A stretch of DNA of 64,000 nucleotides from contig OY969696.1 in assembly GCA_963702005.1 (NCBI GenBank), forward strand, positions 1,760,001 to 1,824,000, in the 5' to 3' direction. Below, in pieces: positions 1-64,000 of the stretch. Both the position numbers and the translations under genes were made by a program. Source of the DNA: Candidatus Aminicenantes bacterium (GTDB lineage: Bacteria; Acidobacteriota; Aminicenantia; Aminicenantales; JAFGBC01). The number at the start of each line of letters is the position of its first letter. Position 1 is the first letter of the stretch. Below the pieces are notes generated by a model that had not been told where the DNA came from, did no database searches, and worked only from the letters and a program-made list of their open reading frames with translations.

Positions 1-900
1 GTAGAGCTCGGGGGATCCCAGGTCATGGGTCCACCAGACGCGCGGGCTGCGGACGACGAGCTTGGGATAGGCGGCCGGGGCGAACTCGGCGGCTTTCGTC
101 TCTCCGGCGGCTAAATGAACACGCTGCGAGAACGCGATATCCCCGATCCGGCCCTCAAGGACGCAGTCGCGCGGCCGGTCGGCCTTGTTTTCAAGCTCGG
201 CCGAGACCGTCAACCGGGCTTCCTTGAGGGTCTTGAGGTCGAGGCTGGTCTTGACGAAGGGGAAATGCACGGCGACGTCGCCGGTCGTCCGAACGCGGAC
301 CGGACGCCAGAGGCCCAGCTCGGCGTCGGGGGCTTTCGGGTTCCAGTCCACGAAGCCTATAGTCAGGGCGCCAGGGCCGGGCGGGATGATCTCGATGGCC
401 AGGGCGTTCGGGCCATCGCGCCGGGCCGCGCCGGTTGCGTCGATCCGGAAGCGGCGGAAGGCGCCGAAGACCTGTCCGGCGTCGGCGATCTTCGTCCCGT
501 TGAGCCAGATATTGGCGCGGTAGTTGACGCCGTCGAGCTCGAGCTCGACCTTATCCCGGCCCGGGCCGGCCGGGCAGGCAAACTCGGTTCGGTACCACCA
601 GGAGACCTTGAAGGCCTCGGTCGGGATCCGTTTCAGGTTGTCGGCGAAATAGACGTCCTGGTAGACCTTGTCCTTGACTAGGGCGGCCAGGACGGTCGTC
701 GGAACGGCGGCCGGGTACCAGCCCGACAGCGAGGCGCCGGGCTTCGAGATCTCGGCCCCGCCGGCCTTGAGGTTGGCCGACGACTGGATGTACCAGCCGT
801 CCCTGAGCTCGAGGACGGATTCCGCGCCGGCGGCGGCCGCCGCGAGCGGGAGGGCGATCCAAGCTAAAACCGCGAAGACCACAAGAAGCGTTTTTTTCAT
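1..900 (-). CDS. GH2 glycoside hydrolase (exo-beta-D-glucosaminidase/beta-mannosidase-like), 5' part; runs off the left edge
   Basis: Manual translation from ATG at 900 is open to position 1: signal peptide MKKTLLVVFAVLAW, then GWYPAAVPTTVLAAL, WWYRTEF, LDGVNYRANIWLNG, GFVDWNP, PRVWWTHDLGSPELY, all typical of GH2 N-terminal domains. Absent from the ORF track because it has no stop in the window. Confidence 0.85.
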   Translation of the reverse strand, partial: MKKTLLVVFAVLAWIALPLAAAAAGAESVLELRDGWYIQSSANLKAGGAEISKPGASLSGWYPAAVPTTVLAALVKDKVYQDVYFADNLKRIPTEAFKVSWWYRTEFACPAGPGRDKVELELDGVNYRANIWLNGTKIADAGQVFGAFRRFRIDATGAARRDGPNALAIEIIPPGPGALTIGFVDWNPKAPDAELGLWRPVRVRTTGDVAVHFPFVKTSLDLKTLKEARLTVSAELENKADRPRDCVLEGRIGDIAFSQRVHLAAGETKAAEFAPAAYPKLVVRSPRVWWTHDLGSPELY

Positions 901-942
901 GGCTCTCCTTGCATCCTGGGCGACTGTTTCAAGCATCTCCGA

Positions 943-1803
943 TTATATCGGCGGATCTTGGTCCTGACAAGGGGATCGACGAATCGCTTGCGGCAGGAGA
1001 TGATGCCGCAAGAACGCCAGTATTTGTCCGATGATCTCGCGAGAAGTCTCGCTGTCGTCCATCAGGTCAAACGCGTGCGGGGCTGCCGCGTGATTGATAA
1101 ACGTCAAGGGCAGGTTGCCAATCAACGCCTCGGCCACGAAACGGTCCATCGTTTCGTTCAAGTGAGGGGTTTCGTCTCGACCCGCTCTCACGATGAGGAG
1201 CGGTCTATCCGGAGGAAGATCAGCTACGGATCTCCCCGCGCAGGGATTGACGAATCCCCAGGTCTTGGCCGCCTCGGCTACGCTCGCGCCCCCCTGGAGG
1301 TCCAGCATGAACCCATAGCACAGGACGGCGCACTTCAAATAGTCGCTCGGTTCCTGCATCAGGACGGATAGGGCGTTCGGAACATTGCCGGAGCACGCCC
1401 ACAGGCCGATCCTGTTCTCGTCGATTCCCAATGACGCGGCGTTCCGTCGAAGATAGCGAAGCACCGCGTGAATGTCCTGTGCCGGGTCCCGAGTCAGGTA
1501 AGCGATCGCGACCAACCCTGAGGAGGCTATCAATTTCCCCCACGAGACATAAGATCCCATTTCTTTTTGGCTGCAGCCGAGCGCTTTCTGAAATCCCACA
1601 TCGGAATAGCCCAGCACAAAGACGACGGCGGGCGTCCGCCCTTCCTTCTTCGCTTCGGGCGGAGAGTAGATGTCCAGGGTTAAAACATCTCTGGCGGCGG
1701 CTCGGTATTCCACATCCCGCCGAATGATCACCGTATCCGAGCCGGGCAATCGGCAGACCACCCTTTTTTTCGTAATGTCGGGTCGCTGGGTTTCTTGGTC
1801 CAT
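943..1803 (-). CDS. alpha/beta hydrolase (esterase-like)
   Basis: LTLDIYSP, GIDENRIGLWACSGN nucleophile elbow, C-terminal PHAFD His motif. Confidence 0.8.
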   Translation of the reverse strand: MDQETQRPDITKKRVVCRLPGSDTVIIRRDVEYRAAARDVLTLDIYSPPEAKKEGRTPAVVFVLGYSDVGFQKALGCSQKEMGSYVSWGKLIASSGLVAIAYLTRDPAQDIHAVLRYLRRNAASLGIDENRIGLWACSGNVPNALSVLMQEPSDYLKCAVLCYGFMLDLQGGASVAEAAKTWGFVNPCAGRSVADLPPDRPLLIVRAGRDETPHLNETMDRFVAEALIGNLPLTFINHAAAPHAFDLMDDSETSREIIGQILAFLRHHLLPQAIRRSPCQDQDPPI

Positions 1804-1827
1804 GCGTGTGTCCTTTGCCGTCCGATA

Positions 1828-4800
1828 TCAGCGGTCGAAGCGCAGCGTGATCAGGCCGTAGCCGGGGAGCGAGAGCGGGCCGGCGAGCGGGCGGAGGCGG
1901 TTTCCGTCGATATCGCAGATGAAAATCGCGGATACGGCCGATGCCGCGCCCCGGACCTCGAATTCCTGCGGCCGTCCCGATGCGTTATAAAGCCGCGCCA
2001 CCCAACCCGTTCCGTCAAGCGCCGGGCGAAGCGAACTCACGATGATCCCGGCCGAAGAGATTTCGAAAGGCGCCGCGGGGAGAGTCCGGCCTTCGCCGGA
2101 CGGCGCGACGATCAGAGGCCGGACATATTCGAGGCTCAGCCTCTTGACGGCGGCCCGCTCGAACCCGGCGTGCGGGATGAGGGCGTAGCGGAGCTCGACC
2201 GGGCCTTCCTGGTCGGCCTTGTAGTTCGTATGCCAGTAGTTGTTCATGGCATAGGAATAGATCGTCTGTGAGGGCTCGATCGTCTGCCGCCATGTCCGCG
2301 TTCCGCCCGGCCCGGGGGTTTCATCCGTCATCCGGCCGATCTCGGCGAGCGGCGCGTCCGGGCTGACCCAGGTCAGGCCGCAGTCGGCGTTCGAGACGTC
2401 GATCGAGTCGCGGACGCAGAAGAAGTCCCTGCAGGAGCCGGGGATCTGGTCCGCCTCGGGACAGACCTCGGCCCAGCCCAGGTCGATCCGCGCCACTCCG
2501 CCCGGCACGACGAGCGGGAATCCGAAGTGGACGCTCTCCTTGTCGCGGACCTTGAGCTTGTCGATCCGGTTCCGGATCTCGATCCGCGCCGAGCCGTCGC
2601 GGATGCCGTACTCGCGGACCAGCCCCTTCGTCCCGGGCGCGTCCGATTCGATGATGAGCGAAGCGATGAGCGGTCCCGATTCGCCGATATGGACTCTGAC
2701 GTTCGCCGCGCCCCGAGCCGCGGCCGGGTCCTTCCCGGGAACGTAGAAATACGCGTCAAGACCTAAGGAGGCGGACGGATCCACGAGCTCCAACTCCCGG
2801 CCTGTTTTCCATCGGACGCTTTTAATCGCGCCGCTGCCGGGGTCGACGGCGACCGAAACGATCCCGTTCTCGAGGCGGCCGTCCGCGGCCGACGCCCGTC
2901 CGGCGGCATGCGGGGTTCCCGCCTCGATGAAGAACCGTTTGGCTCCGAGCCCGGGAACGTCCGCGGCCAGGAAGACGAGGCCGCCGGCGGCGAGCCGCTG
3001 GCTCGGCACGGGATTCCCCCTCTCGTCTTTGACCAGGTCGCCGGGACGCTTGACCTCGGCCGGAACCGTCACCCAGTCCGTCCTCGGCCAGCTCAAGGTG
3101 TTGATGACGTCGAGCGCGAGCCGCCCTCCCGCCGCGTCAACGGGTTCGCGCGCGGCCAGCGCGGATGCGACGAGTTCCCTGGATCGTTTGTCCGCCTCCA
3201 AGGCGAAGGCTTGTTTGTAATCCCACTGTTCTCGCGCGTTGGCCCCATCCGGGTCGGACACGGAATCGGCGGCCCCCCAGGTGTGCTCGTCGAATAGAAC
3301 GACTTGGCGCCAAGCCTCGGCGAAATCTTCAAAGGGAAATCCCTTGGGATCGATGAGCGACCAGAGCGTTTCGGCTTCAAGCAGCCGCTCGGCGGAGCGC
3401 CGGTTGAGGGACGTTTCGAGGGCCGACGAAGCCGCCCCGTCCTCCCAATAAGGGGTGAAGTCGCCCCGGACCTCCGGGATGATGTCGCCGTGGCGTTTCT
3501 CGAGCTCGGCGAACATTTCTTGGGTGGTGGCGATGACGAACTTGGGAGAATCGTATTCCTCGTTCCAGCGCCGGACGAAATCGGAAAGCTCCGGGTCGGG
3601 AGGGCCGTTGTCGCCGCCGACCGTGTAGCGGACCTGGACGATGGAGTAGGGATAGCCCTTATCGGCCAGCTCGAGCAGATAGTCGAAGATGCCCCGCTTG
3701 GGGGCCCGCTCGATATTTCCCATGTGGAAGCCGTGGAACCAGGAATAGCCGCGTCCCGCCATCCAGAACAGGATCTTCTCATCGCCCGAGGGCGAAACCC
3801 AGTAGAAAGGACGATCCCCCCAAGTCTTGAGGGTGCGGCCGATACGGTCGCCGCCGTCGGGGAGCCTGGGCATGTAGTTGGGACCGCTCGAAAAATATCG
3901 GACCCCGGCCAGGACAAAGGCCGGGACGACCGTCCAGCTCTGGCCGGGGATATCTGTGATCATGGCTGTGGTGACCGGAACGCCGCAGTCCGCGCCCAGC
4001 TTCCGGGCGAAAGCGGTGAGTTGGAGGAGCTCTTCGGGATGGCAGAGCCCGGTCAGCTCGTTGGCGTACATGGCCTGGAGCCCGATCCAGCCTTTGCGGA
4101 CGGCCTCGACGAACGCGGCCCTTTTTTCCGGCGACGCCTGCTTGAGGTAGCTCTCGACGGCCCACAGCTCTTCGACATTCCACTTGAAGCGGGAGCCGGG
4201 GGGATAATCGGCCGACTTCCGGGCCAGGTCGATGGCCTGCTCATAGTAAGACCAGTGCTTCTTTTCGACGACGCGCTGGAGGTCGGAATAGCCGATGTCG
4301 ACATGGGAGTGGGGGAGAAGATAGAGTTCCCTCCTGACGACGGGTTTCAGCCTGATCGTCGCGCGCCGGATTCTCCCCTCGCCTAAATCCACGGTCAGCG
4401 GAACTTCCGTTTCGGCGGCGACGGGTTCGACGGGAAGGAAAAAGATGTTGTAGCCGGTCTCGATCCGGACGCGCTCGGAGGCGGGGCCGAGGGACAGGAC
4501 GGCCCGGCCGGGCGGCCCGGCATGGCTGATCTCGACGCCGACAAGCTGCCTCGGTCGCCCGTTTGTCTTGACCAGGGCCTGCTCGGAACGGGCCGAGACG
4601 CCGGATTCGAGCGGGTGCTCGAAGACCATAAACCAGTCGGGGCTCCCGCCGTTGTCGCCCCGAACCTCGACCCGGAGAGGATGTCCCTCTTTAAGGAGCG
4701 CGCGCGGCAGGGTCAGGGTCATATATCCGAACAGCTCCTCGAAGGCGTCAACCATGGTTGTCCGGAAGGAGAGCGAGGCGCCCCCGCGGCCGGACACGGT

Positions 4801-5190
4801 CCAGGTTTTTTGGGATGGATCGGCGGCGCTCCGGAAGATCAGGAGCGGCTGGCCGTCCACGGACAGGAAGAAGCGGTGCCCGCCCTTGCGGGTGGCGATC
4901 CCGGCCATCCACAGAAAAGTCGCGGAGCCGGGATTGAAGCCGGCCGGGACGGGCTCGGTCTCCCAAGTCATAGCCGATTTCCCATCGGTCGCTCTGACCA
5001 GGATTGCGTTGCCGACGTCCGGGTACGGCGAATGGTAGTTGATCCGTTCGCCCGCGACGGTCCGGGCATAGCCCTTGAGCCAGGGGTCTAGTACGTCCGC
5101 TCCTAAGGCCGTCCGGCACAGGGTCAGCGAAAAGAAAGTAAAGCCAATCAGGGGGACAGAGATCATTGCAATCCAGGCTCGAAAGGCCAT
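1828..5190 (-). CDS. GH38-family alpha-mannosidase-like glycoside hydrolase
   Basis: HSHVDIGY, DIPG, FDEHTWG and MNNYWHTNY motifs. Signal peptide follows the ATG at 5190, which has an AAAGGA RBS. Confidence 0.85.
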   Translation of the reverse strand: MAFRAWIAMISVPLIGFTFFSLTLCRTALGADVLDPWLKGYARTVAGERINYHSPYPDVGNAILVRATDGKSAMTWETEPVPAGFNPGSATFLWMAGIATRKGGHRFFLSVDGQPLLIFRSAADPSQKTWTVSGRGGASLSFRTTMVDAFEELFGYMTLTLPRALLKEGHPLRVEVRGDNGGSPDWFMVFEHPLESGVSARSEQALVKTNGRPRQLVGVEISHAGPPGRAVLSLGPASERVRIETGYNIFFLPVEPVAAETEVPLTVDLGEGRIRRATIRLKPVVRRELYLLPHSHVDIGYSDLQRVVEKKHWSYYEQAIDLARKSADYPPGSRFKWNVEELWAVESYLKQASPEKRAAFVEAVRKGWIGLQAMYANELTGLCHPEELLQLTAFARKLGADCGVPVTTAMITDIPGQSWTVVPAFVLAGVRYFSSGPNYMPRLPDGGDRIGRTLKTWGDRPFYWVSPSGDEKILFWMAGRGYSWFHGFHMGNIERAPKRGIFDYLLELADKGYPYSIVQVRYTVGGDNGPPDPELSDFVRRWNEEYDSPKFVIATTQEMFAELEKRHGDIIPEVRGDFTPYWEDGAASSALETSLNRRSAERLLEAETLWSLIDPKGFPFEDFAEAWRQVVLFDEHTWGAADSVSDPDGANAREQWDYKQAFALEADKRSRELVASALAAREPVDAAGGRLALDVINTLSWPRTDWVTVPAEVKRPGDLVKDERGNPVPSQRLAAGGLVFLAADVPGLGAKRFFIEAGTPHAAGRASAADGRLENGIVSVAVDPGSGAIKSVRWKTGRELELVDPSASLGLDAYFYVPGKDPAAARGAANVRVHIGESGPLIASLIIESDAPGTKGLVREYGIRDGSARIEIRNRIDKLKVRDKESVHFGFPLVVPGGVARIDLGWAEVCPEADQIPGSCRDFFCVRDSIDVSNADCGLTWVSPDAPLAEIGRMTDETPGPGGTRTWRQTIEPSQTIYSYAMNNYWHTNYKADQEGPVELRYALIPHAGFERAAVKRLSLEYVRPLIVAPSGEGRTLPAAPFEISSAGIIVSSLRPALDGTGWVARLYNASGRPQEFEVRGAASAVSAIFICDIDGNRLRPLAGPLSLPGYGLITLRFDR

Positions 5191-5194
5191 GGTC

Positions 5195-6606
5195 TTATCC
5201 TTTAATAAACTTAACGGCCCAGGCATGACGGCAGGGCGGATCCTTCAAGACGGAAGCCGGGAGATGGAGCAGAGTCCCTTTTTCAACCTTCTCCCAACGA
5301 ACCGGATCGGCGCATCCGAGGATAGAGACGGCCGTCCCTTTCTTCGGGCTCATGGAGGTGAGCATGATATTCGCCGGGGGGGCCGCCTCGTCCGGGTCCG
5401 CGAGATAGATCGCGAAGACCGTCCCGCCGGGGCGCGACGTAAAACGAATCTTCGCCTCTCCGTAGGGGGGATGGGTCTTGTCCCGTAGATCGCCTGCCCG
5501 TTGACCTTCATCCAGGCGCCGATCTCCGCGAGCCTTTTCAGGGACTCCGCGGGAAGCTCGCCTTCGGGGCTGGGTCCGATGTTGAGGAGGAAGTTGCCGC
5601 CTTTGGCCACGATCTCGACCAGCATCCGGATGAGCTCGCGGGCCGGCTTGTAGACGTCGTCGGCCTTGTAAGACCATTGGGTCGCCATGGTCATGCAGGT
5701 CTCCCATGGCTCGTCGAGCGGCTTCGCGGGTATCTCCTGCTCGGGCGTCTTGTAGTTCTCGTAGCGTCCGCCCACGGTCCGGTCCGCGATGATGAGACCG
5801 GGCTGATGGGAGCGGGCCATGGCCGCGATCCCGGCCATCCCGATATCCTGGTTGTTCGAAGGCCGGACCCAGCCGCCGTCGAGCCAGAGGATGTCGACGG
5901 GACCGTAGCCGGTCATGAGCTCTTCGATCTGCTTGGCGGTGAACGACCGGAACCTCTCCCAGCGCTCGGGGTAGCGATCGACCCGATAGTTGACGTTCCG
6001 GTCCGGGGTGGCCCATTCGGGCGCCCAGTAGTCGGGCGAATGCCAGTCGGGCTTGGAGAAGTAGGCGCCGACCCCGAACCCTTTAGCCCGGAAGGCGTCG
6101 AAGACGGCTTTGACGATGTTTGAGTTGGGATGGACGTGGAAGGGGCAATCGGCGGCCGTGATCTTATAGTCGGTCTGCCGCGTATCGAACATGCAGAAGC
6201 CGTCGTGATGTTTGGCCGTGAAAACGACATAGCGCATGCCGGCCTGGGCGGCCGCCTCGGCCCATCGCTCGGGGGCGAACTTTGCCGGGTTGAAGGTCTT
6301 GAGCAGAGCCTCGTACCGGCGCTTGTATTCGCAATAATCGGGGATGGTCCGGCGGCACCAGGGCTCGTCCTCGGAGCACAGGGTCCAGGATTCGACGACT
6401 CCCCACTGGCTGTAGGGACCCCAGTGCATCATGAGCCCGAACTTGAGATCTTGGAACCATTCGAGCTTGCGGAGGACGAGCGGGTCGGTCTCTTTTTCGG
6501 AAGGATCGTCGGGCGCGGTCTTCGCGGCGAGGGTCGCAGCGGCCAGGCTTAGTATCATGAGGCCGAGGCAAACGAGGAAGGCGCGGAGTCGCTTTGCGTC
6601 GATCAT
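5195..6606 (-). pseudogene. GH29 alpha-L-fucosidase with a 1-nt frameshift in a homopolymer (or a sequencing error)
   Basis: KFGLMMHWG, TAKHHDGF, ILWLDGGW and GGNFLLNIGP motifs. The frame switches at the G6 run 5465-5470: AIYGTRPIPP continues as PYGEAKIRFT...WAVKFIKG in ORF 5195..6016. Confidence 0.85.
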
Positions 6607-6728
6607 GATCTTCCTCCCTGGGGACGGCATGCGGCTTCGGCCATTATACCCCAGTTAAAACGGTGACGCTTATCCATTTCCCCGAATAAATCTTTGAACT
6701 GCGATCCCGATTTTTATCCAAGAATGAC

Positions 6729-6775
6729 TTGACAAAACTAAAAATAAAGATATATTACGATATATCGTGATATAT
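6729..6775 (+). promoter_or_regulatory. sigma70 promoter overlapped by a probable PadR operator
   Basis: TTGACA (6729) and TATATT (6751); palindrome ACGATATATCGT at 6757-6768; GATATAT three times at 10-bp spacing. Confidence 0.65.
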
Positions 6776-6800
6776 TAATATTAAAATAAGGAGAACACAG

Positions 6801-7313
6801 ATGCACGGTTCACAATTCAGAAACTGGGGCAAACACTGGCCCGGGGAAGGCCGCTTCTTCAACAGAGGAGATTTCAAGTACTTGATCCTCGACCTGCTCA
6901 AAGAAAAGTCCCGCTACGGCTACGAAATCATCAAGGAGCTCGAAGATCGGTTTCACGGTTTCTACTCGCCCAGCCCGGGCTCGGTCTATCCGACTCTCCA
7001 GTGGTTCGAGGAGATGGGCTACGTGACGTCGGCCAGCCAGGACGGGAAAAAGATCTACACGATCACGGACGAAGGACGCAAGTTTTTGGAGGACCGGGAA
7101 GAGTCGGCCGGCGAAGTCCGGCGCCACATGAAGGCTTGGTGCAATGGCTGGAGTCATGAGGTCCGGGACGAGTTCCGCGAGGCCATGCACGCTTTCGGCG
7201 AGCTTGGCCGGACACTGGGATCGAAAGCCCGCGAGCTCAACAAGGAGAAACTGGGCAAGGTCCGCGAGGTCATCTCCAGAGCCGCTTCCGAGATCGAGGA
7301 TATCCTGCGTTAG
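6801..7313 (+). CDS. PadR-family transcriptional regulator
   Basis: RYGYEIIKELE, YSPSPGSVYPTL and KKIYTITDEG winged-helix signature. Confidence 0.92.
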   Translation: MHGSQFRNWGKHWPGEGRFFNRGDFKYLILDLLKEKSRYGYEIIKELEDRFHGFYSPSPGSVYPTLQWFEEMGYVTSASQDGKKIYTITDEGRKFLEDREESAGEVRRHMKAWCNGWSHEVRDEFREAMHAFGELGRTLGSKARELNKEKLGKVREVISRAASEIEDILR

Positions 7314-7507
7314 TGATAAATCCGGAGAAAACAAAGCGGAAAACGGCGACGCTTTGGGGAAAATAAGTAAGCGGCGCCGATTATTGATGAAGTCCTGAAA
7401 TAATAAGAAAACTTGACAAGCCGGGTCAGCTGTACTACTATCTTAATACAGACATACAGAAGGCTTCGAGTGGGATATAAACCGTTTATCGATACGGGAG
7501 GGGAACA

Positions 7508-8773
7508 ATGAAAGCGTGCTTCAAAACAATTTCGTTGCCAAGCCTATCTTTGGCGGTTTTCGCGATCATCGGGGTGGTTGATCTGGTTTATTCCGATGGT
7601 TTATCGTCTTTTCAGACGCAGGCCGCGAAGGACGTTTTTCCGGTCGTTGTCGACAACGGCCGGCATCCCGCGCCGCCTAAGGGAGGGGAATGGAAAATCT
7701 CTTTCTTGGAGGACTTGACCGTCGGAGTCAAAGAAGGCGACGAAAATTATATGTTTGGAAAGCGCCTCTACTTCAATGTGGACGACGACGGCAATATCTA
7801 TGCCGTCGATTGGGACAGAAAGAGGATCCAAAAGTACGGACCGGACGGGAAGTATATCCTGACCATCGGCCGCTTCGGCCAGGGGCCGGGGGAGTTTCAG
7901 AACGTCTGGATGCCTCATTTTGACCGGGAGGGAAGCCTCTATACCCAAGATATCGCCAACCATAAGGTTGTGTTTTTTGACCTCAACGGGAAACTTATCA
8001 AGGAAGTCAAGCTGCCTGAGAAGACGGACGATATTCTAATCAATTCACGGGGAGAATATGTGGGTTACATCCACGAGATAAAGGAAGATCCCAAATCGGG
8101 AGCGAAAGTGATATCCTCTTTTGGGCTTTTTGACAAGGATTTCAACCCCATTGCTGTTATTCATCAAACAACTCAGACATTTGCGACCTTAAAAGGACGC
8201 GATCCGGGATCTTTAGCCGAGTTCTTAGCGGAGATGATGAGCAAGAGTGCCTTTAGCCCGGAAGTGACGCTTCTCCTCGGCCGGGACGATAGACTCTACA
8301 TGGGTTATCCCGAATCCTACGAAATCCGGGTTTATTCTCCGAGTGGAAAGCCGGAAAGGCTGATTCGGAAAGACCAACCCTCTCAGCTCGTGACTGAGTT
8401 GCATAAAAAAGACTATGGTTCATTACAGGAAAGAGAGTTCCTGCTTGGCCTTCCCGCTGTCTATTCCGAATCGATCAGAAAAAAGGCGCTGGCTATGATC
8501 CGTTATCCTAAGTACCTTCCCGCTTATCAGAAGTTTGCGCTCCTGGACAACGGCTGGCTGGCCGTGGTTGTGGACGCCGTCAAGGACGGTCCGGCCAAGG
8601 TCGATTTTTTTGATGAAAACGGCGTCTATATCGCCGAGGTTGTGGCCAGCATCCCCGTGGACGGACTCATCTTCAGGAAAGATAAAGCTTACGCGATTGT
8701 CGAGACGGAAGAAGGTTACAGGTTTATTAAAAGATTCACATGGAGCATCCACAATAGCGCCGTAAAAAAATAG
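7508..8773 (+). CDS. secreted 6-bladed beta-propeller (NHL-like) protein
   Basis: N-terminal hydrophobic segment; VDDDGNIYAVD, TIGRFGQGPGEFQ and FDLNGKLIKE repeats. Confidence 0.75.
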   Translation: MKACFKTISLPSLSLAVFAIIGVVDLVYSDGLSSFQTQAAKDVFPVVVDNGRHPAPPKGGEWKISFLEDLTVGVKEGDENYMFGKRLYFNVDDDGNIYAVDWDRKRIQKYGPDGKYILTIGRFGQGPGEFQNVWMPHFDREGSLYTQDIANHKVVFFDLNGKLIKEVKLPEKTDDILINSRGEYVGYIHEIKEDPKSGAKVISSFGLFDKDFNPIAVIHQTTQTFATLKGRDPGSLAEFLAEMMSKSAFSPEVTLLLGRDDRLYMGYPESYEIRVYSPSGKPERLIRKDQPSQLVTELHKKDYGSLQEREFLLGLPAVYSESIRKKALAMIRYPKYLPAYQKFALLDNGWLAVVVDAVKDGPAKVDFFDENGVYIAEVVASIPVDGLIFRKDKAYAIVETEEGYRFIKRFTWSIHNSAVKK

Positions 8774-8821
8774 GCTTATCGTCATTTTTTCCCTTATAAT
8801 AGGCGGGCAAGGAGGATATCT

Positions 8822-10900
8822 ATGAGACATAGAAACCCCATCCGCTGCGCTCTTATCACGGCCGTTTTCTGCGCGGCCCTGACCGCTCCGCATCTCTCCG
8901 CCGCCTCGACGCAAACCTCACTCAACCTGATGCCCATTCCCGCCCATATCGTCCTTGGCACGGGAAAGCTGGCGCTGAGGCCCGAGTTCACCTTCGCCTT
9001 CGCCGGATATAAGGAGCCGCGCCTGGAGCGCGCCGTCCGCCGCGCCGCCGATCGGATCGCCGCTCGTACCGGCATCCCTCTCGCGATCGCCGAAGCGGCC
9101 GACCCGGCCCAGGCCTTCCTCCAAGTTACCTGCGCCGCCGCGGGCCTTCCCGTCCAAACGCCCGAAGAGGATGAGAGTTACACTCTGACCGTCGACGCCT
9201 CCCGCGCCCTCCTCGGCGCTCCCAATCCGCTCGGGATCCTGCGCGGCCTCGAAACCCTGCAGCAGCTCGTCGCCCTCGACGCGGACGGCTTCCAGTTTCC
9301 CGCCGTTCAAATCCAAGACGCGCCCCGCTTCAAATGGAGGGGGCTCCTCATCGACGTCTGCCGCCACTGGATACCGGCCGAGGTCGTTAAGCGCAACCTC
9401 GAAGCCATGGCGGCCGTCAAGCTCAACGTTTTCCACTGGCATCTTTCCGAGGACCAGGGATTCCGGGTCGAATCCCGGCTCTTCCCCAAGCTCCATGAGC
9501 TCGGCTCGGACGGCCGCTACTACACGCAGGCCGAGATCCGCGCCATCGTCGACTACGCCCGCGACCGGGGCATCCGGATCATCCCCGAATTCGACATGCC
9601 CGGCCACTCGACGTCCTGGTTCGTGGGCTACCCCGAGCTCGCCTCGGCGCCCGGTCCCTACGAAATTGAACGGCATTACGGCGTCTTCAAGCCGACCATG
9701 GACCCGACCCGGGAGGGGACGTACAAGTTCCTGAGCGGCTTCATCGGCGAGATGGCTCGGCTCTTTCCCGACCCCTACTTTCACATCGGAGGCGACGAAG
9801 TCGAGGGATCCCAGTGGACCGAGTCCCCGGCCATCAAAGCCTTCAAGGACGCCCGCGGGATGAAGACCAACGAGGACCTCCAGGCCTATTTCAACAAACG
9901 GATCCAGGCCATCCTCAAGAAACATGGGAAGCGGATGGTGGGATGGGACGAGATCCTGCGCGAGGACCTTCCCCGGGATATCGTCGTCCAGAGTTGGCGG
10001 GGACAGGAGTCGCTGGCCGGGGCGGCCCGGCAGGGATTCGCGGGGATACTCTCCAACGGCTACTACCTCGACCACATGCTGAGCGCGGCCGCCCATTACT
10101 CGGTCGACCCGCTCGAGAAAGAGGCCGCCTCGCTCTCCGACGCCGAGAAGGCGCTCATCCTGGGCGGCGAGGCCTGCATGTGGGCCGAGCTTGTCAGCCC
10201 CGAAACCGTGGACAGCCGGATCTGGCCCCGGATGGCCGCCATCGCCGAACGATTCTGGTCGCCCCGAGAGACGAAGGACGTCGCCGACATGTACCGGAGG
10301 CTCGAGGTCCTGGACGATCAGCTCGACTGGACGGGCACGGCTCACAACGCATCGTATCTGAAGATGCTCGAGCGGCTGGCCGGGACGGCGGGCTCGGTCG
10401 AATCCGTCAAGCTCCTGGCCGATTTCGTCGAGCCGCTCCGCGGGTACGGACGGCACGACTCCCGGGACTATGCCCAGACGACGCCCCTCAACCGCCTTAC
10501 AGATGCGGCCCGGCCCGAGAGCTTTGCGGCCCTGGCCTTCGCCGCCAAGGTGGATGAAATGCTGGCCGACGCTCCGGCCTACTCCAAGAACAGGCGCGAG
10601 GTCCGCCATAAGCTTATGGCCTGGCAAGCGAACCACGAGACCATGAAGGCCCTGGCCGCGAACTCGACGCTTCTGGCCGAGGTCCTGCCCCTCTCCGAGC
10701 GCCTCGCGGGGCTCGCCGATGCGGGACTGGCCGCGCTCGACAGCCTCGAGTCGGGACAGCCCCTGCCCGGGGGCTGGCTGGAGGGGAAAGCCGCGCTGTT
10801 TCAAGCGCCGGAAAAGCCGCCCTACGAGGTCGAGCTCATGGTCGTCGAACCGATCCGGAAAATCGCCGAGGCGGCCGCCAAGATCGGCAAGAGCGAGTAG
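8822..10900 (+). CDS. GH20 beta-N-acetylhexosaminidase
   Basis: WRGLLIDVCRH, FHWHLSEDQG, PEFDMPGH, catalytic HIGGDE, GGEACMWAE. Confidence 0.93.
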   Translation: MRHRNPIRCALITAVFCAALTAPHLSAASTQTSLNLMPIPAHIVLGTGKLALRPEFTFAFAGYKEPRLERAVRRAADRIAARTGIPLAIAEAADPAQAFLQVTCAAAGLPVQTPEEDESYTLTVDASRALLGAPNPLGILRGLETLQQLVALDADGFQFPAVQIQDAPRFKWRGLLIDVCRHWIPAEVVKRNLEAMAAVKLNVFHWHLSEDQGFRVESRLFPKLHELGSDGRYYTQAEIRAIVDYARDRGIRIIPEFDMPGHSTSWFVGYPELASAPGPYEIERHYGVFKPTMDPTREGTYKFLSGFIGEMARLFPDPYFHIGGDEVEGSQWTESPAIKAFKDARGMKTNEDLQAYFNKRIQAILKKHGKRMVGWDEILREDLPRDIVVQSWRGQESLAGAARQGFAGILSNGYYLDHMLSAAAHYSVDPLEKEAASLSDAEKALILGGEACMWAELVSPETVDSRIWPRMAAIAERFWSPRETKDVADMYRRLEVLDDQLDWTGTAHNASYLKMLERLAGTAGSVESVKLLADFVEPLRGYGRHDSRDYAQTTPLNRLTDAARPESFAALAFAAKVDEMLADAPAYSKNRREVRHKLMAWQANHETMKALAANSTLLAEVLPLSERLAGLADAGLAALDSLESGQPLPGGWLEGKAALFQAPEKPPYEVELMVVEPIRKIAEAAAKIGKSE

Positions 10901-10928
10901 CGGACTCCGGGCCCGGCGGCGGCCGTTC

Positions 10929-11957
10929 TCAGCGAAACGAGAATCCGACGACGAGGCCCGCCGTGAGCAGGGCGCCGTACCTGGCCAGGTATTCGAGGCG
11001 GATCGAGACCGGAAGGGAGATCCCGTCGCTGATCCGCAGGTTCGTCCCGGCCGCCGCCATCAGGCCGAAATTGAAATCCATGCCACCGCCCGTTTTGTGC
11101 TCGGAGTCGTACTGGCCCTCGAAATTAAACTCGTAGCTCCATTTGACGAAATGACCGCCGGCGCCGCCCTGGATGAAGAACGGAGATCCGGCGGGCGTCA
11201 GCTCGACGATGGCCAGGAGATAAATTTCGTATTCGCTTTCCAGATGGTAGTCCTCGTAAATGCCGGGGATGTTCTGGATTCCGAGGTCGAATCTCGACGA
11301 GAAGAGCTTCTGCGCGCCGAAATCCAGGCCCCATTTCAATGACGGGTTCTTGGACAGGGGAAGAAACATCTGAAGGCCGGCGCCGAAATTGCCTTTTTTT
11401 ACGGTCAGGAATTGGTCCAGGTCGGAGTTCGCATCCACGCTTTTAAATCCCAGGTCGTTGGCGGACGGAGGGGTCAGCAGCAGCCCCGCCCTGAGGTAGG
11501 GCCTGAACGAAAACTTTTTTTGTCCGGCCGGAGGTTCCGCTTCGACGGCCGCGCGCCGCGGCTCCTCCCCGGCCTTTTCGGCCCGGACGGGGACCTCCTT
11601 AACCGGCTTCATTTCAGGAAGGGGCTTCTGGAGCGTCTTTGCGGCCTGATCCTCCGGGGAACTCAGGACCTTAACCACGGTCTCGTGGATAAAGCCGGAG
11701 AGAACTCGGCCGTCCCCGTCTGGGGGCAAGCTCACTTTGAACCATCGGCCTTCCTTCCCTTGGGAGGCCAGGAGCGTCGACATGGCCACGGTCGTGACGA
11801 CGGGGCTGGCGATATCGGGCTTCTCCCGGATCTTCGCCGCCGAAACGATGACCTTGAGGATGGTATCAGCGCCCTGGCAAGCTCCGCTCAGGAGCCAAAG
11901 GGAAAGCCCCGCCAATAAAAGAGAAAGACCCTTTGTGAACAGCGCGCGGTATTTCAT
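10929..11957 (-). CDS. SH3b-domain protein with a C-terminal outer-membrane beta-barrel
   Basis: Signal peptide; AKIREKP...GRWFKV...GFIH SH3b pattern; amphipathic strands ending VVGFSFR. Confidence 0.6.
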   Translation of the reverse strand: MKYRALFTKGLSLLLAGLSLWLLSGACQGADTILKVIVSAAKIREKPDIASPVVTTVAMSTLLASQGKEGRWFKVSLPPDGDGRVLSGFIHETVVKVLSSPEDQAAKTLQKPLPEMKPVKEVPVRAEKAGEEPRRAAVEAEPPAGQKKFSFRPYLRAGLLLTPPSANDLGFKSVDANSDLDQFLTVKKGNFGAGLQMFLPLSKNPSLKWGLDFGAQKLFSSRFDLGIQNIPGIYEDYHLESEYEIYLLAIVELTPAGSPFFIQGGAGGHFVKWSYEFNFEGQYDSEHKTGGGMDFNFGLMAAAGTNLRISDGISLPVSIRLEYLARYGALLTAGLVVGFSFR

Positions 11958-12071
11958 GCCTTCTCCTCTCCCGGTCTCGAGAGAGACCAATCTTCAGCCT
12001 GGTTGAATGATTAACCTTTTTCCCGGCCCTGTCAAGAAGGATAGCGATGGATTCGTAGAAGCGCGCTTGCC

Positions 12072-13433
12072 TCAACCCGCGAAGCGCTTGGCTTCGCCCT
12101 TAAAGAGCCGGACGAGGCGGCGGGCTTCTCCGAGCGTCGGCGCCTCGGCCACGACGCGGATGATGGGCTCGGTGTTCGAGGGCCTCAGATGGACCCAGGC
12201 GTCCCGGAACACGACCTTGATCCCGTCCAGGGTCACGACCTCGCCCTTTCCGGCGTACTTTTTTTTGATCGCCTTCTCGATCCGGTGGGCCTGTTCGGCC
12301 GTTCCCGACACCCGGTCCTTGACCATGTGATAGGCCGGGATTTCGCTCTTGAGCGCGGACGGGGATTGGCCGGAGACGGCCATCAGCTCCAGGATGAGTC
12401 CCATCGCCGCAAAGCTGTCCCGGCAGGGGTGGACGGCCGGCCAGATGACGCCCCCGTTTCCCTCGCCTCCGATCGGGGCGTTCCGTTCCAGCAGCTCTTC
12501 GACGACGTTGATCTCGCCGATCCGGGTCCTGAAGACCGGCACGCCGGCCGCGGCCGCGATGTCGTCGATGGCCCGCGTCGTGGACAGGTTGACGACGACC
12601 GGACCGGGCGTCCTGGCCAGGACGTGCTTGACGGCCAGGGCCAGCGTCAGCTCCTCTCCGATCGCGACCCCCTTCTCATCGACGACGGCCAGCCGGTCCG
12701 CGTCGGCGTCCTGGGCGAACCCGATATCGGCCCGGCGAGCCCTGACCGCCCCGGTCAATCGGCCCAAGTTTTCGGGAACGGGCTCGGGGGGATGGGCGAA
12801 GCGGCCGTGGGGAACGGCGTTGATGAGAACGGGGCGGCAGCCGAGCTCGCGCAGGAACTCGGGGACGAGCGCCCCGCCCGCGCCGTTGACGCAGTCCACG
12901 GCGACTCGGAAGCGGCGGCTCCGGATGAGATCGACGTCGAGGGCCGTCAAGCAACATTCGAGATGGGGACGGAGCGGATCGCTCTGGGCGAGGATGGGCT
13001 TGAACTTATCCGTCCTGACGAAGGAGAACTCTCCCTGGTGGTAGATTTCGATGAACTCGGCGAAGCGCGACCTGTTCAGGAACAGGCCCTCGCCCCCGAT
13101 GAACTTGAGGCCGTTCCATTCACCGGGGTTGTGGCTGGCCGTGACGGCGACTCCGCCCCGGGCCTGGGTCGTCTTGGCCAGGACTTGGAAGCTGGGAATG
13201 GGGCAGAGCCCGGCGTCCACGGGCTGACAGCCGACCGAGAGAAGCCCGGCGAAGACGGCCTCCCGGAGCATGACGCCGGACGGCCGGGCGTCCCGGCCGA
13301 CGATGATCTTGCCCCTTCCCGAGTAGGTCCCGAAGGCCTGAGCGAACCGGGCCGCCAGCTGGGGCGTCAGGCTCTCTCCGACGACGCCGCGCACGCCCGA
13401 GATGCTGACCTTAAGGGATAGGCGCTCTTTCAT
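12072..13433 (-). CDS. alpha-D-phosphohexomutase (GlmM/PMM-like), intact active site
   Basis: TASHNP phosphoserine loop, DADADR metal loop, GEGNGG sugar loop, RPSNTEP phosphate loop. Confidence 0.9.
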   Translation of the reverse strand: MKERLSLKVSISGVRGVVGESLTPQLAARFAQAFGTYSGRGKIIVGRDARPSGVMLREAVFAGLLSVGCQPVDAGLCPIPSFQVLAKTTQARGGVAVTASHNPGEWNGLKFIGGEGLFLNRSRFAEFIEIYHQGEFSFVRTDKFKPILAQSDPLRPHLECCLTALDVDLIRSRRFRVAVDCVNGAGGALVPEFLRELGCRPVLINAVPHGRFAHPPEPVPENLGRLTGAVRARRADIGFAQDADADRLAVVDEKGVAIGEELTLALAVKHVLARTPGPVVVNLSTTRAIDDIAAAAGVPVFRTRIGEINVVEELLERNAPIGGEGNGGVIWPAVHPCRDSFAAMGLILELMAVSGQSPSALKSEIPAYHMVKDRVSGTAEQAHRIEKAIKKKYAGKGEVVTLDGIKVVFRDAWVHLRPSNTEPIIRVVAEAPTLGEARRLVRLFKGEAKRFAG

Positions 13434-13441
13434 GTTCGGCT

Positions 13442-14794
13442 TCAGGACATGAGCCCCGCGATGAACGCGGCGGCCTTGTCCGTCTCCTCCTGGGCCTTCT
13501 CTAGGGACCTGTTCTCGACGATGATCCTGATCATGGGTTCGGTCGCCGAAGCCCGGACATGGACCCAGCCGTCCTTGTCCTCGGCCCGGACGCCGTCCAG
13601 CAGGACGAGGTCCCGATCCTTGTAGAACTTCTGGACGGCTTGGACGATCGAGTGGACCTTGGAGGGCGGGCAGGCGACCTTGTCCTTGACGATGTGGTAC
13701 TTGGGCAGCTCCCGGACCAGCTCCCCGAGCGTCTTCTTCCGGACGGCCATGGCCTCGAGGATGAGGCCCATCATCAGGAAGCCGTCGAAGGCGGGCTGGA
13801 AGGCGGGCAGGGCGACGCTTCCGCTTCCCTCTCCGGCCAGGACGCCGTCCTCGGCGAGCAGAGTCTGGATGATGTGGGATTGTCCGACCCGGGCCTTGAC
13901 GACCGGACAGCCGCGGCGCGCGGCCACGTCCTCGATCATCCGCGAGGTTGAAAGGTTGGTGACGACCGTCCCGCGGCGGCGGCTGAGGACGTGGTCCGCG
14001 ATCAGAGGGAGGGCGTACTCCTCGGACAGGGTCTCGCCGTCCTCGGCGACGCAGGACAGGCGGCTGGCGTCGCTGTTGAGGAGGAATCCGGCCTGGGCGG
14101 AGGTGATCTTGGCGATCGAGGCGACCTCCCCGGCGTTCCGCGGCCGGGGCTCGGGATCATGGGGGAAGAATCCGCTGGGCTGATCGTTGACGGGGACGAG
14201 CTCGCAGCCGATCGCCCGGCAGAATTCGTCGACGAAACCGGCGCCGGCGCCGTTGCAGGGATCGATGACGATCTTGAACCCGGCCCGGCCGATCGCGGAC
14301 GCGTCGAGGAAGTCGGCCAGGGCCTTGAAGTAGCGGCCGGTGGTCTCCGCCGGGGCGGCCCCCAGCCCGCCCAGCCCTTCGGTCGGCGCCTTGGCGAACT
14401 CCTCGAGGTGATAGATGTCCAGGATCTCGTTCCCCTGGAACTCGTTGAGGTAGGTTCCGTCCCGGTTGATGAAGGTCAGGGCGTTCCACTCGGCGCCGTT
14501 GTGGCCGGCCGTGATCGAGATCCCGCCCCGGCCCTTGAGAGCGCGAACCAGGAACTGGAGGATGGGCGTCGGGCAGATCCCGAGGTCCGTGACGCCGCAG
14601 CCGGCGGCGAGGAGCGCGGATACGGAAGCCGACCGGAGCATCGGGCCCGAAAGCCGGGAGTCCCGGCCGACCAGGACTCCTCCCCGGCCCAGGAAGGTTC
14701 CGAAGGCCGAGGCGAAATCCGCGGCCAGCTCCGGGGTCAAGGTTTCGCCCACGATCCCGCGCACGCCCGAGATTCCGACCTTGAGGAGTTTCAT
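13442..14794 (-). CDS. phosphohexomutase paralog with a degenerate active site
   Basis: Same fold and length as its neighbour (ISGVRG, GRDSR, RASATEP) but TAGHNG and NSDASR replace the catalytic motifs. Confidence 0.85.
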   Translation of the reverse strand: MKLLKVGISGVRGIVGETLTPELAADFASAFGTFLGRGGVLVGRDSRLSGPMLRSASVSALLAAGCGVTDLGICPTPILQFLVRALKGRGGISITAGHNGAEWNALTFINRDGTYLNEFQGNEILDIYHLEEFAKAPTEGLGGLGAAPAETTGRYFKALADFLDASAIGRAGFKIVIDPCNGAGAGFVDEFCRAIGCELVPVNDQPSGFFPHDPEPRPRNAGEVASIAKITSAQAGFLLNSDASRLSCVAEDGETLSEEYALPLIADHVLSRRRGTVVTNLSTSRMIEDVAARRGCPVVKARVGQSHIIQTLLAEDGVLAGEGSGSVALPAFQPAFDGFLMMGLILEAMAVRKKTLGELVRELPKYHIVKDKVACPPSKVHSIVQAVQKFYKDRDLVLLDGVRAEDKDGWVHVRASATEPMIRIIVENRSLEKAQEETDKAAAFIAGLMS

Positions 14795-14925
14795 GGTCCC
14801 GCCGTCCGTGCTATTACAGCACGGCCCGCCCGGATTTTCAAGCGGATGAGCCCGGGATGCCCCGACATCGGCCTTGACATTCCGTCCTTTTTTTTATGTA
14901 ATATCGATCAGGCAATTCAAATCGC

Positions 14926-14954
14926 GAGGAAAAAACCCGGGGGGTTTTTTCCTC
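14926..14954. promoter_or_regulatory. perfect 13-bp-arm inverted repeat in the leader of the PEGA gene
   Basis: GAGGAAAAAACCC-ggg-GGGTTTTTTCCTC lies between TTGACA (14874) and the AGGAGG RBS. Confidence 0.5.
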
Positions 14955-14970
14955 TTTAGGAGGAGGGAGC

Positions 14971-17900
14971 ATGCTCTCGCACATTTATCGGTCCAAGTCG
15001 GTCGCTTCGGTTCTCATCTTTCTCATGGTCTTTTTCATCTGCAACTGGGCCTACCCCCAGGCCGGGAGCTCAAACGAGAAGAAAGCCGACAAGGCCCTCT
15101 CGGACGGACTCGACCAGTACCGGGCCGGGGAATACGTCAAGGCCATCGAGCGCTTCACGCAGGTCATCGCCCTGACCAAGGACGAGGCCAAACTCTCGGA
15201 CGCCTATTTTTATCTGTCCCTGTGCAACTATTTTAACGGGGAAACGGACGGCGCCGAGGAATGGGCCGTTAAGTCCCTGGTGATCGATCCGAGCCGGGAG
15301 GCTTCGGACATCTACCCGGCCGGGTTCATCGATCTCTTCAAGAAGGCCAAGCGGACGGCCGGGATCGAAATCGAGAAACAGCGCCGGGCCGAGGCCAAGA
15401 AGGGCGTGCCGGAGAAGGTCGAGCCTACGCCGGTGCGTGAGCCCAAGACCGAGGAGCCGCCGGCCGTCGTCTCCCGCGCTCGCGAGAAAGAGGGCGGAGG
15501 CGGCCACGGCGGCCTCTATCTCATCATCGGAGCCCTCGTCATCGGGGGCGCCGCCGCGGCCTATTTTCTGCTCAAGGGCAAGAAAGCGGGGGGAGGGGGG
15601 ACGGAACCCACGACCGGGAGCATCCAGGTCAGCTCGTCGCCGACGGGGGCCGAGGTCTTTCTGGACGGGACCGATAAGGGGACAGCCCCTCAGACCATTT
15701 CGAATGTCACTGTCGGAAGCCATACGATCAAGCTGACCAAGGAGGGCTACCGCGACTACACGGAGACGGTCAACGTCGTGGGCGGCCAGACCGCGACGGT
15801 CAACGCGACTCTGTCCAAGAACACGATCGCCGTGACCAAGCCCGTGGCCAATGAGTTCTGGAAGAAGGGCGAGAGCGTCGAAATCACCTGGACCAGCGAT
15901 ACGTCGTCCACCGTGGGGCATTTCTTCGCCATGAATCAGGCCGGGCTGACGGGTCTGGCCTCGCCGACGAGATGGAATCTCGTCCCCGGCACGGCCGGCG
16001 CCGGCCGCGGGAACGTCAACCGCTCGACCGGACCGACCGACCAGATCGTGCGCCGCGGGGCCGGTCAAGAGTTGCCGGGCTCCACAGGCGGAGGCCCGGG
16101 GAGCTACGGCCCGGCGGGGGAGAGGGGGCCGGCCGGCATGAGGTCGCCCCGGCTCGACAGCCTGTCCCGGATGAACGGGTCGCCGGGCGGGAACGCCAAT
16201 CGGGCCGGTTCGGCCGGAGGACCTCCCCAGGTCCGTGCTTTAGTCATCACCAACGTCAAGATCGAGCTCTACAAGGCCGGAAGCCAGGTCGAAACGATCG
16301 CTTCGAGCACGACCAACGATGGGAGCTACACCTGGACCGTGTCCGATTCTCTTTCGAACGGCAAGGACTACAAGGTTCGCGTCAGCTGCGTCGAGGAGAC
16401 GAGCGTTTACGGGCAGAGCGGCTCCTTCGAGATCTCGGCCGGCTACGGCTCGATCCAGGTCAAGTCGACGCCGGGCGCGGCGGCCGTCTTCCTGGACGGT
16501 GCCAACACCGGCAAGAAAACGACCTGCACCCTGACCAAAGTTCCGGTGGGGACCCACACCGTCAGGGTCGAAAAAGCCGGCTATGACACTGAGAAACAGA
16601 TCGTAACTGTCACGGCCGACGAAATGACGGAAGTGGAATTCACGCTCGAAGGCTTCGGCTTGATCAAGGTCACCTCGACGCCGGGCTCGGCCGAAGTCTA
16701 CCTGGACGGCGCCGACACCGGGAAGAAAACGACCTGCACCCTGACCCGGGTCGTCGAGGGCTCGCACGTCGTCAAGCTCGTGAAGACGAGCTACGAGTCC
16801 CAGGAGAAAACCGTCACCGTCAACGCCGGAAAGACGACGAACGTCGACTTCACCCTGAAGGGGATCGGCAAGATCCACGTCACCTCCACCCCGACCGGGG
16901 CGACCGTCTATCTCGACGGCGCCGACACGGGCGAGGTGACCGAATGCACGCTGCAGGATGTCGCAGAAGGGGATCACACCGTCAAGGTCGAGAAAGACGG
17001 CTACGAAACTCAGCAAAAGACGGTCACCGTTTCCGCCGGTGCCACGGCCCCCGCCAACTTCACCCTGGTCAAGAGCACGATCACGATCGACAAGCCCGAC
17101 TGGTGGTCGATCTGGGGCAAGGGCAAGGATGTCGAGATCAAGTGGAGCACCGGCAGCGCGGCGACGGGTTTGAACGGCCTGCGGACGGAGAGGGAGCTCC
17201 GCGGCATGGTGCCGTCGCTCCGGAATCCGCTCCGGAACGGCGAGGCGGCCCGCTCGCTGGCCAGGACGGGGGGAGCCGGAAGCAGGCTCGGAGCGGGACT
17301 ATTGCCCGACGGAATCGGGCTTCCCGGGCTCCGTCCGGGCGTCAAGGTCGAGGCGTCCGTGAAGACCGGGGGAGCCGCGAGCCAAGCGGTCCCGCCGGCG
17401 ATCGCCAACGTCAGGATCGAGCTCTACAAGGCCGGGGCGGCCGTCAAGACCATCGTCGATTCGACCTCCAACGACGGCAGCTTCACCTGGACCGTGGATG
17501 AAACCCTCGAGGACGGAGTCAATTATAAGGTCGTCATCAGCGACGCGGGCGGGTCGGGGACGAGCGGCGAAAGCCTGGAGTTCGCCCTGACCGACGTCAC
17601 TTATGAATACCAGACATACTGGGGAAGTGCCGGAACGGGCAACGGCCAATTCAACTCTCCTTATGCGATCTGCGTCGATAAGTACCCTTATGTTTATGTC
17701 GCCGACACCCATAATAACCGGGTCCAGAAGTTCACTACCTCGGGCGGCTGGATTCGGACCTGGGGGACGCTCGGGACGCTGGACGGGCAGTTCAATGTCA
17801 ACGCCGGCATCGCGGCGGACGTCAACCAGGTTATCTTCGTTTCCGACTGGAACAACTACCGCGTCCAAAGCTTCGATTCTTTCGGCGTCTTTAAAACCAA

Positions 17901-18444
17901 GTGGGGATCGAGCGGGGCGGGCAGCGGCCAGTTCAATGGTCCCTACCATGTCGCCGTCGATCCCGCCGGCTGGGTGTACGTCGTTGATTATTCTAACCAC
18001 CGCGTCCAAAAGTTCTGGCAGACGGGATTGTATACCCGCCAGTGGGGAGGGTACGGATCCGGGAACGGACAATTCAAGTATCCGCTCGGCATCGCCGTCG
18101 ACGCCAACTACACGGTTTACGTCTCGGACACCATAAACAACAGGATTCAAGTCTTCAATCAGTACGGCGTCTATTACTCCCAGTTCGGAACGGCCGGTTC
18201 GGGTGACGGCCAGTTCAGTACTCCCTGGGGGGTCGCGGTCGATAAGTACGGATTCATCTACGTCGTCGACGGCGGGAACTACCGCATCCAAAAGTTCAGC
18301 CCGCGCGGCCTTTACTGTTGCAAGTGGGGAAGCTACGGATCCGGATGGGGACAATTCAGCGGGGCGACCTCCATTGCGGTCGATGCTTACGGTTACGTCT
18401 ATGTAGCGGAGCGCACCAACAACCGCGTCCAGAAGTTCCGCTGA
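14971..18444 (+). CDS. large surface protein: signal peptide, TPR, hydrophobic helix, 4 PEGA domains, 2 Kre9/KNH-like Ig domains, C-terminal NHL propeller
   Basis: S.P.GA.V.LDG PEGA repeats; NVKIELYK...NDGSYTWTV domains; G.G.GQF..P.GIAVD...VYV.D..N.R.QKF NHL repeats. Confidence 0.85.
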   Translation: MLSHIYRSKSVASVLIFLMVFFICNWAYPQAGSSNEKKADKALSDGLDQYRAGEYVKAIERFTQVIALTKDEAKLSDAYFYLSLCNYFNGETDGAEEWAVKSLVIDPSREASDIYPAGFIDLFKKAKRTAGIEIEKQRRAEAKKGVPEKVEPTPVREPKTEEPPAVVSRAREKEGGGGHGGLYLIIGALVIGGAAAAYFLLKGKKAGGGGTEPTTGSIQVSSSPTGAEVFLDGTDKGTAPQTISNVTVGSHTIKLTKEGYRDYTETVNVVGGQTATVNATLSKNTIAVTKPVANEFWKKGESVEITWTSDTSSTVGHFFAMNQAGLTGLASPTRWNLVPGTAGAGRGNVNRSTGPTDQIVRRGAGQELPGSTGGGPGSYGPAGERGPAGMRSPRLDSLSRMNGSPGGNANRAGSAGGPPQVRALVITNVKIELYKAGSQVETIASSTTNDGSYTWTVSDSLSNGKDYKVRVSCVEETSVYGQSGSFEISAGYGSIQVKSTPGAAAVFLDGANTGKKTTCTLTKVPVGTHTVRVEKAGYDTEKQIVTVTADEMTEVEFTLEGFGLIKVTSTPGSAEVYLDGADTGKKTTCTLTRVVEGSHVVKLVKTSYESQEKTVTVNAGKTTNVDFTLKGIGKIHVTSTPTGATVYLDGADTGEVTECTLQDVAEGDHTVKVEKDGYETQQKTVTVSAGATAPANFTLVKSTITIDKPDWWSIWGKGKDVEIKWSTGSAATGLNGLRTERELRGMVPSLRNPLRNGEAARSLARTGGAGSRLGAGLLPDGIGLPGLRPGVKVEASVKTGGAASQAVPPAIANVRIELYKAGAAVKTIVDSTSNDGSFTWTVDETLEDGVNYKVVISDAGGSGTSGESLEFALTDVTYEYQTYWGSAGTGNGQFNSPYAICVDKYPYVYVADTHNNRVQKFTTSGGWIRTWGTLGTLDGQFNVNAGIAADVNQVIFVSDWNNYRVQSFDSFGVFKTKWGSSGAGSGQFNGPYHVAVDPAGWVYVVDYSNHRVQKFWQTGLYTRQWGGYGSGNGQFKYPLGIAVDANYTVYVSDTINNRIQVFNQYGVYYSQFGTAGSGDGQFSTPWGVAVDKYGFIYVVDGGNYRIQKFSPRGLYCCKWGSYGSGWGQFSGATSIAVDAYGYVYVAERTNNRVQKFR

Positions 18445-18577
18445 GGACAGAAAGGAGAGCTCCGAGCCGGCTAGGGTCTTCGGCAGGGGATAGGGGAGGG
18501 ATGCGGCCGTCTCTCCCCGGTTGTCGGGTTGATTCCCGGCTTGCGTTCTGTTAAGTTGTGACCAGGGAGAGCTGGGA

Positions 18578-19138
18578 ATGAGCCCGGGCCGGCCGAAAGC
18601 AAGAAAAAGTGTCCGGCTGCTTCCGGCTTTCTTCATGCTTTTTTCCCTCGGTGCCGGTTTAGGCCAAGGCCAAGATCAGCCCAAGCCGACCGGCCAGGCT
18701 CCGGGCACGGGGAAAACGGAGCCGGCCGCTTCTCCCGACGCTTCCACCCTCCGGACTCTGAAGAAATCCCTTTTCATTCCCGGCTGGGGGCAGGCCGGAG
18801 AGAAGCATTATATTGAAGCCGCGCTTTTTTTCGGCGCCCAGGTCTTCTGCCTGGTCGGCGTCCTGAGCAACAACCACCGCGGGAACGAAAATTACGCCCT
18901 CTATAAACAGGCCGCGACGACCGAGGACGCCGTCAAGGCGCGGGCCCTGACCGAACGCTACGACAGGCGTCGCAATCAGTTCATCCTGGCCGCGGCGGCG
19001 GTCTGGGCCGTGAACCTGGTCGATACCTATCTCATCGTCAAGGGCAAGGGCGGCCAGGGCAAAGCCAAAGCCCTCCGTCTCAGGATCGATACCGGTGAAG
19101 ACCCGCAGCTGGCTCTCAGCCTCCGTCTTGGCTTTTAG
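18578..19138 (+). CDS. DUF5683-like membrane/exported protein
   Basis: SLFIPGWGQ and WAVNLVDTY motifs typical of this family. Confidence 0.6.
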   Translation: MSPGRPKARKSVRLLPAFFMLFSLGAGLGQGQDQPKPTGQAPGTGKTEPAASPDASTLRTLKKSLFIPGWGQAGEKHYIEAALFFGAQVFCLVGVLSNNHRGNENYALYKQAATTEDAVKARALTERYDRRRNQFILAAAAVWAVNLVDTYLIVKGKGGQGKAKALRLRIDTGEDPQLALSLRLGF

Positions 19139-19823
19139 CCTGGTCCTCGCCCCGGCCTGCCGGGACCGGCTCTTCGACAACCCCTTCGACCCCAACGCCA
19201 GCGAGGTCATCTTCGAGGTCGTGGCCACCATCCAGACGCCCGCCTACGTTCCGCTCGGGCTGGCCTGGGACGGCACGATCCTCTGGAACGTGGACGGCTA
19301 CAACAACGTCCTCTACGGGCTCAACCGCGCCAACGGCACCGTCGTCCGCTCCCTCTCGGCGCCCCTGCCGGGAACGGCCGGCATCGCCTACGACGGCCAG
19401 GACCTCTGGGTCGCCGGCGAGACGTCGCCCGAGGTCCTCCGCCTCAACGTCCTGAACGGCGAGGTCCTCAAGCGCCTCAACCTTCAGCGCGGCCAGTTCA
19501 CGGCCCTCGGCTACGGCGCCGGCGCCCTGTGGGTCGCCGACGCCCAGTCGAACACGATCCTCCGCGTCCATCCCGAGACGGCCGAGCTGCTCGCCTCGTT
19601 CCCGAACCCGGGCGTCCGCGTCGACGGAATCGCCTTCGACGGATCGGCTCTCTGGATCTCGGACTCGACAACCCTGAGCATCACCCAGCTGACGACCGAG
19701 GGCCGCGTCCTGCGCAAGTTCCTGTCGCCCGGTCAGTCGCCGAGGGGCCTGGCCTACGACGGCCGCTACCTGTGGAACGTCGACGGGAGCCAGCGGATCT
19801 ACCAGTTGAGGTTCTCGAAATGA
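19095..19823 (+). CDS. lipoprotein with a beta-propeller (glutaminyl-cyclase/YncE-like repeats)
   Basis: GTG start; lipobox LAPAC followed by RDRLFDNPFDP; GLAWDG/GIAYDG/GIAFDG/GLAYDG repeats. Confidence 0.75.
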   Translation: MKTRSWLSASVLAFSLVLAPACRDRLFDNPFDPNASEVIFEVVATIQTPAYVPLGLAWDGTILWNVDGYNNVLYGLNRANGTVVRSLSAPLPGTAGIAYDGQDLWVAGETSPEVLRLNVLNGEVLKRLNLQRGQFTALGYGAGALWVADAQSNTILRVHPETAELLASFPNPGVRVDGIAFDGSALWISDSTTLSITQLTTEGRVLRKFLSPGQSPRGLAYDGRYLWNVDGSQRIYQLRFSK

Positions 19824-21700
19824 GGGGAGGAGGGCTCGGCCTGGCGGGCTCAATCGCGGTTGGGGTCGTCCTTTGGGCCGCTCCGGCCCGGCCGGCCGAA
19901 AAACAGGTTCTCGTCGTCCAGGCGGAGATCCTCGTCTATAGCTACGACCACAACCAGGTTTACGGGGAGAAAGCCGCTTTCGAAGCCCGTGGCTATAAAG
20001 TCACGGCGGCCTATTTCAAGGCCGACATCCTCTCGCGCCAGGCCCTGGCCTACGGGAGCGTGACGCTGGCCAAGGACGGCGAAAAGCTCGAAGCCGACGA
20101 GCTCTATCTGTCGTTGGAAGGCATGACCGGAACGCTCGTCCGCTACGGGCCGACGATCGAGACGACGCCTCTCCGCGCGGCTGCGGCCGCGGCCGCGACG
20201 GAGGGGAGCGCCGAGGGCAGGGCCCCCGCGGCGCCGGGCGGCGTCTTCGACGGGATCAGCCTGGACAAGATCCGGAAATCGTTCATCTCGTTCTCGGCCC
20301 GGACGATCGCCCTGACCGAGAGCTTCGAGGTCCTGGGGACGGGCGTCACCCTTTACCTGGAAGGGCTCCAGTCCCTGGCCTTCAAGCGCTTCCGGCTCTC
20401 CGACGGCGTCGGCCCGCGCCGGAACGGATTTGCCATCAACCGGATCTGGTACAACAAGACCCAGGGGCTGATCGGCCGCGCCAGCTATTCGATAGAGAAG
20501 CCGAACAAGGTCACCAGCCTGACCCAGCTCAACTATGAGGAGCGCTCCTTCCTCAAGAACAACTACGGGATCGCGCGCCAGGTCGACCTGCTGTCCTCGA
20601 CGACGCTGACCTTCAACGAGTCCCTCAGGATGGGCCTGGCCGGGAACTTCAACTCCTCCAGCCTGTGGAACGTTCAGACCTGGATCGGCAAGACCTGGAG
20701 CCCGGCCCTCACCACCCAATTCGATTTCTCTTATAACAAGCCCATCAATTATCGGGGCGAGGCTTGGCTCGGCTTCCAGTCCCAGCTCTCGGCCGGTAAA
20801 TGGGGAAACCTGGCTCTTCAGGGCCGCTACGAGCTCCGCAGCCAAGCCATGGCCAGCATGAACTACGCGGCGTCCTTCCTCAACCATTTCAGCCTCAACC
20901 TCCAGTCGTATTATTCGCGGGTCAAGATCGGAGAGAGCCGGGATTTCTCGGAGATCTTCACGGGCGGCCTGAACCTATCCTACGCGTCCCGCCTTTTCAA
21001 CCTGGGGACGGATTATTTCCTGAACTATGACCTGTTCGGACGGCAGGTCCTATCCCAGCCCCAGCTCCGGATCGGGGTCAATCCGGTCACGTTCTACGGC
21101 GGCCTCCTCTCGGTCAGCCTCAACGACATCGCCCTCTACAATTATTTCGAGAGGGAAGGCTCGGCCGAGCGCAGCTCCAGCAATAATACGACCTTGAGCC
21201 TGGGGACCCTGCCGGTCGAGCTCTCCAAAGGCCTCCGCTTGAACCTCAACCTGGCCCTCGAGCAGTTCATGGAGCGGGAGGGGCGGAATTTCACGACGGG
21301 CGGATTCATCGTCAACGCCGTCCAGGAGATTTGGACCGGTGTGTCGATCGAAGCCTATTACAGCCTGTCCTCGCGCCGGCGGAGCCGCGGCTGGCTGATC
21401 GAAGGGACGGCCAGCCAAGACCTGAGCCTGGTCGGCAGGGCCGCGATCGGCGACACCGTTAATTCCTGGGTCTCGTTCTCCTACGACGCCAAGAACGCCC
21501 AGATGCGGCAATCCTTCGCCGACCTCTCCTTCAAGGTTGTCCGGAATTGGAGCCTCCACGCCATCCTCAACTACGACTTCTTTCTCAAAAAGCTCAACAA
21601 CATCGACCTCTACATCGTCAGGGAAGCGGGACGCCTCCAGTTCCGGTTCATCTGGCGGAGCCTGTCCCGCCAATTCCTGGTGGAGTTCGTGCCGCGATGA
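19820..21700 (+). CDS. LptD/OstA-like outer-membrane beta-barrel protein
   Basis: ATGA overlap with the previous stop; signal peptide; OstA-like N-terminus (ALAYGSVTLAKDGEKLEADELY); long aromatic strand-rich C-terminus. Confidence 0.55.
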   Translation: MRGGGLGLAGSIAVGVVLWAAPARPAEKQVLVVQAEILVYSYDHNQVYGEKAAFEARGYKVTAAYFKADILSRQALAYGSVTLAKDGEKLEADELYLSLEGMTGTLVRYGPTIETTPLRAAAAAAATEGSAEGRAPAAPGGVFDGISLDKIRKSFISFSARTIALTESFEVLGTGVTLYLEGLQSLAFKRFRLSDGVGPRRNGFAINRIWYNKTQGLIGRASYSIEKPNKVTSLTQLNYEERSFLKNNYGIARQVDLLSSTTLTFNESLRMGLAGNFNSSSLWNVQTWIGKTWSPALTTQFDFSYNKPINYRGEAWLGFQSQLSAGKWGNLALQGRYELRSQAMASMNYAASFLNHFSLNLQSYYSRVKIGESRDFSEIFTGGLNLSYASRLFNLGTDYFLNYDLFGRQVLSQPQLRIGVNPVTFYGGLLSVSLNDIALYNYFEREGSAERSSSNNTTLSLGTLPVELSKGLRLNLNLALEQFMEREGRNFTTGGFIVNAVQEIWTGVSIEAYYSLSSRRRSRGWLIEGTASQDLSLVGRAAIGDTVNSWVSFSYDAKNAQMRQSFADLSFKVVRNWSLHAILNYDFFLKKLNNIDLYIVREAGRLQFRFIWRSLSRQFLVEFVPR

Positions 21701-22173
21701 GGAAGGTTCCGGGCGTTTGGGCGGCGCTCGTCTTGGTTCTGGCCGGAGCCGCGTCCTGTATCTCTTTCGATATCAGGCGGTTCCCGGAAGCCGAGGACTA
21801 CGTCGCCGCATTCCTTGTCTGTAAGAATGTCGAAAACGCCGATGATCTTATCCGGCCGGTCCATGAGACGTCCGAGTTCGCCGCCGCCGACGGCCGGGTC
21901 ATTTCGTTCGCGAGCGTCCGCAACGTCGTCCGAACGATCCGCCTCCGCTGGAAATGGTATGATGCAGCCAAGGCGCTCGTCCGCGATACGGGCGACGTCG
22001 AGGTCAATCCGGGGGGGAAAAACCTCGAGGTCGTGACGGCCTACGACGTCCTCCCGCTCGAAGCCGGGAAGTCCAGCACCGGCTCCTGGACGGTCGTCCT
22101 GCTCATCGACGGCCGGCTGGCCGCCCGCAGGGAATTCACGCTTTCCGATGGCGGAGGCAGTAGTCCCAGATGA
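21697..22173 (+). CDS. small lipoprotein with an Ig-like fold
   Basis: ATGA overlap; lipobox AASC; LRWKWYD...GSWTVVLLIDG...REFTL. Confidence 0.65.
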   Translation: MRKVPGVWAALVLVLAGAASCISFDIRRFPEAEDYVAAFLVCKNVENADDLIRPVHETSEFAAADGRVISFASVRNVVRTIRLRWKWYDAAKALVRDTGDVEVNPGGKNLEVVTAYDVLPLEAGKSSTGSWTVVLLIDGRLAARREFTLSDGGGSSPR

Positions 22174-22300
22174 CCCGGGACATGATCCTCATCCCGACCG
22201 GGATGGCCTTCTGGTCTCGGCTGTTTTCCTTCGGGCACGACTCCCAGGTCGAGCATGACGCTCGGCACCTCCTTGGCGTAAAAGCATTTTTCAACCTGGG
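22136..22300 (-). pseudogene. probable relic of the C-terminus of an M20-family amidohydrolase
   Basis: One frame reads FYAKEVPSVMLDLGVVPEG, another DQKAIPVGMRIMSRVIWDY; both resemble M20D C-termini. The rest of the gene is absent. Confidence 0.4.
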
Positions 22301-22534
22301 GAGGCCTTCAGCGACTAAAGGGGGTAGAGAGAAAGGCCCGTTAAAAGAAAGAAAAGGGAGGGCCGGGAGTGGATTCATAAGCCTCCTACTCCCTTCTTAT
22401 TATCTCTCGATCGCGCCTTGGATGACGGCCCTCCCTTTTCTATATAGTGACAAATTCTTCCTAAAAGGTCAAATCCCTAATTCATTTTTTTAGACGTCCC
22501 GCCCCGCCCCATTTTCTCAACTAGAAATAAAAAT

Positions 22535-22588
22535 AATTCTGGGGACACACGACTTAATTATCGAATTAAGTCGTGTGTCCCCAGAATT
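22535..22588. repeat. REP/MITE-like hairpin, copy 1
   Basis: 25-bp perfect arms AATTCTGGGGACACACGACTTAATT with a 4-nt loop; identical arms at 58125-58205. Confidence 0.9.
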
Positions 22589-22657
22589 CCTTCTGCTTCC
22601 CAGGCACGGCAAAATCATGTATGATTCCTACAAATACCAATCGGGAGGAGGCAGTTC

Positions 22658-23591
22658 ATGGACGTCAAAATTTTCATCGAGGACAAAGTTCGGGAGATCA
22701 AGGACACGGTCGGGACGGGACGAGCCATCTCGGCCTTATCGGGAGGAGTCGACAGCTCGACCTGCACGATCCTGGCCCACCGGGCCCTGGGATCCCAGCT
22801 CAAGGTCATCTTCATCGACGACGGCCTAATGCGGGAGAACGAGCCCCAAGACGTCGTATCGGTCTTCGCCGGCCTCGGGATCACGGTCGAGATTCTTCGA
22901 CGCCCGGCAGGCCTTTTTCAAGGCCCTCAAGGGGAAGCTCGACCCGGAGCAGAAACGCAAGGCGTTCCGTCAAATCTTTTACGAGGTCTTCGGGAAGGCC
23001 GTCAAGAAGAGCAAATGCCGCTTTCTCGTCCAGGGAACGATCGCCCCGGACATCATCGAGACCAAGGGCGGCGTCAAAACCCAGCACAACATCCTCGAAC
23101 AGATCGGGATCAATCCCGAGAAGGGCTTCGGGTTCAAGGTCGTCGAGCCCATCAAAGAGCTCTTCAAGCCCGACGTCCGGAAGGTCGCCAAGGAGCTGGG
23201 ACTGCCCGAGTCCGTTTATCAGAGGATGCCGTTCCCCGGTCCCGGCCTGATGGCCCGGGTCGTGGGCGAAGTGACGCCCGACCGCGTCGCCATCGTCCGC
23301 CGGGCGACCCGGATCGTCGAAGACGAGATCCGGCGCCTCAAGCCCTTCCAGGCCTTCGCCGTCCTCCTCAGCGATAAGGGGACGGGTGTCGAGGACGGCA
23401 AGCGGAAATTCGGCGAGATCATCGTCATCCGTTCCGTCGAGAGCAAGGACGCCATGACGGCCCGGGCGAGCCGGGTCCGCTGGGGCCGTCTCCAGAGGAT
23501 GGCCGGGCGGATCACGACCGAGATTCCGACCGTGACCAGGGTCTGCTACGAGCTCACCGGGAAACCCCCGGCCACGATTGAGTACATCTGA
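22658..23591 (+). pseudogene. guaA: GMP synthase ATP-pyrophosphatase subunit (GuaA C-terminal part/GuaAB) with a 1-nt frameshift near 22895
   Basis: ALSGGVDS PP-loop. After the shift at gagattcttcgac the other frame reads DPEQKRK, LVQGTIAPDIIE, VKTQHN, PFPGPGL, KPPATIEYI. No GATase domain. Confidence 0.85.
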
Positions 23592-23629
23592 GACCGGACG
23601 CGACCGGACCGGATTGAAAGGAGGGTTCC

Positions 23630-25372
23630 ATGCCCTTCATCGCTAAAAAGAAAGCCGAGGCCCCTACGATCGGAGTCTTCGTGCCCTGCGATCCGCGCAT
23701 CGACAAGGAAGCGAGGACGCGGGCCTTTGCCATAGGCGTCACGGCCGCCAAGCTCCTGGCGGCGCGCCTCAAACTCCCGGCCGGGACGGCGCCCAATGTC
23801 TTTCACTGTTCGCGGCTGGTCGACAGCGAGGCGACGGCCGACGCGGGCGCCCGGGAGCTTAAAGAAGCGGGCGCCGAGGCCCTTCTCATCGTCCCCGACA
23901 CCTGGTTCTTCCCCGGTAAGAGCGCCATGGCCCTGACGGCCCATTTCCCGCCCGCGACGCCGATCGCCTGCGTCGGCGGCAATAACGCCCCCAAGCCGGG
24001 GGTGGTCGGGATCGACGCCCTGGTCGGAGCCTACGCCCAGACCGGCCGGCTGTGTCCCATGGTCATCGGGATCATGCCCGAGACCGGCCTCAACCCCGAC
24101 TTCGACGCGAAGACAAAGGACGAGATCGCCGACCTCGCCCAGGCCATGCTGACCGTCATCGCCCTGCGCGGGAAGCGCTATCTGGCCGTGGACACCGATT
24201 CGATGCAGATGGAGACGGCCCTCAACCATGTCCACGCCGCGCGCCGCTTCTTCGGCCTGGAGAGCACGCGGGAGAGCATGAAGATATTCGCCGACATGCT
24301 CCGCAAGGGCGGCGGCTACGACAAGGCCGAGCTCCGCGAGCTCCGCAACTGGGTCCTCGCCGTTAAGTTCAAGGGGCGGATCTTCGCCAACCGGGACGAG
24401 ATCGTCCGGAAGAAAACGGCGGTCCTGACCGCCAAGGAGGTCAAGGCTCCGCCGCTGACGGCCGCCGACAAGAAGGCGCTCGACGACGGCCTGGCCCTCT
24501 ACCTCATCATCCGCGGCTATCTGCGGGACGTGAACGCGGTCGCCGGCGGCTGGACGAACCAGCTGGCCTGGGGCTCGGACCGGCGCGGCCTTCCGATGAC
24601 GACGGCCGACATCGCCGAATCCCTGTTCAACTCGACCGAGGACCACACCGGAAAGAAGACCGTCATTCCCTTCTCGACCGAGAACGACATCCAGGGCCTT
24701 CTGACCATGATCGCCTACTGCTGGCTGTCGGGAGGGCGGCCGCCGCTGTTCATGGACTTCCGCAAGGTCTATGAGCCGTGGGAGATCGAGCGGAACGCCC
24801 GCGAGCTGAGGATCGACGTCAACCGCTACCGGAACGAACTCTGGCTGAAGCGGGGTTTCATCGACGGCAACAACTCGGGCAGCGCTTCCCTCGACTTCGC
24901 CGAGAAGCACTTCCTGTTCAAGGCCGAGCCCAACTACTTCCCGGGCGGCGGATTCTCGGTCGGCTTCATCTCCCCCAAGGGGATCAAGGGCTTGGCCGGG
25001 CGGCTGGCCTGGAGCGACCTGGGCGGTCTGTTCACCATGGTCCAGGACGAGGCCCAATCCGTCGAGCTCCCGGCGCCGCTCGCGGAGAAGATCTGCCACG
25101 CCTCCGATTACACCTGGCCCCACACCTTCCTGACGCTCGACCACGTCCCGGCCGGGTTGGCCAAGGTCGGGATTCCGGCTAACCACTTCCACATGGTCGC
25201 CGGGCTCCCGCGCCGGCGCTGGCAGCACTTCTCGGACTACGCGCTCATCCTCAACTTTAAGTGGGAGAACGCGCCCGAATACGAGGAGGGCCTGGACCGG
25301 CCGCTGCCCATGCTCTGGCGCATCAACGGCGGAGAGACGGCGGCTAAGATGCTCCTGGCGGGCCGGAGGTAG
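23630..25372 (+). CDS. fucI: L-fucose/D-arabinose isomerase-like protein
   Basis: IGV..CDPR N-terminus; TENDIQG, FMDFR, WPHTF and ANH match the FucI Glu/Asp/His metal ligands. Confidence 0.7.
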   Translation: MPFIAKKKAEAPTIGVFVPCDPRIDKEARTRAFAIGVTAAKLLAARLKLPAGTAPNVFHCSRLVDSEATADAGARELKEAGAEALLIVPDTWFFPGKSAMALTAHFPPATPIACVGGNNAPKPGVVGIDALVGAYAQTGRLCPMVIGIMPETGLNPDFDAKTKDEIADLAQAMLTVIALRGKRYLAVDTDSMQMETALNHVHAARRFFGLESTRESMKIFADMLRKGGGYDKAELRELRNWVLAVKFKGRIFANRDEIVRKKTAVLTAKEVKAPPLTAADKKALDDGLALYLIIRGYLRDVNAVAGGWTNQLAWGSDRRGLPMTTADIAESLFNSTEDHTGKKTVIPFSTENDIQGLLTMIAYCWLSGGRPPLFMDFRKVYEPWEIERNARELRIDVNRYRNELWLKRGFIDGNNSGSASLDFAEKHFLFKAEPNYFPGGGFSVGFISPKGIKGLAGRLAWSDLGGLFTMVQDEAQSVELPAPLAEKICHASDYTWPHTFLTLDHVPAGLAKVGIPANHFHMVAGLPRRRWQHFSDYALILNFKWENAPEYEEGLDRPLPMLWRINGGETAAKMLLAGRR

Positions 25373-25375
25373 GGC

Positions 25376-26662
25376 GTGGCGGCGCCGAAACGCAAAGTCA
25401 TCCTGCGCCGTTCGCCCGACTACGACCCGGAGGCGATCTCCCGCATCATCCGCGAAGGCATCGAAGATTTCGGGCTCTCCTCCCGCATCAGGGGAAAAAT
25501 TACCATCAAGCCCAACGTCGTCTTCGCCCATCATAAAATCGCGCCCTCTGCCTTTACCCGGCCCGAGTTCCTGGACGGACTCATCACCGCCCTCAAAGCC
25601 GAGGCCGCCGAGGAGCTCCGGATTTCCGTGGCCGAGAAGTGCGGGGCCGCCATCCCGACCGTCCGGATGTTCCGCCGGGCCGGCTATCTCGGGCTCCGCA
25701 AGAAACACGGTGTCCGGCTCGTTCCCATGGAGGAGGTCCGGAAGGTCAAGGTCCGTCTCGAGAAGGGGCAGCTCCACAAAGAGGTGACGCTGGCCCGGGA
25801 GATGGTCGACCGGGATTTTCTCATCTACGCCCCCAAGCTCAAGACGAACGTCCTGGCCCATGGCCTGACGGGCGCCTTCAAGCTCAACATCGGCATCCTC
25901 TGCGACAAGGAGCGGATGTGGTGCCACCACTATGACCTGGATAAGAAGGTCGTGGACCTGGCCGAGGTCGGCCGGCCCGATTTCATCGCCACCGACGCCG
26001 TCGAGTGCGCGATCGGCGGAAACCAGCTGACCGAGCACGGCCGTCCGTTGGGCGCGGTCATCCTGGCGACCGACCCGCTCGCCCATGACGTCGTCTGCGC
26101 CCACATCCTCCATCTTGACCCCGCCAAGATCGGGCACCTCAAGCTCGCCAGCGAGCGCGGCTACGGTTCCCTCGACCTCGGCTCGATCGCGATCGAGGGC
26201 GACATAACGCTCGACGAGCTCCGCGGCCGGACCAAGGACTGGGACCTGGGCTTCATCCATGCCTCCCGGCTTCCCGGGAACATGAAAGTCCTCTGCGGCG
26301 AACCCTACTGCACCGGGGGCTGTCACGGCGTCTTCCTCGACTGGATCTACATGATCAAGGACCGCAAGCCCAAGCTCTGGAACAACCTTCCCGCCTGGAC
26401 GGTCGTCATCGGCGAGTACAAGGGCGACGTCGAGGCCAAGCGGGTGTTCCTCCTCGGCACGTGCACGAAGGTCCTGGGGAAGCTCAAGGCCCGCCGCAAG
26501 ATCCGGATCAGGGGCTGCCCGCCCAAGCATAAGACGATCGTCATGTGGCTGTTCCTCAAGGCCGGGATCATCAACCCCATGTTCCAGCCCGGCCTGGTTA
26601 TGGACGGCTATCCGTTTTATTGGCTGTCCAAACTCAGGCGGTTCTTCAAAGAAAGGCTCTGA
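25376..26662 (+). CDS. DUF362-domain Fe-S protein
   Basis: IKPNVV, PKLKT...LTGAFKLNIG, DPLAHD; C-terminal CTGGC, GTC and GCPP. Confidence 0.85.
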   Translation: MAAPKRKVILRRSPDYDPEAISRIIREGIEDFGLSSRIRGKITIKPNVVFAHHKIAPSAFTRPEFLDGLITALKAEAAEELRISVAEKCGAAIPTVRMFRRAGYLGLRKKHGVRLVPMEEVRKVKVRLEKGQLHKEVTLAREMVDRDFLIYAPKLKTNVLAHGLTGAFKLNIGILCDKERMWCHHYDLDKKVVDLAEVGRPDFIATDAVECAIGGNQLTEHGRPLGAVILATDPLAHDVVCAHILHLDPAKIGHLKLASERGYGSLDLGSIAIEGDITLDELRGRTKDWDLGFIHASRLPGNMKVLCGEPYCTGGCHGVFLDWIYMIKDRKPKLWNNLPAWTVVIGEYKGDVEAKRVFLLGTCTKVLGKLKARRKIRIRGCPPKHKTIVMWLFLKAGIINPMFQPGLVMDGYPFYWLSKLRRFFKERL

Positions 26663-26665
26663 CCC

Positions 26666-28309
26666 ATGGACGGACGCCTCATCATCGCCGGCGAGAGGAT
26701 CGAAACCGCGAAGAAGCTCGCCTCGACGAACCCCGCGACCCTCGAGTCCCTGGGGGAGGTTTCGCTCGCATCGGATGAAGAGTGCCGGAAGGCCGTCGAA
26801 GCGGCTCATGCGGCGCAACGGGGATGGCGCGAGCTCCCCGTCGCCGACAAGAAGAAAATCTTCCTCCGCGTCAAGGACATCCTCCTCGCCCGAGCGGGGG
26901 AACTCGCCGAGCTTGTCTGCCGCGAGAAGGGCTCGCCTATCGTCGAGGCCAACGCCGTCGACGTCATCACTGGCCTCGAGATCCTCGGGTACTACGGCTG
27001 TCACTTGGACAAGATCCGCGCTCCCAAGAAGACCCGCCTTCATGTCCCCCTCTTCGCCCATAAGAAGAGCGCCTTCCTGTTCCAGCCGTTGGGCGTGACG
27101 CTCATCATCTCGCCCTGGAACTTCCCCTTCATCATCCCCCTCAGCGACACGACCAGCGCGCTGGCGGCCGGAAACACGGTCGTCCTCCGGCCTTCCTCGA
27201 CGACGCCCTTCACCGGGCTGTTCATCGGCGAAGTCTACACGGAGGCGGGGCTGCCGCCCGGCGTTCTCAATGTCGTCAACAGCCGGGCCGCCCAAGCGGA
27301 ATTCATGATCACCCACCCCACGGTCCAGACGGTCATGTTCACCGGCAGCGTCGGGATCGGGCGCCGGGTCATGGAGCTCGCCGCCAAAAACCTGACCCAC
27401 ATCGTCCTCGAGCTGGGCGGCAAGGACCCGATGATCGTCCTGGACGACGCCGACCTGGACCTGGCGGCGCGGGGGGCGGTCTGGGCCGCCTTCATGAACA
27501 CCGGCCAGAGCTGCGCCTCGATCGAGCGGGTTTACGTCGATGAGAAGGTCGCGGAAGCGTTCACGTCCAAGGTCCTCGAGCTGACCAAGTCCCTCCGGGT
27601 CGGGAATCCCCTGGATCCGGACATCGACGTCGGCCCGATGACGACCAAGGACCAGCGGGAGACGGTCGAGGAGCACCTCGCCGACGCTCGAATCAAGGGC
27701 GCCCGGATCCTGTGCGGGGGAGAGAGGCTCAAGAACCTGCCGGGATACTACCTGACGCCGGCCGTCGTCGCGGGCGCCGACCATACGATGAAAATCATGA
27801 CCGAGGAGACCTTCGGCCCGGCCCTTCCGATCATGGCCTTCAAGACCCTGGAGGAGGCGGCCGCCCTCGCCAACGACTGCGAGTACGGATTGACGGCCTC
27901 GGTCTGGACGCGGAGCAAGAAGAACGCCGCGTGGCTGGCCGAGCGGATCGAGGCGGGGACGGTGACGGTCAACGATCACATGTTCTCTTTCACCGACCCC
28001 AAGGCGATCTGGGGAGGGGTCAAGAAGACGGGCGTGGGCCGGTCCCACGGGCCCTATGGGCTTCTCGACATCTCCAACATCAAGCTCGTTAGCTACGACT
28101 TCCATCGCCGCAACACTCAGCTCTGGTGGTACCCCTACGACCGGGCCAAATGCAGTTTCATGAAGAACGCCGTCGTCATCCTCCATAGCCGGAAATGGAG
28201 GGCCAAGTTCAAGTCCCTGGGCGCGCTTTTGCCTCAGTGGCGCGCCATCAAGGCCGGCAACTCCCCGAAGAATCTGTGGAAGTTCACCGAGCGTTTTTTC
28301 CGGCGCTGA
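26666..28309 (+). CDS. aldehyde dehydrogenase
   Basis: ISPWNFP, FTGS, LELGGKDP, GQSC, EETFGP. Confidence 0.93.
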   Translation: MDGRLIIAGERIETAKKLASTNPATLESLGEVSLASDEECRKAVEAAHAAQRGWRELPVADKKKIFLRVKDILLARAGELAELVCREKGSPIVEANAVDVITGLEILGYYGCHLDKIRAPKKTRLHVPLFAHKKSAFLFQPLGVTLIISPWNFPFIIPLSDTTSALAAGNTVVLRPSSTTPFTGLFIGEVYTEAGLPPGVLNVVNSRAAQAEFMITHPTVQTVMFTGSVGIGRRVMELAAKNLTHIVLELGGKDPMIVLDDADLDLAARGAVWAAFMNTGQSCASIERVYVDEKVAEAFTSKVLELTKSLRVGNPLDPDIDVGPMTTKDQRETVEEHLADARIKGARILCGGERLKNLPGYYLTPAVVAGADHTMKIMTEETFGPALPIMAFKTLEEAAALANDCEYGLTASVWTRSKKNAAWLAERIEAGTVTVNDHMFSFTDPKAIWGGVKKTGVGRSHGPYGLLDISNIKLVSYDFHRRNTQLWWYPYDRAKCSFMKNAVVILHSRKWRAKFKSLGALLPQWRAIKAGNSPKNLWKFTERFFRR

Positions 28310-28331
28310 GCCCCCCTCCGCTACGGGGGGC
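28310..28331 (+). terminator. GC hairpin directly after the ALDH stop
   Basis: GCCCCCC-tccgctac-GGGGGGC; the U-tract is weak. Confidence 0.4.
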
Positions 28332-28375
28332 TTCAGAGCGGCATTCATCGCCGTTTTAGCGCAAAGGAGCTTTAA

Positions 28376-29848
28376 ATGATGATTCGAAGCGGACACCGGC
28401 GCCTATTTAATGAGATCGTGCTTATCGGGCTTTCCCTCACGGTCCTAGTCTCCGCGCTCGCCCCGGCCCAAGAGCTCGTCTCCAACGTCGACGGCAAGAT
28501 CCAGGTCGTCATACTCCACTATGCGACGGTAGGGGAGGGCTTCTGGTTCGACCAGACCGTCCTCTTCCGCGACCTTCTCGCCAAAATGGATAAGGACGTC
28601 GGGTTCGTCATCCTGCTCGGGCCGGACGATAGCGCGGCTCGCGCCCGGGAGGTCCTTAGGCCGTTCGCCGCGGAGAAACTCCCCGACGGCACCGCCCGCG
28701 TCAAGTACCTTGTCGTCGACGTCAAGTCGAGCCTGTTCTATCCTTGGGCGCGCGACCCTTATTTCATCCTCAAGGACGGCGGGGATCGCCCGGTCTTCCT
28801 CGACGCCGGGTTCAACGAGAAGCCGTTCCCGGTCACCAAGTTTCAAGAAGTTTTTGCCGATGCCCTGACCTTGGCCGGGACGATCCATCGCGGAGGCGGC
28901 AACGTCCGGACGACCGAGGAAGCGATCTTCCTCGGCATGGATACGATCCTGGGGATCGCCACAAAACGACGCTACGCGCTCTTCGGTCAGGAGAGCTACG
29001 ACCATCTCTACGAGATGGCCGCGATCCTCAAGCCGAAAGATGTCCCCGCCTATCGCGAGAAATTAGACGCCCACGCCGAGTTCCTCCACCGAGTCCTCGC
29101 GCCCGGAAAGAGGCTCGTCATTCCCGAGAAGGACCTGTTCTTCGAGAAGTTGGGCAAGGGCGAGTTCGAATTCAAGACAAAGACGGTCCGTAACACGGGA
29201 GCCCAGGCCGCCTACCACACCGATGTCTACCTCGGTTTGGGCGATAAGGATGCCGCCGGCCGTCGGGTCCTGTTCGTCGCCGACAGCCGGGCCGGCGCGC
29301 AAATCGCCGAGGGCCTGGCCTCGGACAAGAGGCGGGAGGTGGAGCGAGGCCTGCCTCGGGTTCTCGTCGCCGAGGGGCTGACGGCGGCCGGCATCCCCGT
29401 GACCGAGGAACAGATCGCGGCCCGGTTTGAGTGGGACAAGCGCAAGCTCCTTGACCTCGGTATCGGAGAGGCGAAGAAGCAAGCCGAGAAGTTCGACAAG
29501 GCGGCTGCTTATCTCGAGGGGCTGGGCTTTAAGGTCGTCCGCATCCCGTGCCTTCCCAACGGCCTGAACGACGAGGACGAAAAGAACGACGGCGTCGTCG
29601 GCGTTTCCTTCAATTATTCCAACGTCCTGACCGAGGTCTACGGGGACGTCCGCAAGGTCTACCTGCCCCGGTTCGGGTTCGCGGCGATGGATAAGGCCGC
29701 GGCCGCCGCCTACCGATCGGCCGGTTTCGAGCCCGTCTTTATCGATGGACTTCTGACCAACGCCCTGAGCGTCCTTGAGGCCGGGCTGGATTGCCTGACC
29801 TCGGAGATCCGCTTCCCCGTCCGCTGGGCCGAGGCGACCTCCAAGTGA
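28376..29848 (+). CDS. secreted pentein-fold (agmatine/peptidylarginine deiminase-like) protein
   Basis: Signal peptide; ordered motifs WARD, GGN, HTD, NYSN and C-terminal GLDCLT. Confidence 0.55.
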   Translation: MMIRSGHRRLFNEIVLIGLSLTVLVSALAPAQELVSNVDGKIQVVILHYATVGEGFWFDQTVLFRDLLAKMDKDVGFVILLGPDDSAARAREVLRPFAAEKLPDGTARVKYLVVDVKSSLFYPWARDPYFILKDGGDRPVFLDAGFNEKPFPVTKFQEVFADALTLAGTIHRGGGNVRTTEEAIFLGMDTILGIATKRRYALFGQESYDHLYEMAAILKPKDVPAYREKLDAHAEFLHRVLAPGKRLVIPEKDLFFEKLGKGEFEFKTKTVRNTGAQAAYHTDVYLGLGDKDAAGRRVLFVADSRAGAQIAEGLASDKRREVERGLPRVLVAEGLTAAGIPVTEEQIAARFEWDKRKLLDLGIGEAKKQAEKFDKAAAYLEGLGFKVVRIPCLPNGLNDEDEKNDGVVGVSFNYSNVLTEVYGDVRKVYLPRFGFAAMDKAAAAAYRSAGFEPVFIDGLLTNALSVLEAGLDCLTSEIRFPVRWAEATSK

Positions 29849-29858
29849 CCCGGCCGGA

Positions 29859-29887
29859 TTGACACTCCAGGACGATTTTGGTATTTT
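29859..29887 (+). promoter_or_regulatory. sigma70 promoter of tRNA-Glu
   Basis: TTGACA-17 bp-TATTTT with an extended TG, 11 bp upstream of the tRNA. Confidence 0.6.
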
Positions 29888-29898
29888 GGGAACCTCTC

Positions 29899-29974
29899 GG
29901 CGCTATCGTCTAGAGGCCCAGGACAGGTGGTTCTCAGCCATCAGACCGGGGTTCGAATCCCCGTAGCGCTGCCA
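29899..29974 (+). tRNA. tRNA-Glu(CTC)
   Basis: GGCGCTA acceptor stem, anticodon arm GGTGG-TTCTCAG-CCATC, GTTCGAATC T-loop, encoded CCA. Confidence 0.95.
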
Positions 29975-30244
29975 GCCTTAAATCCCCGTATTCCCCTGAT
30001 TTTAAATTGTATTCATGTTTTTCTTGTTTAAGCACCATTAGCCTAGATTAAGCGAGTTAAATCACTTTTTGTTACACAGTTGTGACACGGGGAGAGGTTT
30101 GCAAGGATATCGGACTACCTAGGAATAAGCACCCATGTCCCCCAGGGGAGAGTTTTGGAGTTGGATAATCCCCCTGTTGACACCCCCGTGCGGCGGGGGT
30201 ATCCTGCCAGTGTGGGCAAGAGGGAGATCCAGAGGAGGATCCGC

Positions 30245-31837
30245 ATGGCATGGAGATTGCCGGCATTCATCATCATCGTGATCGCGGCTTTCGGCATACT
30301 GGCGAACATGACTGATGATACTCCGCTCGCCAGAGCGACCGAAACTTCTCCGGCAGGCCCATCGGCGACGGTTCATACCGGAACGGCATCCCAATTTCTT
30401 AGGACTATCATAGGAGTTGGCGTCAAAGGAAACCTGAAGCCCGGGAAAAAGCCGTATGCTGCGGGCACGCGCGTCGAGTTTAATTTCACCCCTGTAGCCG
30501 AGTACTCGGCGGCCATGGTTGTGCTGGACGGCAAGCTTGTCAGGTCGACAGGCACCATCATTATGAGCGCCGATCATTGGATATGGGCATTCGGCAATCC
30601 TGAGAAAGGAACTGCATTCAAGAATGTCATGACCGTGCCCTCCGACGCTACAAAAATCCCTTATCCCGACTTTTATCAGAAGCGGCCCTCATTCACCTTC
30701 AAGGTGGCGGATCCCTATTGCGCGTTGACCTCCAATGTCATTGCCTATCCCCGTTCCTATCTGGGAGCCTTTCCTATGCCTGATGTTATGGGAGCTCCTC
30801 TTCCTTCCAGCATCCCCCGCGGAGTCAGTCCCCACGATGTCTGGAGCCCCACTCTTAATAAAGGCTGTGATGACGATATGCATAGCGCCTTCCTGAGCAC
30901 TCTGCGACGCTGGAAGGAATTGAATGTCCACTATCTCATGATCCCCCAATGGACCCGTGTGGTCGATTGTAAAGCAGATTCATTGCAGCTCGCTACGGGC
31001 GCTGGCATGAATATTCCCGATGCCGAGCTGGCCTGGATCGTCAAGCAAGCTAAGAAGGCAGGATTCGAAGTGTACGAATTGATGCAGGTCGCTTCTCGTG
31101 ATATGAACCAAGTCCTCATGCCTAATCCACCCCCGTTGGACTTTGCTTCCCGTTTCCTCGACGCCTATAAGCGATTTATCGTCGGTCGGGCCGCCCTGGC
31201 GCAGCAGTTGGGGATCGCCGCCTTTCGACTCGACTGGGGGGACTATTGGTTCGACTGGACCCCCTACAAGGATCTCTTCCTGGAGAAAATGACGAAGGCG
31301 GCGAAGCTGGTCCGTAGTGTGTATCACGGGAAAATCATGTGCGGAAATCTTGCCCCCGATATTGAGGAGACGGACGATAATTTTAAGAGCCAATTCGATT
31401 GGTTGGAGCAAGTTTTTACCCTCGGTGGCATCACGGAAGCAGAGAATGCGAACATTACGGTCTCCTTGTTGAAAGAAAAGCTGCTGAATGATTTTACGGG
31501 TATAGCGTACAAGATGGGCTCCGTCAAAAAGCCGGTGTTAATGGGACTTTTTGTACAATCTTACCGCGATTTCCTGGTCAAAGGATGGGTGGAGGACACG
31601 GAGGACACCGGCGAGCAAAAAAAGCTTCAGATCGATTTTTCGGTTCAAGCTATCGCTTACGAGGCAGCGCTGGAGGCGATCGCAGAACAAACTCAATTGA
31701 CGGTGGTCGGCGTAGGAACCTATCATTATTGGTGGACCGACTGCATCCTCCCCAAAGACAGCTTTCCCAATCACTCGGCTTCCATTCGCAACAAACCGGC
31801 GGAGTCTATTCTCTATCAATGGTTCAGGAAACGATAG
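30245..31837 (+). CDS. secreted TIM-barrel glycoside hydrolase-like protein (GH113-like C-terminus)
   Basis: N-terminal hydrophobic helix; QAIAYEAALEAI, YHYWW and NKPAESILYQWF resemble GH113 ends; TTGACA-17-TATCCT promoter upstream. Confidence 0.55.
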   Translation: MAWRLPAFIIIVIAAFGILANMTDDTPLARATETSPAGPSATVHTGTASQFLRTIIGVGVKGNLKPGKKPYAAGTRVEFNFTPVAEYSAAMVVLDGKLVRSTGTIIMSADHWIWAFGNPEKGTAFKNVMTVPSDATKIPYPDFYQKRPSFTFKVADPYCALTSNVIAYPRSYLGAFPMPDVMGAPLPSSIPRGVSPHDVWSPTLNKGCDDDMHSAFLSTLRRWKELNVHYLMIPQWTRVVDCKADSLQLATGAGMNIPDAELAWIVKQAKKAGFEVYELMQVASRDMNQVLMPNPPPLDFASRFLDAYKRFIVGRAALAQQLGIAAFRLDWGDYWFDWTPYKDLFLEKMTKAAKLVRSVYHGKIMCGNLAPDIEETDDNFKSQFDWLEQVFTLGGITEAENANITVSLLKEKLLNDFTGIAYKMGSVKKPVLMGLFVQSYRDFLVKGWVEDTEDTGEQKKLQIDFSVQAIAYEAALEAIAEQTQLTVVGVGTYHYWWTDCILPKDSFPNHSASIRNKPAESILYQWFRKR

Positions 31838-32043
31838 GCCCGCCTTTATCAAGGCCGGAAAGATAAGCATTTCGTTTTCCGCATCCATCAGAAACAGTGG
31901 AGGGGTGCCACAGGAGGAATAAAATGTGTCTAAATTGTGACTGTTCCGTTCTCACAAGGTAAGATCTTATCAGTGTATGAATATAGTGGAGCCCCTAGAT
32001 TTCGGGAGATTGATTAATTTACGATTTTGCTATTAGCGATGCG

Positions 32044-32291
32044 AGGTGGTTCTCAGCCATCAGACCGGGGTTCGAATCCCCGTAGCGCTGCCAGCCTTAA
32101 AACTGCGCTTTCCCCTGATTTTCAATGGTATTTTTGTTTTCCTTGTTTAAGCACCCTTAGCCTAGATTAAGCGAGATTAGGCAGTTATTGTTACACCGGC
32201 GTGACACGGGGAGAGGTCTGTAAGCCATCAGACTAGCAGGGAATGAGCACCCAGACTCCCCCAACGGAGAGTTAGAAGTTGAATAATCCCC
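32044..32291 (+). repeat. att-like duplicate: 3' tRNA-Glu fragment plus ~190 bp of diverged downstream module
   Basis: 32044-32101 is identical (58 bp) to 29925-29982; similarity continues to ATAATCCCC (30173 / 32291). Confidence 0.92.
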
Positions 32292-32569
32292 TTAAATATC
32301 CATGATACTGAAACAAAGCATATCACGTCTAAAATAGTGAGGCGAAAATACGCGAAGAGCGTCAAGTTACCCAATGGGGCCATAGGCGCTGCCTGGCTTT
32401 ATTGCTATAGATAGGAAGAAAAAAGCTTCTTAGTTGGCTGTTTGATCGCCGTACCCATTAAGGCTCCATTCTCGCATGTTTTTCTAATTTACGTGGACCG
32501 ACTTATGGAAGGCAGATCACATCCCAGGCGCGGAACAGCCTGTAGTAACTCATTGAATCTAGACGATGC

Positions 32570-32609
32570 GCGCCCGTAGCTCAGTGGATAGAGCAATGGA
32601 CTTCGAATC
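32570..32609 (+). pseudogene. 5' half of tRNA-Arg(TCG)
   Basis: GCGCCCGTAGCTCAGTGGATAGAGCAATGGACTTCGAATC, followed by non-tRNA sequence. Confidence 0.85.
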
Positions 32610-32951
32610 TGATCCGGCCGGTTTCCCTAGCCTCCTCAAAACAAAGTAATCGTCAGTCTTATCTACGATTTATGAATTATTTCTAGGTATATGGAGGTAT
32701 ACCAAATTATCTGGAAATATACTGGGGATAGTCATAATTTGGTCACAGTCTTGACTGAGAGCCTTGTCGGCCGGAAATACCCGTACTCCCGCTCGAACCG
32801 GCTCTCGTTTTCGGCTCCGAAGCGGTCGAAATGATAGAACAGCATCGGTTTGCGGCAAAAAAATTGAAAATGTGAAACCCAAGTTTCTTGCTTTCCCGTT
32901 CATAATGGGATTATTCGGCGGCCAGCCGGGGCTTATCAACGCGGCCCGGAG

Positions 32952-33587
32952 CTATTTCACTTTGATGATGAAATTTACGGCCGCGTTCTTGGGCCGGGAT
33001 TCCTCACCTGCATTGACGCGCGATTTGGTGTTAAATTTGATGACTCCCAGAATGTTCGCTTTCCCTAAGCCGGTGTTGTCCGCGTTCGCGACGGGACTGC
33101 TGCTGGCCCAGTAAGGATCCTCGACGCTAATGGCCGGTCTTATTGTAGAGCTATGGAGATGGATAGAATGCGAATGAGGTTGCTGGTCATGCGTATGATT
33201 CTGCAACGCGTCTTCTTGCGCCGAGCCCACGCCCGTTGCGTTGCCGCCGGGATTGGATGGCTTGCGCTTGTTGGCGTCGGGATCCCGCCCCGTCCCGGCA
33301 TCGTCACCCCGGAGGAACCTTCCCCTCAGATCGGGCAGGTTGAATTTGTCTCCGGCGCTTCCCCACGAGGTCCCGATGGCCGCAAAGAGTTCTTTATAGA
33401 CCGCTTTGCTCAGCGCGCTGCCGTTGCACAACATCCAGTTCGTCGGAACGGTGCTTGATCCGCCTCCCCAGGCGATGATGGTCCCCACCGGAAGCGAATC
33501 GTCGGTCGCCCTTGTCGGAGCCATGATGCCCACGGTCCCCACAACCGACAATGTTGACAAAACGCCAGCCAATACTAAGTTCTTCAT
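32952..33587 (-). CDS. phage tail-collar domain protein with a signal peptide
   Basis: PVGTIIAW, WMLCNG, ELFAAIG, FNLPDLRGRFLRG, RPKNAAVNFIIK; AGGAGG RBS. Confidence 0.88.
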   Translation of the reverse strand: MKNLVLAGVLSTLSVVGTVGIMAPTRATDDSLPVGTIIAWGGGSSTVPTNWMLCNGSALSKAVYKELFAAIGTSWGSAGDKFNLPDLRGRFLRGDDAGTGRDPDANKRKPSNPGGNATGVGSAQEDALQNHTHDQQPHSHSIHLHSSTIRPAISVEDPYWASSSPVANADNTGLGKANILGVIKFNTKSRVNAGEESRPKNAAVNFIIKVK

Positions 33588-33863
33588 AACTATCCCTCCT
33601 TATAAATATTGGATAAGCCGGATGAGGATTCCCTTTTCGACGGCATCCGCCCCCAAACCGTAATTCAGGTCGATTTCCCATCTTGCTACTTGGAACAAAG
33701 ATAAATCCCTGTCCTGGATATGTCAAGGACGGTGGGATGATGGGTCGCGAGGGCTCGGCGGCCGCACTCATGGAAGCCATGAGTACCGCAAGGCCGCCGG
33801 GGGAGGCCGAAGAGCCGGGAATCCCATCATTTTCAATAAATTTAAGAATGGGGCGGATGAACA

Positions 33864-33917
33864 AGCATCGGACTGTGGATCCGAAGGTTGGGGGTTCGAG
33901 ACCCCTCACTCACCCCA
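33864..33917 (+). pseudogene. 3' fragment of tRNA-His(GTG)
   Basis: AGCATCGGACTGTGGATCCGAAGGTTGGGGGTTCGAGACCCCTCACTCACCCCA; the 5' acceptor strand and D-loop are missing. Confidence 0.88.
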
Positions 33918-34050
33918 CCTTATTTGCCAGTAAATTCAATCACTTGCCCTGTTTCTTCCTTTCCGCTCCAATACCGTAGTTTACCCGCTCTTCAACCGAA
34001 TCTGTGACATATTTGTGACATGGGGCGGAGTCTAGATTTCGATAGATCTG

Positions 34051-34064
34051 TGGACTTCGAATCC
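34051..34064 (+). repeat. tRNA-Arg(TCG) anticodon-arm fragment
   Basis: TGGACTTCGAATCC repeats 32597-32609. Confidence 0.6.
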
Positions 34065-34927
34065 GATTTAACCTGAAAGCCGTCTTGGCCTGTTTTTCCC
34101 TGAAAATAGCCTTAACTCATTGAATATCAGAGCGTTGACCCGTCTTAAATATTCTTAGGCAATTCCGTTTGAACACGTCACTAATCCCGTCAATATTTTC
34201 TGCACAAGTGTTGGTCACTTGCTGCTCCGTTTCATTTTTACAAACGGTAATATTTTTGAATCTGCATTGAATCACTACTTGAACGGGACGCGATGAATTC
34301 TCACCCGAGATTTCGGGCTGACCGGCTGTGTTCCTCATAAAAATCATGGCGGATTATTCCGATTATATGAATGAAATTGGGATGGTCGGCGCGAATAAAA
34401 CCGGGTCGGCCGGTCACAATTTAGCCACAGCGCCGCGGCCGGCATCGGGCTCGATGAGGACGGGATCGGAATGAACGAGTTTATCATCCCGCCCGAGAAG
34501 CGCGGCCTATGCGAGGAGGATCCTGATGTCCGCTGCGGAGTCGCCCGACCCTTCTGGGTCAGGATGGTTCTGCGGGCCTATAAGACCGTCGGCCCGCGCC
34601 TCCGGATTGTTTGCCGTATGCCAAAAGAGCTGGCGATGAGCTACCAGCCGATCACGGCACTCCGGGAGTGGAAGACGCTCGGGGTCTTCGACGATATCAC
34701 GAAGCAGGTCTGAGCGCGTTCAGGCGATTGACATCGCCTCGATGATGACGATACAATAAAAACTTAAGGAGTAGGGGAGATTCAGCGCCGCGAGCGGGCA
34801 TTCATTGCTTCACGAAAAAAACAACTTTTTCTATCTCAAGCCGACCAGCTGGGCGCAATTTAATGTGGCTCAGCCGGGGTCCCGGGGAATTGAATCACCC
34901 CAATTTTCTTCAAATAAGGAGGGGACG

Positions 34928-37708
34928 ATGAAGCCGTTGAGAATGATCCTCATGGGGAGCCTGATTGTCCTGCTCCTTTTCTCGGGGATTGCCTATGGAG
35001 CGGCTTGGGTGACCAAGAGGCTTACGACAACCTCGGGCGATTCGGGGAGCCCGAAGATCGCCGTCGACGGCTCGGCGGTCTATGTCGTCTGGACGGACGA
35101 TACGCCGGGAAATGGCGAAATCTACTTCCGGAAATCGTCCGATGGGGGAGTCGGCTGGCAAGCGGCGCAAAGACTCACCACCAATGTCGGTGACTCCGAG
35201 TCTCCGGCGATAGCCGTCGACGGCTTGAACGTCTATGTCGTCTGGGAGGATTCGACGCCGGGGATCGCCCAGATCTATTTCATGAAGTCCCAGGATGGAG
35301 GAAATCACTGGAAGGCCGCACGCGCCCTGACGGAAAATAAGACGGCGAAAGCGGGAAAGCCGGCCATCGCCGTCGTCGGCGCGAATATCTATGTGGCCTG
35401 GCAGAATGACGAGAGCGCCAAGGGAGGAAATTGCGGGGTCGCCTTGACGAAATCCGCCGACCGAGGAGCCGGTTGGCAGGCCGCTAAAACGCTCTCCGGG
35501 AATACGGGGTCTGCCGACGCCAAAAACCCGGCCGTCGCCGCCGCCGACTCGGGCGTCTATGTCGCCTGGGAAGAGAACACGGCCGGAAACAACGAGATCT
35601 ACTTCAGGAAATCGACGAGCGGAGGCGCCGCCTGGGAAGCTCCCAAGAGACTCACCACGAATTCGGGTTCCTCCAATTCTCCGGCCGTCGCCGCCATGGG
35701 CTCAACGGTCTATATCGCCTGGAGCGACGCCACGCCGGGGAATCCTGAGATCTATTTCCGGGAATCCGCCGATCAAGGAGCCACCTGGCAGCCCGGTTTG
35801 AGGCTCACCAATAATTCAGGCCGCTCCGAGGCTCCGGCCCTGGCCGTCAATGACTCAAGCCTCGATGTCGTCTGGAACGACGACACGCCGGGAAACATGG
35901 AGATCTACCATCGGCAGTCGACGAACGGGGGAGGCGCCTGGCGGGAAATCGAAAGGCTCACGAATAATTCCAGCACTTCCCGCGGCCAATTCCTGGGGGT
36001 CGGGGGCTCACAAATCTTCGTCGTCTGGCAGGATCTGACCCCGGGCAACAATGAAATTTACATCATGCATAAGAAGCCGGATATGAGTCCGATCTCCATA
36101 ATTTTACCGAACGCCTCCTCGGTCTGGGTCATGGGCACGACGGAGAAGATCAAATGGAAGATCCCCGAGGGCCTCGCCGGTCAAATCCATGTGGCGTCCT
36201 CGACGGATGTCCCGGCTATCGATAACGTGAAAATAGATTTGTATAAGGGGTCCACTCTGATCAAACCGATCGTCGCGGAAACAAACGCCGGCGCGGGGGC
36301 ATATTCATGGATGGTCCCGGCCGGCCTGGCGGACGGAACGGATTACATGGTTCGAATCTCGAACTCGACGGACGGCAAGGTCTATGAGGACAGCCCGCTG
36401 TTCGAAATCAGCGGCACGCCGCTCCCGGACCTGATCGTGTACAGCCTGACGCACAGCCCGGCAAACCCGACGATTTTGAATACGATCACGATAACCGCCG
36501 TTGTCAAGAATGTCGGCACGGCTCAGGCCGGCGCCTCGACCCTGCGTCTGAGTGTCGCCTCAGTTGATACGACCCCCACTATTCCCCTGCTTGCGGCGGG
36601 CGCCACAGCAACCGCAACTCGGACCGTGGGGCCTTTGGCGGTCGGAACCTATACGGTGACGGCGGGGGCGGACGACAGCCAGGTGGTTACGGAGTCGCGC
36701 GAAACGAATAATACCGCCGAGGATAGCTTCGTAGTGACCGGGCCGGACCTGATCGTGTATAGCCTGACGCACAGCCCGGCGAACCCAACGACTTTGGATC
36801 AGATCACGGTGACCGCTATCGTTAAGAATATCGGCACGGTTCAGGCTGGCAATTCAACTCTGCTTCTGAGCATCGGTGGCAGTGGTGGCTCGCCTAACTA
36901 TACTCCCGCGCTTGCGGCGGGCGCCAGCGCGACGGTAACCCGGACCGTGGGGCCTTTTTTACCGGTCGGGACCTATCCCGTAACGGCATGGGCTGATGGT
37001 ACCCATGTGATCGCGGAGTCGGACGAAACGAACAACTCCTTGGAGGACAGCTTCTTAGTGATCGTGCCGCCGGACTTAATTATTCAAAGCCTGACGCACA
37101 GCCCGGCGAACGCGACGATGGCGGATAAGAACACGGTCACCGCCGTGGTCAGGAATGCGGGAGGGTCAACCGCCGGCGCCTCGACTTTGCTATTAAGCGT
37201 GGGCGACCTGAAATCGAAAATGGACGTCTCTAAGCTCGCGGCTGGCACAACGTCGACCGTAAATTGGAACGTAGGGCAGTTGTGGACCGGCACGTACACG
37301 ATCTCAGCGACAGCGGACGTCGCTAACGTGGTTGCGGAGTCGGTCGAAAACAACAATACAAAAATTATCTCCGCCTGGATCGCGCCTGCTCCGGACTTGG
37401 CGCCGTCGCTGAGCTACTATATAATCAATGCCAATGGAACAAATTGGTTCATAATAAGTCGGGTGGTAAACAACTACGGGCCCGGGGACGCCCCCTCGTC
37501 ACGGCTCGAATGGTGGAACGAAGACCCTAAGGGAGGATCATATGGGGGAGGGGGGGAGACTATGAGATCGGTCCCGTGGCGGCAGGCAAGCTCTATTACT
37601 TTTATCAATATTTGCTTTTTGATCAAATGGCGCCCGGAACTTGGGTTTTCACCTTGCATTCGCACGGAGTGTCCGAATGGAAATATACTAACAATACGGC
37701 CACATTGA
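34928..37708 (+). CDS. secreted protein: BNR/Asp-box propeller, Kre9-like Ig domain, 3-4 CARDB domains
   Basis: Repeats VYV.W.D.TPGN.EIYFRKS.DGG..W; PDLIVYSLTHSP...ES.E.NN CARDB repeats conserved at the DNA level. The C-terminus looks degenerate. Confidence 0.85.
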   Translation: MKPLRMILMGSLIVLLLFSGIAYGAAWVTKRLTTTSGDSGSPKIAVDGSAVYVVWTDDTPGNGEIYFRKSSDGGVGWQAAQRLTTNVGDSESPAIAVDGLNVYVVWEDSTPGIAQIYFMKSQDGGNHWKAARALTENKTAKAGKPAIAVVGANIYVAWQNDESAKGGNCGVALTKSADRGAGWQAAKTLSGNTGSADAKNPAVAAADSGVYVAWEENTAGNNEIYFRKSTSGGAAWEAPKRLTTNSGSSNSPAVAAMGSTVYIAWSDATPGNPEIYFRESADQGATWQPGLRLTNNSGRSEAPALAVNDSSLDVVWNDDTPGNMEIYHRQSTNGGGAWREIERLTNNSSTSRGQFLGVGGSQIFVVWQDLTPGNNEIYIMHKKPDMSPISIILPNASSVWVMGTTEKIKWKIPEGLAGQIHVASSTDVPAIDNVKIDLYKGSTLIKPIVAETNAGAGAYSWMVPAGLADGTDYMVRISNSTDGKVYEDSPLFEISGTPLPDLIVYSLTHSPANPTILNTITITAVVKNVGTAQAGASTLRLSVASVDTTPTIPLLAAGATATATRTVGPLAVGTYTVTAGADDSQVVTESRETNNTAEDSFVVTGPDLIVYSLTHSPANPTTLDQITVTAIVKNIGTVQAGNSTLLLSIGGSGGSPNYTPALAAGASATVTRTVGPFLPVGTYPVTAWADGTHVIAESDETNNSLEDSFLVIVPPDLIIQSLTHSPANATMADKNTVTAVVRNAGGSTAGASTLLLSVGDLKSKMDVSKLAAGTTSTVNWNVGQLWTGTYTISATADVANVVAESVENNNTKIISAWIAPAPDLAPSLSYYIINANGTNWFIISRVVNNYGPGDAPSSRLEWWNEDPKGGSYGGGGETMRSVPWRQASSITFINICFLIKWRPELGFSPCIRTECPNGNILTIRPH

Positions 37709-37786
37709 CATATATCAAATGAGGATCGTCCTTCTACGGATAAAGAACAGATCTGCGCTTCGATAAAAAGTAGGAGTGGGGTCAAG

Positions 37787-37843
37787 CCTACACTTTGGCA
37801 CTAAGTGCAAATTGTCATTTTGTACGTTTTGCCAAGGTGTAGG
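37787..37843. repeat. inverted repeat between convergent genes
   Basis: CCTACACTTTGGCA ... TGCCAAGGTGTAGG (13/14 match). Confidence 0.5.
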
Positions 37844-37873
37844 GGCGAGCCGAACCTCAAAGCGCTTATCGAC

Positions 37874-39994
37874 TTAACGAGCGTCCTTAGGTTTCGCCGA
37901 TTTTGAGGGCGGTGAAACTTTCGCGACAATAGCATCAAAACCGCCGCGATTCGTTTTTTGAAAAGCATCTTTGGTCGGGAAATTGACGCTCTTAGTGCCC
38001 CCCGTCAGATAGGCTGCGCCGCCGCCGTCCAGAGCCACTTTCGTGCCGTAATCATCGGCCGTCCCGCCCAGATAAGTCGAATAGACAAGACCTTTTCCGG
38101 TCGGGGATAGGTTCGTTATGAATAGGTCATATTTTCCCCGATTCGTTTTCTGATAGGCGTCCTTGAGGGGGAAATTCTTGCTGCTGGTGCCGCCCGTCAC
38201 CCAGGCTGCTCCCGTGCCGTCGACGGCGATGCCGCCGCCAAAATCCTCGCCGGTCCCACCTAGAAAAGTGGAATATTCAAGAGTTTGACCGGTCGAGGAG
38301 AGCTTGGTGACAAAAGTATCGACATTGCCACGATTCGTTTTCTGAAAGGGAGTCTTGGTCGGGAAATCGGTGCTCCCGGTAGCGCCCGTCACGTAGGCCG
38401 CGCCGCTGTTATCGACGGCGATACTATAGGCAAAATCCATATCCTCCCCTCCCAGATAGGTTGAAAAGACAAGGCCTGTGCCGCTCGCGGAGAGCTTTGT
38501 GACAAATGCGTCAGCCCCCCCTTGCCCCGAGACGTTCTGATAAGCATTCTTGACGGGGAAATTCTTGCTGCTGGTGCTGCCTGTCACATAGGCCATCTTC
38601 TTAAGATCTACGGCGATTCCGAAGCCGACATCATTGTCGGCCCCGCCCAAAAAGGTGGAATAAACGAGCGCTTGGCCGGTCGGGGCGAGCTTCGTTACAA
38701 AGGCATCGAGTTTTCCGTGATTTTTTTTCTGGCAAGCTACCTGGGTGGGAAAATCGGTGCTCCAGGTTTCACCTGTGACATAGGCCGCTCCATCGCTGTC
38801 GACAGCTATGGAATTGGAGGTATCCGAATTGGCCCCGCCCAAATAGGTGGAATAGTCGATGGCCTGTCCGGACGGGGCGAGCTTCGTCACGAATCCATCG
38901 CCTCCGCCGCGATTCGAATTCTGAAAGGCATTCTTAACCGGAAAATTGGGGCTTAAGGTCGATCCCGTAACGTAGGCCGCCCCGTCGCCGTCTACGGCTA
39001 TGCCCTCGCCGTCCTCATTGTAGCGCCCGCCTAGGTAGGTGGAATAGACAAGGCTTTTGCCGCTCGGGGACAGCTTGGTGATGAAGATGTCATGCGTGCC
39101 GCCGTTCGTTTTCTGGCAGGCTGTCTTCATGGGAAAGTTCGTGCTGTCGGTTTCGCCCGTAACGTAAACCGCTCCAAGGCTATCCGCGGCGATCGCCCCG
39201 ACAATTTCGTAATAAGAACCGCCGAAGTAATCGTTCCCCGACCCGCCCAGGTAAGTGGAATAGACCAGGACGACGGGGTCGATGATTAAATCATAAGCGG
39301 GATTGAAATCCTTAACGCCGAATCCATATTCATCTTGTCCTATCCGTTTAAAAGCGGCTTCGACCTCAACACGTTTGCCCCCCATCGTCTGATAGCCTGT
39401 CGGCTTGCGATGCCTGAGCTCGCCAAATGTGCCCTCAACGATCAAATCTCCTTCTTTATCTATCCTCGTCGCTTTCAGGCCGCTGTATTTAAGGCGGAGG
39501 CTGTCAAGCTTTCCGCCGGGCTTAATGATCCAGTCATATTCAATCTGTCTTTCCAGGCCATAGACCTCGAGGTCGATATTCCTGTAGATATTTTTATACA
39601 AGACCGCGTTCGATGCCGGGATGCCTGTCCGCCATTGAGAGGGGTCGTTGCCGATAAAATAGCTCACCCGGCATTCCGTCGGCTGATAGGGCACAAGTTC
39701 GACATCTTTATTGGCGTTCAGGAAGACCAGGCTTGATATATCCCGCTCGAATTCCGCTTCTCTCTTTATGGCATCAAAAACCAGTCCCTCTTTCGTCATC
39801 CATAGCGTATACCCTGAAGCCTTGGCATAAAACAGCGCTTCGCTGTCTGCTTGTCCCTGGTTGGGTATAAAATAGAGCGGGATGTTCCCATAATCGGGTT
39901 CGGGTATCTTCCCGCTTTGCCTTATTTCACCCGCCATGGAAACAAGGAAAAGGCCAAACGTCAGCAACCCCAAGCCTACCATAAATCTTTTCAT
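37874..39994 (-). CDS. SBBP (seven-bladed beta-propeller) repeat protein
   Basis: FIPNQGQ and YFIGNDPSQW N-terminal domain; repeated YSTYLGG...GIAVD..GAAYVTG.T.S.NFP. Confidence 0.92.
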   Translation of the reverse strand: MKRFMVGLGLLTFGLFLVSMAGEIRQSGKIPEPDYGNIPLYFIPNQGQADSEALFYAKASGYTLWMTKEGLVFDAIKREAEFERDISSLVFLNANKDVELVPYQPTECRVSYFIGNDPSQWRTGIPASNAVLYKNIYRNIDLEVYGLERQIEYDWIIKPGGKLDSLRLKYSGLKATRIDKEGDLIVEGTFGELRHRKPTGYQTMGGKRVEVEAAFKRIGQDEYGFGVKDFNPAYDLIIDPVVLVYSTYLGGSGNDYFGGSYYEIVGAIAADSLGAVYVTGETDSTNFPMKTACQKTNGGTHDIFITKLSPSGKSLVYSTYLGGRYNEDGEGIAVDGDGAAYVTGSTLSPNFPVKNAFQNSNRGGGDGFVTKLAPSGQAIDYSTYLGGANSDTSNSIAVDSDGAAYVTGETWSTDFPTQVACQKKNHGKLDAFVTKLAPTGQALVYSTFLGGADNDVGFGIAVDLKKMAYVTGSTSSKNFPVKNAYQNVSGQGGADAFVTKLSASGTGLVFSTYLGGEDMDFAYSIAVDNSGAAYVTGATGSTDFPTKTPFQKTNRGNVDTFVTKLSSTGQTLEYSTFLGGTGEDFGGGIAVDGTGAAWVTGGTSSKNFPLKDAYQKTNRGKYDLFITNLSPTGKGLVYSTYLGGTADDYGTKVALDGGGAAYLTGGTKSVNFPTKDAFQKTNRGGFDAIVAKVSPPSKSAKPKDAR

Positions 39995-40320
39995 CGATCT
40001 TTCCTCTCCTCAGAAAGTTTAGCGTTTTTGTTGTTGGAAAACCTCGATTTATTTATAAATATTCGCTCCGCTCAATAATGTCAAGGAATTATTGGCTGTC
40101 GATCGATCAAGGGCCTTTCCTGATCCGGCGGAACCCACTAGACTGGCCGGGATGACAAACGGCGTCCTAAAATCCCCACGCCTAATCTGCCGCTCCACGG
40201 GGGCGCCCTTCTGCGTCATCAATCTGTTACCGATAGCACGCGGGAAAAAGTGTGCCTACTCAATCGTTTGATTTTCTGCCTCAACCTCTGCTATAAGTTA
40301 AAGCGCTGGCCGGGGATGAG

Positions 40321-42102
40321 ATGAAACCAGCCAAGAGGGTTTCAACCGCTTCGAGCAAAGATGCTCCCGGTTCTTTTTTAGGAAAACTAAGAAAGCGGAA
40401 GATCATTGAAACCTTGGCCGCTTTTATCGGCGGCGGTTGGCTGACATACGAAATCGTCCATTGGATTCTGGTGGTTCACTTTCATCTTCCGGAAAAGCTT
40501 CTGGACATTACTCTCATCACGCTGTTGGGCGCTCTCCTTTGCACTCTGGTCTGGCGCTGGTTTGGGGGGAGAGACAAGCCGGCCAAATTCAAGCCGGAAG
40601 TGATCCTTGTTCCTCTGGCCATCTTGGTTACGGTCATTCTGGATTTGAATCTTGTCCTCCACCTTAAAAGCCCCGAATCAGAGACATTTCCCGCCAGCAA
40701 ATGGACCAAGTCGATCGCCGTCCTTCCTTTCATCGACATGAGCGAACAGAAAGATCAAGACTACTTCTGCGACGGCATGACAGAGGAACTCATCAACCGA
40801 CTGAGCCATATCGAGGAACTTAAAGTCCCGGCCAGAACCTCGGCCTTTATGTTCAAAGGAAAAGCCGAGGATATCCGCGATATCGGCCGCAAGCTCGATG
40901 TCCGGACGGCGCTTGAGGGAAGTATCAGAAAAGCGGGGAACCGGCTTCGAGTCACGGCTCAACTCGTTAATATTGCCGACGGCTATCATCTCTGGTCGGA
41001 GACTTACGACCGTGAACTGAAAGATGTGTTCGCTGTTCAGGATGAGATTTCTTTAGCGATCGTAAACGCCTTGAAGCTGAAACTTGACACTGATGAAGGC
41101 CGCAGAATGTCTGAACGGCCCATTGACAATGTTGCGGCCTATGAATGCTACCTGAAAGCAAACGCTGAAATGGGGCGGCAATCCGAGGACGGCTTAGATC
41201 GCGCCGTACAATATCTTCAGAAAGGCCTTGAGATCGCCGGTGACAATGCCCTTCTCTATTCAGAACTGGCACGGGCCTATCGTTACTATGTCGACTTAGG
41301 TTTCAGACAAGAGGAGTACATTAAAAGTGCCGAAGGATACGCTAATAAGGCATTAGCGCTGGATCCTGATTTCCCTGAAGCTCATGTTGTTATCGGGACT
41401 ATTCAAAGCTGGTTTCATGGAAATCAGCAAGAGGCAGTTCGTCAATTCAAGAGGGCATTGGCCTTGAACCCGAATGAACCGGGGGCGCTGCGGCAGCTTG
41501 CGCTTATTTATATATTGGTCGGACAAATCCCTGCCGCCCTTCCGTTGTTAGATAGATATAATAAAGTCGATCCGCTGCCGCTGAGCAGCCACTATTCGAT
41601 CCGAATCCATTTATACTTCTGGGATGGTCGCTATGGACTTGCCCTTGAGCCGTCCCGCCAGTGGTACCAATCGGAACCCCTAAGTCCAAGGGCTCAGGCT
41701 GCCTATGCATGGACGCTGGCCCTCAATAATAAGCTTGATGAGGCCTTTCAGATCATCGATCAAAATGCGAAGCTGGCTCCAAACAGTGTACTGACCAAGC
41801 TTGGTCTTTTGTTGAAGTATGGGTTGCTCAAAGAAAACGAGAAAGCATTCCAGGTAATGACTCCGGATTTCGTGAGGACGTGCAAAAGGGATCCATCTTG
41901 GTCACATATTGTTGTGCTCGCCCTAGCCCTGCTCGACGCTAAGAAGGAAGCCATAGACTGGCTTGAGAACTCTGTCAATCAAGGGTTTTTAAATTACCCG
42001 GCGCTGGAGCGGAATCCGTGTTTTGAAAACTTACGCGGCGAGGTGCGGTTCAAGAATCTAATGGAACGGGTCAAGAAAGAATGGGAGCATTTTAAGGTGT
42101 GA
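40321..42102 (+). CDS. membrane-anchored TolB-like/TPR protein, paralog 1
   Basis: 3 TM helices; SIAVLPF, FCDGMTEELI, EGSIRKAGNRLRV, GYHLWSE; TPRs. Confidence 0.88.
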   Translation: MKPAKRVSTASSKDAPGSFLGKLRKRKIIETLAAFIGGGWLTYEIVHWILVVHFHLPEKLLDITLITLLGALLCTLVWRWFGGRDKPAKFKPEVILVPLAILVTVILDLNLVLHLKSPESETFPASKWTKSIAVLPFIDMSEQKDQDYFCDGMTEELINRLSHIEELKVPARTSAFMFKGKAEDIRDIGRKLDVRTALEGSIRKAGNRLRVTAQLVNIADGYHLWSETYDRELKDVFAVQDEISLAIVNALKLKLDTDEGRRMSERPIDNVAAYECYLKANAEMGRQSEDGLDRAVQYLQKGLEIAGDNALLYSELARAYRYYVDLGFRQEEYIKSAEGYANKALALDPDFPEAHVVIGTIQSWFHGNQQEAVRQFKRALALNPNEPGALRQLALIYILVGQIPAALPLLDRYNKVDPLPLSSHYSIRIHLYFWDGRYGLALEPSRQWYQSEPLSPRAQAAYAWTLALNNKLDEAFQIIDQNAKLAPNSVLTKLGLLLKYGLLKENEKAFQVMTPDFVRTCKRDPSWSHIVVLALALLDAKKEAIDWLENSVNQGFLNYPALERNPCFENLRGEVRFKNLMERVKKEWEHFKV

Positions 42103-42109
42103 GGGCGGC

Positions 42110-43828
42110 ATGAACAGCGGTTTCAGGTCCTTCTTCTCAAATTTAAGGAAGAAGAGAATCATCGAAATCCTGGCCGCGTTCATCGCTGGCGGATGGCTCA
42201 TTATAGAGTTTGTCCACTTCATTTTGATAGGTCACTATCACTTTCCCGATAAAACTCTGGATGTAACGTTTATCACGCTTATCGGTGTCCTCCTGTGCAC
42301 GCTCATCTGGCGGTGGTTTTCAGGCCGCCGGAAGCCGAGAAAACTCAAGCTGGAGCTCATCCTTATCCCTCTGGTGCTCCTGATCATGGTTTTGTTGGAT
42401 ATCAATCTCCTTCTCCACTTGAAGGAACCCGAATCAGCGGCCATCCCCGCCCCCCAATGGAAGAACTCGATCGCCGTGCTTCCTTTCGTTGACACGAGCC
42501 CCCAGAAGGACCAGGACTGGTTCTGCGACGGCATCACCGATGAAATCATCACCCGGCTGAGCAATATCAGCGAGCTCAAGGTCGCGGCCAGGACCTCGGC
42601 CTTTTTCTTCAAAGGCAAAGAACAGGATATTCGAGAAATCGGGAAGAAGCTGGGCGTGACCACGGTGCTTGAGGGCAGTATTCAGAAGGTCGAATCGAGG
42701 CTTCGCGCCAGAGTGCAGCTGATCAACATTGCGGATGGCTTCCATCTCTGGTCGGAAGAATATGATCGTGAGCTGAAAGACATTTTTGCCATTCAGGATG
42801 ACATCGCCCAGAAGATCATGGACGTTCTTAAAATAAGGCTTCTGGGGGAAATGCGAACGCGACTGGTGAAACACTATACGGAAAACCGCGAGGTCTACAG
42901 CCTTTATCTAAAAGGGCGCTACTTTTGGAACAAAAGAGAAAAGGACGACAATTTAAGATCCATTGAATACTTCCAGGGCGCGATCGACAGAGATCCATCT
43001 TACGCGCTTGGCTATTCAGGCATGAGCTTGGCTTATGTTACGCTTGGATCCAATGATCATGTCCGTCCAAAAGAGGTTTTTCCAAAGGCAAAAGTGGCGG
43101 CCCTAAAAGCTTTGGCGATTGACCAAGAGTTGGATGAGGCTCATGTCGCCCTGGGTGGAGAATTGATGTGGTACGAGCGAGATTTTTCCAGAGCCGAGAA
43201 GGAATTCACAAGGGCCATTGATTTAAACCCTAACAATGGGGATGCTCATCACTGGTATGCATGGCTATTAATGAATATAGGCCGGAGTGAAGAAGCCATA
43301 AAGGAAGCGTTATTGGCTCGGGATCTGGATCCGTTTGCGCCTCGAATAAACGCTGATACGGCGTTCATGTTCTATTATACACGAGACTATCCCCGGGCGG
43401 TTGAAGAGCTTGAAAGGTCGATAGAGATGTTTCCTGAACATCTGGGTAATTATTTCAGGATAGCTCGGGTCTATTTAAAGATGGCCAAATATAAAGACGC
43501 CATCGAATCAATTATACGTTTTGCTGAGCAGCCAAATTTCGCTCCTACACTTGCTTATGCTTATGCTTTATCAGGAGAAAAAGATAAGGCCCAGGAGATT
43601 TTGAACAAAATATTAGAAAATCTCGGTCAACAATGGTATTCGCATGTCCAAATAGCCGAAGTTTATACGGCCCTGGGAGATAAAGAGCAGGCCTTTTCTT
43701 GGCTGGAAAGAGCTTTTGCTGAAAGCGATATGGCCTTACCCTATTTAAAGATAAAACCTGAGTTCGATCCCCTTCGCTCAGACCCGCGCTTCACCGAACT
43801 TCTTAGGAGAGCCGGCCTTGAAAAATAA
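42110..43828 (+). CDS. membrane-anchored TolB-like/TPR protein, paralog 2
   Basis: Same N-terminal architecture; YLKGRYFWNKR; ends FDPLRSDPRFTELLRR. Confidence 0.88.
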   Translation: MNSGFRSFFSNLRKKRIIEILAAFIAGGWLIIEFVHFILIGHYHFPDKTLDVTFITLIGVLLCTLIWRWFSGRRKPRKLKLELILIPLVLLIMVLLDINLLLHLKEPESAAIPAPQWKNSIAVLPFVDTSPQKDQDWFCDGITDEIITRLSNISELKVAARTSAFFFKGKEQDIREIGKKLGVTTVLEGSIQKVESRLRARVQLINIADGFHLWSEEYDRELKDIFAIQDDIAQKIMDVLKIRLLGEMRTRLVKHYTENREVYSLYLKGRYFWNKREKDDNLRSIEYFQGAIDRDPSYALGYSGMSLAYVTLGSNDHVRPKEVFPKAKVAALKALAIDQELDEAHVALGGELMWYERDFSRAEKEFTRAIDLNPNNGDAHHWYAWLLMNIGRSEEAIKEALLARDLDPFAPRINADTAFMFYYTRDYPRAVEELERSIEMFPEHLGNYFRIARVYLKMAKYKDAIESIIRFAEQPNFAPTLAYAYALSGEKDKAQEILNKILENLGQQWYSHVQIAEVYTALGDKEQAFSWLERAFAESDMALPYLKIKPEFDPLRSDPRFTELLRRAGLEK

Positions 43829-43831
43829 CCC

Positions 43832-43850
43832 GTGGTTCTCGGCCATCAGA
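43832..43850 (+). repeat. tRNA-Glu anticodon-arm fragment (third att-like copy)
   Basis: GTGGTTCTCgGCCATCAGA (18/19 match to the tRNA), followed by TGTTACGCATTTGTGAC. Confidence 0.75.
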
Positions 43851-43866
43851 TTTTGTTACGCATTTG

Positions 43867-43977
43867 TGACCCGTTCGCCGACGCCAAGCCCCGCCTTTCA
43901 AGGCGGGGATGAGAGCGAGGCTCAGGGTTAATCATAAACAAGCCCCGGCCTTCAGGCCGGGGAGTCGATGATTTGAC
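43867..43977. mobile_element. non-autonomous IS200/IS605-type palindromic mini-element, copy 1
   Basis: Hairpins CCCCGCCTTTCAAGGCGGGG and CCCCGGCCTTCAGGCCGGGG; bounded by TGAC; near-identical to 63261-63402. Confidence 0.8.
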
Positions 43978-44055
43978 ACGGGGATGGGTTTATGCAAAAA
44001 ATATCGAAAGCCATATATATTGATTAATGAAAATAAAAAGTGAGATAAAAAGGGC

Positions 44056-44796
44056 ATGAGAAATGAAAACCAACCCGATCCTGCTATTTTAAAGAAAAAA
44101 CTGGATATCAAGCTTCCGCTCATCGGATTTTATGATGCGCCCGATCCGGCCATATTCGAACCCCTCGTCACGCCCAAGAAAAACGACTGCGTCTTCTCAT
44201 TCTACAAGAACTGGCTTCAAGGCGAGACTCTCTCCAGCACCAGGGAGAGTTACGGCTGCGGCGGCGCCGGCAGTTGCTTATGGGGAATCCAGGCCAGGTC
44301 GAGAAAGGAGTTCATCAAGTTCCTTGCCGATGATGAAGGTCTCAAGGTCTCGGGCGAGCTTATGGAGAGATTCATCGATTCGACAACGTCCTACCGAGCC
44401 GAGAACGCCCACATTTTCATCGGGCCGCTCAAGGAGGAAGGCTGGCCATACGTCAAGACAATCACTTTTCTTGTCAACCCTGATCAGCTAAGCGCTTTGA
44501 TGATCGGCGCGCAGTATCACAGCGCCCCCGAGGACCCGCCTCCAGTATTAGCGCCCTTTGGCTCAGGCTGTCGCGAGCTCATCCCTTTCAAGGACTTCAA
44601 TGGGCCTCAGGCTTCGATCGGCGCGACTGACATCGCCATGCGTCAACACTTACCACCTGACATCCTCGCATTTACCGTCACCAAGCCGATGCTCAGCCGG
44701 CTCTGTAAACTCGACGAAAGAAGCTTCCTCTACAAGCCTTTTCTGCTACGTCTCCAGAAAGCTCGCGGCGCCACGCTCTTTCGCGATCCAACGTAA
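44056..44796 (+). CDS. DUF169-domain protein
   Basis: YGCGGAG, FLVNPDQLSAL, APFGSGC, IGATDIAMR. Confidence 0.8.
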   Translation: MRNENQPDPAILKKKLDIKLPLIGFYDAPDPAIFEPLVTPKKNDCVFSFYKNWLQGETLSSTRESYGCGGAGSCLWGIQARSRKEFIKFLADDEGLKVSGELMERFIDSTTSYRAENAHIFIGPLKEEGWPYVKTITFLVNPDQLSALMIGAQYHSAPEDPPPVLAPFGSGCRELIPFKDFNGPQASIGATDIAMRQHLPPDILAFTVTKPMLSRLCKLDERSFLYKPFLLRLQKARGATLFRDPT

Positions 44797-45012
44797 GGCT
44801 CGCCTCCCGCTGTTTTTAGCTCGAGTTGACTTCCTCTGTTCTTATAATCTATTATCCATGACGATGAGACGTAGCAAAATCAGCGCCTAAATTATCACTT
44901 AGCCAGCGCAGAGGAAAAGGAATTTTCTCTAAATCGGATCAGTAAGAACCAGGCGATTCAGCGCCGGTTTCCCCTCAAGGAGGGGGGAGGGCGCGGTCCG
45001 AAAGGAGGGACC

Positions 45013-45798
45013 ATGAACGGGAAAGCTTCTTTTGGTTGGGCATTGGGGTGCGGTATCTTGATGCTCTCGGCCCTGGCGGCCGGCGCGACCACCACGGCCA
45101 AGCCGGACCTGACCATCTCCTCCATATCGGCAGAGCAGCTGGAGACCACGCTCGTGCCGCTCCGCTTCAAGGTCACCGTGGAGGTCAAAAACCAGGGTCA
45201 AGCCTACGCCCAGCATTTCAACTGCCGCCTGTTCTACCGTCTCTCCAGCTCCGCTCCCTGGCAGGAACTCGACACCTGGCACCGGGACGGGCTGAACCTC
45301 AGCCAGACCTTCAGCCACGTGACCCAGAGGGACGTCACGGCGGGCGGCACCTATTACTTTAAGGCCGAGGCGGACTGCGACCAGGAGCTGAGCGAGAGCT
45401 CCGAAGGCAATAACATCCGATACTATTCCAAGAGCTTCACGGCCGGCACGCCGGACCTGACCGTGGAGAACCTGACCGCCTCGACGGTCAACGTTTATTC
45501 CAGCGGAAGCTGGGCCGTCAAATCCGAATGGGATGTGAAGAATATCGGCGACGGCAAGGCCTCCAGTTCCTTCGTCGTCCTCCTTCGGGTGTATAAAGAT
45601 AGCGACTCGGCGGGGGCCGACCTACAAAGCTACACTCGCTACAGCCTGGACAAAGGTGCAAGTATCCATTTTTCAAGGACGACGACGTTCTCCAACATCA
45701 ACGCGGTGCATTTTAAGGTGATCGCCGATTCAACCGGCAAGATCTATGAAAAATCGGAGAGCAATAACAGCGCGACCTCTAACACGCTTACAAAGTAG
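45013..45798 (+). CDS. secreted two-CARDB-domain protein
   Basis: Signal peptide; PDLT...VKN.G...ES.E.NN twice. Confidence 0.85.
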   Translation: MNGKASFGWALGCGILMLSALAAGATTTAKPDLTISSISAEQLETTLVPLRFKVTVEVKNQGQAYAQHFNCRLFYRLSSSAPWQELDTWHRDGLNLSQTFSHVTQRDVTAGGTYYFKAEADCDQELSESSEGNNIRYYSKSFTAGTPDLTVENLTASTVNVYSSGSWAVKSEWDVKNIGDGKASSSFVVLLRVYKDSDSAGADLQSYTRYSLDKGASIHFSRTTTFSNINAVHFKVIADSTGKIYEKSESNNSATSNTLTK

Positions 45799-46025
45799 AA
45801 GGGCGGGCGTCTGACCTCCCGTCGGGGGTCGTTCCGATTATTGCGAGACAGGACACTAGAAAGATTCTAGATGGTGCCCCGGCCGATCCTCCTAAAATGC
45901 GATGGCTTTTTGGCGAAAACCCTGATATACATACCCTCGGTAATTATCCGCCGGCAGGGAAGAGAAAGCTCTGCATAATCTTTGAGTTGCCGGAGAAAGA
46001 CGACTGAATCGGAGAGGAGGAAGAA

Positions 46026-46463
46026 ATGGGATTAAAGCGGAAGCAGATGCTAATGCGGCAAAAGGTATATTTCGAACAAGAACTGCAAAATCGGCTGTCT
46101 TTCCTATCCGGGAAGGGGATCGTGTCTCCCAAGGCCGATAAAGATACTCTCGTTAGAAAACTGCAGGCCAATATCCGGGCCATGAATAGAAGGCTGAGGC
46201 TGATTGCCGACAACGAAAAGAGAACGGAAGAAATAGCGAAGATTAAGGCGGAAAGGGCGGCAGCCCCCCTGAAAAAACAGGAAGGCGATAAAGCCGAGAA
46301 GCCTAAGAAAGCCCCCGAAGAGGGCAAGGAAAAAAGGATAAAGGCGGAAAAGAAAGCAGTCCCTCCGAAAGTGCAGGAAGGCGGCAAAGACCAGAAGACG
46401 ACGGAATCCCCCGAAGCAGGCAAGGCGACAACGAAAAAGAAAAGAGAAGAAACGAAGTCATAG
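46026..46463 (+). CDS. Lys-rich hypothetical protein
   Basis: GAGGAG RBS; helical N-terminus and low-complexity K/E tail. Confidence 0.6.
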   Translation: MGLKRKQMLMRQKVYFEQELQNRLSFLSGKGIVSPKADKDTLVRKLQANIRAMNRRLRLIADNEKRTEEIAKIKAERAAAPLKKQEGDKAEKPKKAPEEGKEKRIKAEKKAVPPKVQEGGKDQKTTESPEAGKATTKKKREETKS

Positions 46464-46967
46464 CTCTCCCTTTTTATCCCCCCGCTGTGTAGATTAAACT
46501 TTGGGCTTCCTTGAGCAGCTTGCTTTGCGGTTCTACGGTGTTATGCTTGATGTGGGTTATAAATTTATATATTAAGCGCCGCCATGCCTAATATTGCTGA
46601 TGCTTGACAATATCAAAAACACTCATAAATAATATAAATATTGAAAGGGTGGTTAAGATAGTTAAGTCTAGGTTTTTCTTGACGCTTTTTTGGACTTTTT
46701 CAATTGGCCTGTTCGTCACGGTCGCTTTCAACATTTCATTGGGCTCTCAGATTAAAAGAACCTCACTGGCAGGCGTTGTTCGTTTCCCGAATGAGGAGTA
46801 TAGCGCGTGGCTAAAAGTACAGATGAATTCTTCTGCTACGAATGCCGACAAAGTCGCTTGTACGATTAATACTTTTTTCAACATAAAATACAAGAGTTGG
46901 GTGAGGTTGGAATTGCTGGATTTTGGATTTCTTTCGCGAACGCACTAAAAAGGGTTTTCATTTTCGC

Positions 46968-47006
46968 TTGACATTCAATTAAGATTCCTTACAATATAGG
47001 TAAGGA
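46968..47006 (+). promoter_or_regulatory. toxin-antitoxin promoter with operator palindrome
   Basis: TTGACA (46968), TACAAT (46990); TCCTTAC-N7-GTAAGGA overlaps the -10 box. Confidence 0.7.
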
Positions 47007-47024
47007 GTCGAATTGTTACATAAC

Positions 47025-47252
47025 ATGGATACCGCAAAGATCACATCTAAGGGCCAGATTACGATTCCCAAGAAAATCAGGGACAGGCTCGGCGTTGCCG
47101 AAGGGGAGAGGGTTTATTTTGTGGAAAAAGGCGGCCAGATGATCATAAAAAAAGCGGTGCCGAAGTCTCCCTTCGATCAATGGGTCGGGTATCTCAAGGC
47201 CAAAAAGGGACAGAAATCCGATGCGATCGTCGATGCGCTGAGGGGGAAATGA
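47025..47252 (+). CDS. AbrB/MazE-family antitoxin
   Basis: AKITSKGQITIPKKIRDRLG. Confidence 0.9.
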   Translation: MDTAKITSKGQITIPKKIRDRLGVAEGERVYFVEKGGQMIIKKAVPKSPFDQWVGYLKAKKGQKSDAIVDALRGK

Positions 47253-47716
47253 TCGCGGCCGTCGATACCAATGTCCTGCTCGATATTCTCATCCCGGACG
47301 AGGAGCATGGGCCCGAATCGAAAGCCGTGCTAAACCGCTACAACGAGCAAGGCAGGCTCGTAATCTGCGAATCGGTTTTCGCCGAGTTGTCTTCTCAGTT
47401 TCCCAGTGAAGACGAGCTGCTTAGATTTCTCTCTCAGACGGGGATCAAGTTTATCCGGTCCGAGGAGAGGGCTTTGACTCGGGCCGGGAAGGCCTGGAAA
47501 GAATATTCAGCGCGGCGTCCGGATTCGCTGCTTTGCTCCTCATGCGGCAATCCGATTGTTGCTTCCTGCACTCGGTGCCGAACCCGTTTTAAACCGAGAC
47601 AACATATCATAAGCGATTTTCTTATCGGCGCTCATGCGCTCGTCCATGCGGAGATTCTCCTGACCCGAGATCGAGGATTCTATCGTACCTATTTCAAGGA
47701 CCTTAAAATCGGCTGA
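47249..47716 (+). CDS. vapC: PIN-domain (VapC-like) toxin with a CxxC-CxxC insert
   Basis: ATGA overlap; VDTNVLLD, DFLIGAHA, LLTRD. Confidence 0.88.
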   Translation: MIAAVDTNVLLDILIPDEEHGPESKAVLNRYNEQGRLVICESVFAELSSQFPSEDELLRFLSQTGIKFIRSEERALTRAGKAWKEYSARRPDSLLCSSCGNPIVASCTRCRTRFKPRQHIISDFLIGAHALVHAEILLTRDRGFYRTYFKDLKIG

Positions 47717-47829
47717 AGGTCGAAATGATCGCGCCGATGCCGATCCCGTTCCTTGATTCGTAATCCCGGCCGTGGTATAAAGTCTCCAGCGGAAGCTAAG
47801 GTTATCTCTCGACCTAAGGAGGATCGGCC

Positions 47830-48849
47830 ATGTTTAAAAACGGCATGGCCGACATGAGGACTGCCATTACCCTCAAGCCGCTCCGGATAGGCCCGGTTGA
47901 GGTCGAATTCCCGGTCATGCTGGCCAGCCTGGCCGGCTACAGCGATCTGCCCTACCGTTTGATTTGCCGTTCGACGGGGGCGCCTTTCTGTACGACCGAG
48001 GCCATGCTGGACAGGCAGGCCATTATCGAGGCCAGGCTCCGCCGAGGGATCATCAAGCGGGATCCGGCCGACCGCCCCTTAGCGGGGCAGATCATGGGGA
48101 GCGATCCCAAGGTCATGGCCGAGGCCGCCGTTGCGCTTCGGGACATGGATTTCGACGTCATCGACCTCAACTTCGCCTGCCCGGTCAAGAAGGTCCTGAG
48201 CCGGAAGCGGGGAGGGTATCTGATGGGGGAGCCGTATCTCGCCGTCGAAATCGTCGAGGCCGTCCTGGCCGCCGTTCCGGACCGTCCGGTCACGGTCAAG
48301 TTAAGGCGGTCGTTCAAGGAGACGGATAAGGACAATCAGGCCTTTTGGACGATCGCCCGGGCCGCCTTCGAAGCCGGAGCGGCCGGCATCTGCGTCCATG
48401 CCCGGAGCGTCGATCAGAAATACCAGGGGCGGGCGGATTGGGCTTTCTTGTCCGAGGTCAAGCGCGAGTTCTCGGACAGGACGGTCATCGGGTCTGGGGA
48501 TATCCTGGTCGCGGAGGACGCGCTGCGGATGCTCGAGGAAACGGGCGTCGATGGGGTTACGGCCGCGCGGGGCGCGATCGGAAATCCCTGGATCTTCCGC
48601 CAGGTCCGCGATCTGGCCGCCGGCCGAGCCCCTTTTCATCCCTCGCTCGTCGAACAGCGGGAGCTCATCGAACGCCACTTCCGGCTGGCTTCGGAAACGT
48701 TCGGTCCGGATCGGGCCCTCAGGATCATGCGCTACTTCGGGATCCGCTATTCGCGGATGCACACCCATCCGGCTAAAGTCCGGAACGCCTTCGTCGTCGT
48801 CAAATCCGCGCGGGATTGGCAATCCGTCGTTGATACGTTCTATAGTTGA
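47830..48849 (+). CDS. dusB: tRNA-dihydrouridine synthase (DusB-like)
   Basis: IDLNFACP, PVTVKLR, VHAR, ARGAIGNPWIF. Confidence 0.9.
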   Translation: MFKNGMADMRTAITLKPLRIGPVEVEFPVMLASLAGYSDLPYRLICRSTGAPFCTTEAMLDRQAIIEARLRRGIIKRDPADRPLAGQIMGSDPKVMAEAAVALRDMDFDVIDLNFACPVKKVLSRKRGGYLMGEPYLAVEIVEAVLAAVPDRPVTVKLRRSFKETDKDNQAFWTIARAAFEAGAAGICVHARSVDQKYQGRADWAFLSEVKREFSDRTVIGSGDILVAEDALRMLEETGVDGVTAARGAIGNPWIFRQVRDLAAGRAPFHPSLVEQRELIERHFRLASETFGPDRALRIMRYFGIRYSRMHTHPAKVRNAFVVVKSARDWQSVVDTFYS

Positions 48850-49005
48850 GCGGGCACCTTAATATCGAGGACGGCTCGGCACCAGGCCGTGAAGAGAGTC
48901 GTATGAGAGCCCGAGCGTATAAAGATGTTTATGGGGGAACAGGCGAAGTTGATGGGGTGGAGAAGGCCGTCGAAGGGTCGAGCGGGCGTCGAAATCAAAC
49001 CGGGT

Positions 49006-49161
49006 AAGGGCTCGGGATAGTCGATGAAGAAGGCCGTATGAGAGGCGGAGCGGGCAGGGTCCGCAGAGCGAAGCGACCGCGGGAGCGGAGCCTCGAATCG
49101 AGTGAAGCTTTCCTCGCTGGGGAAAGCGAACGCGCCTTCGAATCGACTATCCCGAGCCCTT
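49006..49161. repeat. 156-bp element with 20-bp perfect terminal inverted repeats
   Basis: AAGGGCTCGGGATAGTCGAT ... ATCGACTATCCCGAGCCCTT between convergent genes. Confidence 0.7.
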
Positions 49162-49167
49162 GCTCCT

Positions 49168-50490
49168 TTAAGCGCCGGAGACCACGACGTCCTTGAATAC
49201 TAAGCTGGGGAACTTCTGTCCGGAGTAGGGATAGGGGTCGTTGGCGACCTCGACCAGCCGCTGCCAGATCTTGAGGTGGTTGTCGGCGATGTTCATCTCG
49301 GACACGGCCTGGACCGGGATGCCGTTCTCGAAGAGCCGGCCGACAATCCCGATCGAGGTGTCGCCCGTCGTCGAGTTCGAGTTGCCGCCGATGAACCCCG
49401 TGATCAGGATCCCGCGGCCGAGGTCCTTCATGATCTCGGCGACCGAGCGCTTGCCGGGCGGGATGAGCAGGTTCGAGGGGCCGCCCGTGGTCGGCTCCCA
49501 GCCCAGCTTCCGGCTGTAGTACCAGTCGAGGTAGAACTCTTTGAGGACGCCCGCTTCGAGCATGACCCGCTTTTTGGCGGCGAAGCCGTCGCCGTCGAAC
49601 AAACGGCTCGATAGCCCTCTCTTGATCAAGGGATCGTCGACGAGAGTCAGAAGTCCGCTCGCCACTTTCTGGCCCTTCTTGTCGGCCAGGAACGACTGCT
49701 TTTGCTGGATGGCGCGGCCGAACATGGCCTGGAGGAATCCCCCCCCGAACCGGCCGACGGACCGGTTTTCGATGATGACCGGGAGCGTCTCGGTCTTGAG
49801 CTTCTTCCCCCCGAACAGGGCCAGCGTCCGGAGGGCCGCCTCAGCCCCGATCTCCTCGGGCTTGGGGAGATCCCGGCGATGAAGGGCCACGGCCGCGGCG
49901 TATTCGGCCGGCCTACGGTCCCCCTCGTCCCGGCCCGTCATCTCGGCCGTGCCCACGAAATAAGTGGCTTCCGAATAACCGTCGAAGCCGTTCGAAGTCA
50001 TGAGGACGGACTCGCTGTAGCCGTCGGTCGATCCGGCGGTGACCGATATGACCTTTTCCCCGCCCTTGGCCAGGCAGGCGTCCTCGATCGCTTTGACGAA
50101 GGCGTGCCGCGATTCCGGCGTCCAATTCTTGTAGCTCGGATCGACGAACTCCAGGTCGAGATCCTGCCGTCCCTGGTAGTATTTCGGATCGGGAAGGGTT
50201 CGGAAGGGGTCCTCGGCCAGGAGCTTGGTCTGGGCGACGGCCCGGCCGATGAAGTCCTTAAGGGCGTCCTTTCTCAAGTCCGATGTGCTCATGCTCGAAT
50301 AGCGGCCGTTGACGAAGATCTCGAGGGAGAGCGATTTCGTCGAGGCCTCCTTGATGTTCTCGGGCTTGCGCTCCCGGTAGCTGATCTCAACCGTCCGTTC
50401 GCCATCGATCCCGATCCGGCAGGCGTCCGCCCCGGCCGCCTTGGCCGTCTGGATTCCCCAGCCCGCGAGGTCGTACAACTCCTGTTTCAT
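49168..50490 (-). CDS. pmbA: PmbA/TldE-family protein
   Basis: LTLVDDP, FDGDG, GGNSNSTTGD, EMNIADN; no HExxxH. Confidence 0.88.
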   Translation of the reverse strand: MKQELYDLAGWGIQTAKAAGADACRIGIDGERTVEISYRERKPENIKEASTKSLSLEIFVNGRYSSMSTSDLRKDALKDFIGRAVAQTKLLAEDPFRTLPDPKYYQGRQDLDLEFVDPSYKNWTPESRHAFVKAIEDACLAKGGEKVISVTAGSTDGYSESVLMTSNGFDGYSEATYFVGTAEMTGRDEGDRRPAEYAAAVALHRRDLPKPEEIGAEAALRTLALFGGKKLKTETLPVIIENRSVGRFGGGFLQAMFGRAIQQKQSFLADKKGQKVASGLLTLVDDPLIKRGLSSRLFDGDGFAAKKRVMLEAGVLKEFYLDWYYSRKLGWEPTTGGPSNLLIPPGKRSVAEIMKDLGRGILITGFIGGNSNSTTGDTSIGIVGRLFENGIPVQAVSEMNIADNHLKIWQRLVEVANDPYPYSGQKFPSLVFKDVVVSGA

Positions 50491-50506
50491 CGTCCTTCTC
50501 CTTTCC

Positions 50507-52039
50507 TCAACCCCGGGTCCCGCCGACGGTCAGCGATTTGATCAGGCAGGTCGGCTGGCCGAAACCGACGGGCGCGGCCTGTCCGTCCTTGCCGCAGGCG
50601 CCGGTTCCGCCCCGGTGGAGTTCGAAGTCGTTGGCGACCATGATCGTATTCGCCAGCATCTTGGGCCCGTTCCCCATGATGTTGATGTCCTTGATCGGGG
50701 CGCCCAGCTTTCCATTTTCGATCATCCGGCCCTGGGAGACGTAAAAGGCGAAGTCGCCCTCTCCGATCTTGACCTGGCCGTTGCTGACGTCCTGGACGTA
50801 GATCCCGTTGCCGGCGGCCTTGATAACTTCTGCGGGCGTCGCCGGCCCCGCCAGCATATAGGTGTTTCTCATGCGCGGGATGGGATAATACTGGTAACTC
50901 TGGCGGCGGCCGTTCCCGGTCGGCTTGACGCCGTAAAACTTGGCCGAGATCTTGTCGTGAATATAGCTGGTCAGGATGCCTTTGTCGACGAGGACGGTCT
51001 TCTGTCCGGGCGTGCCTTCGTCGTCGACGTTGATCGAGCCGAGCAGGTTGGGCAGGGTTCCGTCGTCGACGATGGTCACGAACGGCTCGGCGACCTTCTT
51101 CCCGATCATCGTGCTGAAGGTCGAGATATTCTTCCGGTTGAAGTCGGCCTCCATGCCGTGCCCGATCGCCTCGTGGAGGAGGATGCCGGTGATGCCGGGG
51201 CCGAGGACGACCGGCATTTCGCCGGCCGGCGGTTGGACGGCGTCGAACAGGACCAGGGTCCGATCGGTGGCCGTCTTGGCGATCTCATCGACGATGGCGG
51301 GCGTGAAATAAGAGAAGTCCCGGCGGCCGCCGAAGTTCCAGCCGGCCCGCTCGCGCTTGCCGTTTTTCTCGGCGACAACGCCCGCGGCCAGATAGGTTCG
51401 GGGCAGGAGGTCCTCGGCCTTGACGCCGTCGCTGGTGACGATGAGGATGCGCTTCTGCTGGTCATGGAACTGGGCGGTGACCTTGACGACGAGCGGGGAG
51501 AGAGCGAAGCAGCGATCGTTGACGGTCTGGACGAGGGGGAGCTTGCGCTCGATCGGGATGGCCGTGAACAGGGTTTTAAGCGGGTAATAGTCGGCCGTCT
51601 TGAGCTGGGTGTAGTCCCGGGCCGGGTTTTTAGCGGCCCCGCTGGCGATGGTCGCGGCGGTTGCGGCCGCGGCCAGCATCGACTTTTCCCCGAGTTCTTG
51701 GGTGAAGCCGTAGCCGACCTGGTCGCCCTTGACGGTCCGGATGCCCACGCCCAGGGCGATGTCGCTGTAGGCCCGGTTGACCTTGCCGTCCTCGAGGATC
51801 AGATAATTGCTGATGGTATGCTCGAAATAGAGGTCGGCATAGTCGCCGCCCTTGGCGAGGGCTTCGGCCAGGACCTTGCGGCAGACGGCGTCCGTGATGC
51901 CGAATTCCCGCTCGAAATAGCCTGGTGCGTCCGCCCCGGCTAAGGCATGCCAGCGCTTGTTGAGCACGGGGGCCGCGACCGATACGGCGGCCGCCGTGGC
52001 GCCGGTCTTTAGAAAAGAGCGCCGGCTGATCGTTTTCAT
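50507..52039 (-). CDS. tldD: TldD-family metalloprotease with a Tat signal
   Basis: SRRSFLK; HEAIGHGMEAD, PRMRNTY, CGKDGQ. Confidence 0.92.
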   Translation of the reverse strand: MKTISRRSFLKTGATAAAVSVAAPVLNKRWHALAGADAPGYFEREFGITDAVCRKVLAEALAKGGDYADLYFEHTISNYLILEDGKVNRAYSDIALGVGIRTVKGDQVGYGFTQELGEKSMLAAAATAATIASGAAKNPARDYTQLKTADYYPLKTLFTAIPIERKLPLVQTVNDRCFALSPLVVKVTAQFHDQQKRILIVTSDGVKAEDLLPRTYLAAGVVAEKNGKRERAGWNFGGRRDFSYFTPAIVDEIAKTATDRTLVLFDAVQPPAGEMPVVLGPGITGILLHEAIGHGMEADFNRKNISTFSTMIGKKVAEPFVTIVDDGTLPNLLGSINVDDEGTPGQKTVLVDKGILTSYIHDKISAKFYGVKPTGNGRRQSYQYYPIPRMRNTYMLAGPATPAEVIKAAGNGIYVQDVSNGQVKIGEGDFAFYVSQGRMIENGKLGAPIKDINIMGNGPKMLANTIMVANDFELHRGGTGACGKDGQAAPVGFGQPTCLIKSLTVGGTRG

Positions 52040-52175
52040 GGATCCCTCCTAAAGGCGATAAAAATTAGGATTGGGGTACAGGGTGGAAAAAACTGGAATG
52101 CGCAAAATCATCCCCACATTAAGGGATACGATCAGGACGGGATAAAAGTTGCTCGCGCAGCGAAAAAAACCCCCT

Positions 52176-52228
52176 AAAAAGAAACCGGCCCGTCTCTCTC
52201 CGACCCCCTGTCGTCGAGAGACGGGCCG
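52176..52228 (-). terminator. intrinsic terminator
   Basis: 13-bp stem CGGCCCGTCTCTC followed on the minus strand by GTTTCTTTTT. Confidence 0.65.
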
Positions 52229-52256
52229 ATCCGGCCCGAATACCATGACCCTCGAA

Positions 52257-52829
52257 TTATTTGGCTCGAGCCTTGTTAATTGAGCTCATGTTGTTGGCCA
52301 CGACGTAGGACAGCGCGAAGTTGGAGGCGATCGAGATAATCCAAGCCGTGGTCTTGCTTTTTTTATAGAGGCCCTTGAGGCCGTAATAGGACAGGGCCGT
52401 GAAGCCGGCCTTGACGGCGGCGAAAACATAAGCGTTCTTGACGAAGGGCTTCATAATCGGATTGCCCTCGGCCAGCCCGGGCGTCCGGAGCGCCTGGCGG
52501 GTGGTGACATAGTCGGCCACGTTGAGGGCAACCTGAGTCAGGAGGGAGGTCGTGAACATGGAGCGCTCGAAACGGTTTTCCCCAAACATGCCCTTGAGGT
52601 ACTGAGAGGCGTCGGTCGGAGCGGATACCTCGGGGACAGCGGCCAAGGAAAGGGAGGGGCCGGCGGCTTCGGGCGAAGCCGCCGGCGCAACTAAATAAGG
52701 GACAAAGGAGGGGGTATAGGGGGTCAAAGCTGTGTTGACGATCTCGCCTTCGCTGTCGGCAGCCGAAAGCGGCGCCAAGAAGAACATGGCCATAACGGCC
52801 AGGATGATTGCGAACTTCTTGCCTCTCAT
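52257..52829 (-). CDS. exported/membrane protein, DUF5658-like
   Basis: Signal peptide; LNVADYVTT...EGNPIM motif; VVANN. Confidence 0.65.
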   Translation of the reverse strand: MRGKKFAIILAVMAMFFLAPLSAADSEGEIVNTALTPYTPSFVPYLVAPAASPEAAGPSLSLAAVPEVSAPTDASQYLKGMFGENRFERSMFTTSLLTQVALNVADYVTTRQALRTPGLAEGNPIMKPFVKNAYVFAAVKAGFTALSYYGLKGLYKKSKTTAWIISIASNFALSYVVANNMSSINKARAK

Positions 52830-52889
52830 TTTTTTCTCCCCGTTGTCCCTGTTTCTCATTTGTTTTTCCTTACGGTCGGCTAATTCATT

Positions 52890-52905
52890 TGCAAGATGGA
52901 TGCCA
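52890..52905 (-). promoter_or_regulatory. sigma54 (-24/-12) promoter
   Basis: Minus strand TGGCATCCATCTTGCA fits TGGCA-N6-TTGCA; AT-rich IHF-like tract upstream. Confidence 0.75.
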
Positions 52906-53358
52906 AGGAGGAAAAATGGGCTTAAATCATTAAAATAGAATAAGTTACATATTTTAGATATATAGATATTCTGTGGTTTGTATGTTCATTTATTGAACAC
53001 GCAAGTCAGGGAATGACAGCTAATTTTAACTATAATAACAACTTATGAATAATTCCCCGATGTGTTCAAATATTGGTCATAATGACACGCCCTTCTTGGA
53101 TCTCCCGGCGATCGTATCCGATCGCCATGAAGAGGGTCATTTGAGCGCCGGAATATACAGAGACGCTTACGGGAGAACAGGCGAAGCTGATGGAGTGGAG
53201 AAGGCCGTTGGGCCTGCCCGAGGAAGTCGGGAGTTTCGGGCACCGTTGACTTGTCTTATTGCCTTCTGGTACAGTTCAAATAGCATGGTTAGGCGAGACG
53301 CTGTCGTCGTCGATCCAGTGTGCATAGTCGGGCGGGAGGGAAAAGGAGGAGGGCGGGC

Positions 53359-55482
53359 ATGAACGCAATCGGCACAACCAGCACGCGGAAAAGAATAGGC
53401 GAACTCCTGGTCGAATCCGGCGTCATAACGCTCGAACAGCTCGAGAACTCCCTTCTCCTCCAAAAAGGGAAAAACAAGCGACTCGGCAAGATTCTGGTCG
53501 AGCTCGGCTACATCACGGAGGATCAAGTCGCCGAGACTCTCTCCCGCCAGCTGGCCCTCCCTCTCGTCGATTGCGCGAACTTCAAGCCCACGAAGGAGAT
53601 CATCTCGCTGGTTTCCAAGGGTACGGCCGAGAAGAAGCTCGTCTTTCCGCTCGAGGTCAAGGAGCGGCGCCTTTCTCTGGCCATGGCCAACCCCCTCGAC
53701 TGGCAGACCGTCGATGAGCTGGCCTTTTCGACCGGGATGAATATTGCGGTTGCGGTCGCCTCGGAGAGCTCAATCATGAACGCGATCGAGGAGCATTACT
53801 CTTCCGGCGAAGATCTCCTCAAGTTCCTCAAGGACGTCCCGATCAACGAGAAGGTCGAATTTATCCGGGGGATCGCCCCCGAGCGGACGGACGAGGGGCG
53901 AGGCCGGGGGAGCGGCGGTCCGACCCGCGAAATCAGCGAAGACGCGCCGATCGTGAAGTTCGTGGCCATGGTCTTGCTCGACGCCGCCAAGTCCCGAGCC
54001 AGCGACATTCACATCGAGCCGGGCGAGAAGGACATCCAGGTCCGCTACCGGATCGACGGCGAACTCAAGAACATGCTCAAGTATCCCGGCCCGCTTCACG
54101 ACTCGGTCGTGACCCGGATAAAAATCATCTCCGACCTCGACATCACCAACCGGCGGCTCCCCCAGGACGGCCGGATGCTCCTCCGGGTCGAGGGCAAGGA
54201 TATCGATATCCGGATCTCGACGCTTCCATCCGTCTACGGGGAGAAGCTCGTGCTTCGGCTCCTCGACCACGCTACGGGCCTCGTCCCGCTGGCCAAGCTG
54301 GGGATACCCCAAACGACCCTGAAACCCATCCTGACCATGATCAGCCAGCCCCAGGGGATGATCCTGGTCACCGGGCCGACGGGAAGCGGGAAGACGACGT
54401 CCCTCTACGCACTTCTCCAGCAACTGAGGGCCGAAACCAAGAACATCATCACGATCGAGGACCCGGTCGAATACCGGGTTCCGGGCACGACCCAGGTCGG
54501 GATCAACGAGCCGATCGGGCTGTCCTTTCCGAACATCCTCCGCTCCGTCCTCCGCCAGGACCCGGACATCATCATGATCGGCGAGGTCCGGGACCTAGAC
54601 ACGGCCGAGATCGCGACCAGGGCCGCCCTGACCGGCCATCTCGTCCTGAGCACGCTCCACACCAACGACACGGTTGCGACGATCACCAGGCTCATCGACA
54701 TCGGACTCGAACCCTACTTGGTTTCTTCGGCCGTCACGGGTATCATCGCCCAGCGGCTCGTCCGCCGGATCTGCCCGAAATGCAAAGTCGAGATCGGCCC
54801 CCCCGAAGAAGTGGCCGATTTGGAGCTTCCTCCCATCAAAAAAGCTTTCAAGGGGACGGGCTGCAAGGACTGTCAGTTTACCGGATTCATGGGCCGCGTC
54901 GGAGCTTACGAGCTTCTGATCCTGAACGTAAGCCTCAAGCGGCTCATCGCCAAAGGGGCCCCCGAGGGCACGATCCGGGAGGTGGCCATAAAAAGCGGCA
55001 TGGTGACCCTTTTCGAAGATGCCTGGTCCAAAGTCGTCCAAGGGATTACGACTGTGGACGAGGTTCTGTCCAAGGTGCCTTTGAGCAAGATGGAGCCGGA
55101 AACGAGGGCCGCGTTGGACGCCGGCCAGTTCCGCCAAGCCCTTCTCGTCAACGTCCCGGAGGAAGACGGCCTGGTCGTACGGAGCGTCCTGGAGCAGGCT
55201 GGGTTTGATGTCAAGGACTGCCGAGGAAGGGACGCTTTCGAGGAGGCCCTGGCCCGCGCCGTCGACTTGTGCGTCGTTTTCGCGGACGAGAAGTTGCCCG
55301 GCGTCATGGAGCGGCTGAGGAAGAACGTCCGGCATATGTCCGTCCCCGTCCTCATCCTGACCGATACCGTCTCCGAGCAGCTCGTCAACTTGGGTGCCCG
55401 CTGGGGGATCCGGGGCGTCTCGCAAAGGCCGGTTCAAGCCGTGCAGTTCACGTCCCTTATCAGGGAAGCCCTCAAGGATTGA
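53359..55482 (+). CDS. pilB: PilB/GspE-family assembly ATPase with N-terminal MshEN and a C-terminal receiver-like domain
   Basis: RIGELLVESG..LLLQ / RLGKILVELG; GPTGSGKT, LRQDPD, STLHTND, CPKC/CKDC. Confidence 0.88.
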   Translation: MNAIGTTSTRKRIGELLVESGVITLEQLENSLLLQKGKNKRLGKILVELGYITEDQVAETLSRQLALPLVDCANFKPTKEIISLVSKGTAEKKLVFPLEVKERRLSLAMANPLDWQTVDELAFSTGMNIAVAVASESSIMNAIEEHYSSGEDLLKFLKDVPINEKVEFIRGIAPERTDEGRGRGSGGPTREISEDAPIVKFVAMVLLDAAKSRASDIHIEPGEKDIQVRYRIDGELKNMLKYPGPLHDSVVTRIKIISDLDITNRRLPQDGRMLLRVEGKDIDIRISTLPSVYGEKLVLRLLDHATGLVPLAKLGIPQTTLKPILTMISQPQGMILVTGPTGSGKTTSLYALLQQLRAETKNIITIEDPVEYRVPGTTQVGINEPIGLSFPNILRSVLRQDPDIIMIGEVRDLDTAEIATRAALTGHLVLSTLHTNDTVATITRLIDIGLEPYLVSSAVTGIIAQRLVRRICPKCKVEIGPPEEVADLELPPIKKAFKGTGCKDCQFTGFMGRVGAYELLILNVSLKRLIAKGAPEGTIREVAIKSGMVTLFEDAWSKVVQGITTVDEVLSKVPLSKMEPETRAALDAGQFRQALLVNVPEEDGLVVRSVLEQAGFDVKDCRGRDAFEEALARAVDLCVVFADEKLPGVMERLRKNVRHMSVPVLILTDTVSEQLVNLGARWGIRGVSQRPVQAVQFTSLIREALKD

Positions 55483-55571
55483 CGCGCCGCCGGCCCGTTT
55501 ACGTCATTTTCTATCATCGAACCGATTGGAAAAAAAAGACCGCCGGGAAACCGGGGAAGGAGGTCCGAACC

Positions 55572-56960
55572 ATGAACGCATCTCAAATCCGCGCCGCGCG
55601 AGGAGTCCTTATCGCCGGGGCGGTCTTGGCTGTTTGCGCCATCCTCGCCATGTCCGGGCCGGGCGACGACGAGGAGATCAAGGCCGCATCCTTCAATTCG
55701 AACGGCCCCTTGTTCGAAGGCTGGCAGTGGCTCATGGACACGGAGCACGGCCAGACGGCCGAATGGAGATTCGACCGCATCCCCATGGAACAGGACATCA
55801 CCGTCAGGCTCGAAGTCCAAGCCCGTTCGAATATACGCTTGGCCGCCGGCGTCAACGCCGAATTTTTCCTCTCCTACGGCGCCGCGGCTCCCGAACAGAA
55901 AGAGGCTTTGTTCTTCGGCCGGGTCAAGGTGACGCTGCCGAACGTCACGACCCCCGACAACCCGGGCGGCATTCTTTGCCGGGGAACGATCGTCATTCCG
56001 CGCAAGGAGCTCCAGGGGAGCCAGACGCTTGTCCTCAAGGCGAGCCGCAGCGACGTCCTCGGGCAATATCCGCCGGTCGATCTCCTCATCGCCGTCCGGG
56101 CCGAGAGCGCCGTCCTCATCGCCCGCAGCTTCCCCGAACCCGGGCCCAGGCCCAAACCGAAAACGATCCCCCAGCCGGAGCCCGAACCCAAGGCGCAGCC
56201 CCTGCCGTTGCCCAAGCCCGAACCCGAGCCCAAGCTCCGCCCCTTCAGGGGAGACCATCTCCCCGAGACCGACCTCCGCGATGAGGCCTACCTGTTGGGG
56301 CCGGGCGAATATTTTGGCGAGCTCGGACACGAACGCGAAAACGGAGCGCACGACAACGTCGATTGGTACGCCGTGAACCTCCGCAAGGGGGAGATCGTCA
56401 AAATCAGCCTCGACATGAACGAGGGCCGGAACTTCAACCTGGCCCTGATCAGTCCCGGCGGGAATCCCCTCGAAACTTCGACCAGGAAATTGGACGCGGC
56501 CGACGTCGTCGAATGGGCGGCCAGTCTGGACGGACCCGAGTTCATCAAGATCAACCGGGCCGCCGGCCAGGGCCGCTATACCCTGGGCGTCGATATCAGC
56601 CACCAGGACGACGGAGGAAGCGTCCGCGACGCCGGGAACGATCAGAGCGGCGCCGTCCCTATCTATCCCGCCGTCGAACCCGTCGACGGACAGCTTCTGC
56701 CCGACGACAACATCGACTTCTACAGCATTGCCCTCGAAAAGGGCTGGACGATTTTTGTTAAGCTCATGGTCCAGAGCGGCCAGAACTTCAACCTGGCCCT
56801 GTTCAGGCCCGACGGGACCATCTTGGAGGCTTCGAAGCGGGGGGTCGGCGAATCCGACTCGATCGAGTTCAAAGCGCCGGCGGCCAAGTCTTATTTCATC
56901 CGGGTCATCCGGAAATCCGGGGAAGGACACTACAAGCTTCAGCTCTCAATTCATAAATGA
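55572..56960 (+). CDS. secreted protein with a Pro-rich linker and PPC-like domains
   Basis: Signal peptide; PEPEPK linker; D..D.Y....NFNLAL..P.G...G.Y.L twice. Confidence 0.7.
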   Translation: MNASQIRAARGVLIAGAVLAVCAILAMSGPGDDEEIKAASFNSNGPLFEGWQWLMDTEHGQTAEWRFDRIPMEQDITVRLEVQARSNIRLAAGVNAEFFLSYGAAAPEQKEALFFGRVKVTLPNVTTPDNPGGILCRGTIVIPRKELQGSQTLVLKASRSDVLGQYPPVDLLIAVRAESAVLIARSFPEPGPRPKPKTIPQPEPEPKAQPLPLPKPEPEPKLRPFRGDHLPETDLRDEAYLLGPGEYFGELGHERENGAHDNVDWYAVNLRKGEIVKISLDMNEGRNFNLALISPGGNPLETSTRKLDAADVVEWAASLDGPEFIKINRAAGQGRYTLGVDISHQDDGGSVRDAGNDQSGAVPIYPAVEPVDGQLLPDDNIDFYSIALEKGWTIFVKLMVQSGQNFNLALFRPDGTILEASKRGVGESDSIEFKAPAAKSYFIRVIRKSGEGHYKLQLSIHK

Positions 56961-56968
56961 TCTAGGGC

Positions 56969-58099
56969 TTAGCGGCCCCATTCCTCGGCCGCCCCGGCCA
57001 GGACCTGGAGGTTCCGGCGCGGCGTGTGGGGAGCCACCGAGCAAGCCGTGCTGAGGATGTAACCGCCGCCGGGTTTTCCCGTCTCGAGGCAGCGGCGGGC
57101 TTCCCGCTCGACCTCCGCTTCCGTCCCGTGCAGGAGGACGTGGACCGGATCCAGGTTCCCCTTGATGAAGAGCCGGCCGCCGATGCGGCGCTTGGCGTCC
57201 GCGAGATCGACCGTGCCCAACGGAGGCGGGTCGAGACATTCGATTCCCGAGACGCCCGCCTCGGCCATCAGCTCGAGGCGGTCGTGGACGGCGCCGCAGG
57301 TATGGGTGTAGACAAAAATCCCCTGTTCCCGCGCGGCCGCCGCGATCCGGGCCTCGAAGGGGAGGACGAACTCCCGGTAGCAGGCGGGCGAGATGAATCC
57401 CGCGCCCGCGAAGGGAGAGGAAATCTTGAGGGCGTCCAGGCCGCGCCCGGACAGGCCGCGAGTGAGCCGGACGAGACCTTCGCTGAAGCGGGCCAGGATA
57501 TCCTTGGAGCGTGATGGGTTATCGAGGAGGGCCAGGAAGCCTTCCCGGAAGCCGATGAGGTTCAGGAAGTAATCAAAGGGCGATGTCACTTCGCCGTGGA
57601 TAGAAAACGCGTCGCCGGCCCTGGCCCGGACGATGTCGATGGCGTCGAAGAGGTGGTCCGGGTCGAACCGGAATTCGAGGCCCTGGGAGACCGGGATAAA
57701 CTCGATCCCGTCCGGGAGCGAGGCCGGATCGAAGGAGGCGATGTCGGGCCTGGGCTTGTCCCGGGCCGGGAGGTGAAGGGGAAGGTCGTCGGCCGGGAAA
57801 ACCGTCCGGTCGCCGTTCTTCCAGCGGACGCGCTCGCCCTCGTCGTCCCGCTCAATGGACAGGACCTCGCGGGACCAGCCGGGCGGATGGCCGTGGAGGG
57901 AGACCAGGATTCCATCGAAGCCGTAGAGCTCGCGGAGGCGGATGAGGCCTTCGGCGAAGATTTCGGCCGAGAACCAAAATTCGCTGGGGGGGAACCCGGT
58001 TTGGAGGAGCATGTGCCCGATGCTCATTTGGCACATGACCGGGACCCGGTCCGGGCGGCGGACGGCCATGGCCTCGATCATGCGCTGTTTCGGTGTCAT
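56969..58099 (-). CDS. uroporphyrinogen decarboxylase-family (MtaA/CmuA-like) protein
   Basis: PDRVPV, HTCG, KGNLDP, GYILSTAC. Confidence 0.88.
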   Translation of the reverse strand: MTPKQRMIEAMAVRRPDRVPVMCQMSIGHMLLQTGFPPSEFWFSAEIFAEGLIRLRELYGFDGILVSLHGHPPGWSREVLSIERDDEGERVRWKNGDRTVFPADDLPLHLPARDKPRPDIASFDPASLPDGIEFIPVSQGLEFRFDPDHLFDAIDIVRARAGDAFSIHGEVTSPFDYFLNLIGFREGFLALLDNPSRSKDILARFSEGLVRLTRGLSGRGLDALKISSPFAGAGFISPACYREFVLPFEARIAAAAREQGIFVYTHTCGAVHDRLELMAEAGVSGIECLDPPPLGTVDLADAKRRIGGRLFIKGNLDPVHVLLHGTEAEVEREARRCLETGKPGGGYILSTACSVAPHTPRRNLQVLAGAAEEWGR

Positions 58100-58124
58100 A
58101 CGTCTATTATAACGTTAAACAATG

Positions 58125-58205
58125 AATTCTGGGGACACACGACTTAATTCCGCGTTTGTCAAAATTAAAAGAGCTTATGGAATTAAGTCGTGTGTCCCCA
58201 GAATT
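58125..58205. repeat. REP/MITE-like hairpin, copy 2
   Basis: Same arms as 22535 (27 bp here) with a 27-nt loop. Confidence 0.9.
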
Positions 58206-58264
58206 TATTCTTGAGTCGCCGGGAGGAAAGATGCTACAATGCCAGGGGAGAAGGGAGGAGTGAC

Positions 58265-59359
58265 ATGACGTTCCTGGCCCTGCTTAAGCTCCTCGTGGAA
58301 CGCCAGGGATCGGATCTCCATCTCCTGGCCGGGCTCCATCCCGCCCTTCGCGTCCACGGCGAACTTGTCCCCTTGACCGAACTCGAGCGGCTGACGCCGG
58401 AGACGTCTAAGGCCCTCATCTACGAAATCCTAAGCGAGCGTCAGAAAGCCCTCTTCGAAAACGGGTCCGACACGCAGCACGAGCTCGATTTCGGACACGG
58501 CATCCCAGGCTTGGGGCGGTTTCGCATCAATGTTCATATGCAGCGGGGGACGGTCGCGACTGCCGTCCGGGCCCTGTCGAGTGTCATTCCCGATTTCGAC
58601 GGATTGGGCCTTCCCCCTTCGGTCCGGGCTTTTACCCAGGCTAAGCGGGGGCTCGTCCTCGTCACCGGGCCGACCGGGTGCGGCAAATCGACGACCCTGG
58701 CAGCCCTGATCGACGTCATCAATCGGACCCGCTCGGACCACATCCTGACCATCGAGGACCCGATCGAGTACCTCCACAAGTCCCAAAAATCCTACGTAAC
58801 CCAGCGCGAGGTCGGCCCCTCCGGAGATACGCTCTCATTTAAAAACGCCCTCAAGTACGCCCTCCGCCAGGACCCGGACGTCATCCTGATCGGGGAGATG
58901 CGGGATGCCGAGACGATCGGGATCGCCATTACCTCGGCCGAGACCGGACACCTCGTTTTCGGGACCCTCCATACCGCGAGCGCGGCCCAGACGGTCAGCC
59001 GGATCATCGACGTCTTCCCGGCCGACCAGCAGCCCCAGATCCAGAGCCAGCTCGCCACGAACATCCTCGGCGTCATTTCCCAGATCTTACTGCCCCGGGT
59101 CGACAAACCGGGACGCGTCCTGGCCTGCGAGGTCATGATCGCCAGCGCCGCGGTCCGGAACAACGTCCGGATCGGCAAGGTCGAGACGCTCTTCCAGGTC
59201 ATGCAGACTTCGGCCGGGGAGGGCATGCAGACGATGGACCAGTCCCTCATCCATCATTGCAAAACCGGGGCCATCGACTACGATACGGCCAAACCGTTCA
59301 TCTACGATAAAGGGACGCACGACGTCCTGAAATCATTCCGCCGGCCGGGAAAGGCCTGA
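58265..59359 (+). CDS. pilT: type IV pilus retraction ATPase
   Basis: SDLHL, GRFRIN, GPTGCGKST, ALRQDPD, AETGHLVFGTLHT, GMQTMDQ. Confidence 0.92.
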   Translation: MTFLALLKLLVERQGSDLHLLAGLHPALRVHGELVPLTELERLTPETSKALIYEILSERQKALFENGSDTQHELDFGHGIPGLGRFRINVHMQRGTVATAVRALSSVIPDFDGLGLPPSVRAFTQAKRGLVLVTGPTGCGKSTTLAALIDVINRTRSDHILTIEDPIEYLHKSQKSYVTQREVGPSGDTLSFKNALKYALRQDPDVILIGEMRDAETIGIAITSAETGHLVFGTLHTASAAQTVSRIIDVFPADQQPQIQSQLATNILGVISQILLPRVDKPGRVLACEVMIASAAVRNNVRIGKVETLFQVMQTSAGEGMQTMDQSLIHHCKTGAIDYDTAKPFIYDKGTHDVLKSFRRPGKA

Positions 59360-59403
59360 GGGTAAGAGGGCGAGACCGGACGGCGACGGAGAGGAGAGAG
59401 GCG

Positions 59404-59937
59404 ATGCCTGTCGAGTCAAAAAAAGAAAAAGCGATATTCCAAAAAGCCCTCCGCTCGTTCGAGCTGGTCGTCAAGTCGGCTCAAACCTTCCGGGCCTTCC
59501 TGAGCGACGACCACCCGGCCCAATCGCCGGACTATTATCTGGCCCGGAATTTCTTGCGCGACGCCGAAACGCTCTATGAGGAGGCCATGGCCGAAGCCAA
59601 GAAGCTCCTCGGGCCGCTCCCCGGCTATGTCTCGTCCCAAGTCGCCAGTTCCAAGAAGGCGATGCTGGAGGCCATGAGCGTCGTCGCCAAGAGCGCGGAC
59701 ATGACGAACCTTCAATCCGAGCTCGAGCGGGACGAGTTCATCGCCAGCATGTTCAAGTCCGACGAGATCGCCCTCTACATCCGGGCCAATTTCGAGAGCC
59801 AGCGCAAAGGAAAACGGAAGCTTCCCAACATCAAAGCCCGGATGACCCTCGACAAGCTCGCCCGCAAGCTCGCCCAAGCCTGCGAGCTCCGGGAGCGGGC
59901 CCAGCAGAAGCACCAGGCGCCGCCGGCCTCCTCTTAA
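59404..59937 (+). CDS. hypothetical helical protein
   Basis: RBS-like GGAG, host-like codon usage, co-oriented with pilT. Confidence 0.6.
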   Translation: MPVESKKEKAIFQKALRSFELVVKSAQTFRAFLSDDHPAQSPDYYLARNFLRDAETLYEEAMAEAKKLLGPLPGYVSSQVASSKKAMLEAMSVVAKSADMTNLQSELERDEFIASMFKSDEIALYIRANFESQRKGKRKLPNIKARMTLDKLARKLAQACELRERAQQKHQAPPASS

Positions 59938-62294
59938 GGCCTCCGGCCTTTTCCTTCGACCTCGTCCCTCCAATAGCGGAGCTTTCCGCTGCCGGCCTGG
60001 TCCGGCGCGGCGTCAAAAGCGAGCCCGAAGAGCGACGGCTTCACTTCGACGAGGACGGCGTCCTTGTAGACGGCCTTGGTCAGGTTGACGATCGTATAGG
60101 CGAGCTTGCCGGCGCCGAGCCGCCCGAAGACGAAATCGCCGTCCGTCTCGAAATCGCCGACCTTGAGCCGCCCCGCGTCGTAGGTGTAGCGGGGCCGGCG
60201 CGAATCCCTGGCCATGTCTCGCCGCAGGTCGGACTTGACGCCGATCAGGATGTCTTGGGCCGGGGTTTTAAGGGAAACGGCCAGGGCGGCGGCGGCCGGC
60301 TCGACCGGAACGAGCTGGATCCCGGCGACCAGATCCTTCGCCGGGACATCCGCCCCGTGAGGGATAAGGACGGTAACCAGCCCCGTCGTCTCGCCGAGCT
60401 CGAAGTGCTGGGCGGCCGTCTGATGGATCAGAATCTCGTCCTGATAGTGGCGCTTCTCGGGTTCAACCCCCTCGATCCGGAAATGAGTGAGCGGGAAGAG
60501 GATGAGCAGGCGCTTGGCGGAGGGAAGCTCCTCGGCCTGGATCCGGTCGTAGCCCGTGTCGTACCAATGGGGGCCCTGTTCGAAGATCTTACGGGTGTGC
60601 CACAGCCCGGCCAGAGTGAAGAACTCCTCGCGCCGCGCCTTGAAGACGTCGAAGACGACCAACGCCTCGGGCTCATGGACGTAGACGACGATCCGGTCCC
60701 ACTCGTAGCCCCAGCCTTCGTCAATGAGGCGGGTCCGGCTGTAATCGAAATCGGGAAAAGCCAGGACATCGACCTTCTGGGTTCGGACCCGGCGGTAAGA
60801 GCCCGCGTTATGCAGGAAGTCGAGGACCTGCTGGCCCGGGACGGCGTCCCGGATGCTGTAGCGGGACTCGCCCGCGGCTTGGCCCATCCAGATTTTCTCG
60901 GGCCGGACGCAGAGGCGGTTGTGAAAGTAATCCTGGCGATAGGCCCCGTAGGGACCCGACGGCATGTAGTCCCGGTAGCCGGCGTCGTTGAGGAGGACCG
61001 AACCGCCGCTCATGAGAAGGGCGAGGCCGTTTTCGTCGGCGTGGCCGTGGGTCATCTTTTCCTCCTCGACCGGAATCGTATCCCGGAGGTAGTCGCGGAA
61101 GGCCAGCCCGCCGTCGCCTTCATCGCGATAGTTGAGGAGGAGGTAGGTCGAGAGCGCGTCCCATCCGTTCCGGAAGACGACCTTTTTCCCGACGAGGTCC
61201 TCCAGAACCTCCCCGGACAGCGCGGAGGGCGGCCGGGCCGGGATCCCGTCCGCTCCCCAACGGGCGCAGTCGAGGAGGATGATCCCGAGGCCCACGTTGT
61301 CCGTCTTGGAAAAATCGACGAAGCGGCGGGCGATCGTCGCGGCCGCCCACTTGAGCTCGGGATCCCGGGACTGGCCGGCCGCCGCCTCGAAGAAGACTAA
61401 AAAATGCGTCCAGTTCGAATAACGGTGGGCGTCGCCGAAGTCGGGGATCGTTCCGGCCGGGTCCATCAGGCGCAGATAATAGCGGGCGTAATAATACATG
61501 ATGGGAGTCCGGAGCAACTCGGGAACTTTGTTGAGAGCGTCGGCGTAGCCGAGGAGGGAGTAGAGCCAGACGCCGTTGTAGACCGTCGCGTCCTCGATCT
61601 GCCAGGAGCCCCAATTGTCGTTGCCCAGAGCCCGGCGCTGCATCTCCCATTTCGGGGCGTCGGGGTGGCCGGGGAGGGCCCGGACGGCCCAGGCCAGAGA
61701 CTCGGCCCGGAGCGCGGACCTGTTCATGGGCCCCCACTCCTGGGTTCGGAGCAGATAGGCCAGGCTGTGCGCGATGATGTCTTCGATCCGTTTCCGTTCG
61801 GCGCTGCCCAGGATGGCGGAGGAACGGACGGCGTCATAGGCCCGGATAAAGCGCATGACCGTGAAGAAATCCGGCAGGGCGGGTATGCCGTCTGCGTAGT
61901 CGGGCCGGCGCTTGACCGACGATTCGGGGTAGATCGACCGGAAATCACCGTAGCTGAGGAGGATTTGAACGACGCGGCGTCCGTATTCGGGCTTCCCTTC
62001 GGTCTGGAAAAAATACCCGTAGATGACGGCCGTTTCGAGAAGCCCTCCCGGCGGCCGGTAGCCGAAGATATTGTCCGGATCGAAGCCTTTTTTCCAGTTC
62101 GCGATGAGATCGTCCTTATGGGCGAAGGCCCAGTCGGCCGAGGCTTTGGCGTAGGCCAGGTACCGGGCGCGCGGCACGGGTTCCGGGGACGCCTGGGCCG
62201 GACCGGGACCGGCGGACCCGGACGGGATGAGAAGCGTTGAGAGGAAGAAGAAGAGGAAGAAGAAAGAGATGAGGCGGTTGCGAATGATGGCCAT
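59934..62294 (-). CDS. secreted heparinase II/III-like (polysaccharide lyase fold) protein
   Basis: Signal peptide; PDFGD, VVFRNGW, HGHADEN, DAGY, HNRL in heparinase order. Confidence 0.65.
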   Translation of the reverse strand: MAIIRNRLISFFFLFFFLSTLLIPSGSAGPGPAQASPEPVPRARYLAYAKASADWAFAHKDDLIANWKKGFDPDNIFGYRPPGGLLETAVIYGYFFQTEGKPEYGRRVVQILLSYGDFRSIYPESSVKRRPDYADGIPALPDFFTVMRFIRAYDAVRSSAILGSAERKRIEDIIAHSLAYLLRTQEWGPMNRSALRAESLAWAVRALPGHPDAPKWEMQRRALGNDNWGSWQIEDATVYNGVWLYSLLGYADALNKVPELLRTPIMYYYARYYLRLMDPAGTIPDFGDAHRYSNWTHFLVFFEAAAGQSRDPELKWAAATIARRFVDFSKTDNVGLGIILLDCARWGADGIPARPPSALSGEVLEDLVGKKVVFRNGWDALSTYLLLNYRDEGDGGLAFRDYLRDTIPVEEEKMTHGHADENGLALLMSGGSVLLNDAGYRDYMPSGPYGAYRQDYFHNRLCVRPEKIWMGQAAGESRYSIRDAVPGQQVLDFLHNAGSYRRVRTQKVDVLAFPDFDYSRTRLIDEGWGYEWDRIVVYVHEPEALVVFDVFKARREEFFTLAGLWHTRKIFEQGPHWYDTGYDRIQAEELPSAKRLLILFPLTHFRIEGVEPEKRHYQDEILIHQTAAQHFELGETTGLVTVLIPHGADVPAKDLVAGIQLVPVEPAAAALAVSLKTPAQDILIGVKSDLRRDMARDSRRPRYTYDAGRLKVGDFETDGDFVFGRLGAGKLAYTIVNLTKAVYKDAVLVEVKPSLFGLAFDAAPDQAGSGKLRYWRDEVEGKGRRP

Positions 62295-62351
62295 GTGACC
62301 CTCCGCCGCTATTATATTGATTTTTGGGAATATGATAAAATCGAATCGACA

Positions 62352-63263
62352 ATGTCCAAACGATTCCTAATCGTTTTAATGATCGGCGCGGCTTTCCTCG
62401 CTTCCTGCGCCGTAGAAACCCGCGTCTCCGACCTTATAGAAATGCTGCCCGGTCCGGCCGACTCGGACGCCTGGGTCCGAAAAGGGGAGCCCCAGGTCTT
62501 CGCCGGCCGGGAGCTGTTCACCTACGTTGACGGCGGCGCCGATATCTACCTCGAATACGGATTCCGGAAGGTCCTTGTCCAGGACTACGAGAGCCGGGCC
62601 GGCAAGACCATCTCGGCCGAAATTTTCGAGATGGCGGATCCGGGCGCCGCTTTCGGGATGTACGCGTTCAAGAAAGGCAGCAAGGGCCGCGAGCTGGGGA
62701 GCGAAGGGCGCGGTCAGCTCGAGGATTATTATCTCAACTTTTGGAAAGGGCGCTATCTGGTCACCTTGACCGGCTTCGATTCCGACGGGGAGACGCTCGT
62801 CGGGCTCGAGACGCTGGCGCGCGCGGCCGAAGCCCGGATCGAGGGCGCCGGGCGTAGGCCTCGTTTCCTGGATACGCTTCCGGTCCGGGACATGATCAAG
62901 CCGAGCTTGAGCTACTTTCGCGGACCGCTCGGCCTGAACGCGGTCTATACGCGGATTTCGAGCGAGGTTCTGGGATTCAAGGAAGGGGCGGCGGCCGACT
63001 ATGACACCGGGATAAGCTTCATCGTCCTCCGCTACCCAAACGGACGGACCTCGCGGGCGGCGTTCGAGCGGCTGCGAGCGGCCTTGTCCGATCCGGCCAG
63101 GTTCTTTGAATTTCAGGATCTGGCGGACGATCTGGCGGCCGCCTCCGACGGAAAGGGGGCTTCTCTCTACACGATGCCGCGCGGCGATCGCCTCTGGATC
63201 GTGAGAGGCGGTTCCCCCAAAATAATCCGGTCGTTCCTGGCCGGCCTCCGGAACACTCGTTGA
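62352..63263 (+). CDS. lipoprotein, DUF6599-like
   Basis: Lipobox LASC; LFTYVDGGADIYLEYGF, EIFEM, AFGMY, FWKGRY. Confidence 0.75.
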   Translation: MSKRFLIVLMIGAAFLASCAVETRVSDLIEMLPGPADSDAWVRKGEPQVFAGRELFTYVDGGADIYLEYGFRKVLVQDYESRAGKTISAEIFEMADPGAAFGMYAFKKGSKGRELGSEGRGQLEDYYLNFWKGRYLVTLTGFDSDGETLVGLETLARAAEARIEGAGRRPRFLDTLPVRDMIKPSLSYFRGPLGLNAVYTRISSEVLGFKEGAAADYDTGISFIVLRYPNGRTSRAAFERLRAALSDPARFFEFQDLADDLAAASDGKGASLYTMPRGDRLWIVRGGSPKIIRSFLAGLRNTR

Positions 63264-63402
63264 CCCGTTCGCCGACGCTACCCCGCCCTAGAAGGCGGGG
63301 CTAAAAATCGGAGCCCCGCCTTTCAAGGCGGGGATGAGAGCGAGGCTCAGGGTTAATCATGAACAAGCCCCGGCCTTCAGGCCGGGGAGTCGATGATTTG
63401 AC
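63261..63402. mobile_element. non-autonomous IS200/IS605-type palindromic mini-element, copy 2
   Basis: As copy 1 plus an extra hairpin CCCCGCCCTAGAAGGCGGGG; its TGAC boundary contains the upstream gene's stop. Confidence 0.8.
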
Positions 63403-63449
63403 AGGTTTCCCGCCCTCGCATATCCTGGTTTCAGGAAGGAGACCCCCTG

Positions 63450-64000
63450 ATGATGAAGCGCAATTGGTCCCGACGTGATTTTTTAGCGGCTGGCGGCGGC
63501 TTCGTCGGCCTGGTCGGTTCCCTCCAAGCCTCACGGGTCCAGGGCCGGCGCATCGAACCGGAAGCGCCGCGCGCCGGCGGACTTCCATCATCCTCGGGAC
63601 GGGCCGCGTCCGGTGAGACGGCCACGATCGTCTTGGTCAAAGCCGACAGCCGCGGCGAGGGCGTCCGGAAATCGCTGGCCGTCCTCGGCATCAACCCGGT
63701 CCAGGGAAAGCGCACCCTCGTCAAGCCGAATTTCAACACATCCGACCCGACTCCGGGATCGACTCACAATGATACCCTGCGCGAGCTCCTGGCGGCGCTC
63801 AAAGCCATGGGCGCCGCGTCCCTCGCCGTCGGCGACCGGAGCGGGCCCGAGGAGTCCGAGCAAGTCCTGGCCAAGAAAGGAATCCGCGAGCTGGCCGCCG
63901 AGTTCGGCGCCGCGGTCCTCAATTTCGACGAGCTCGGATCCGACGGCTATGTCAAGTTCGCGCCGCACCGTTCCCATTGGCCCGACGGCTTCCTGGTCGC
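63450..64000 (+). CDS. Tat-exported DUF362 protein, partial
   Basis: Manual translation: MMKRNWSRRDFL...LVKPNFNTSDPTPGSTH...GDRSG; open to the window end. Confidence 0.8.
   Translation, partial: MMKRNWSRRDFLAAGGGFVGLVGSLQASRVQGRRIEPEAPRAGGLPSSSGRAASGETATIVLVKADSRGEGVRKSLAVLGINPVQGKRTLVKPNFNTSDPTPGSTHNDTLRELLAALKAMGAASLAVGDRSGPEESEQVLAKKGIRELAAEFGAAVLNFDELGSDGYVKFAPHRSHWPDGFLV

Follow-up and report, generated by a model that had tools for sequence, protein, structure and literature searches.

How do pieces of three different tRNA genes come to lie, one after the other and in the same orientation, along a part of a bacterial chromosome where no integrase gene is found? This question is raised by the DNA behind a tRNA-Glu gene of a Candidatus Aminicenantes bacterium, analysed here in a window of 64,000 nucleotides, i.e., the whole stretch of DNA considered (positions are those of the window unless given as genome positions). 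In essence, small mobile units are stacked behind tRNA-Glu and bounded by tRNA pieces from site-specific insertion.

The probable island behind tRNA-Glu and its tRNA pieces

The anchor of the array is an intact tRNA-Glu(CTC) gene (29899-29974, + strand; found by ARAGORN and scoring 52.9 bits against Rfam), within which 29925-29974 constitutes the first copy of a directly repeated Glu core. From inside this gene (29925) a low-GC stretch extends to about 47830 according to the GC profile, with values mostly of 0.46-0.56 and a few 500-nt bins up to 0.62, between flanks of 0.60-0.67; the end at 44000 proposed by the sequence-only reading is thus too early. Core genes restart with dus at 47830, and the dus flank, at 89%, is shared with G001, the one usable genome of the same genus. 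In the latter, the upstream operon and tRNA-Glu are shared, the arm (see below) and the whole block are absent and the downstream DNA is different. Cassette-wise gain, loss or reordering was to be looked for by comparing this locus across related genomes; what G001 shows is the absence of the block as a whole. Where homology to other loci or genomes breaks off, it does so at the tRNA-derived cores. The pattern of the tRNA-Glu promoter and 5' end was matched nowhere in a scan of metagenome contigs (0 matches). The low-GC stretch is rather probably a genomic island in which two or three units, if not more, are stacked. Among these are two complete integrase-less single-gene mini-elements, namely a GH-like unit of 2.1 kb (E1, 29925-32043) and a tail-collar unit of 1.45 kb (about 32615-34060). 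The distal part (44056-47829, mixed or unspecified strand), with DUF169, a conserved Lys-rich ORF of 145 aa and a small CARDB protein, is an uncertain candidate for a third unit.

The pieces of tRNA-Glu, tRNA-Arg and tRNA-His initially listed were all recovered by sequence comparison (29899-43850), every one on the + strand and every one including the anticodon arm. The second Glu copy (32044-32093, tRNA positions 27-76; 50/50 identical, E 3e-22) closes E1 on the right and opens the following unit, E2, on the left; ARAGORN reports a tRNA at 32026-32093, which is considered a fragment since Rfam gives 23.1 bits, below the cut-off of 29. Next come the 5' half of Arg(TCG) (32570-32614), identical at 39/40 positions over 32570-32609 to positions 1-40 of the tRNA-Arg(TCG) of the genome (E 6e-14), and the 3' half of tRNA-His (33864-33917, positions 24-77; 54/54, E 1e-24). 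An Arg anticodon arm lies at 34051-34064 (BLAST 14/14, E 0.02 in a search of seven regions of about 95 kb in total), a call based on the 84% homology of 34041-34221 to a stretch behind another Arg 5' half. The last piece is a truncated Glu anticodon-arm remnant at 43832-43850 (18/19, E 0.004 in the same seven-region search of about 95 kb), weak if taken alone and directly followed by an arm-type repeat pair; it is probably the old right boundary of E2. Decay grows with distance from the tRNA, from the proximal Glu copy (50/50) to the distal one (18/19), truncated and with a MITE in its arm. Because the pieces end at tRNA positions 24-36 and 41, recombination would have occurred in the anticodon loop; judged from sequence, the pieces are att scars of one family of tyrosine-integrase elements with a predicted crossover there. 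Piece ends and att arms both fit the origin in tyrosine-integrase recombination that had been suggested for these fragments. Homing of the Tn7- or CAST-like type was set aside, piece ends and direct repeats fitting tyrosine-integrase crossovers.

E1 (2.1 kb) is flanked on both sides by exact 50-nt Glu cores and by arm-type sites. Its cargo is a 530-aa protein (30245-31837, + strand, in an ORF open from the TTG at 30155) with an N-terminal hydrophobic anchor. The gene announced as GH-like is present and its best language-model neighbours belong to GH53 and GH113 (0.85-0.89), but with 0 matches in a Pfam search the assignment is a lead only; the protein may possibly be a TIM barrel resembling GH clan A. 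Among 246 genomes of the order a relative was found in only one, its own, besides two marginal partial matches, and none appeared in the related-locus search of genome contigs. Contig depth in the E1 interior is about 0-1 in runs X1 and X4 and 5-8 in X2 and X3, depth and holes of this kind being unable to show presence or absence. Further downstream, Pfam bears out the identities given to the tail-collar, CARDB, SBBP and two TPR genes. The last four make up an undivided cargo block on mixed strands (34805-43828), namely a CARDB/BNR protein (34805-37708, +), a DUF7948/SBBP protein (37874-39994, -) and TPR proteins 1 (40321-42102, +) and 2 (42110-43828, +). Between these genes (34.8-43.8 kb) no tRNA fragments were found, and what had been taken for separate cassettes is a single block of about 9 kb. 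The CARDB gene has two paralogs (86-88%) near 4.12 Mb of the genome.

Arm modules and the junctions of the tail-collar unit

Behind each 3' piece stands a conserved arm in which four TTARGC repeats, spaced by about 10-11 nt, are accompanied by a TGTKACAY pair. The window contains three copies of the arm pair, vs 0 in 100 shuffles, and the whole genome seven copies of the arm; across the order it is present in 32/151 genomes and 7/9 families, just behind the 3' end of Glu, Asp, Ala, Thr, Gln, Leu and Phe tRNAs, and also of His and Arg(TCG). Arm module 1, at the left end of E1 (29975-30173, +), consists of a spacer, four TTARGC-like repeats (30027-30069) and the pair TGTTACAC-AGT-TGTGACAC (30070-30090), then GGGGAGAGGTTTG; its region is 84% identical over 250 nt to 32044-32291, which includes arm module 2 (32094-32291, +; pair at 32189-32209). 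On the P side, 100 nt ahead of the Glu 3' copy, lies the arm-type pair TGTGTCTAAATTGTGACT (31925-31942, +), a motif which recurs 6 nt ahead of an Ala 3' fragment at genome position 3151474. Arm module 3, of His type (33918-34025, +; pair at 34003-34023), is 95% identical to its counterpart in G001 and 93% to that in G023. Finally, a remnant arm-type pair TTGTTACGCATTTGTGAC...ACGGGGATGG (43855-43996, +) encloses between its halves a MITE of about 111-126 nt, of which the genome holds about 100 copies; in the contig sets of all four sequencing runs 43870 is joined to 43997, the MITE being absent.

Heterobivalent att sites of the lambda/P4 type combine core-type and arm-type sites, plus sites for Xis and IHF. 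The organisation observed here is alike in several respects: the core has an inverted repeat (the anticodon stem-loop) around the crossover, paired arm-type repeats stand on both sides (arm-type pairs at 30070, 31925, 32189, 32731, the latter inverted, and 34003) and a row of helically phased repeats accompanies the arm pairs. It differs in that one arm here seems to serve two cores, with a tRNA 3' half to one side of it and an Arg- or Leu-like anticodon arm to the other. A tRNA-like piece is present 5-110 nt behind the arm pair in 5/29 cases vs 3/106 control windows, a modest enrichment in which one of the five is the query matching itself. From their spacing and position, the arm repeats are predicted to be sites for the integrase N-domain and for an excisionase or bending protein. 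No Rfam family matched the arm at gathering threshold or at E <= 10, and protein-binding DNA is preferred over an RNA gene because the short direct repeats are helically phased and because of where the arm lies.

The tail-collar domain protein (211 aa; 32952-33587, - strand; PF07484, E 5.5e-19), with a signal-peptide-like N-terminus, is encoded by the sole gene of a mini-element of about 1.45 kb and has seven paralogs, distributed in two other tRNA-fragment arrays. At the left junction, the target side is the Arg 5' half, identical at 43/45 positions to the Arg 5' half at genome position 3081709, and the element side is a type I arm (32623-32752, +) with an inverted arm-type pair GTCATAATTTGGTCACAG at 32731-32748, identical at 98/126 positions to the stretch behind an Arg-like core in G023 and at 91-92% to genome positions 3146224-3146403 and 3150139-3150318. 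At the right junction, the element side is the His-type arm (78/81 to G023), and the target side is an Arg core remnant (about 34041-34064) with a type II arm (34041-34221, +; 160/181 to genome positions 3081502-3081692). Since 33999-34059 matches an unrecombined copy at genome position 2219811 at 60/61 positions, the crossover can be narrowed to GGACTTCG. Both junctions fall in the same 8-nt segment of the anticodon loop and are reciprocal. On sequence grounds, this four-way comparison shows the unit to have entered, apparently as a circle, via an Arg-like core. In G001 and G023 the same His-type arm stands behind an intact tRNA-His, and the His 3' half of the window is read as a putative alternative att core which the tail-collar unit carries and did not use. 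In G023 (L069), the His-type arm pair, one Arg-like core and the type I arm follow one another without interruption. The mixed tRNA identities of the array would thereby be explained, the His piece being an unused second core.

A possible carry-over of the upstream side of the tRNA-Arg locus together with the Arg 5' half at 32570 was dropped after local alignment: the 100 nt upstream resemble that locus no better than shuffled sequence does, 86/500 shuffles reaching the score. That these 100 nt are unlike the tRNA-Arg locus counts against the best explanation of the island given below.

Probable serial insertion, decay and the whereabouts of the integrase

On balance, we consider it likely that the island grew as elements of one tRNA-targeting, P4-like tyrosine-integrase family inserted site-specifically, one after another and one within another; what is left of them are integrase-less CIME-like units and mini-elements. 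Recombination would take place in the anticodon loop of a modular att region, which would comprise a tRNA-derived core, a spacer, the four TTARGC repeats and the TGTKACAY pair, with a similar pair on the other side of the core. In many elements a second tRNA-anticodon-like core would lie behind the arm and serve both as an alternative integration site and as the entry point for the next element; Glu, Arg and His pieces could share one array because second cores admit the next element. E1 would have entered at tRNA-Glu, ahead of E2, and the 1.45-kb tail-collar element would have entered an Arg-type site inside E2 via its Arg-like core, leaving its His core unused. The integrase would have been supplied in trans or lost after insertion; the tail-collar unit, for instance, could have entered with an integrase later lost.

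The absence of an integrase from the window, pointed out in the sequence-only reading, was corroborated, as 0/12 PF00589 matches of the genome fall there and tblastn found no remnant; in 29800-48000 no integrase pseudogene was detected at E < 5, the single match being arm DNA. The two large serine recombinases of the genome lie some 220-250 kb away from the window. None of the 11 integrase genes examined in the genome, a set leaving out an 89-aa remnant, has matching arm-type or GTGAC-type pairs beside or inside it. One integrase with a GTGAC-type pair was found (L070), its nearest relatives being only 35-37% identical. The insertion of cassettes by an integrase acting in trans is supported as an interpretation, but the genome now has no recognisable cognate integrase; therefore the units are probably immobile now unless a helper element arrives. 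Mobilisation in trans at the present day, as envisaged earlier, finds no backing in these integrase genes (0/11 with matching arm-type sites). Among the 15/35 joints listed from the contig sets of four runs, in which rare forms are dropped, none represents an excision or one of the circular junctions that were to be sought, be it for E1 or for the tail-collar unit, and the joint 29974>32094 is likewise absent. No close relative was found in which this site either has or lacks one of the two units, nor any relative with a full-length version of either, and no ICE or IME adjoins them. More broadly, a tRNA or tRNA fragment lies within 200 nt behind the gene at 16/20 integrase loci and direct pairs of 7-12 nt lie nearby at 12/20; in full elements, xis-like and int genes adjoin the att site, and an integrase of the family with its xis-like gene is found in G112 (L070, 5052-6479).

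The tRNA-Glu locus is not special in this genome, which contains 22 tRNA-fragment loci (E <= 1e-8) and at least seven mixed or tandem arrays, found at Val, His, Lys/Asp/Arg, Arg(ACG), Leu(CAA), Arg(TCG) and 3.14-3.15 Mb. Arm pairs of the same type stand at both unit ends in the Val array, in the Arg(ACG) island with int2734, in a two-gene tail-collar mini-element and in a 52-kb element. The latter carries xis and int3091, has CGTCCCTGGAA pairs at both ends and is inserted right behind a TGTKACAY arm, in a Leu(TAA)-anticodon-like site that is unoccupied in another genome (L046). In no fewer than six places, the genome has units of 1.4-2.1 kb that contain one or two genes between matching arm pairs, namely E1, the tail-collar unit, the two-gene tail-collar element at Arg(ACG) and the units at Leu(CAA), Lys and Arg(TCG), and such small units also exist in other families.

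These recurrent units bear directly on a reading by pure decay, in which all units began as full islands or prophages that carried an integrase and integrated by themselves, internal deletions later removed integrase, excisionase and most of the cargo, and there is no mobility at the level of cassettes. CIMEs are described as arising by such decay (PMC5704250), and the reading would agree with the integrase remnants in sister arrays (89 aa at genome positions 2221825-2222094; 94 aa in G017), with the decayed state of the distal Glu core and its arm and with the lack of a recognisable cognate integrase in the genome. Against it, tblastn of 29800-48000 at E < 5 uncovered no integrase remnant, small units (1.4-2.1 kb) with paired arms stand at so many places in the genome as well as in other families, and the tail-collar genes without integrase occur in three different att frameworks, which would need several independent, equally neat deletions. 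We regard pure decay as a minor though serious candidate.

Deletion apart, the array could be an active and dedicated platform of integron type, as first put forward, with tRNA-Glu and its arm as a fixed capture site where one trans-acting integrase shuffles single-gene cassettes. This appears improbable. Single-gene integrase-less units with complete att sites, the common orientation of all cores and the rule, across the order, of arms without a nearby integrase (one within 1.5 kb at 1/29 loci, and an integrase-like piece, of 94 aa in G017, at 1/11 arm-bearing loci searched up to 20 kb) would speak for it. The locus has, however, neither a resident or nearby integrase nor an attI-like site, and none matching is encoded in the genome; cargo orientation is mixed and the 9-kb block undivided; cores are heterogeneous, each unit has its own att region with arms of 150-400 nt, equivalent arrays exist at many tRNAs and no joint indicative of loss or reordering appears among the joints listed (15/35). 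Very improbable, lastly, is a mixed order produced not by site-specific insertion but by homologous recombination (translocations, inversions) between arms of different tRNA loci. The arms are indeed 75-88% identical to one another over 80-250 nt at seven loci, and a His 3' half with its arm stands behind tRNA-His in G001 and G023 and in the Glu island here. The tail-collar junctions, on the contrary, are reciprocal within one 8-nt anticodon-loop segment, and those of the 52-kb element lie in the Leu-like anticodon arm, outside the arm repeats.

Relation to known systems and significance

Island building by site-specific insertion that leaves tRNA pieces is already known, and it is the modular form encountered here that is unusual; the array can be filed as a modular variant of tandem accretion and of CIMEs. 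The latter, cis-mobilizable elements, derive from an ICE or IME by decay and move in cis together with an accreted ICE. In PMC5704250, CIMEs of ICESt1/ICESt3-type islands are described as keeping attL and attR with integration and transfer genes absent. Likewise, E1 retains a left arm module and a right arm-type pair, the tail-collar unit retains both recombinant junctions, and neither has integration or transfer genes. The units differ from CIMEs in their size, down to 1.45-2.1 kb with a single gene, and in having no ICE or IME beside them. Their att regions contain second cores from other tRNAs, so that newcomers of other specificity nest in residents, and the family to which they belong, for which an ICE origin is only a possibility, uses some nine or more tRNA species as targets in an order of uncultured bacteria.

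As for tRNA islands in general, gene fragments of tRNAs arise from integration (PMC9897764). Islander islands, as presented in PMC4383910, combine an intact tDNA with a displaced fragment in direct orientation, and their crossover has the anticodon at its centre; fragments are commonly 3' and rarely 5' ones (3760 vs 159 islands), candidates without integrase or below 2 kb are rejected, and tandems are resolved only where every member brings an integrase of its own. Here, tRNA-Glu and its cognate copy at 32044-32093 have the expected side and orientation, no tyrosine integrase lies inside the island, and the fragments of non-cognate tRNAs are outside that model. Units like these would be filtered out because an integrase and a 2-kb minimum are required, and standard island finders with such requirements leave them uncounted (PMC4383910).

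Integrons comprise intI, attI and cassettes delimited by attC sites that fold into hairpins. The array resembles them in its integrase-less, often single-gene units stacked beside a fixed anchor with co-oriented recombination sites. It departs from them in lacking intI, attI and a common promoter logic, in having cargo on both strands and in its sites, where tRNA-derived cores and lambda-like arms take the place of attC hairpins; co-oriented attC-bounded cassettes are not found.

A bolder proposal, tentative and rather doubtful, is that the att regions would be multi-core docking modules, in which the anticodon-like core newly supplied behind the arm of each inserted unit would receive the next one, of different tRNA specificity. 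The array would thus be self-extending at the tRNA, and the single-gene units of 1.4-2.1 kb would be real non-autonomous mobile elements, circles moved by the integrases of full-size relatives; it would then represent a distributed, order-wide counterpart of the integron, mainly collecting secreted and surface proteins. If second cores permit a choice of tRNA and mutual docking, a simple rule would account for unrelated tRNA fragments at one locus, and the TTARGC/TGTKACAY arm together with the integrases of the family provides a concrete, testable system. If true, uncultured wetland and sediment bacteria would have a route for trading single genes for surface or secreted proteins that carry no recombinase of their own.

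tRNA pieces and cargo genes of the Glu island

The window contains one true tRNA gene, namely tRNA-Glu(CTC) at 29899-29974 (ARAGORN, Rfam). When the 52 tRNA genes of the source genome (one contig, 4.31 Mb, 60% GC) were compared with the whole genome, the tRNA fragments described in the sequence-only reading were confirmed as Glu, Arg and His pieces, i.e., (i) a Glu 3' copy at 32044-32093 matching Glu positions 27-76 exactly, (ii) an Arg 5' half at 32570-32609 corresponding to tRNA-Arg(TCG) positions 1-40 (39/40), (iii) a His 3' half at 33864-33917 matching His positions 24-77 exactly, and (iv) short Arg and Glu pieces at 34051-34064 (14/14) and 43832-43850 (18/19), each weak alone and lying in a conserved context. 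Every piece is on the + strand and includes the anticodon arm. The Glu fragment is miscalled as a tRNA gene by ARAGORN (32026-32093), an error documented for integration-derived tRNA gene fragments (PMC9897764). That reading had also reported no integrase in the window, which was borne out: none of the 12 PF00589 matches and neither of the 2 large serine recombinases of the genome lies there, and tblastn found no integrase remnant in 29800-48000.

Regarding the cargo, Pfam agrees with the names given to the tail-collar, CARDB/BNR, DUF7948/SBBP and TPR genes; the "GH-like" gene has no Pfam match and keeps a language-model lead to GH53/GH113 only. Its product, a membrane-anchored, putatively GH-like protein, was found in one of 246 genomes of the order, i.e., its own. 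Seven further tandem paralogs of the tail-collar gene occur outside the window (genome 2580510-2584805 and 2736384-2737862), each lying directly ahead of a Leu(CAA) or Arg(ACG) tRNA, or of a fragment of it, and divergent from it. The CARDB/BNR gene (34805-37708) has two tandem paralogs (genome 4123538-4129382, 86-88% DNA identity) adjoining a tRNA-Met gene, and no att fragment was detected at them. A Lys/Glu-rich 145-aa ORF at 46026-46463 (conserved stretch 45883-46455), with no Pfam or Rfam match, shows 82-94% DNA identity across four families of the order and is thereby better conserved than the flanking core genes (85-89% to G001, a genome of the same genus); its genomic context in G001 differs.

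A conserved arm behind tRNA cores

From the Glu core onward, some 250 nt at 29925-30173 are repeated at 32044-32291 with 84% identity, and related copies of this arm follow tRNA-Arg(TCG), tRNA-Asp, another Glu fragment and a His fragment. The arm consists, in order, of a T-rich spacer, four TTARGC-like repeats at intervals of about 10-11 nt, a TGTKACAY-N3-5-(T)GTKACAY pair and GGGGAGAGGTCTG, past which similarity ends abruptly. Genome-wide, the pair was counted 7 times; for the window the count is 3, vs 0 in 100 shuffles. The arm was found in 32/151 sampled genomes of the order (7/9 families), directly behind the tRNA 3' end wherever a tRNA was seen at the sampled loci (Glu, Asp, Ala, Thr, Gln, Leu, Phe); comparisons outside this set add His and Arg(TCG), and 16/29 arm loci have an ARAGORN tRNA call. 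Other arrays of the genome share the layout with different repeat sequences, one repeat type standing at both unit ends, namely TGTGCCCAAA for Val, GTGGCACAAA and AGCGGAAAG at Arg(ACG) and CGTCCCTGGAA at Leu(TAA). The repeats would correspond to the arm-type sites for integrase, and to the sites for accessory proteins, in att regions of the lambda/P4 kind. Pieces resembling tRNA lie 5-110 nt past the arm pair in 5/29 cases, one of the five being a query self-match, vs 3/106 control windows.

At one related locus in another genome (L070), the features follow each other in the order GTGAC-type pair, Arg(TCG) 3' fragment, arm, xis-like ORF, integrase gene, tRNA-Arg(CCG), 1-kb single-gene unit and Arg(CCG) 3' copy. 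The integrase has 361 aa, the 3' end of its gene contains GGTCACAATTTGGTCACAG, and homologues of 33-47% identity were found in 53/151 genomes; of 20 fetched loci, 16 have a tRNA, or a fragment of one, within 200 nt past the integrase match and 12 have direct pairs near it. The order of a full element is thus tRNA, arm, cargo, xis, int, pair and tRNA fragment. Unlike such full elements, most arms are orphans: only 1/29 loci has an integrase at a distance of up to 1.5 kb from the arm, and arm-holding loci of up to 20 kb yielded an integrase-like piece, of 94 aa, in 1/11 only, both tests being tblastn searches with the 12 integrases of the source genome as sole queries. The best source-genome relatives of the L070 integrase share 35-37% identity with it, and no GTGAC-type pair occurs at the 11 of 12 source-genome integrase genes examined (an 89-aa remnant was left out). 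In another genome (G057:C2:168000-187999), a 15-kb integrase-less island carrying a complete type I restriction-modification system and a WG-repeat trypsin-like protease lies between an arm-bearing tRNA-Asp and a 26-nt Asp 3' copy.

In the Glu island, the first unit, E1 (29925 to 32043, 2119 bp), comprises a Glu core, arm module 1, one GH-like gene, a P-side pair at 31925 (TGTGTCTAAATTGTGACT) and a second Glu core; the following unit begins at 32044 with an arm equivalent to arm module 1. The distal Glu remnant at 43832 lies 4 nt past the second TPR gene and is directly followed by a pair remnant split by a MITE, which is missing from contigs of 4/4 wetland-labelled metagenome runs, where the site reads TTTGTGAC-ACGGGGATGG. 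Decay thus rises with distance from the tRNA, a gradient that newcomers entering at the intact gene would leave. The MITE/REP-like repeat (about 111 nt, two GC-rich hairpins, roughly 100 copies genome-wide) has its island copy at 43867-43996 and a further copy at 63312-63403; short repeats at 33762-33797 (about 36 nt) and 37773-37843 (about 70 nt) have 10-15 copies each, scattered genome-wide. GC content from 30000 to about 47500 is mostly 0.46-0.56 (few 500-nt bins reach 0.62), vs 0.60-0.67 outside. G001 shares dus at 47830 (89%) and has the same upstream operon and tRNA-Glu; the arm is absent there and the downstream DNA unrelated.

Proposed dual-core att regions and mixed tRNA identities

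A four-way comparison of the junctions of the tail-collar unit gave a reciprocal pattern, as in site-specific insertion. On the left, the Arg 5' half (32570-32614) matches that at genome 3081709 (43/45), and the type I arm (32623-32752) matches the stretch past the Arg-like core that G023, another genome of the order, has behind its tRNA-His (98/126). On the right, the His-type arm (33944-34024) matches the stretch ahead of that same G023 core (78/81) and, from arm to core (33999-34059), an unrecombined copy at genome 2219811 (60/61), and the Arg core with type II arm (34041-34221) matches the stretch past that Arg 5' half of genome position 3081709 (160/181). This places the crossover in GGACTTCG, i.e., the Arg anticodon loop. 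Given reciprocal junctions, the DNA between them represents an element in circularly permuted form; it measures about 1.45 kb and has a tail-collar gene as its single gene, along with the type I arm, the His 3' half and its His-type arm. The DNA upstream of the Arg 5' half in the Glu island does not resemble the tRNA-Arg locus significantly. In G001 and G023 the His-type arm lies behind an intact tRNA-His, an arrangement that would mean integration through the His core; the relative in the window would have entered via the Arg-like core, with the His core retained, unused. The mixed tRNA identities of the Glu island would thus arise because the att region is dual-core.

In a second case, a 52-kb element that carries xis and the integrase gene int3091 and is bounded on either side by CGTCCCTGGAA pairs occupies a Leu(TAA)-anticodon-like site immediately past a TGTKACAY arm, a site unoccupied in genome G082 (locus L046); the tRNA-Leu called by ARAGORN at genome 3143121 is the attL of this element. 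In one contig of a wetland-labelled run (X4), a Glu 3' half comes after a similar arm (joint 34002 to 29924, 33 letters between), which is a further arm-then-core arrangement in some related organism. Genome-wide, 22 tRNA-fragment loci (E <= 1e-8) are grouped in arrays. At 167-177 kb, four Val 3' copies stand behind an island that bears an integrase; His, Gln and Arg pieces occur together at 2.21-2.22 Mb, and Lys, Asp and Arg pieces at 2.37 Mb. Leu(CAA) is represented by a 5' piece at 2.58 Mb, Arg(ACG) by two copies at 2.74 Mb, and Arg(TCG) by 5' halves both at 3.08 Mb and at 3.146-3.154 Mb, the latter with Glu and Ala pieces. From this clustering, mixed tRNA identities within arrays are therefore systematic.

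Possible mobility of the mini-units and relation to known systems

The mini-units may have moved as such, integrase-less, as suggested by neat units of 1.4-2.1 kb recurring at at least six places in the source genome and in other families, and by tail-collar genes standing in three different att frameworks. Alternatively, they may have lost an integrase after entry, and sister arrays do hold integrase remnants. Among the joints listed from the run contigs, in which rare forms are dropped, no circle or excision joint of E1 or of the tail-collar unit was present.

Tandem accretion with cis-mobilizable elements (CIMEs), described as having lost integration and transfer genes while keeping attL and attR (PMC5704250), is the closest description of the Glu island. 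Next comes the tDNA-island signature of Islander, which counts 3760 islands with 3' fragments vs 159 with 5' fragments and whose filters discard candidates lacking an integrase or under 2 kb (PMC4383910). In the source genome, the intact tRNA-Arg(TCG) is preceded by four Arg(TCG) 5' halves spread over 74 kb (genome 3079782-3153688), with three integrase genes between them, apparently a tandem array of a rare type whose elements duplicate the tRNA 5' part. The interpretation given in the sequence-only reading is supported in part; the proposed likeness to integrons fails on their defining features. The Glu island is a modular, multi-core variant of known island building, not a new kind of system, and its main interest lies in the docking rule and in the single-gene mini-elements.
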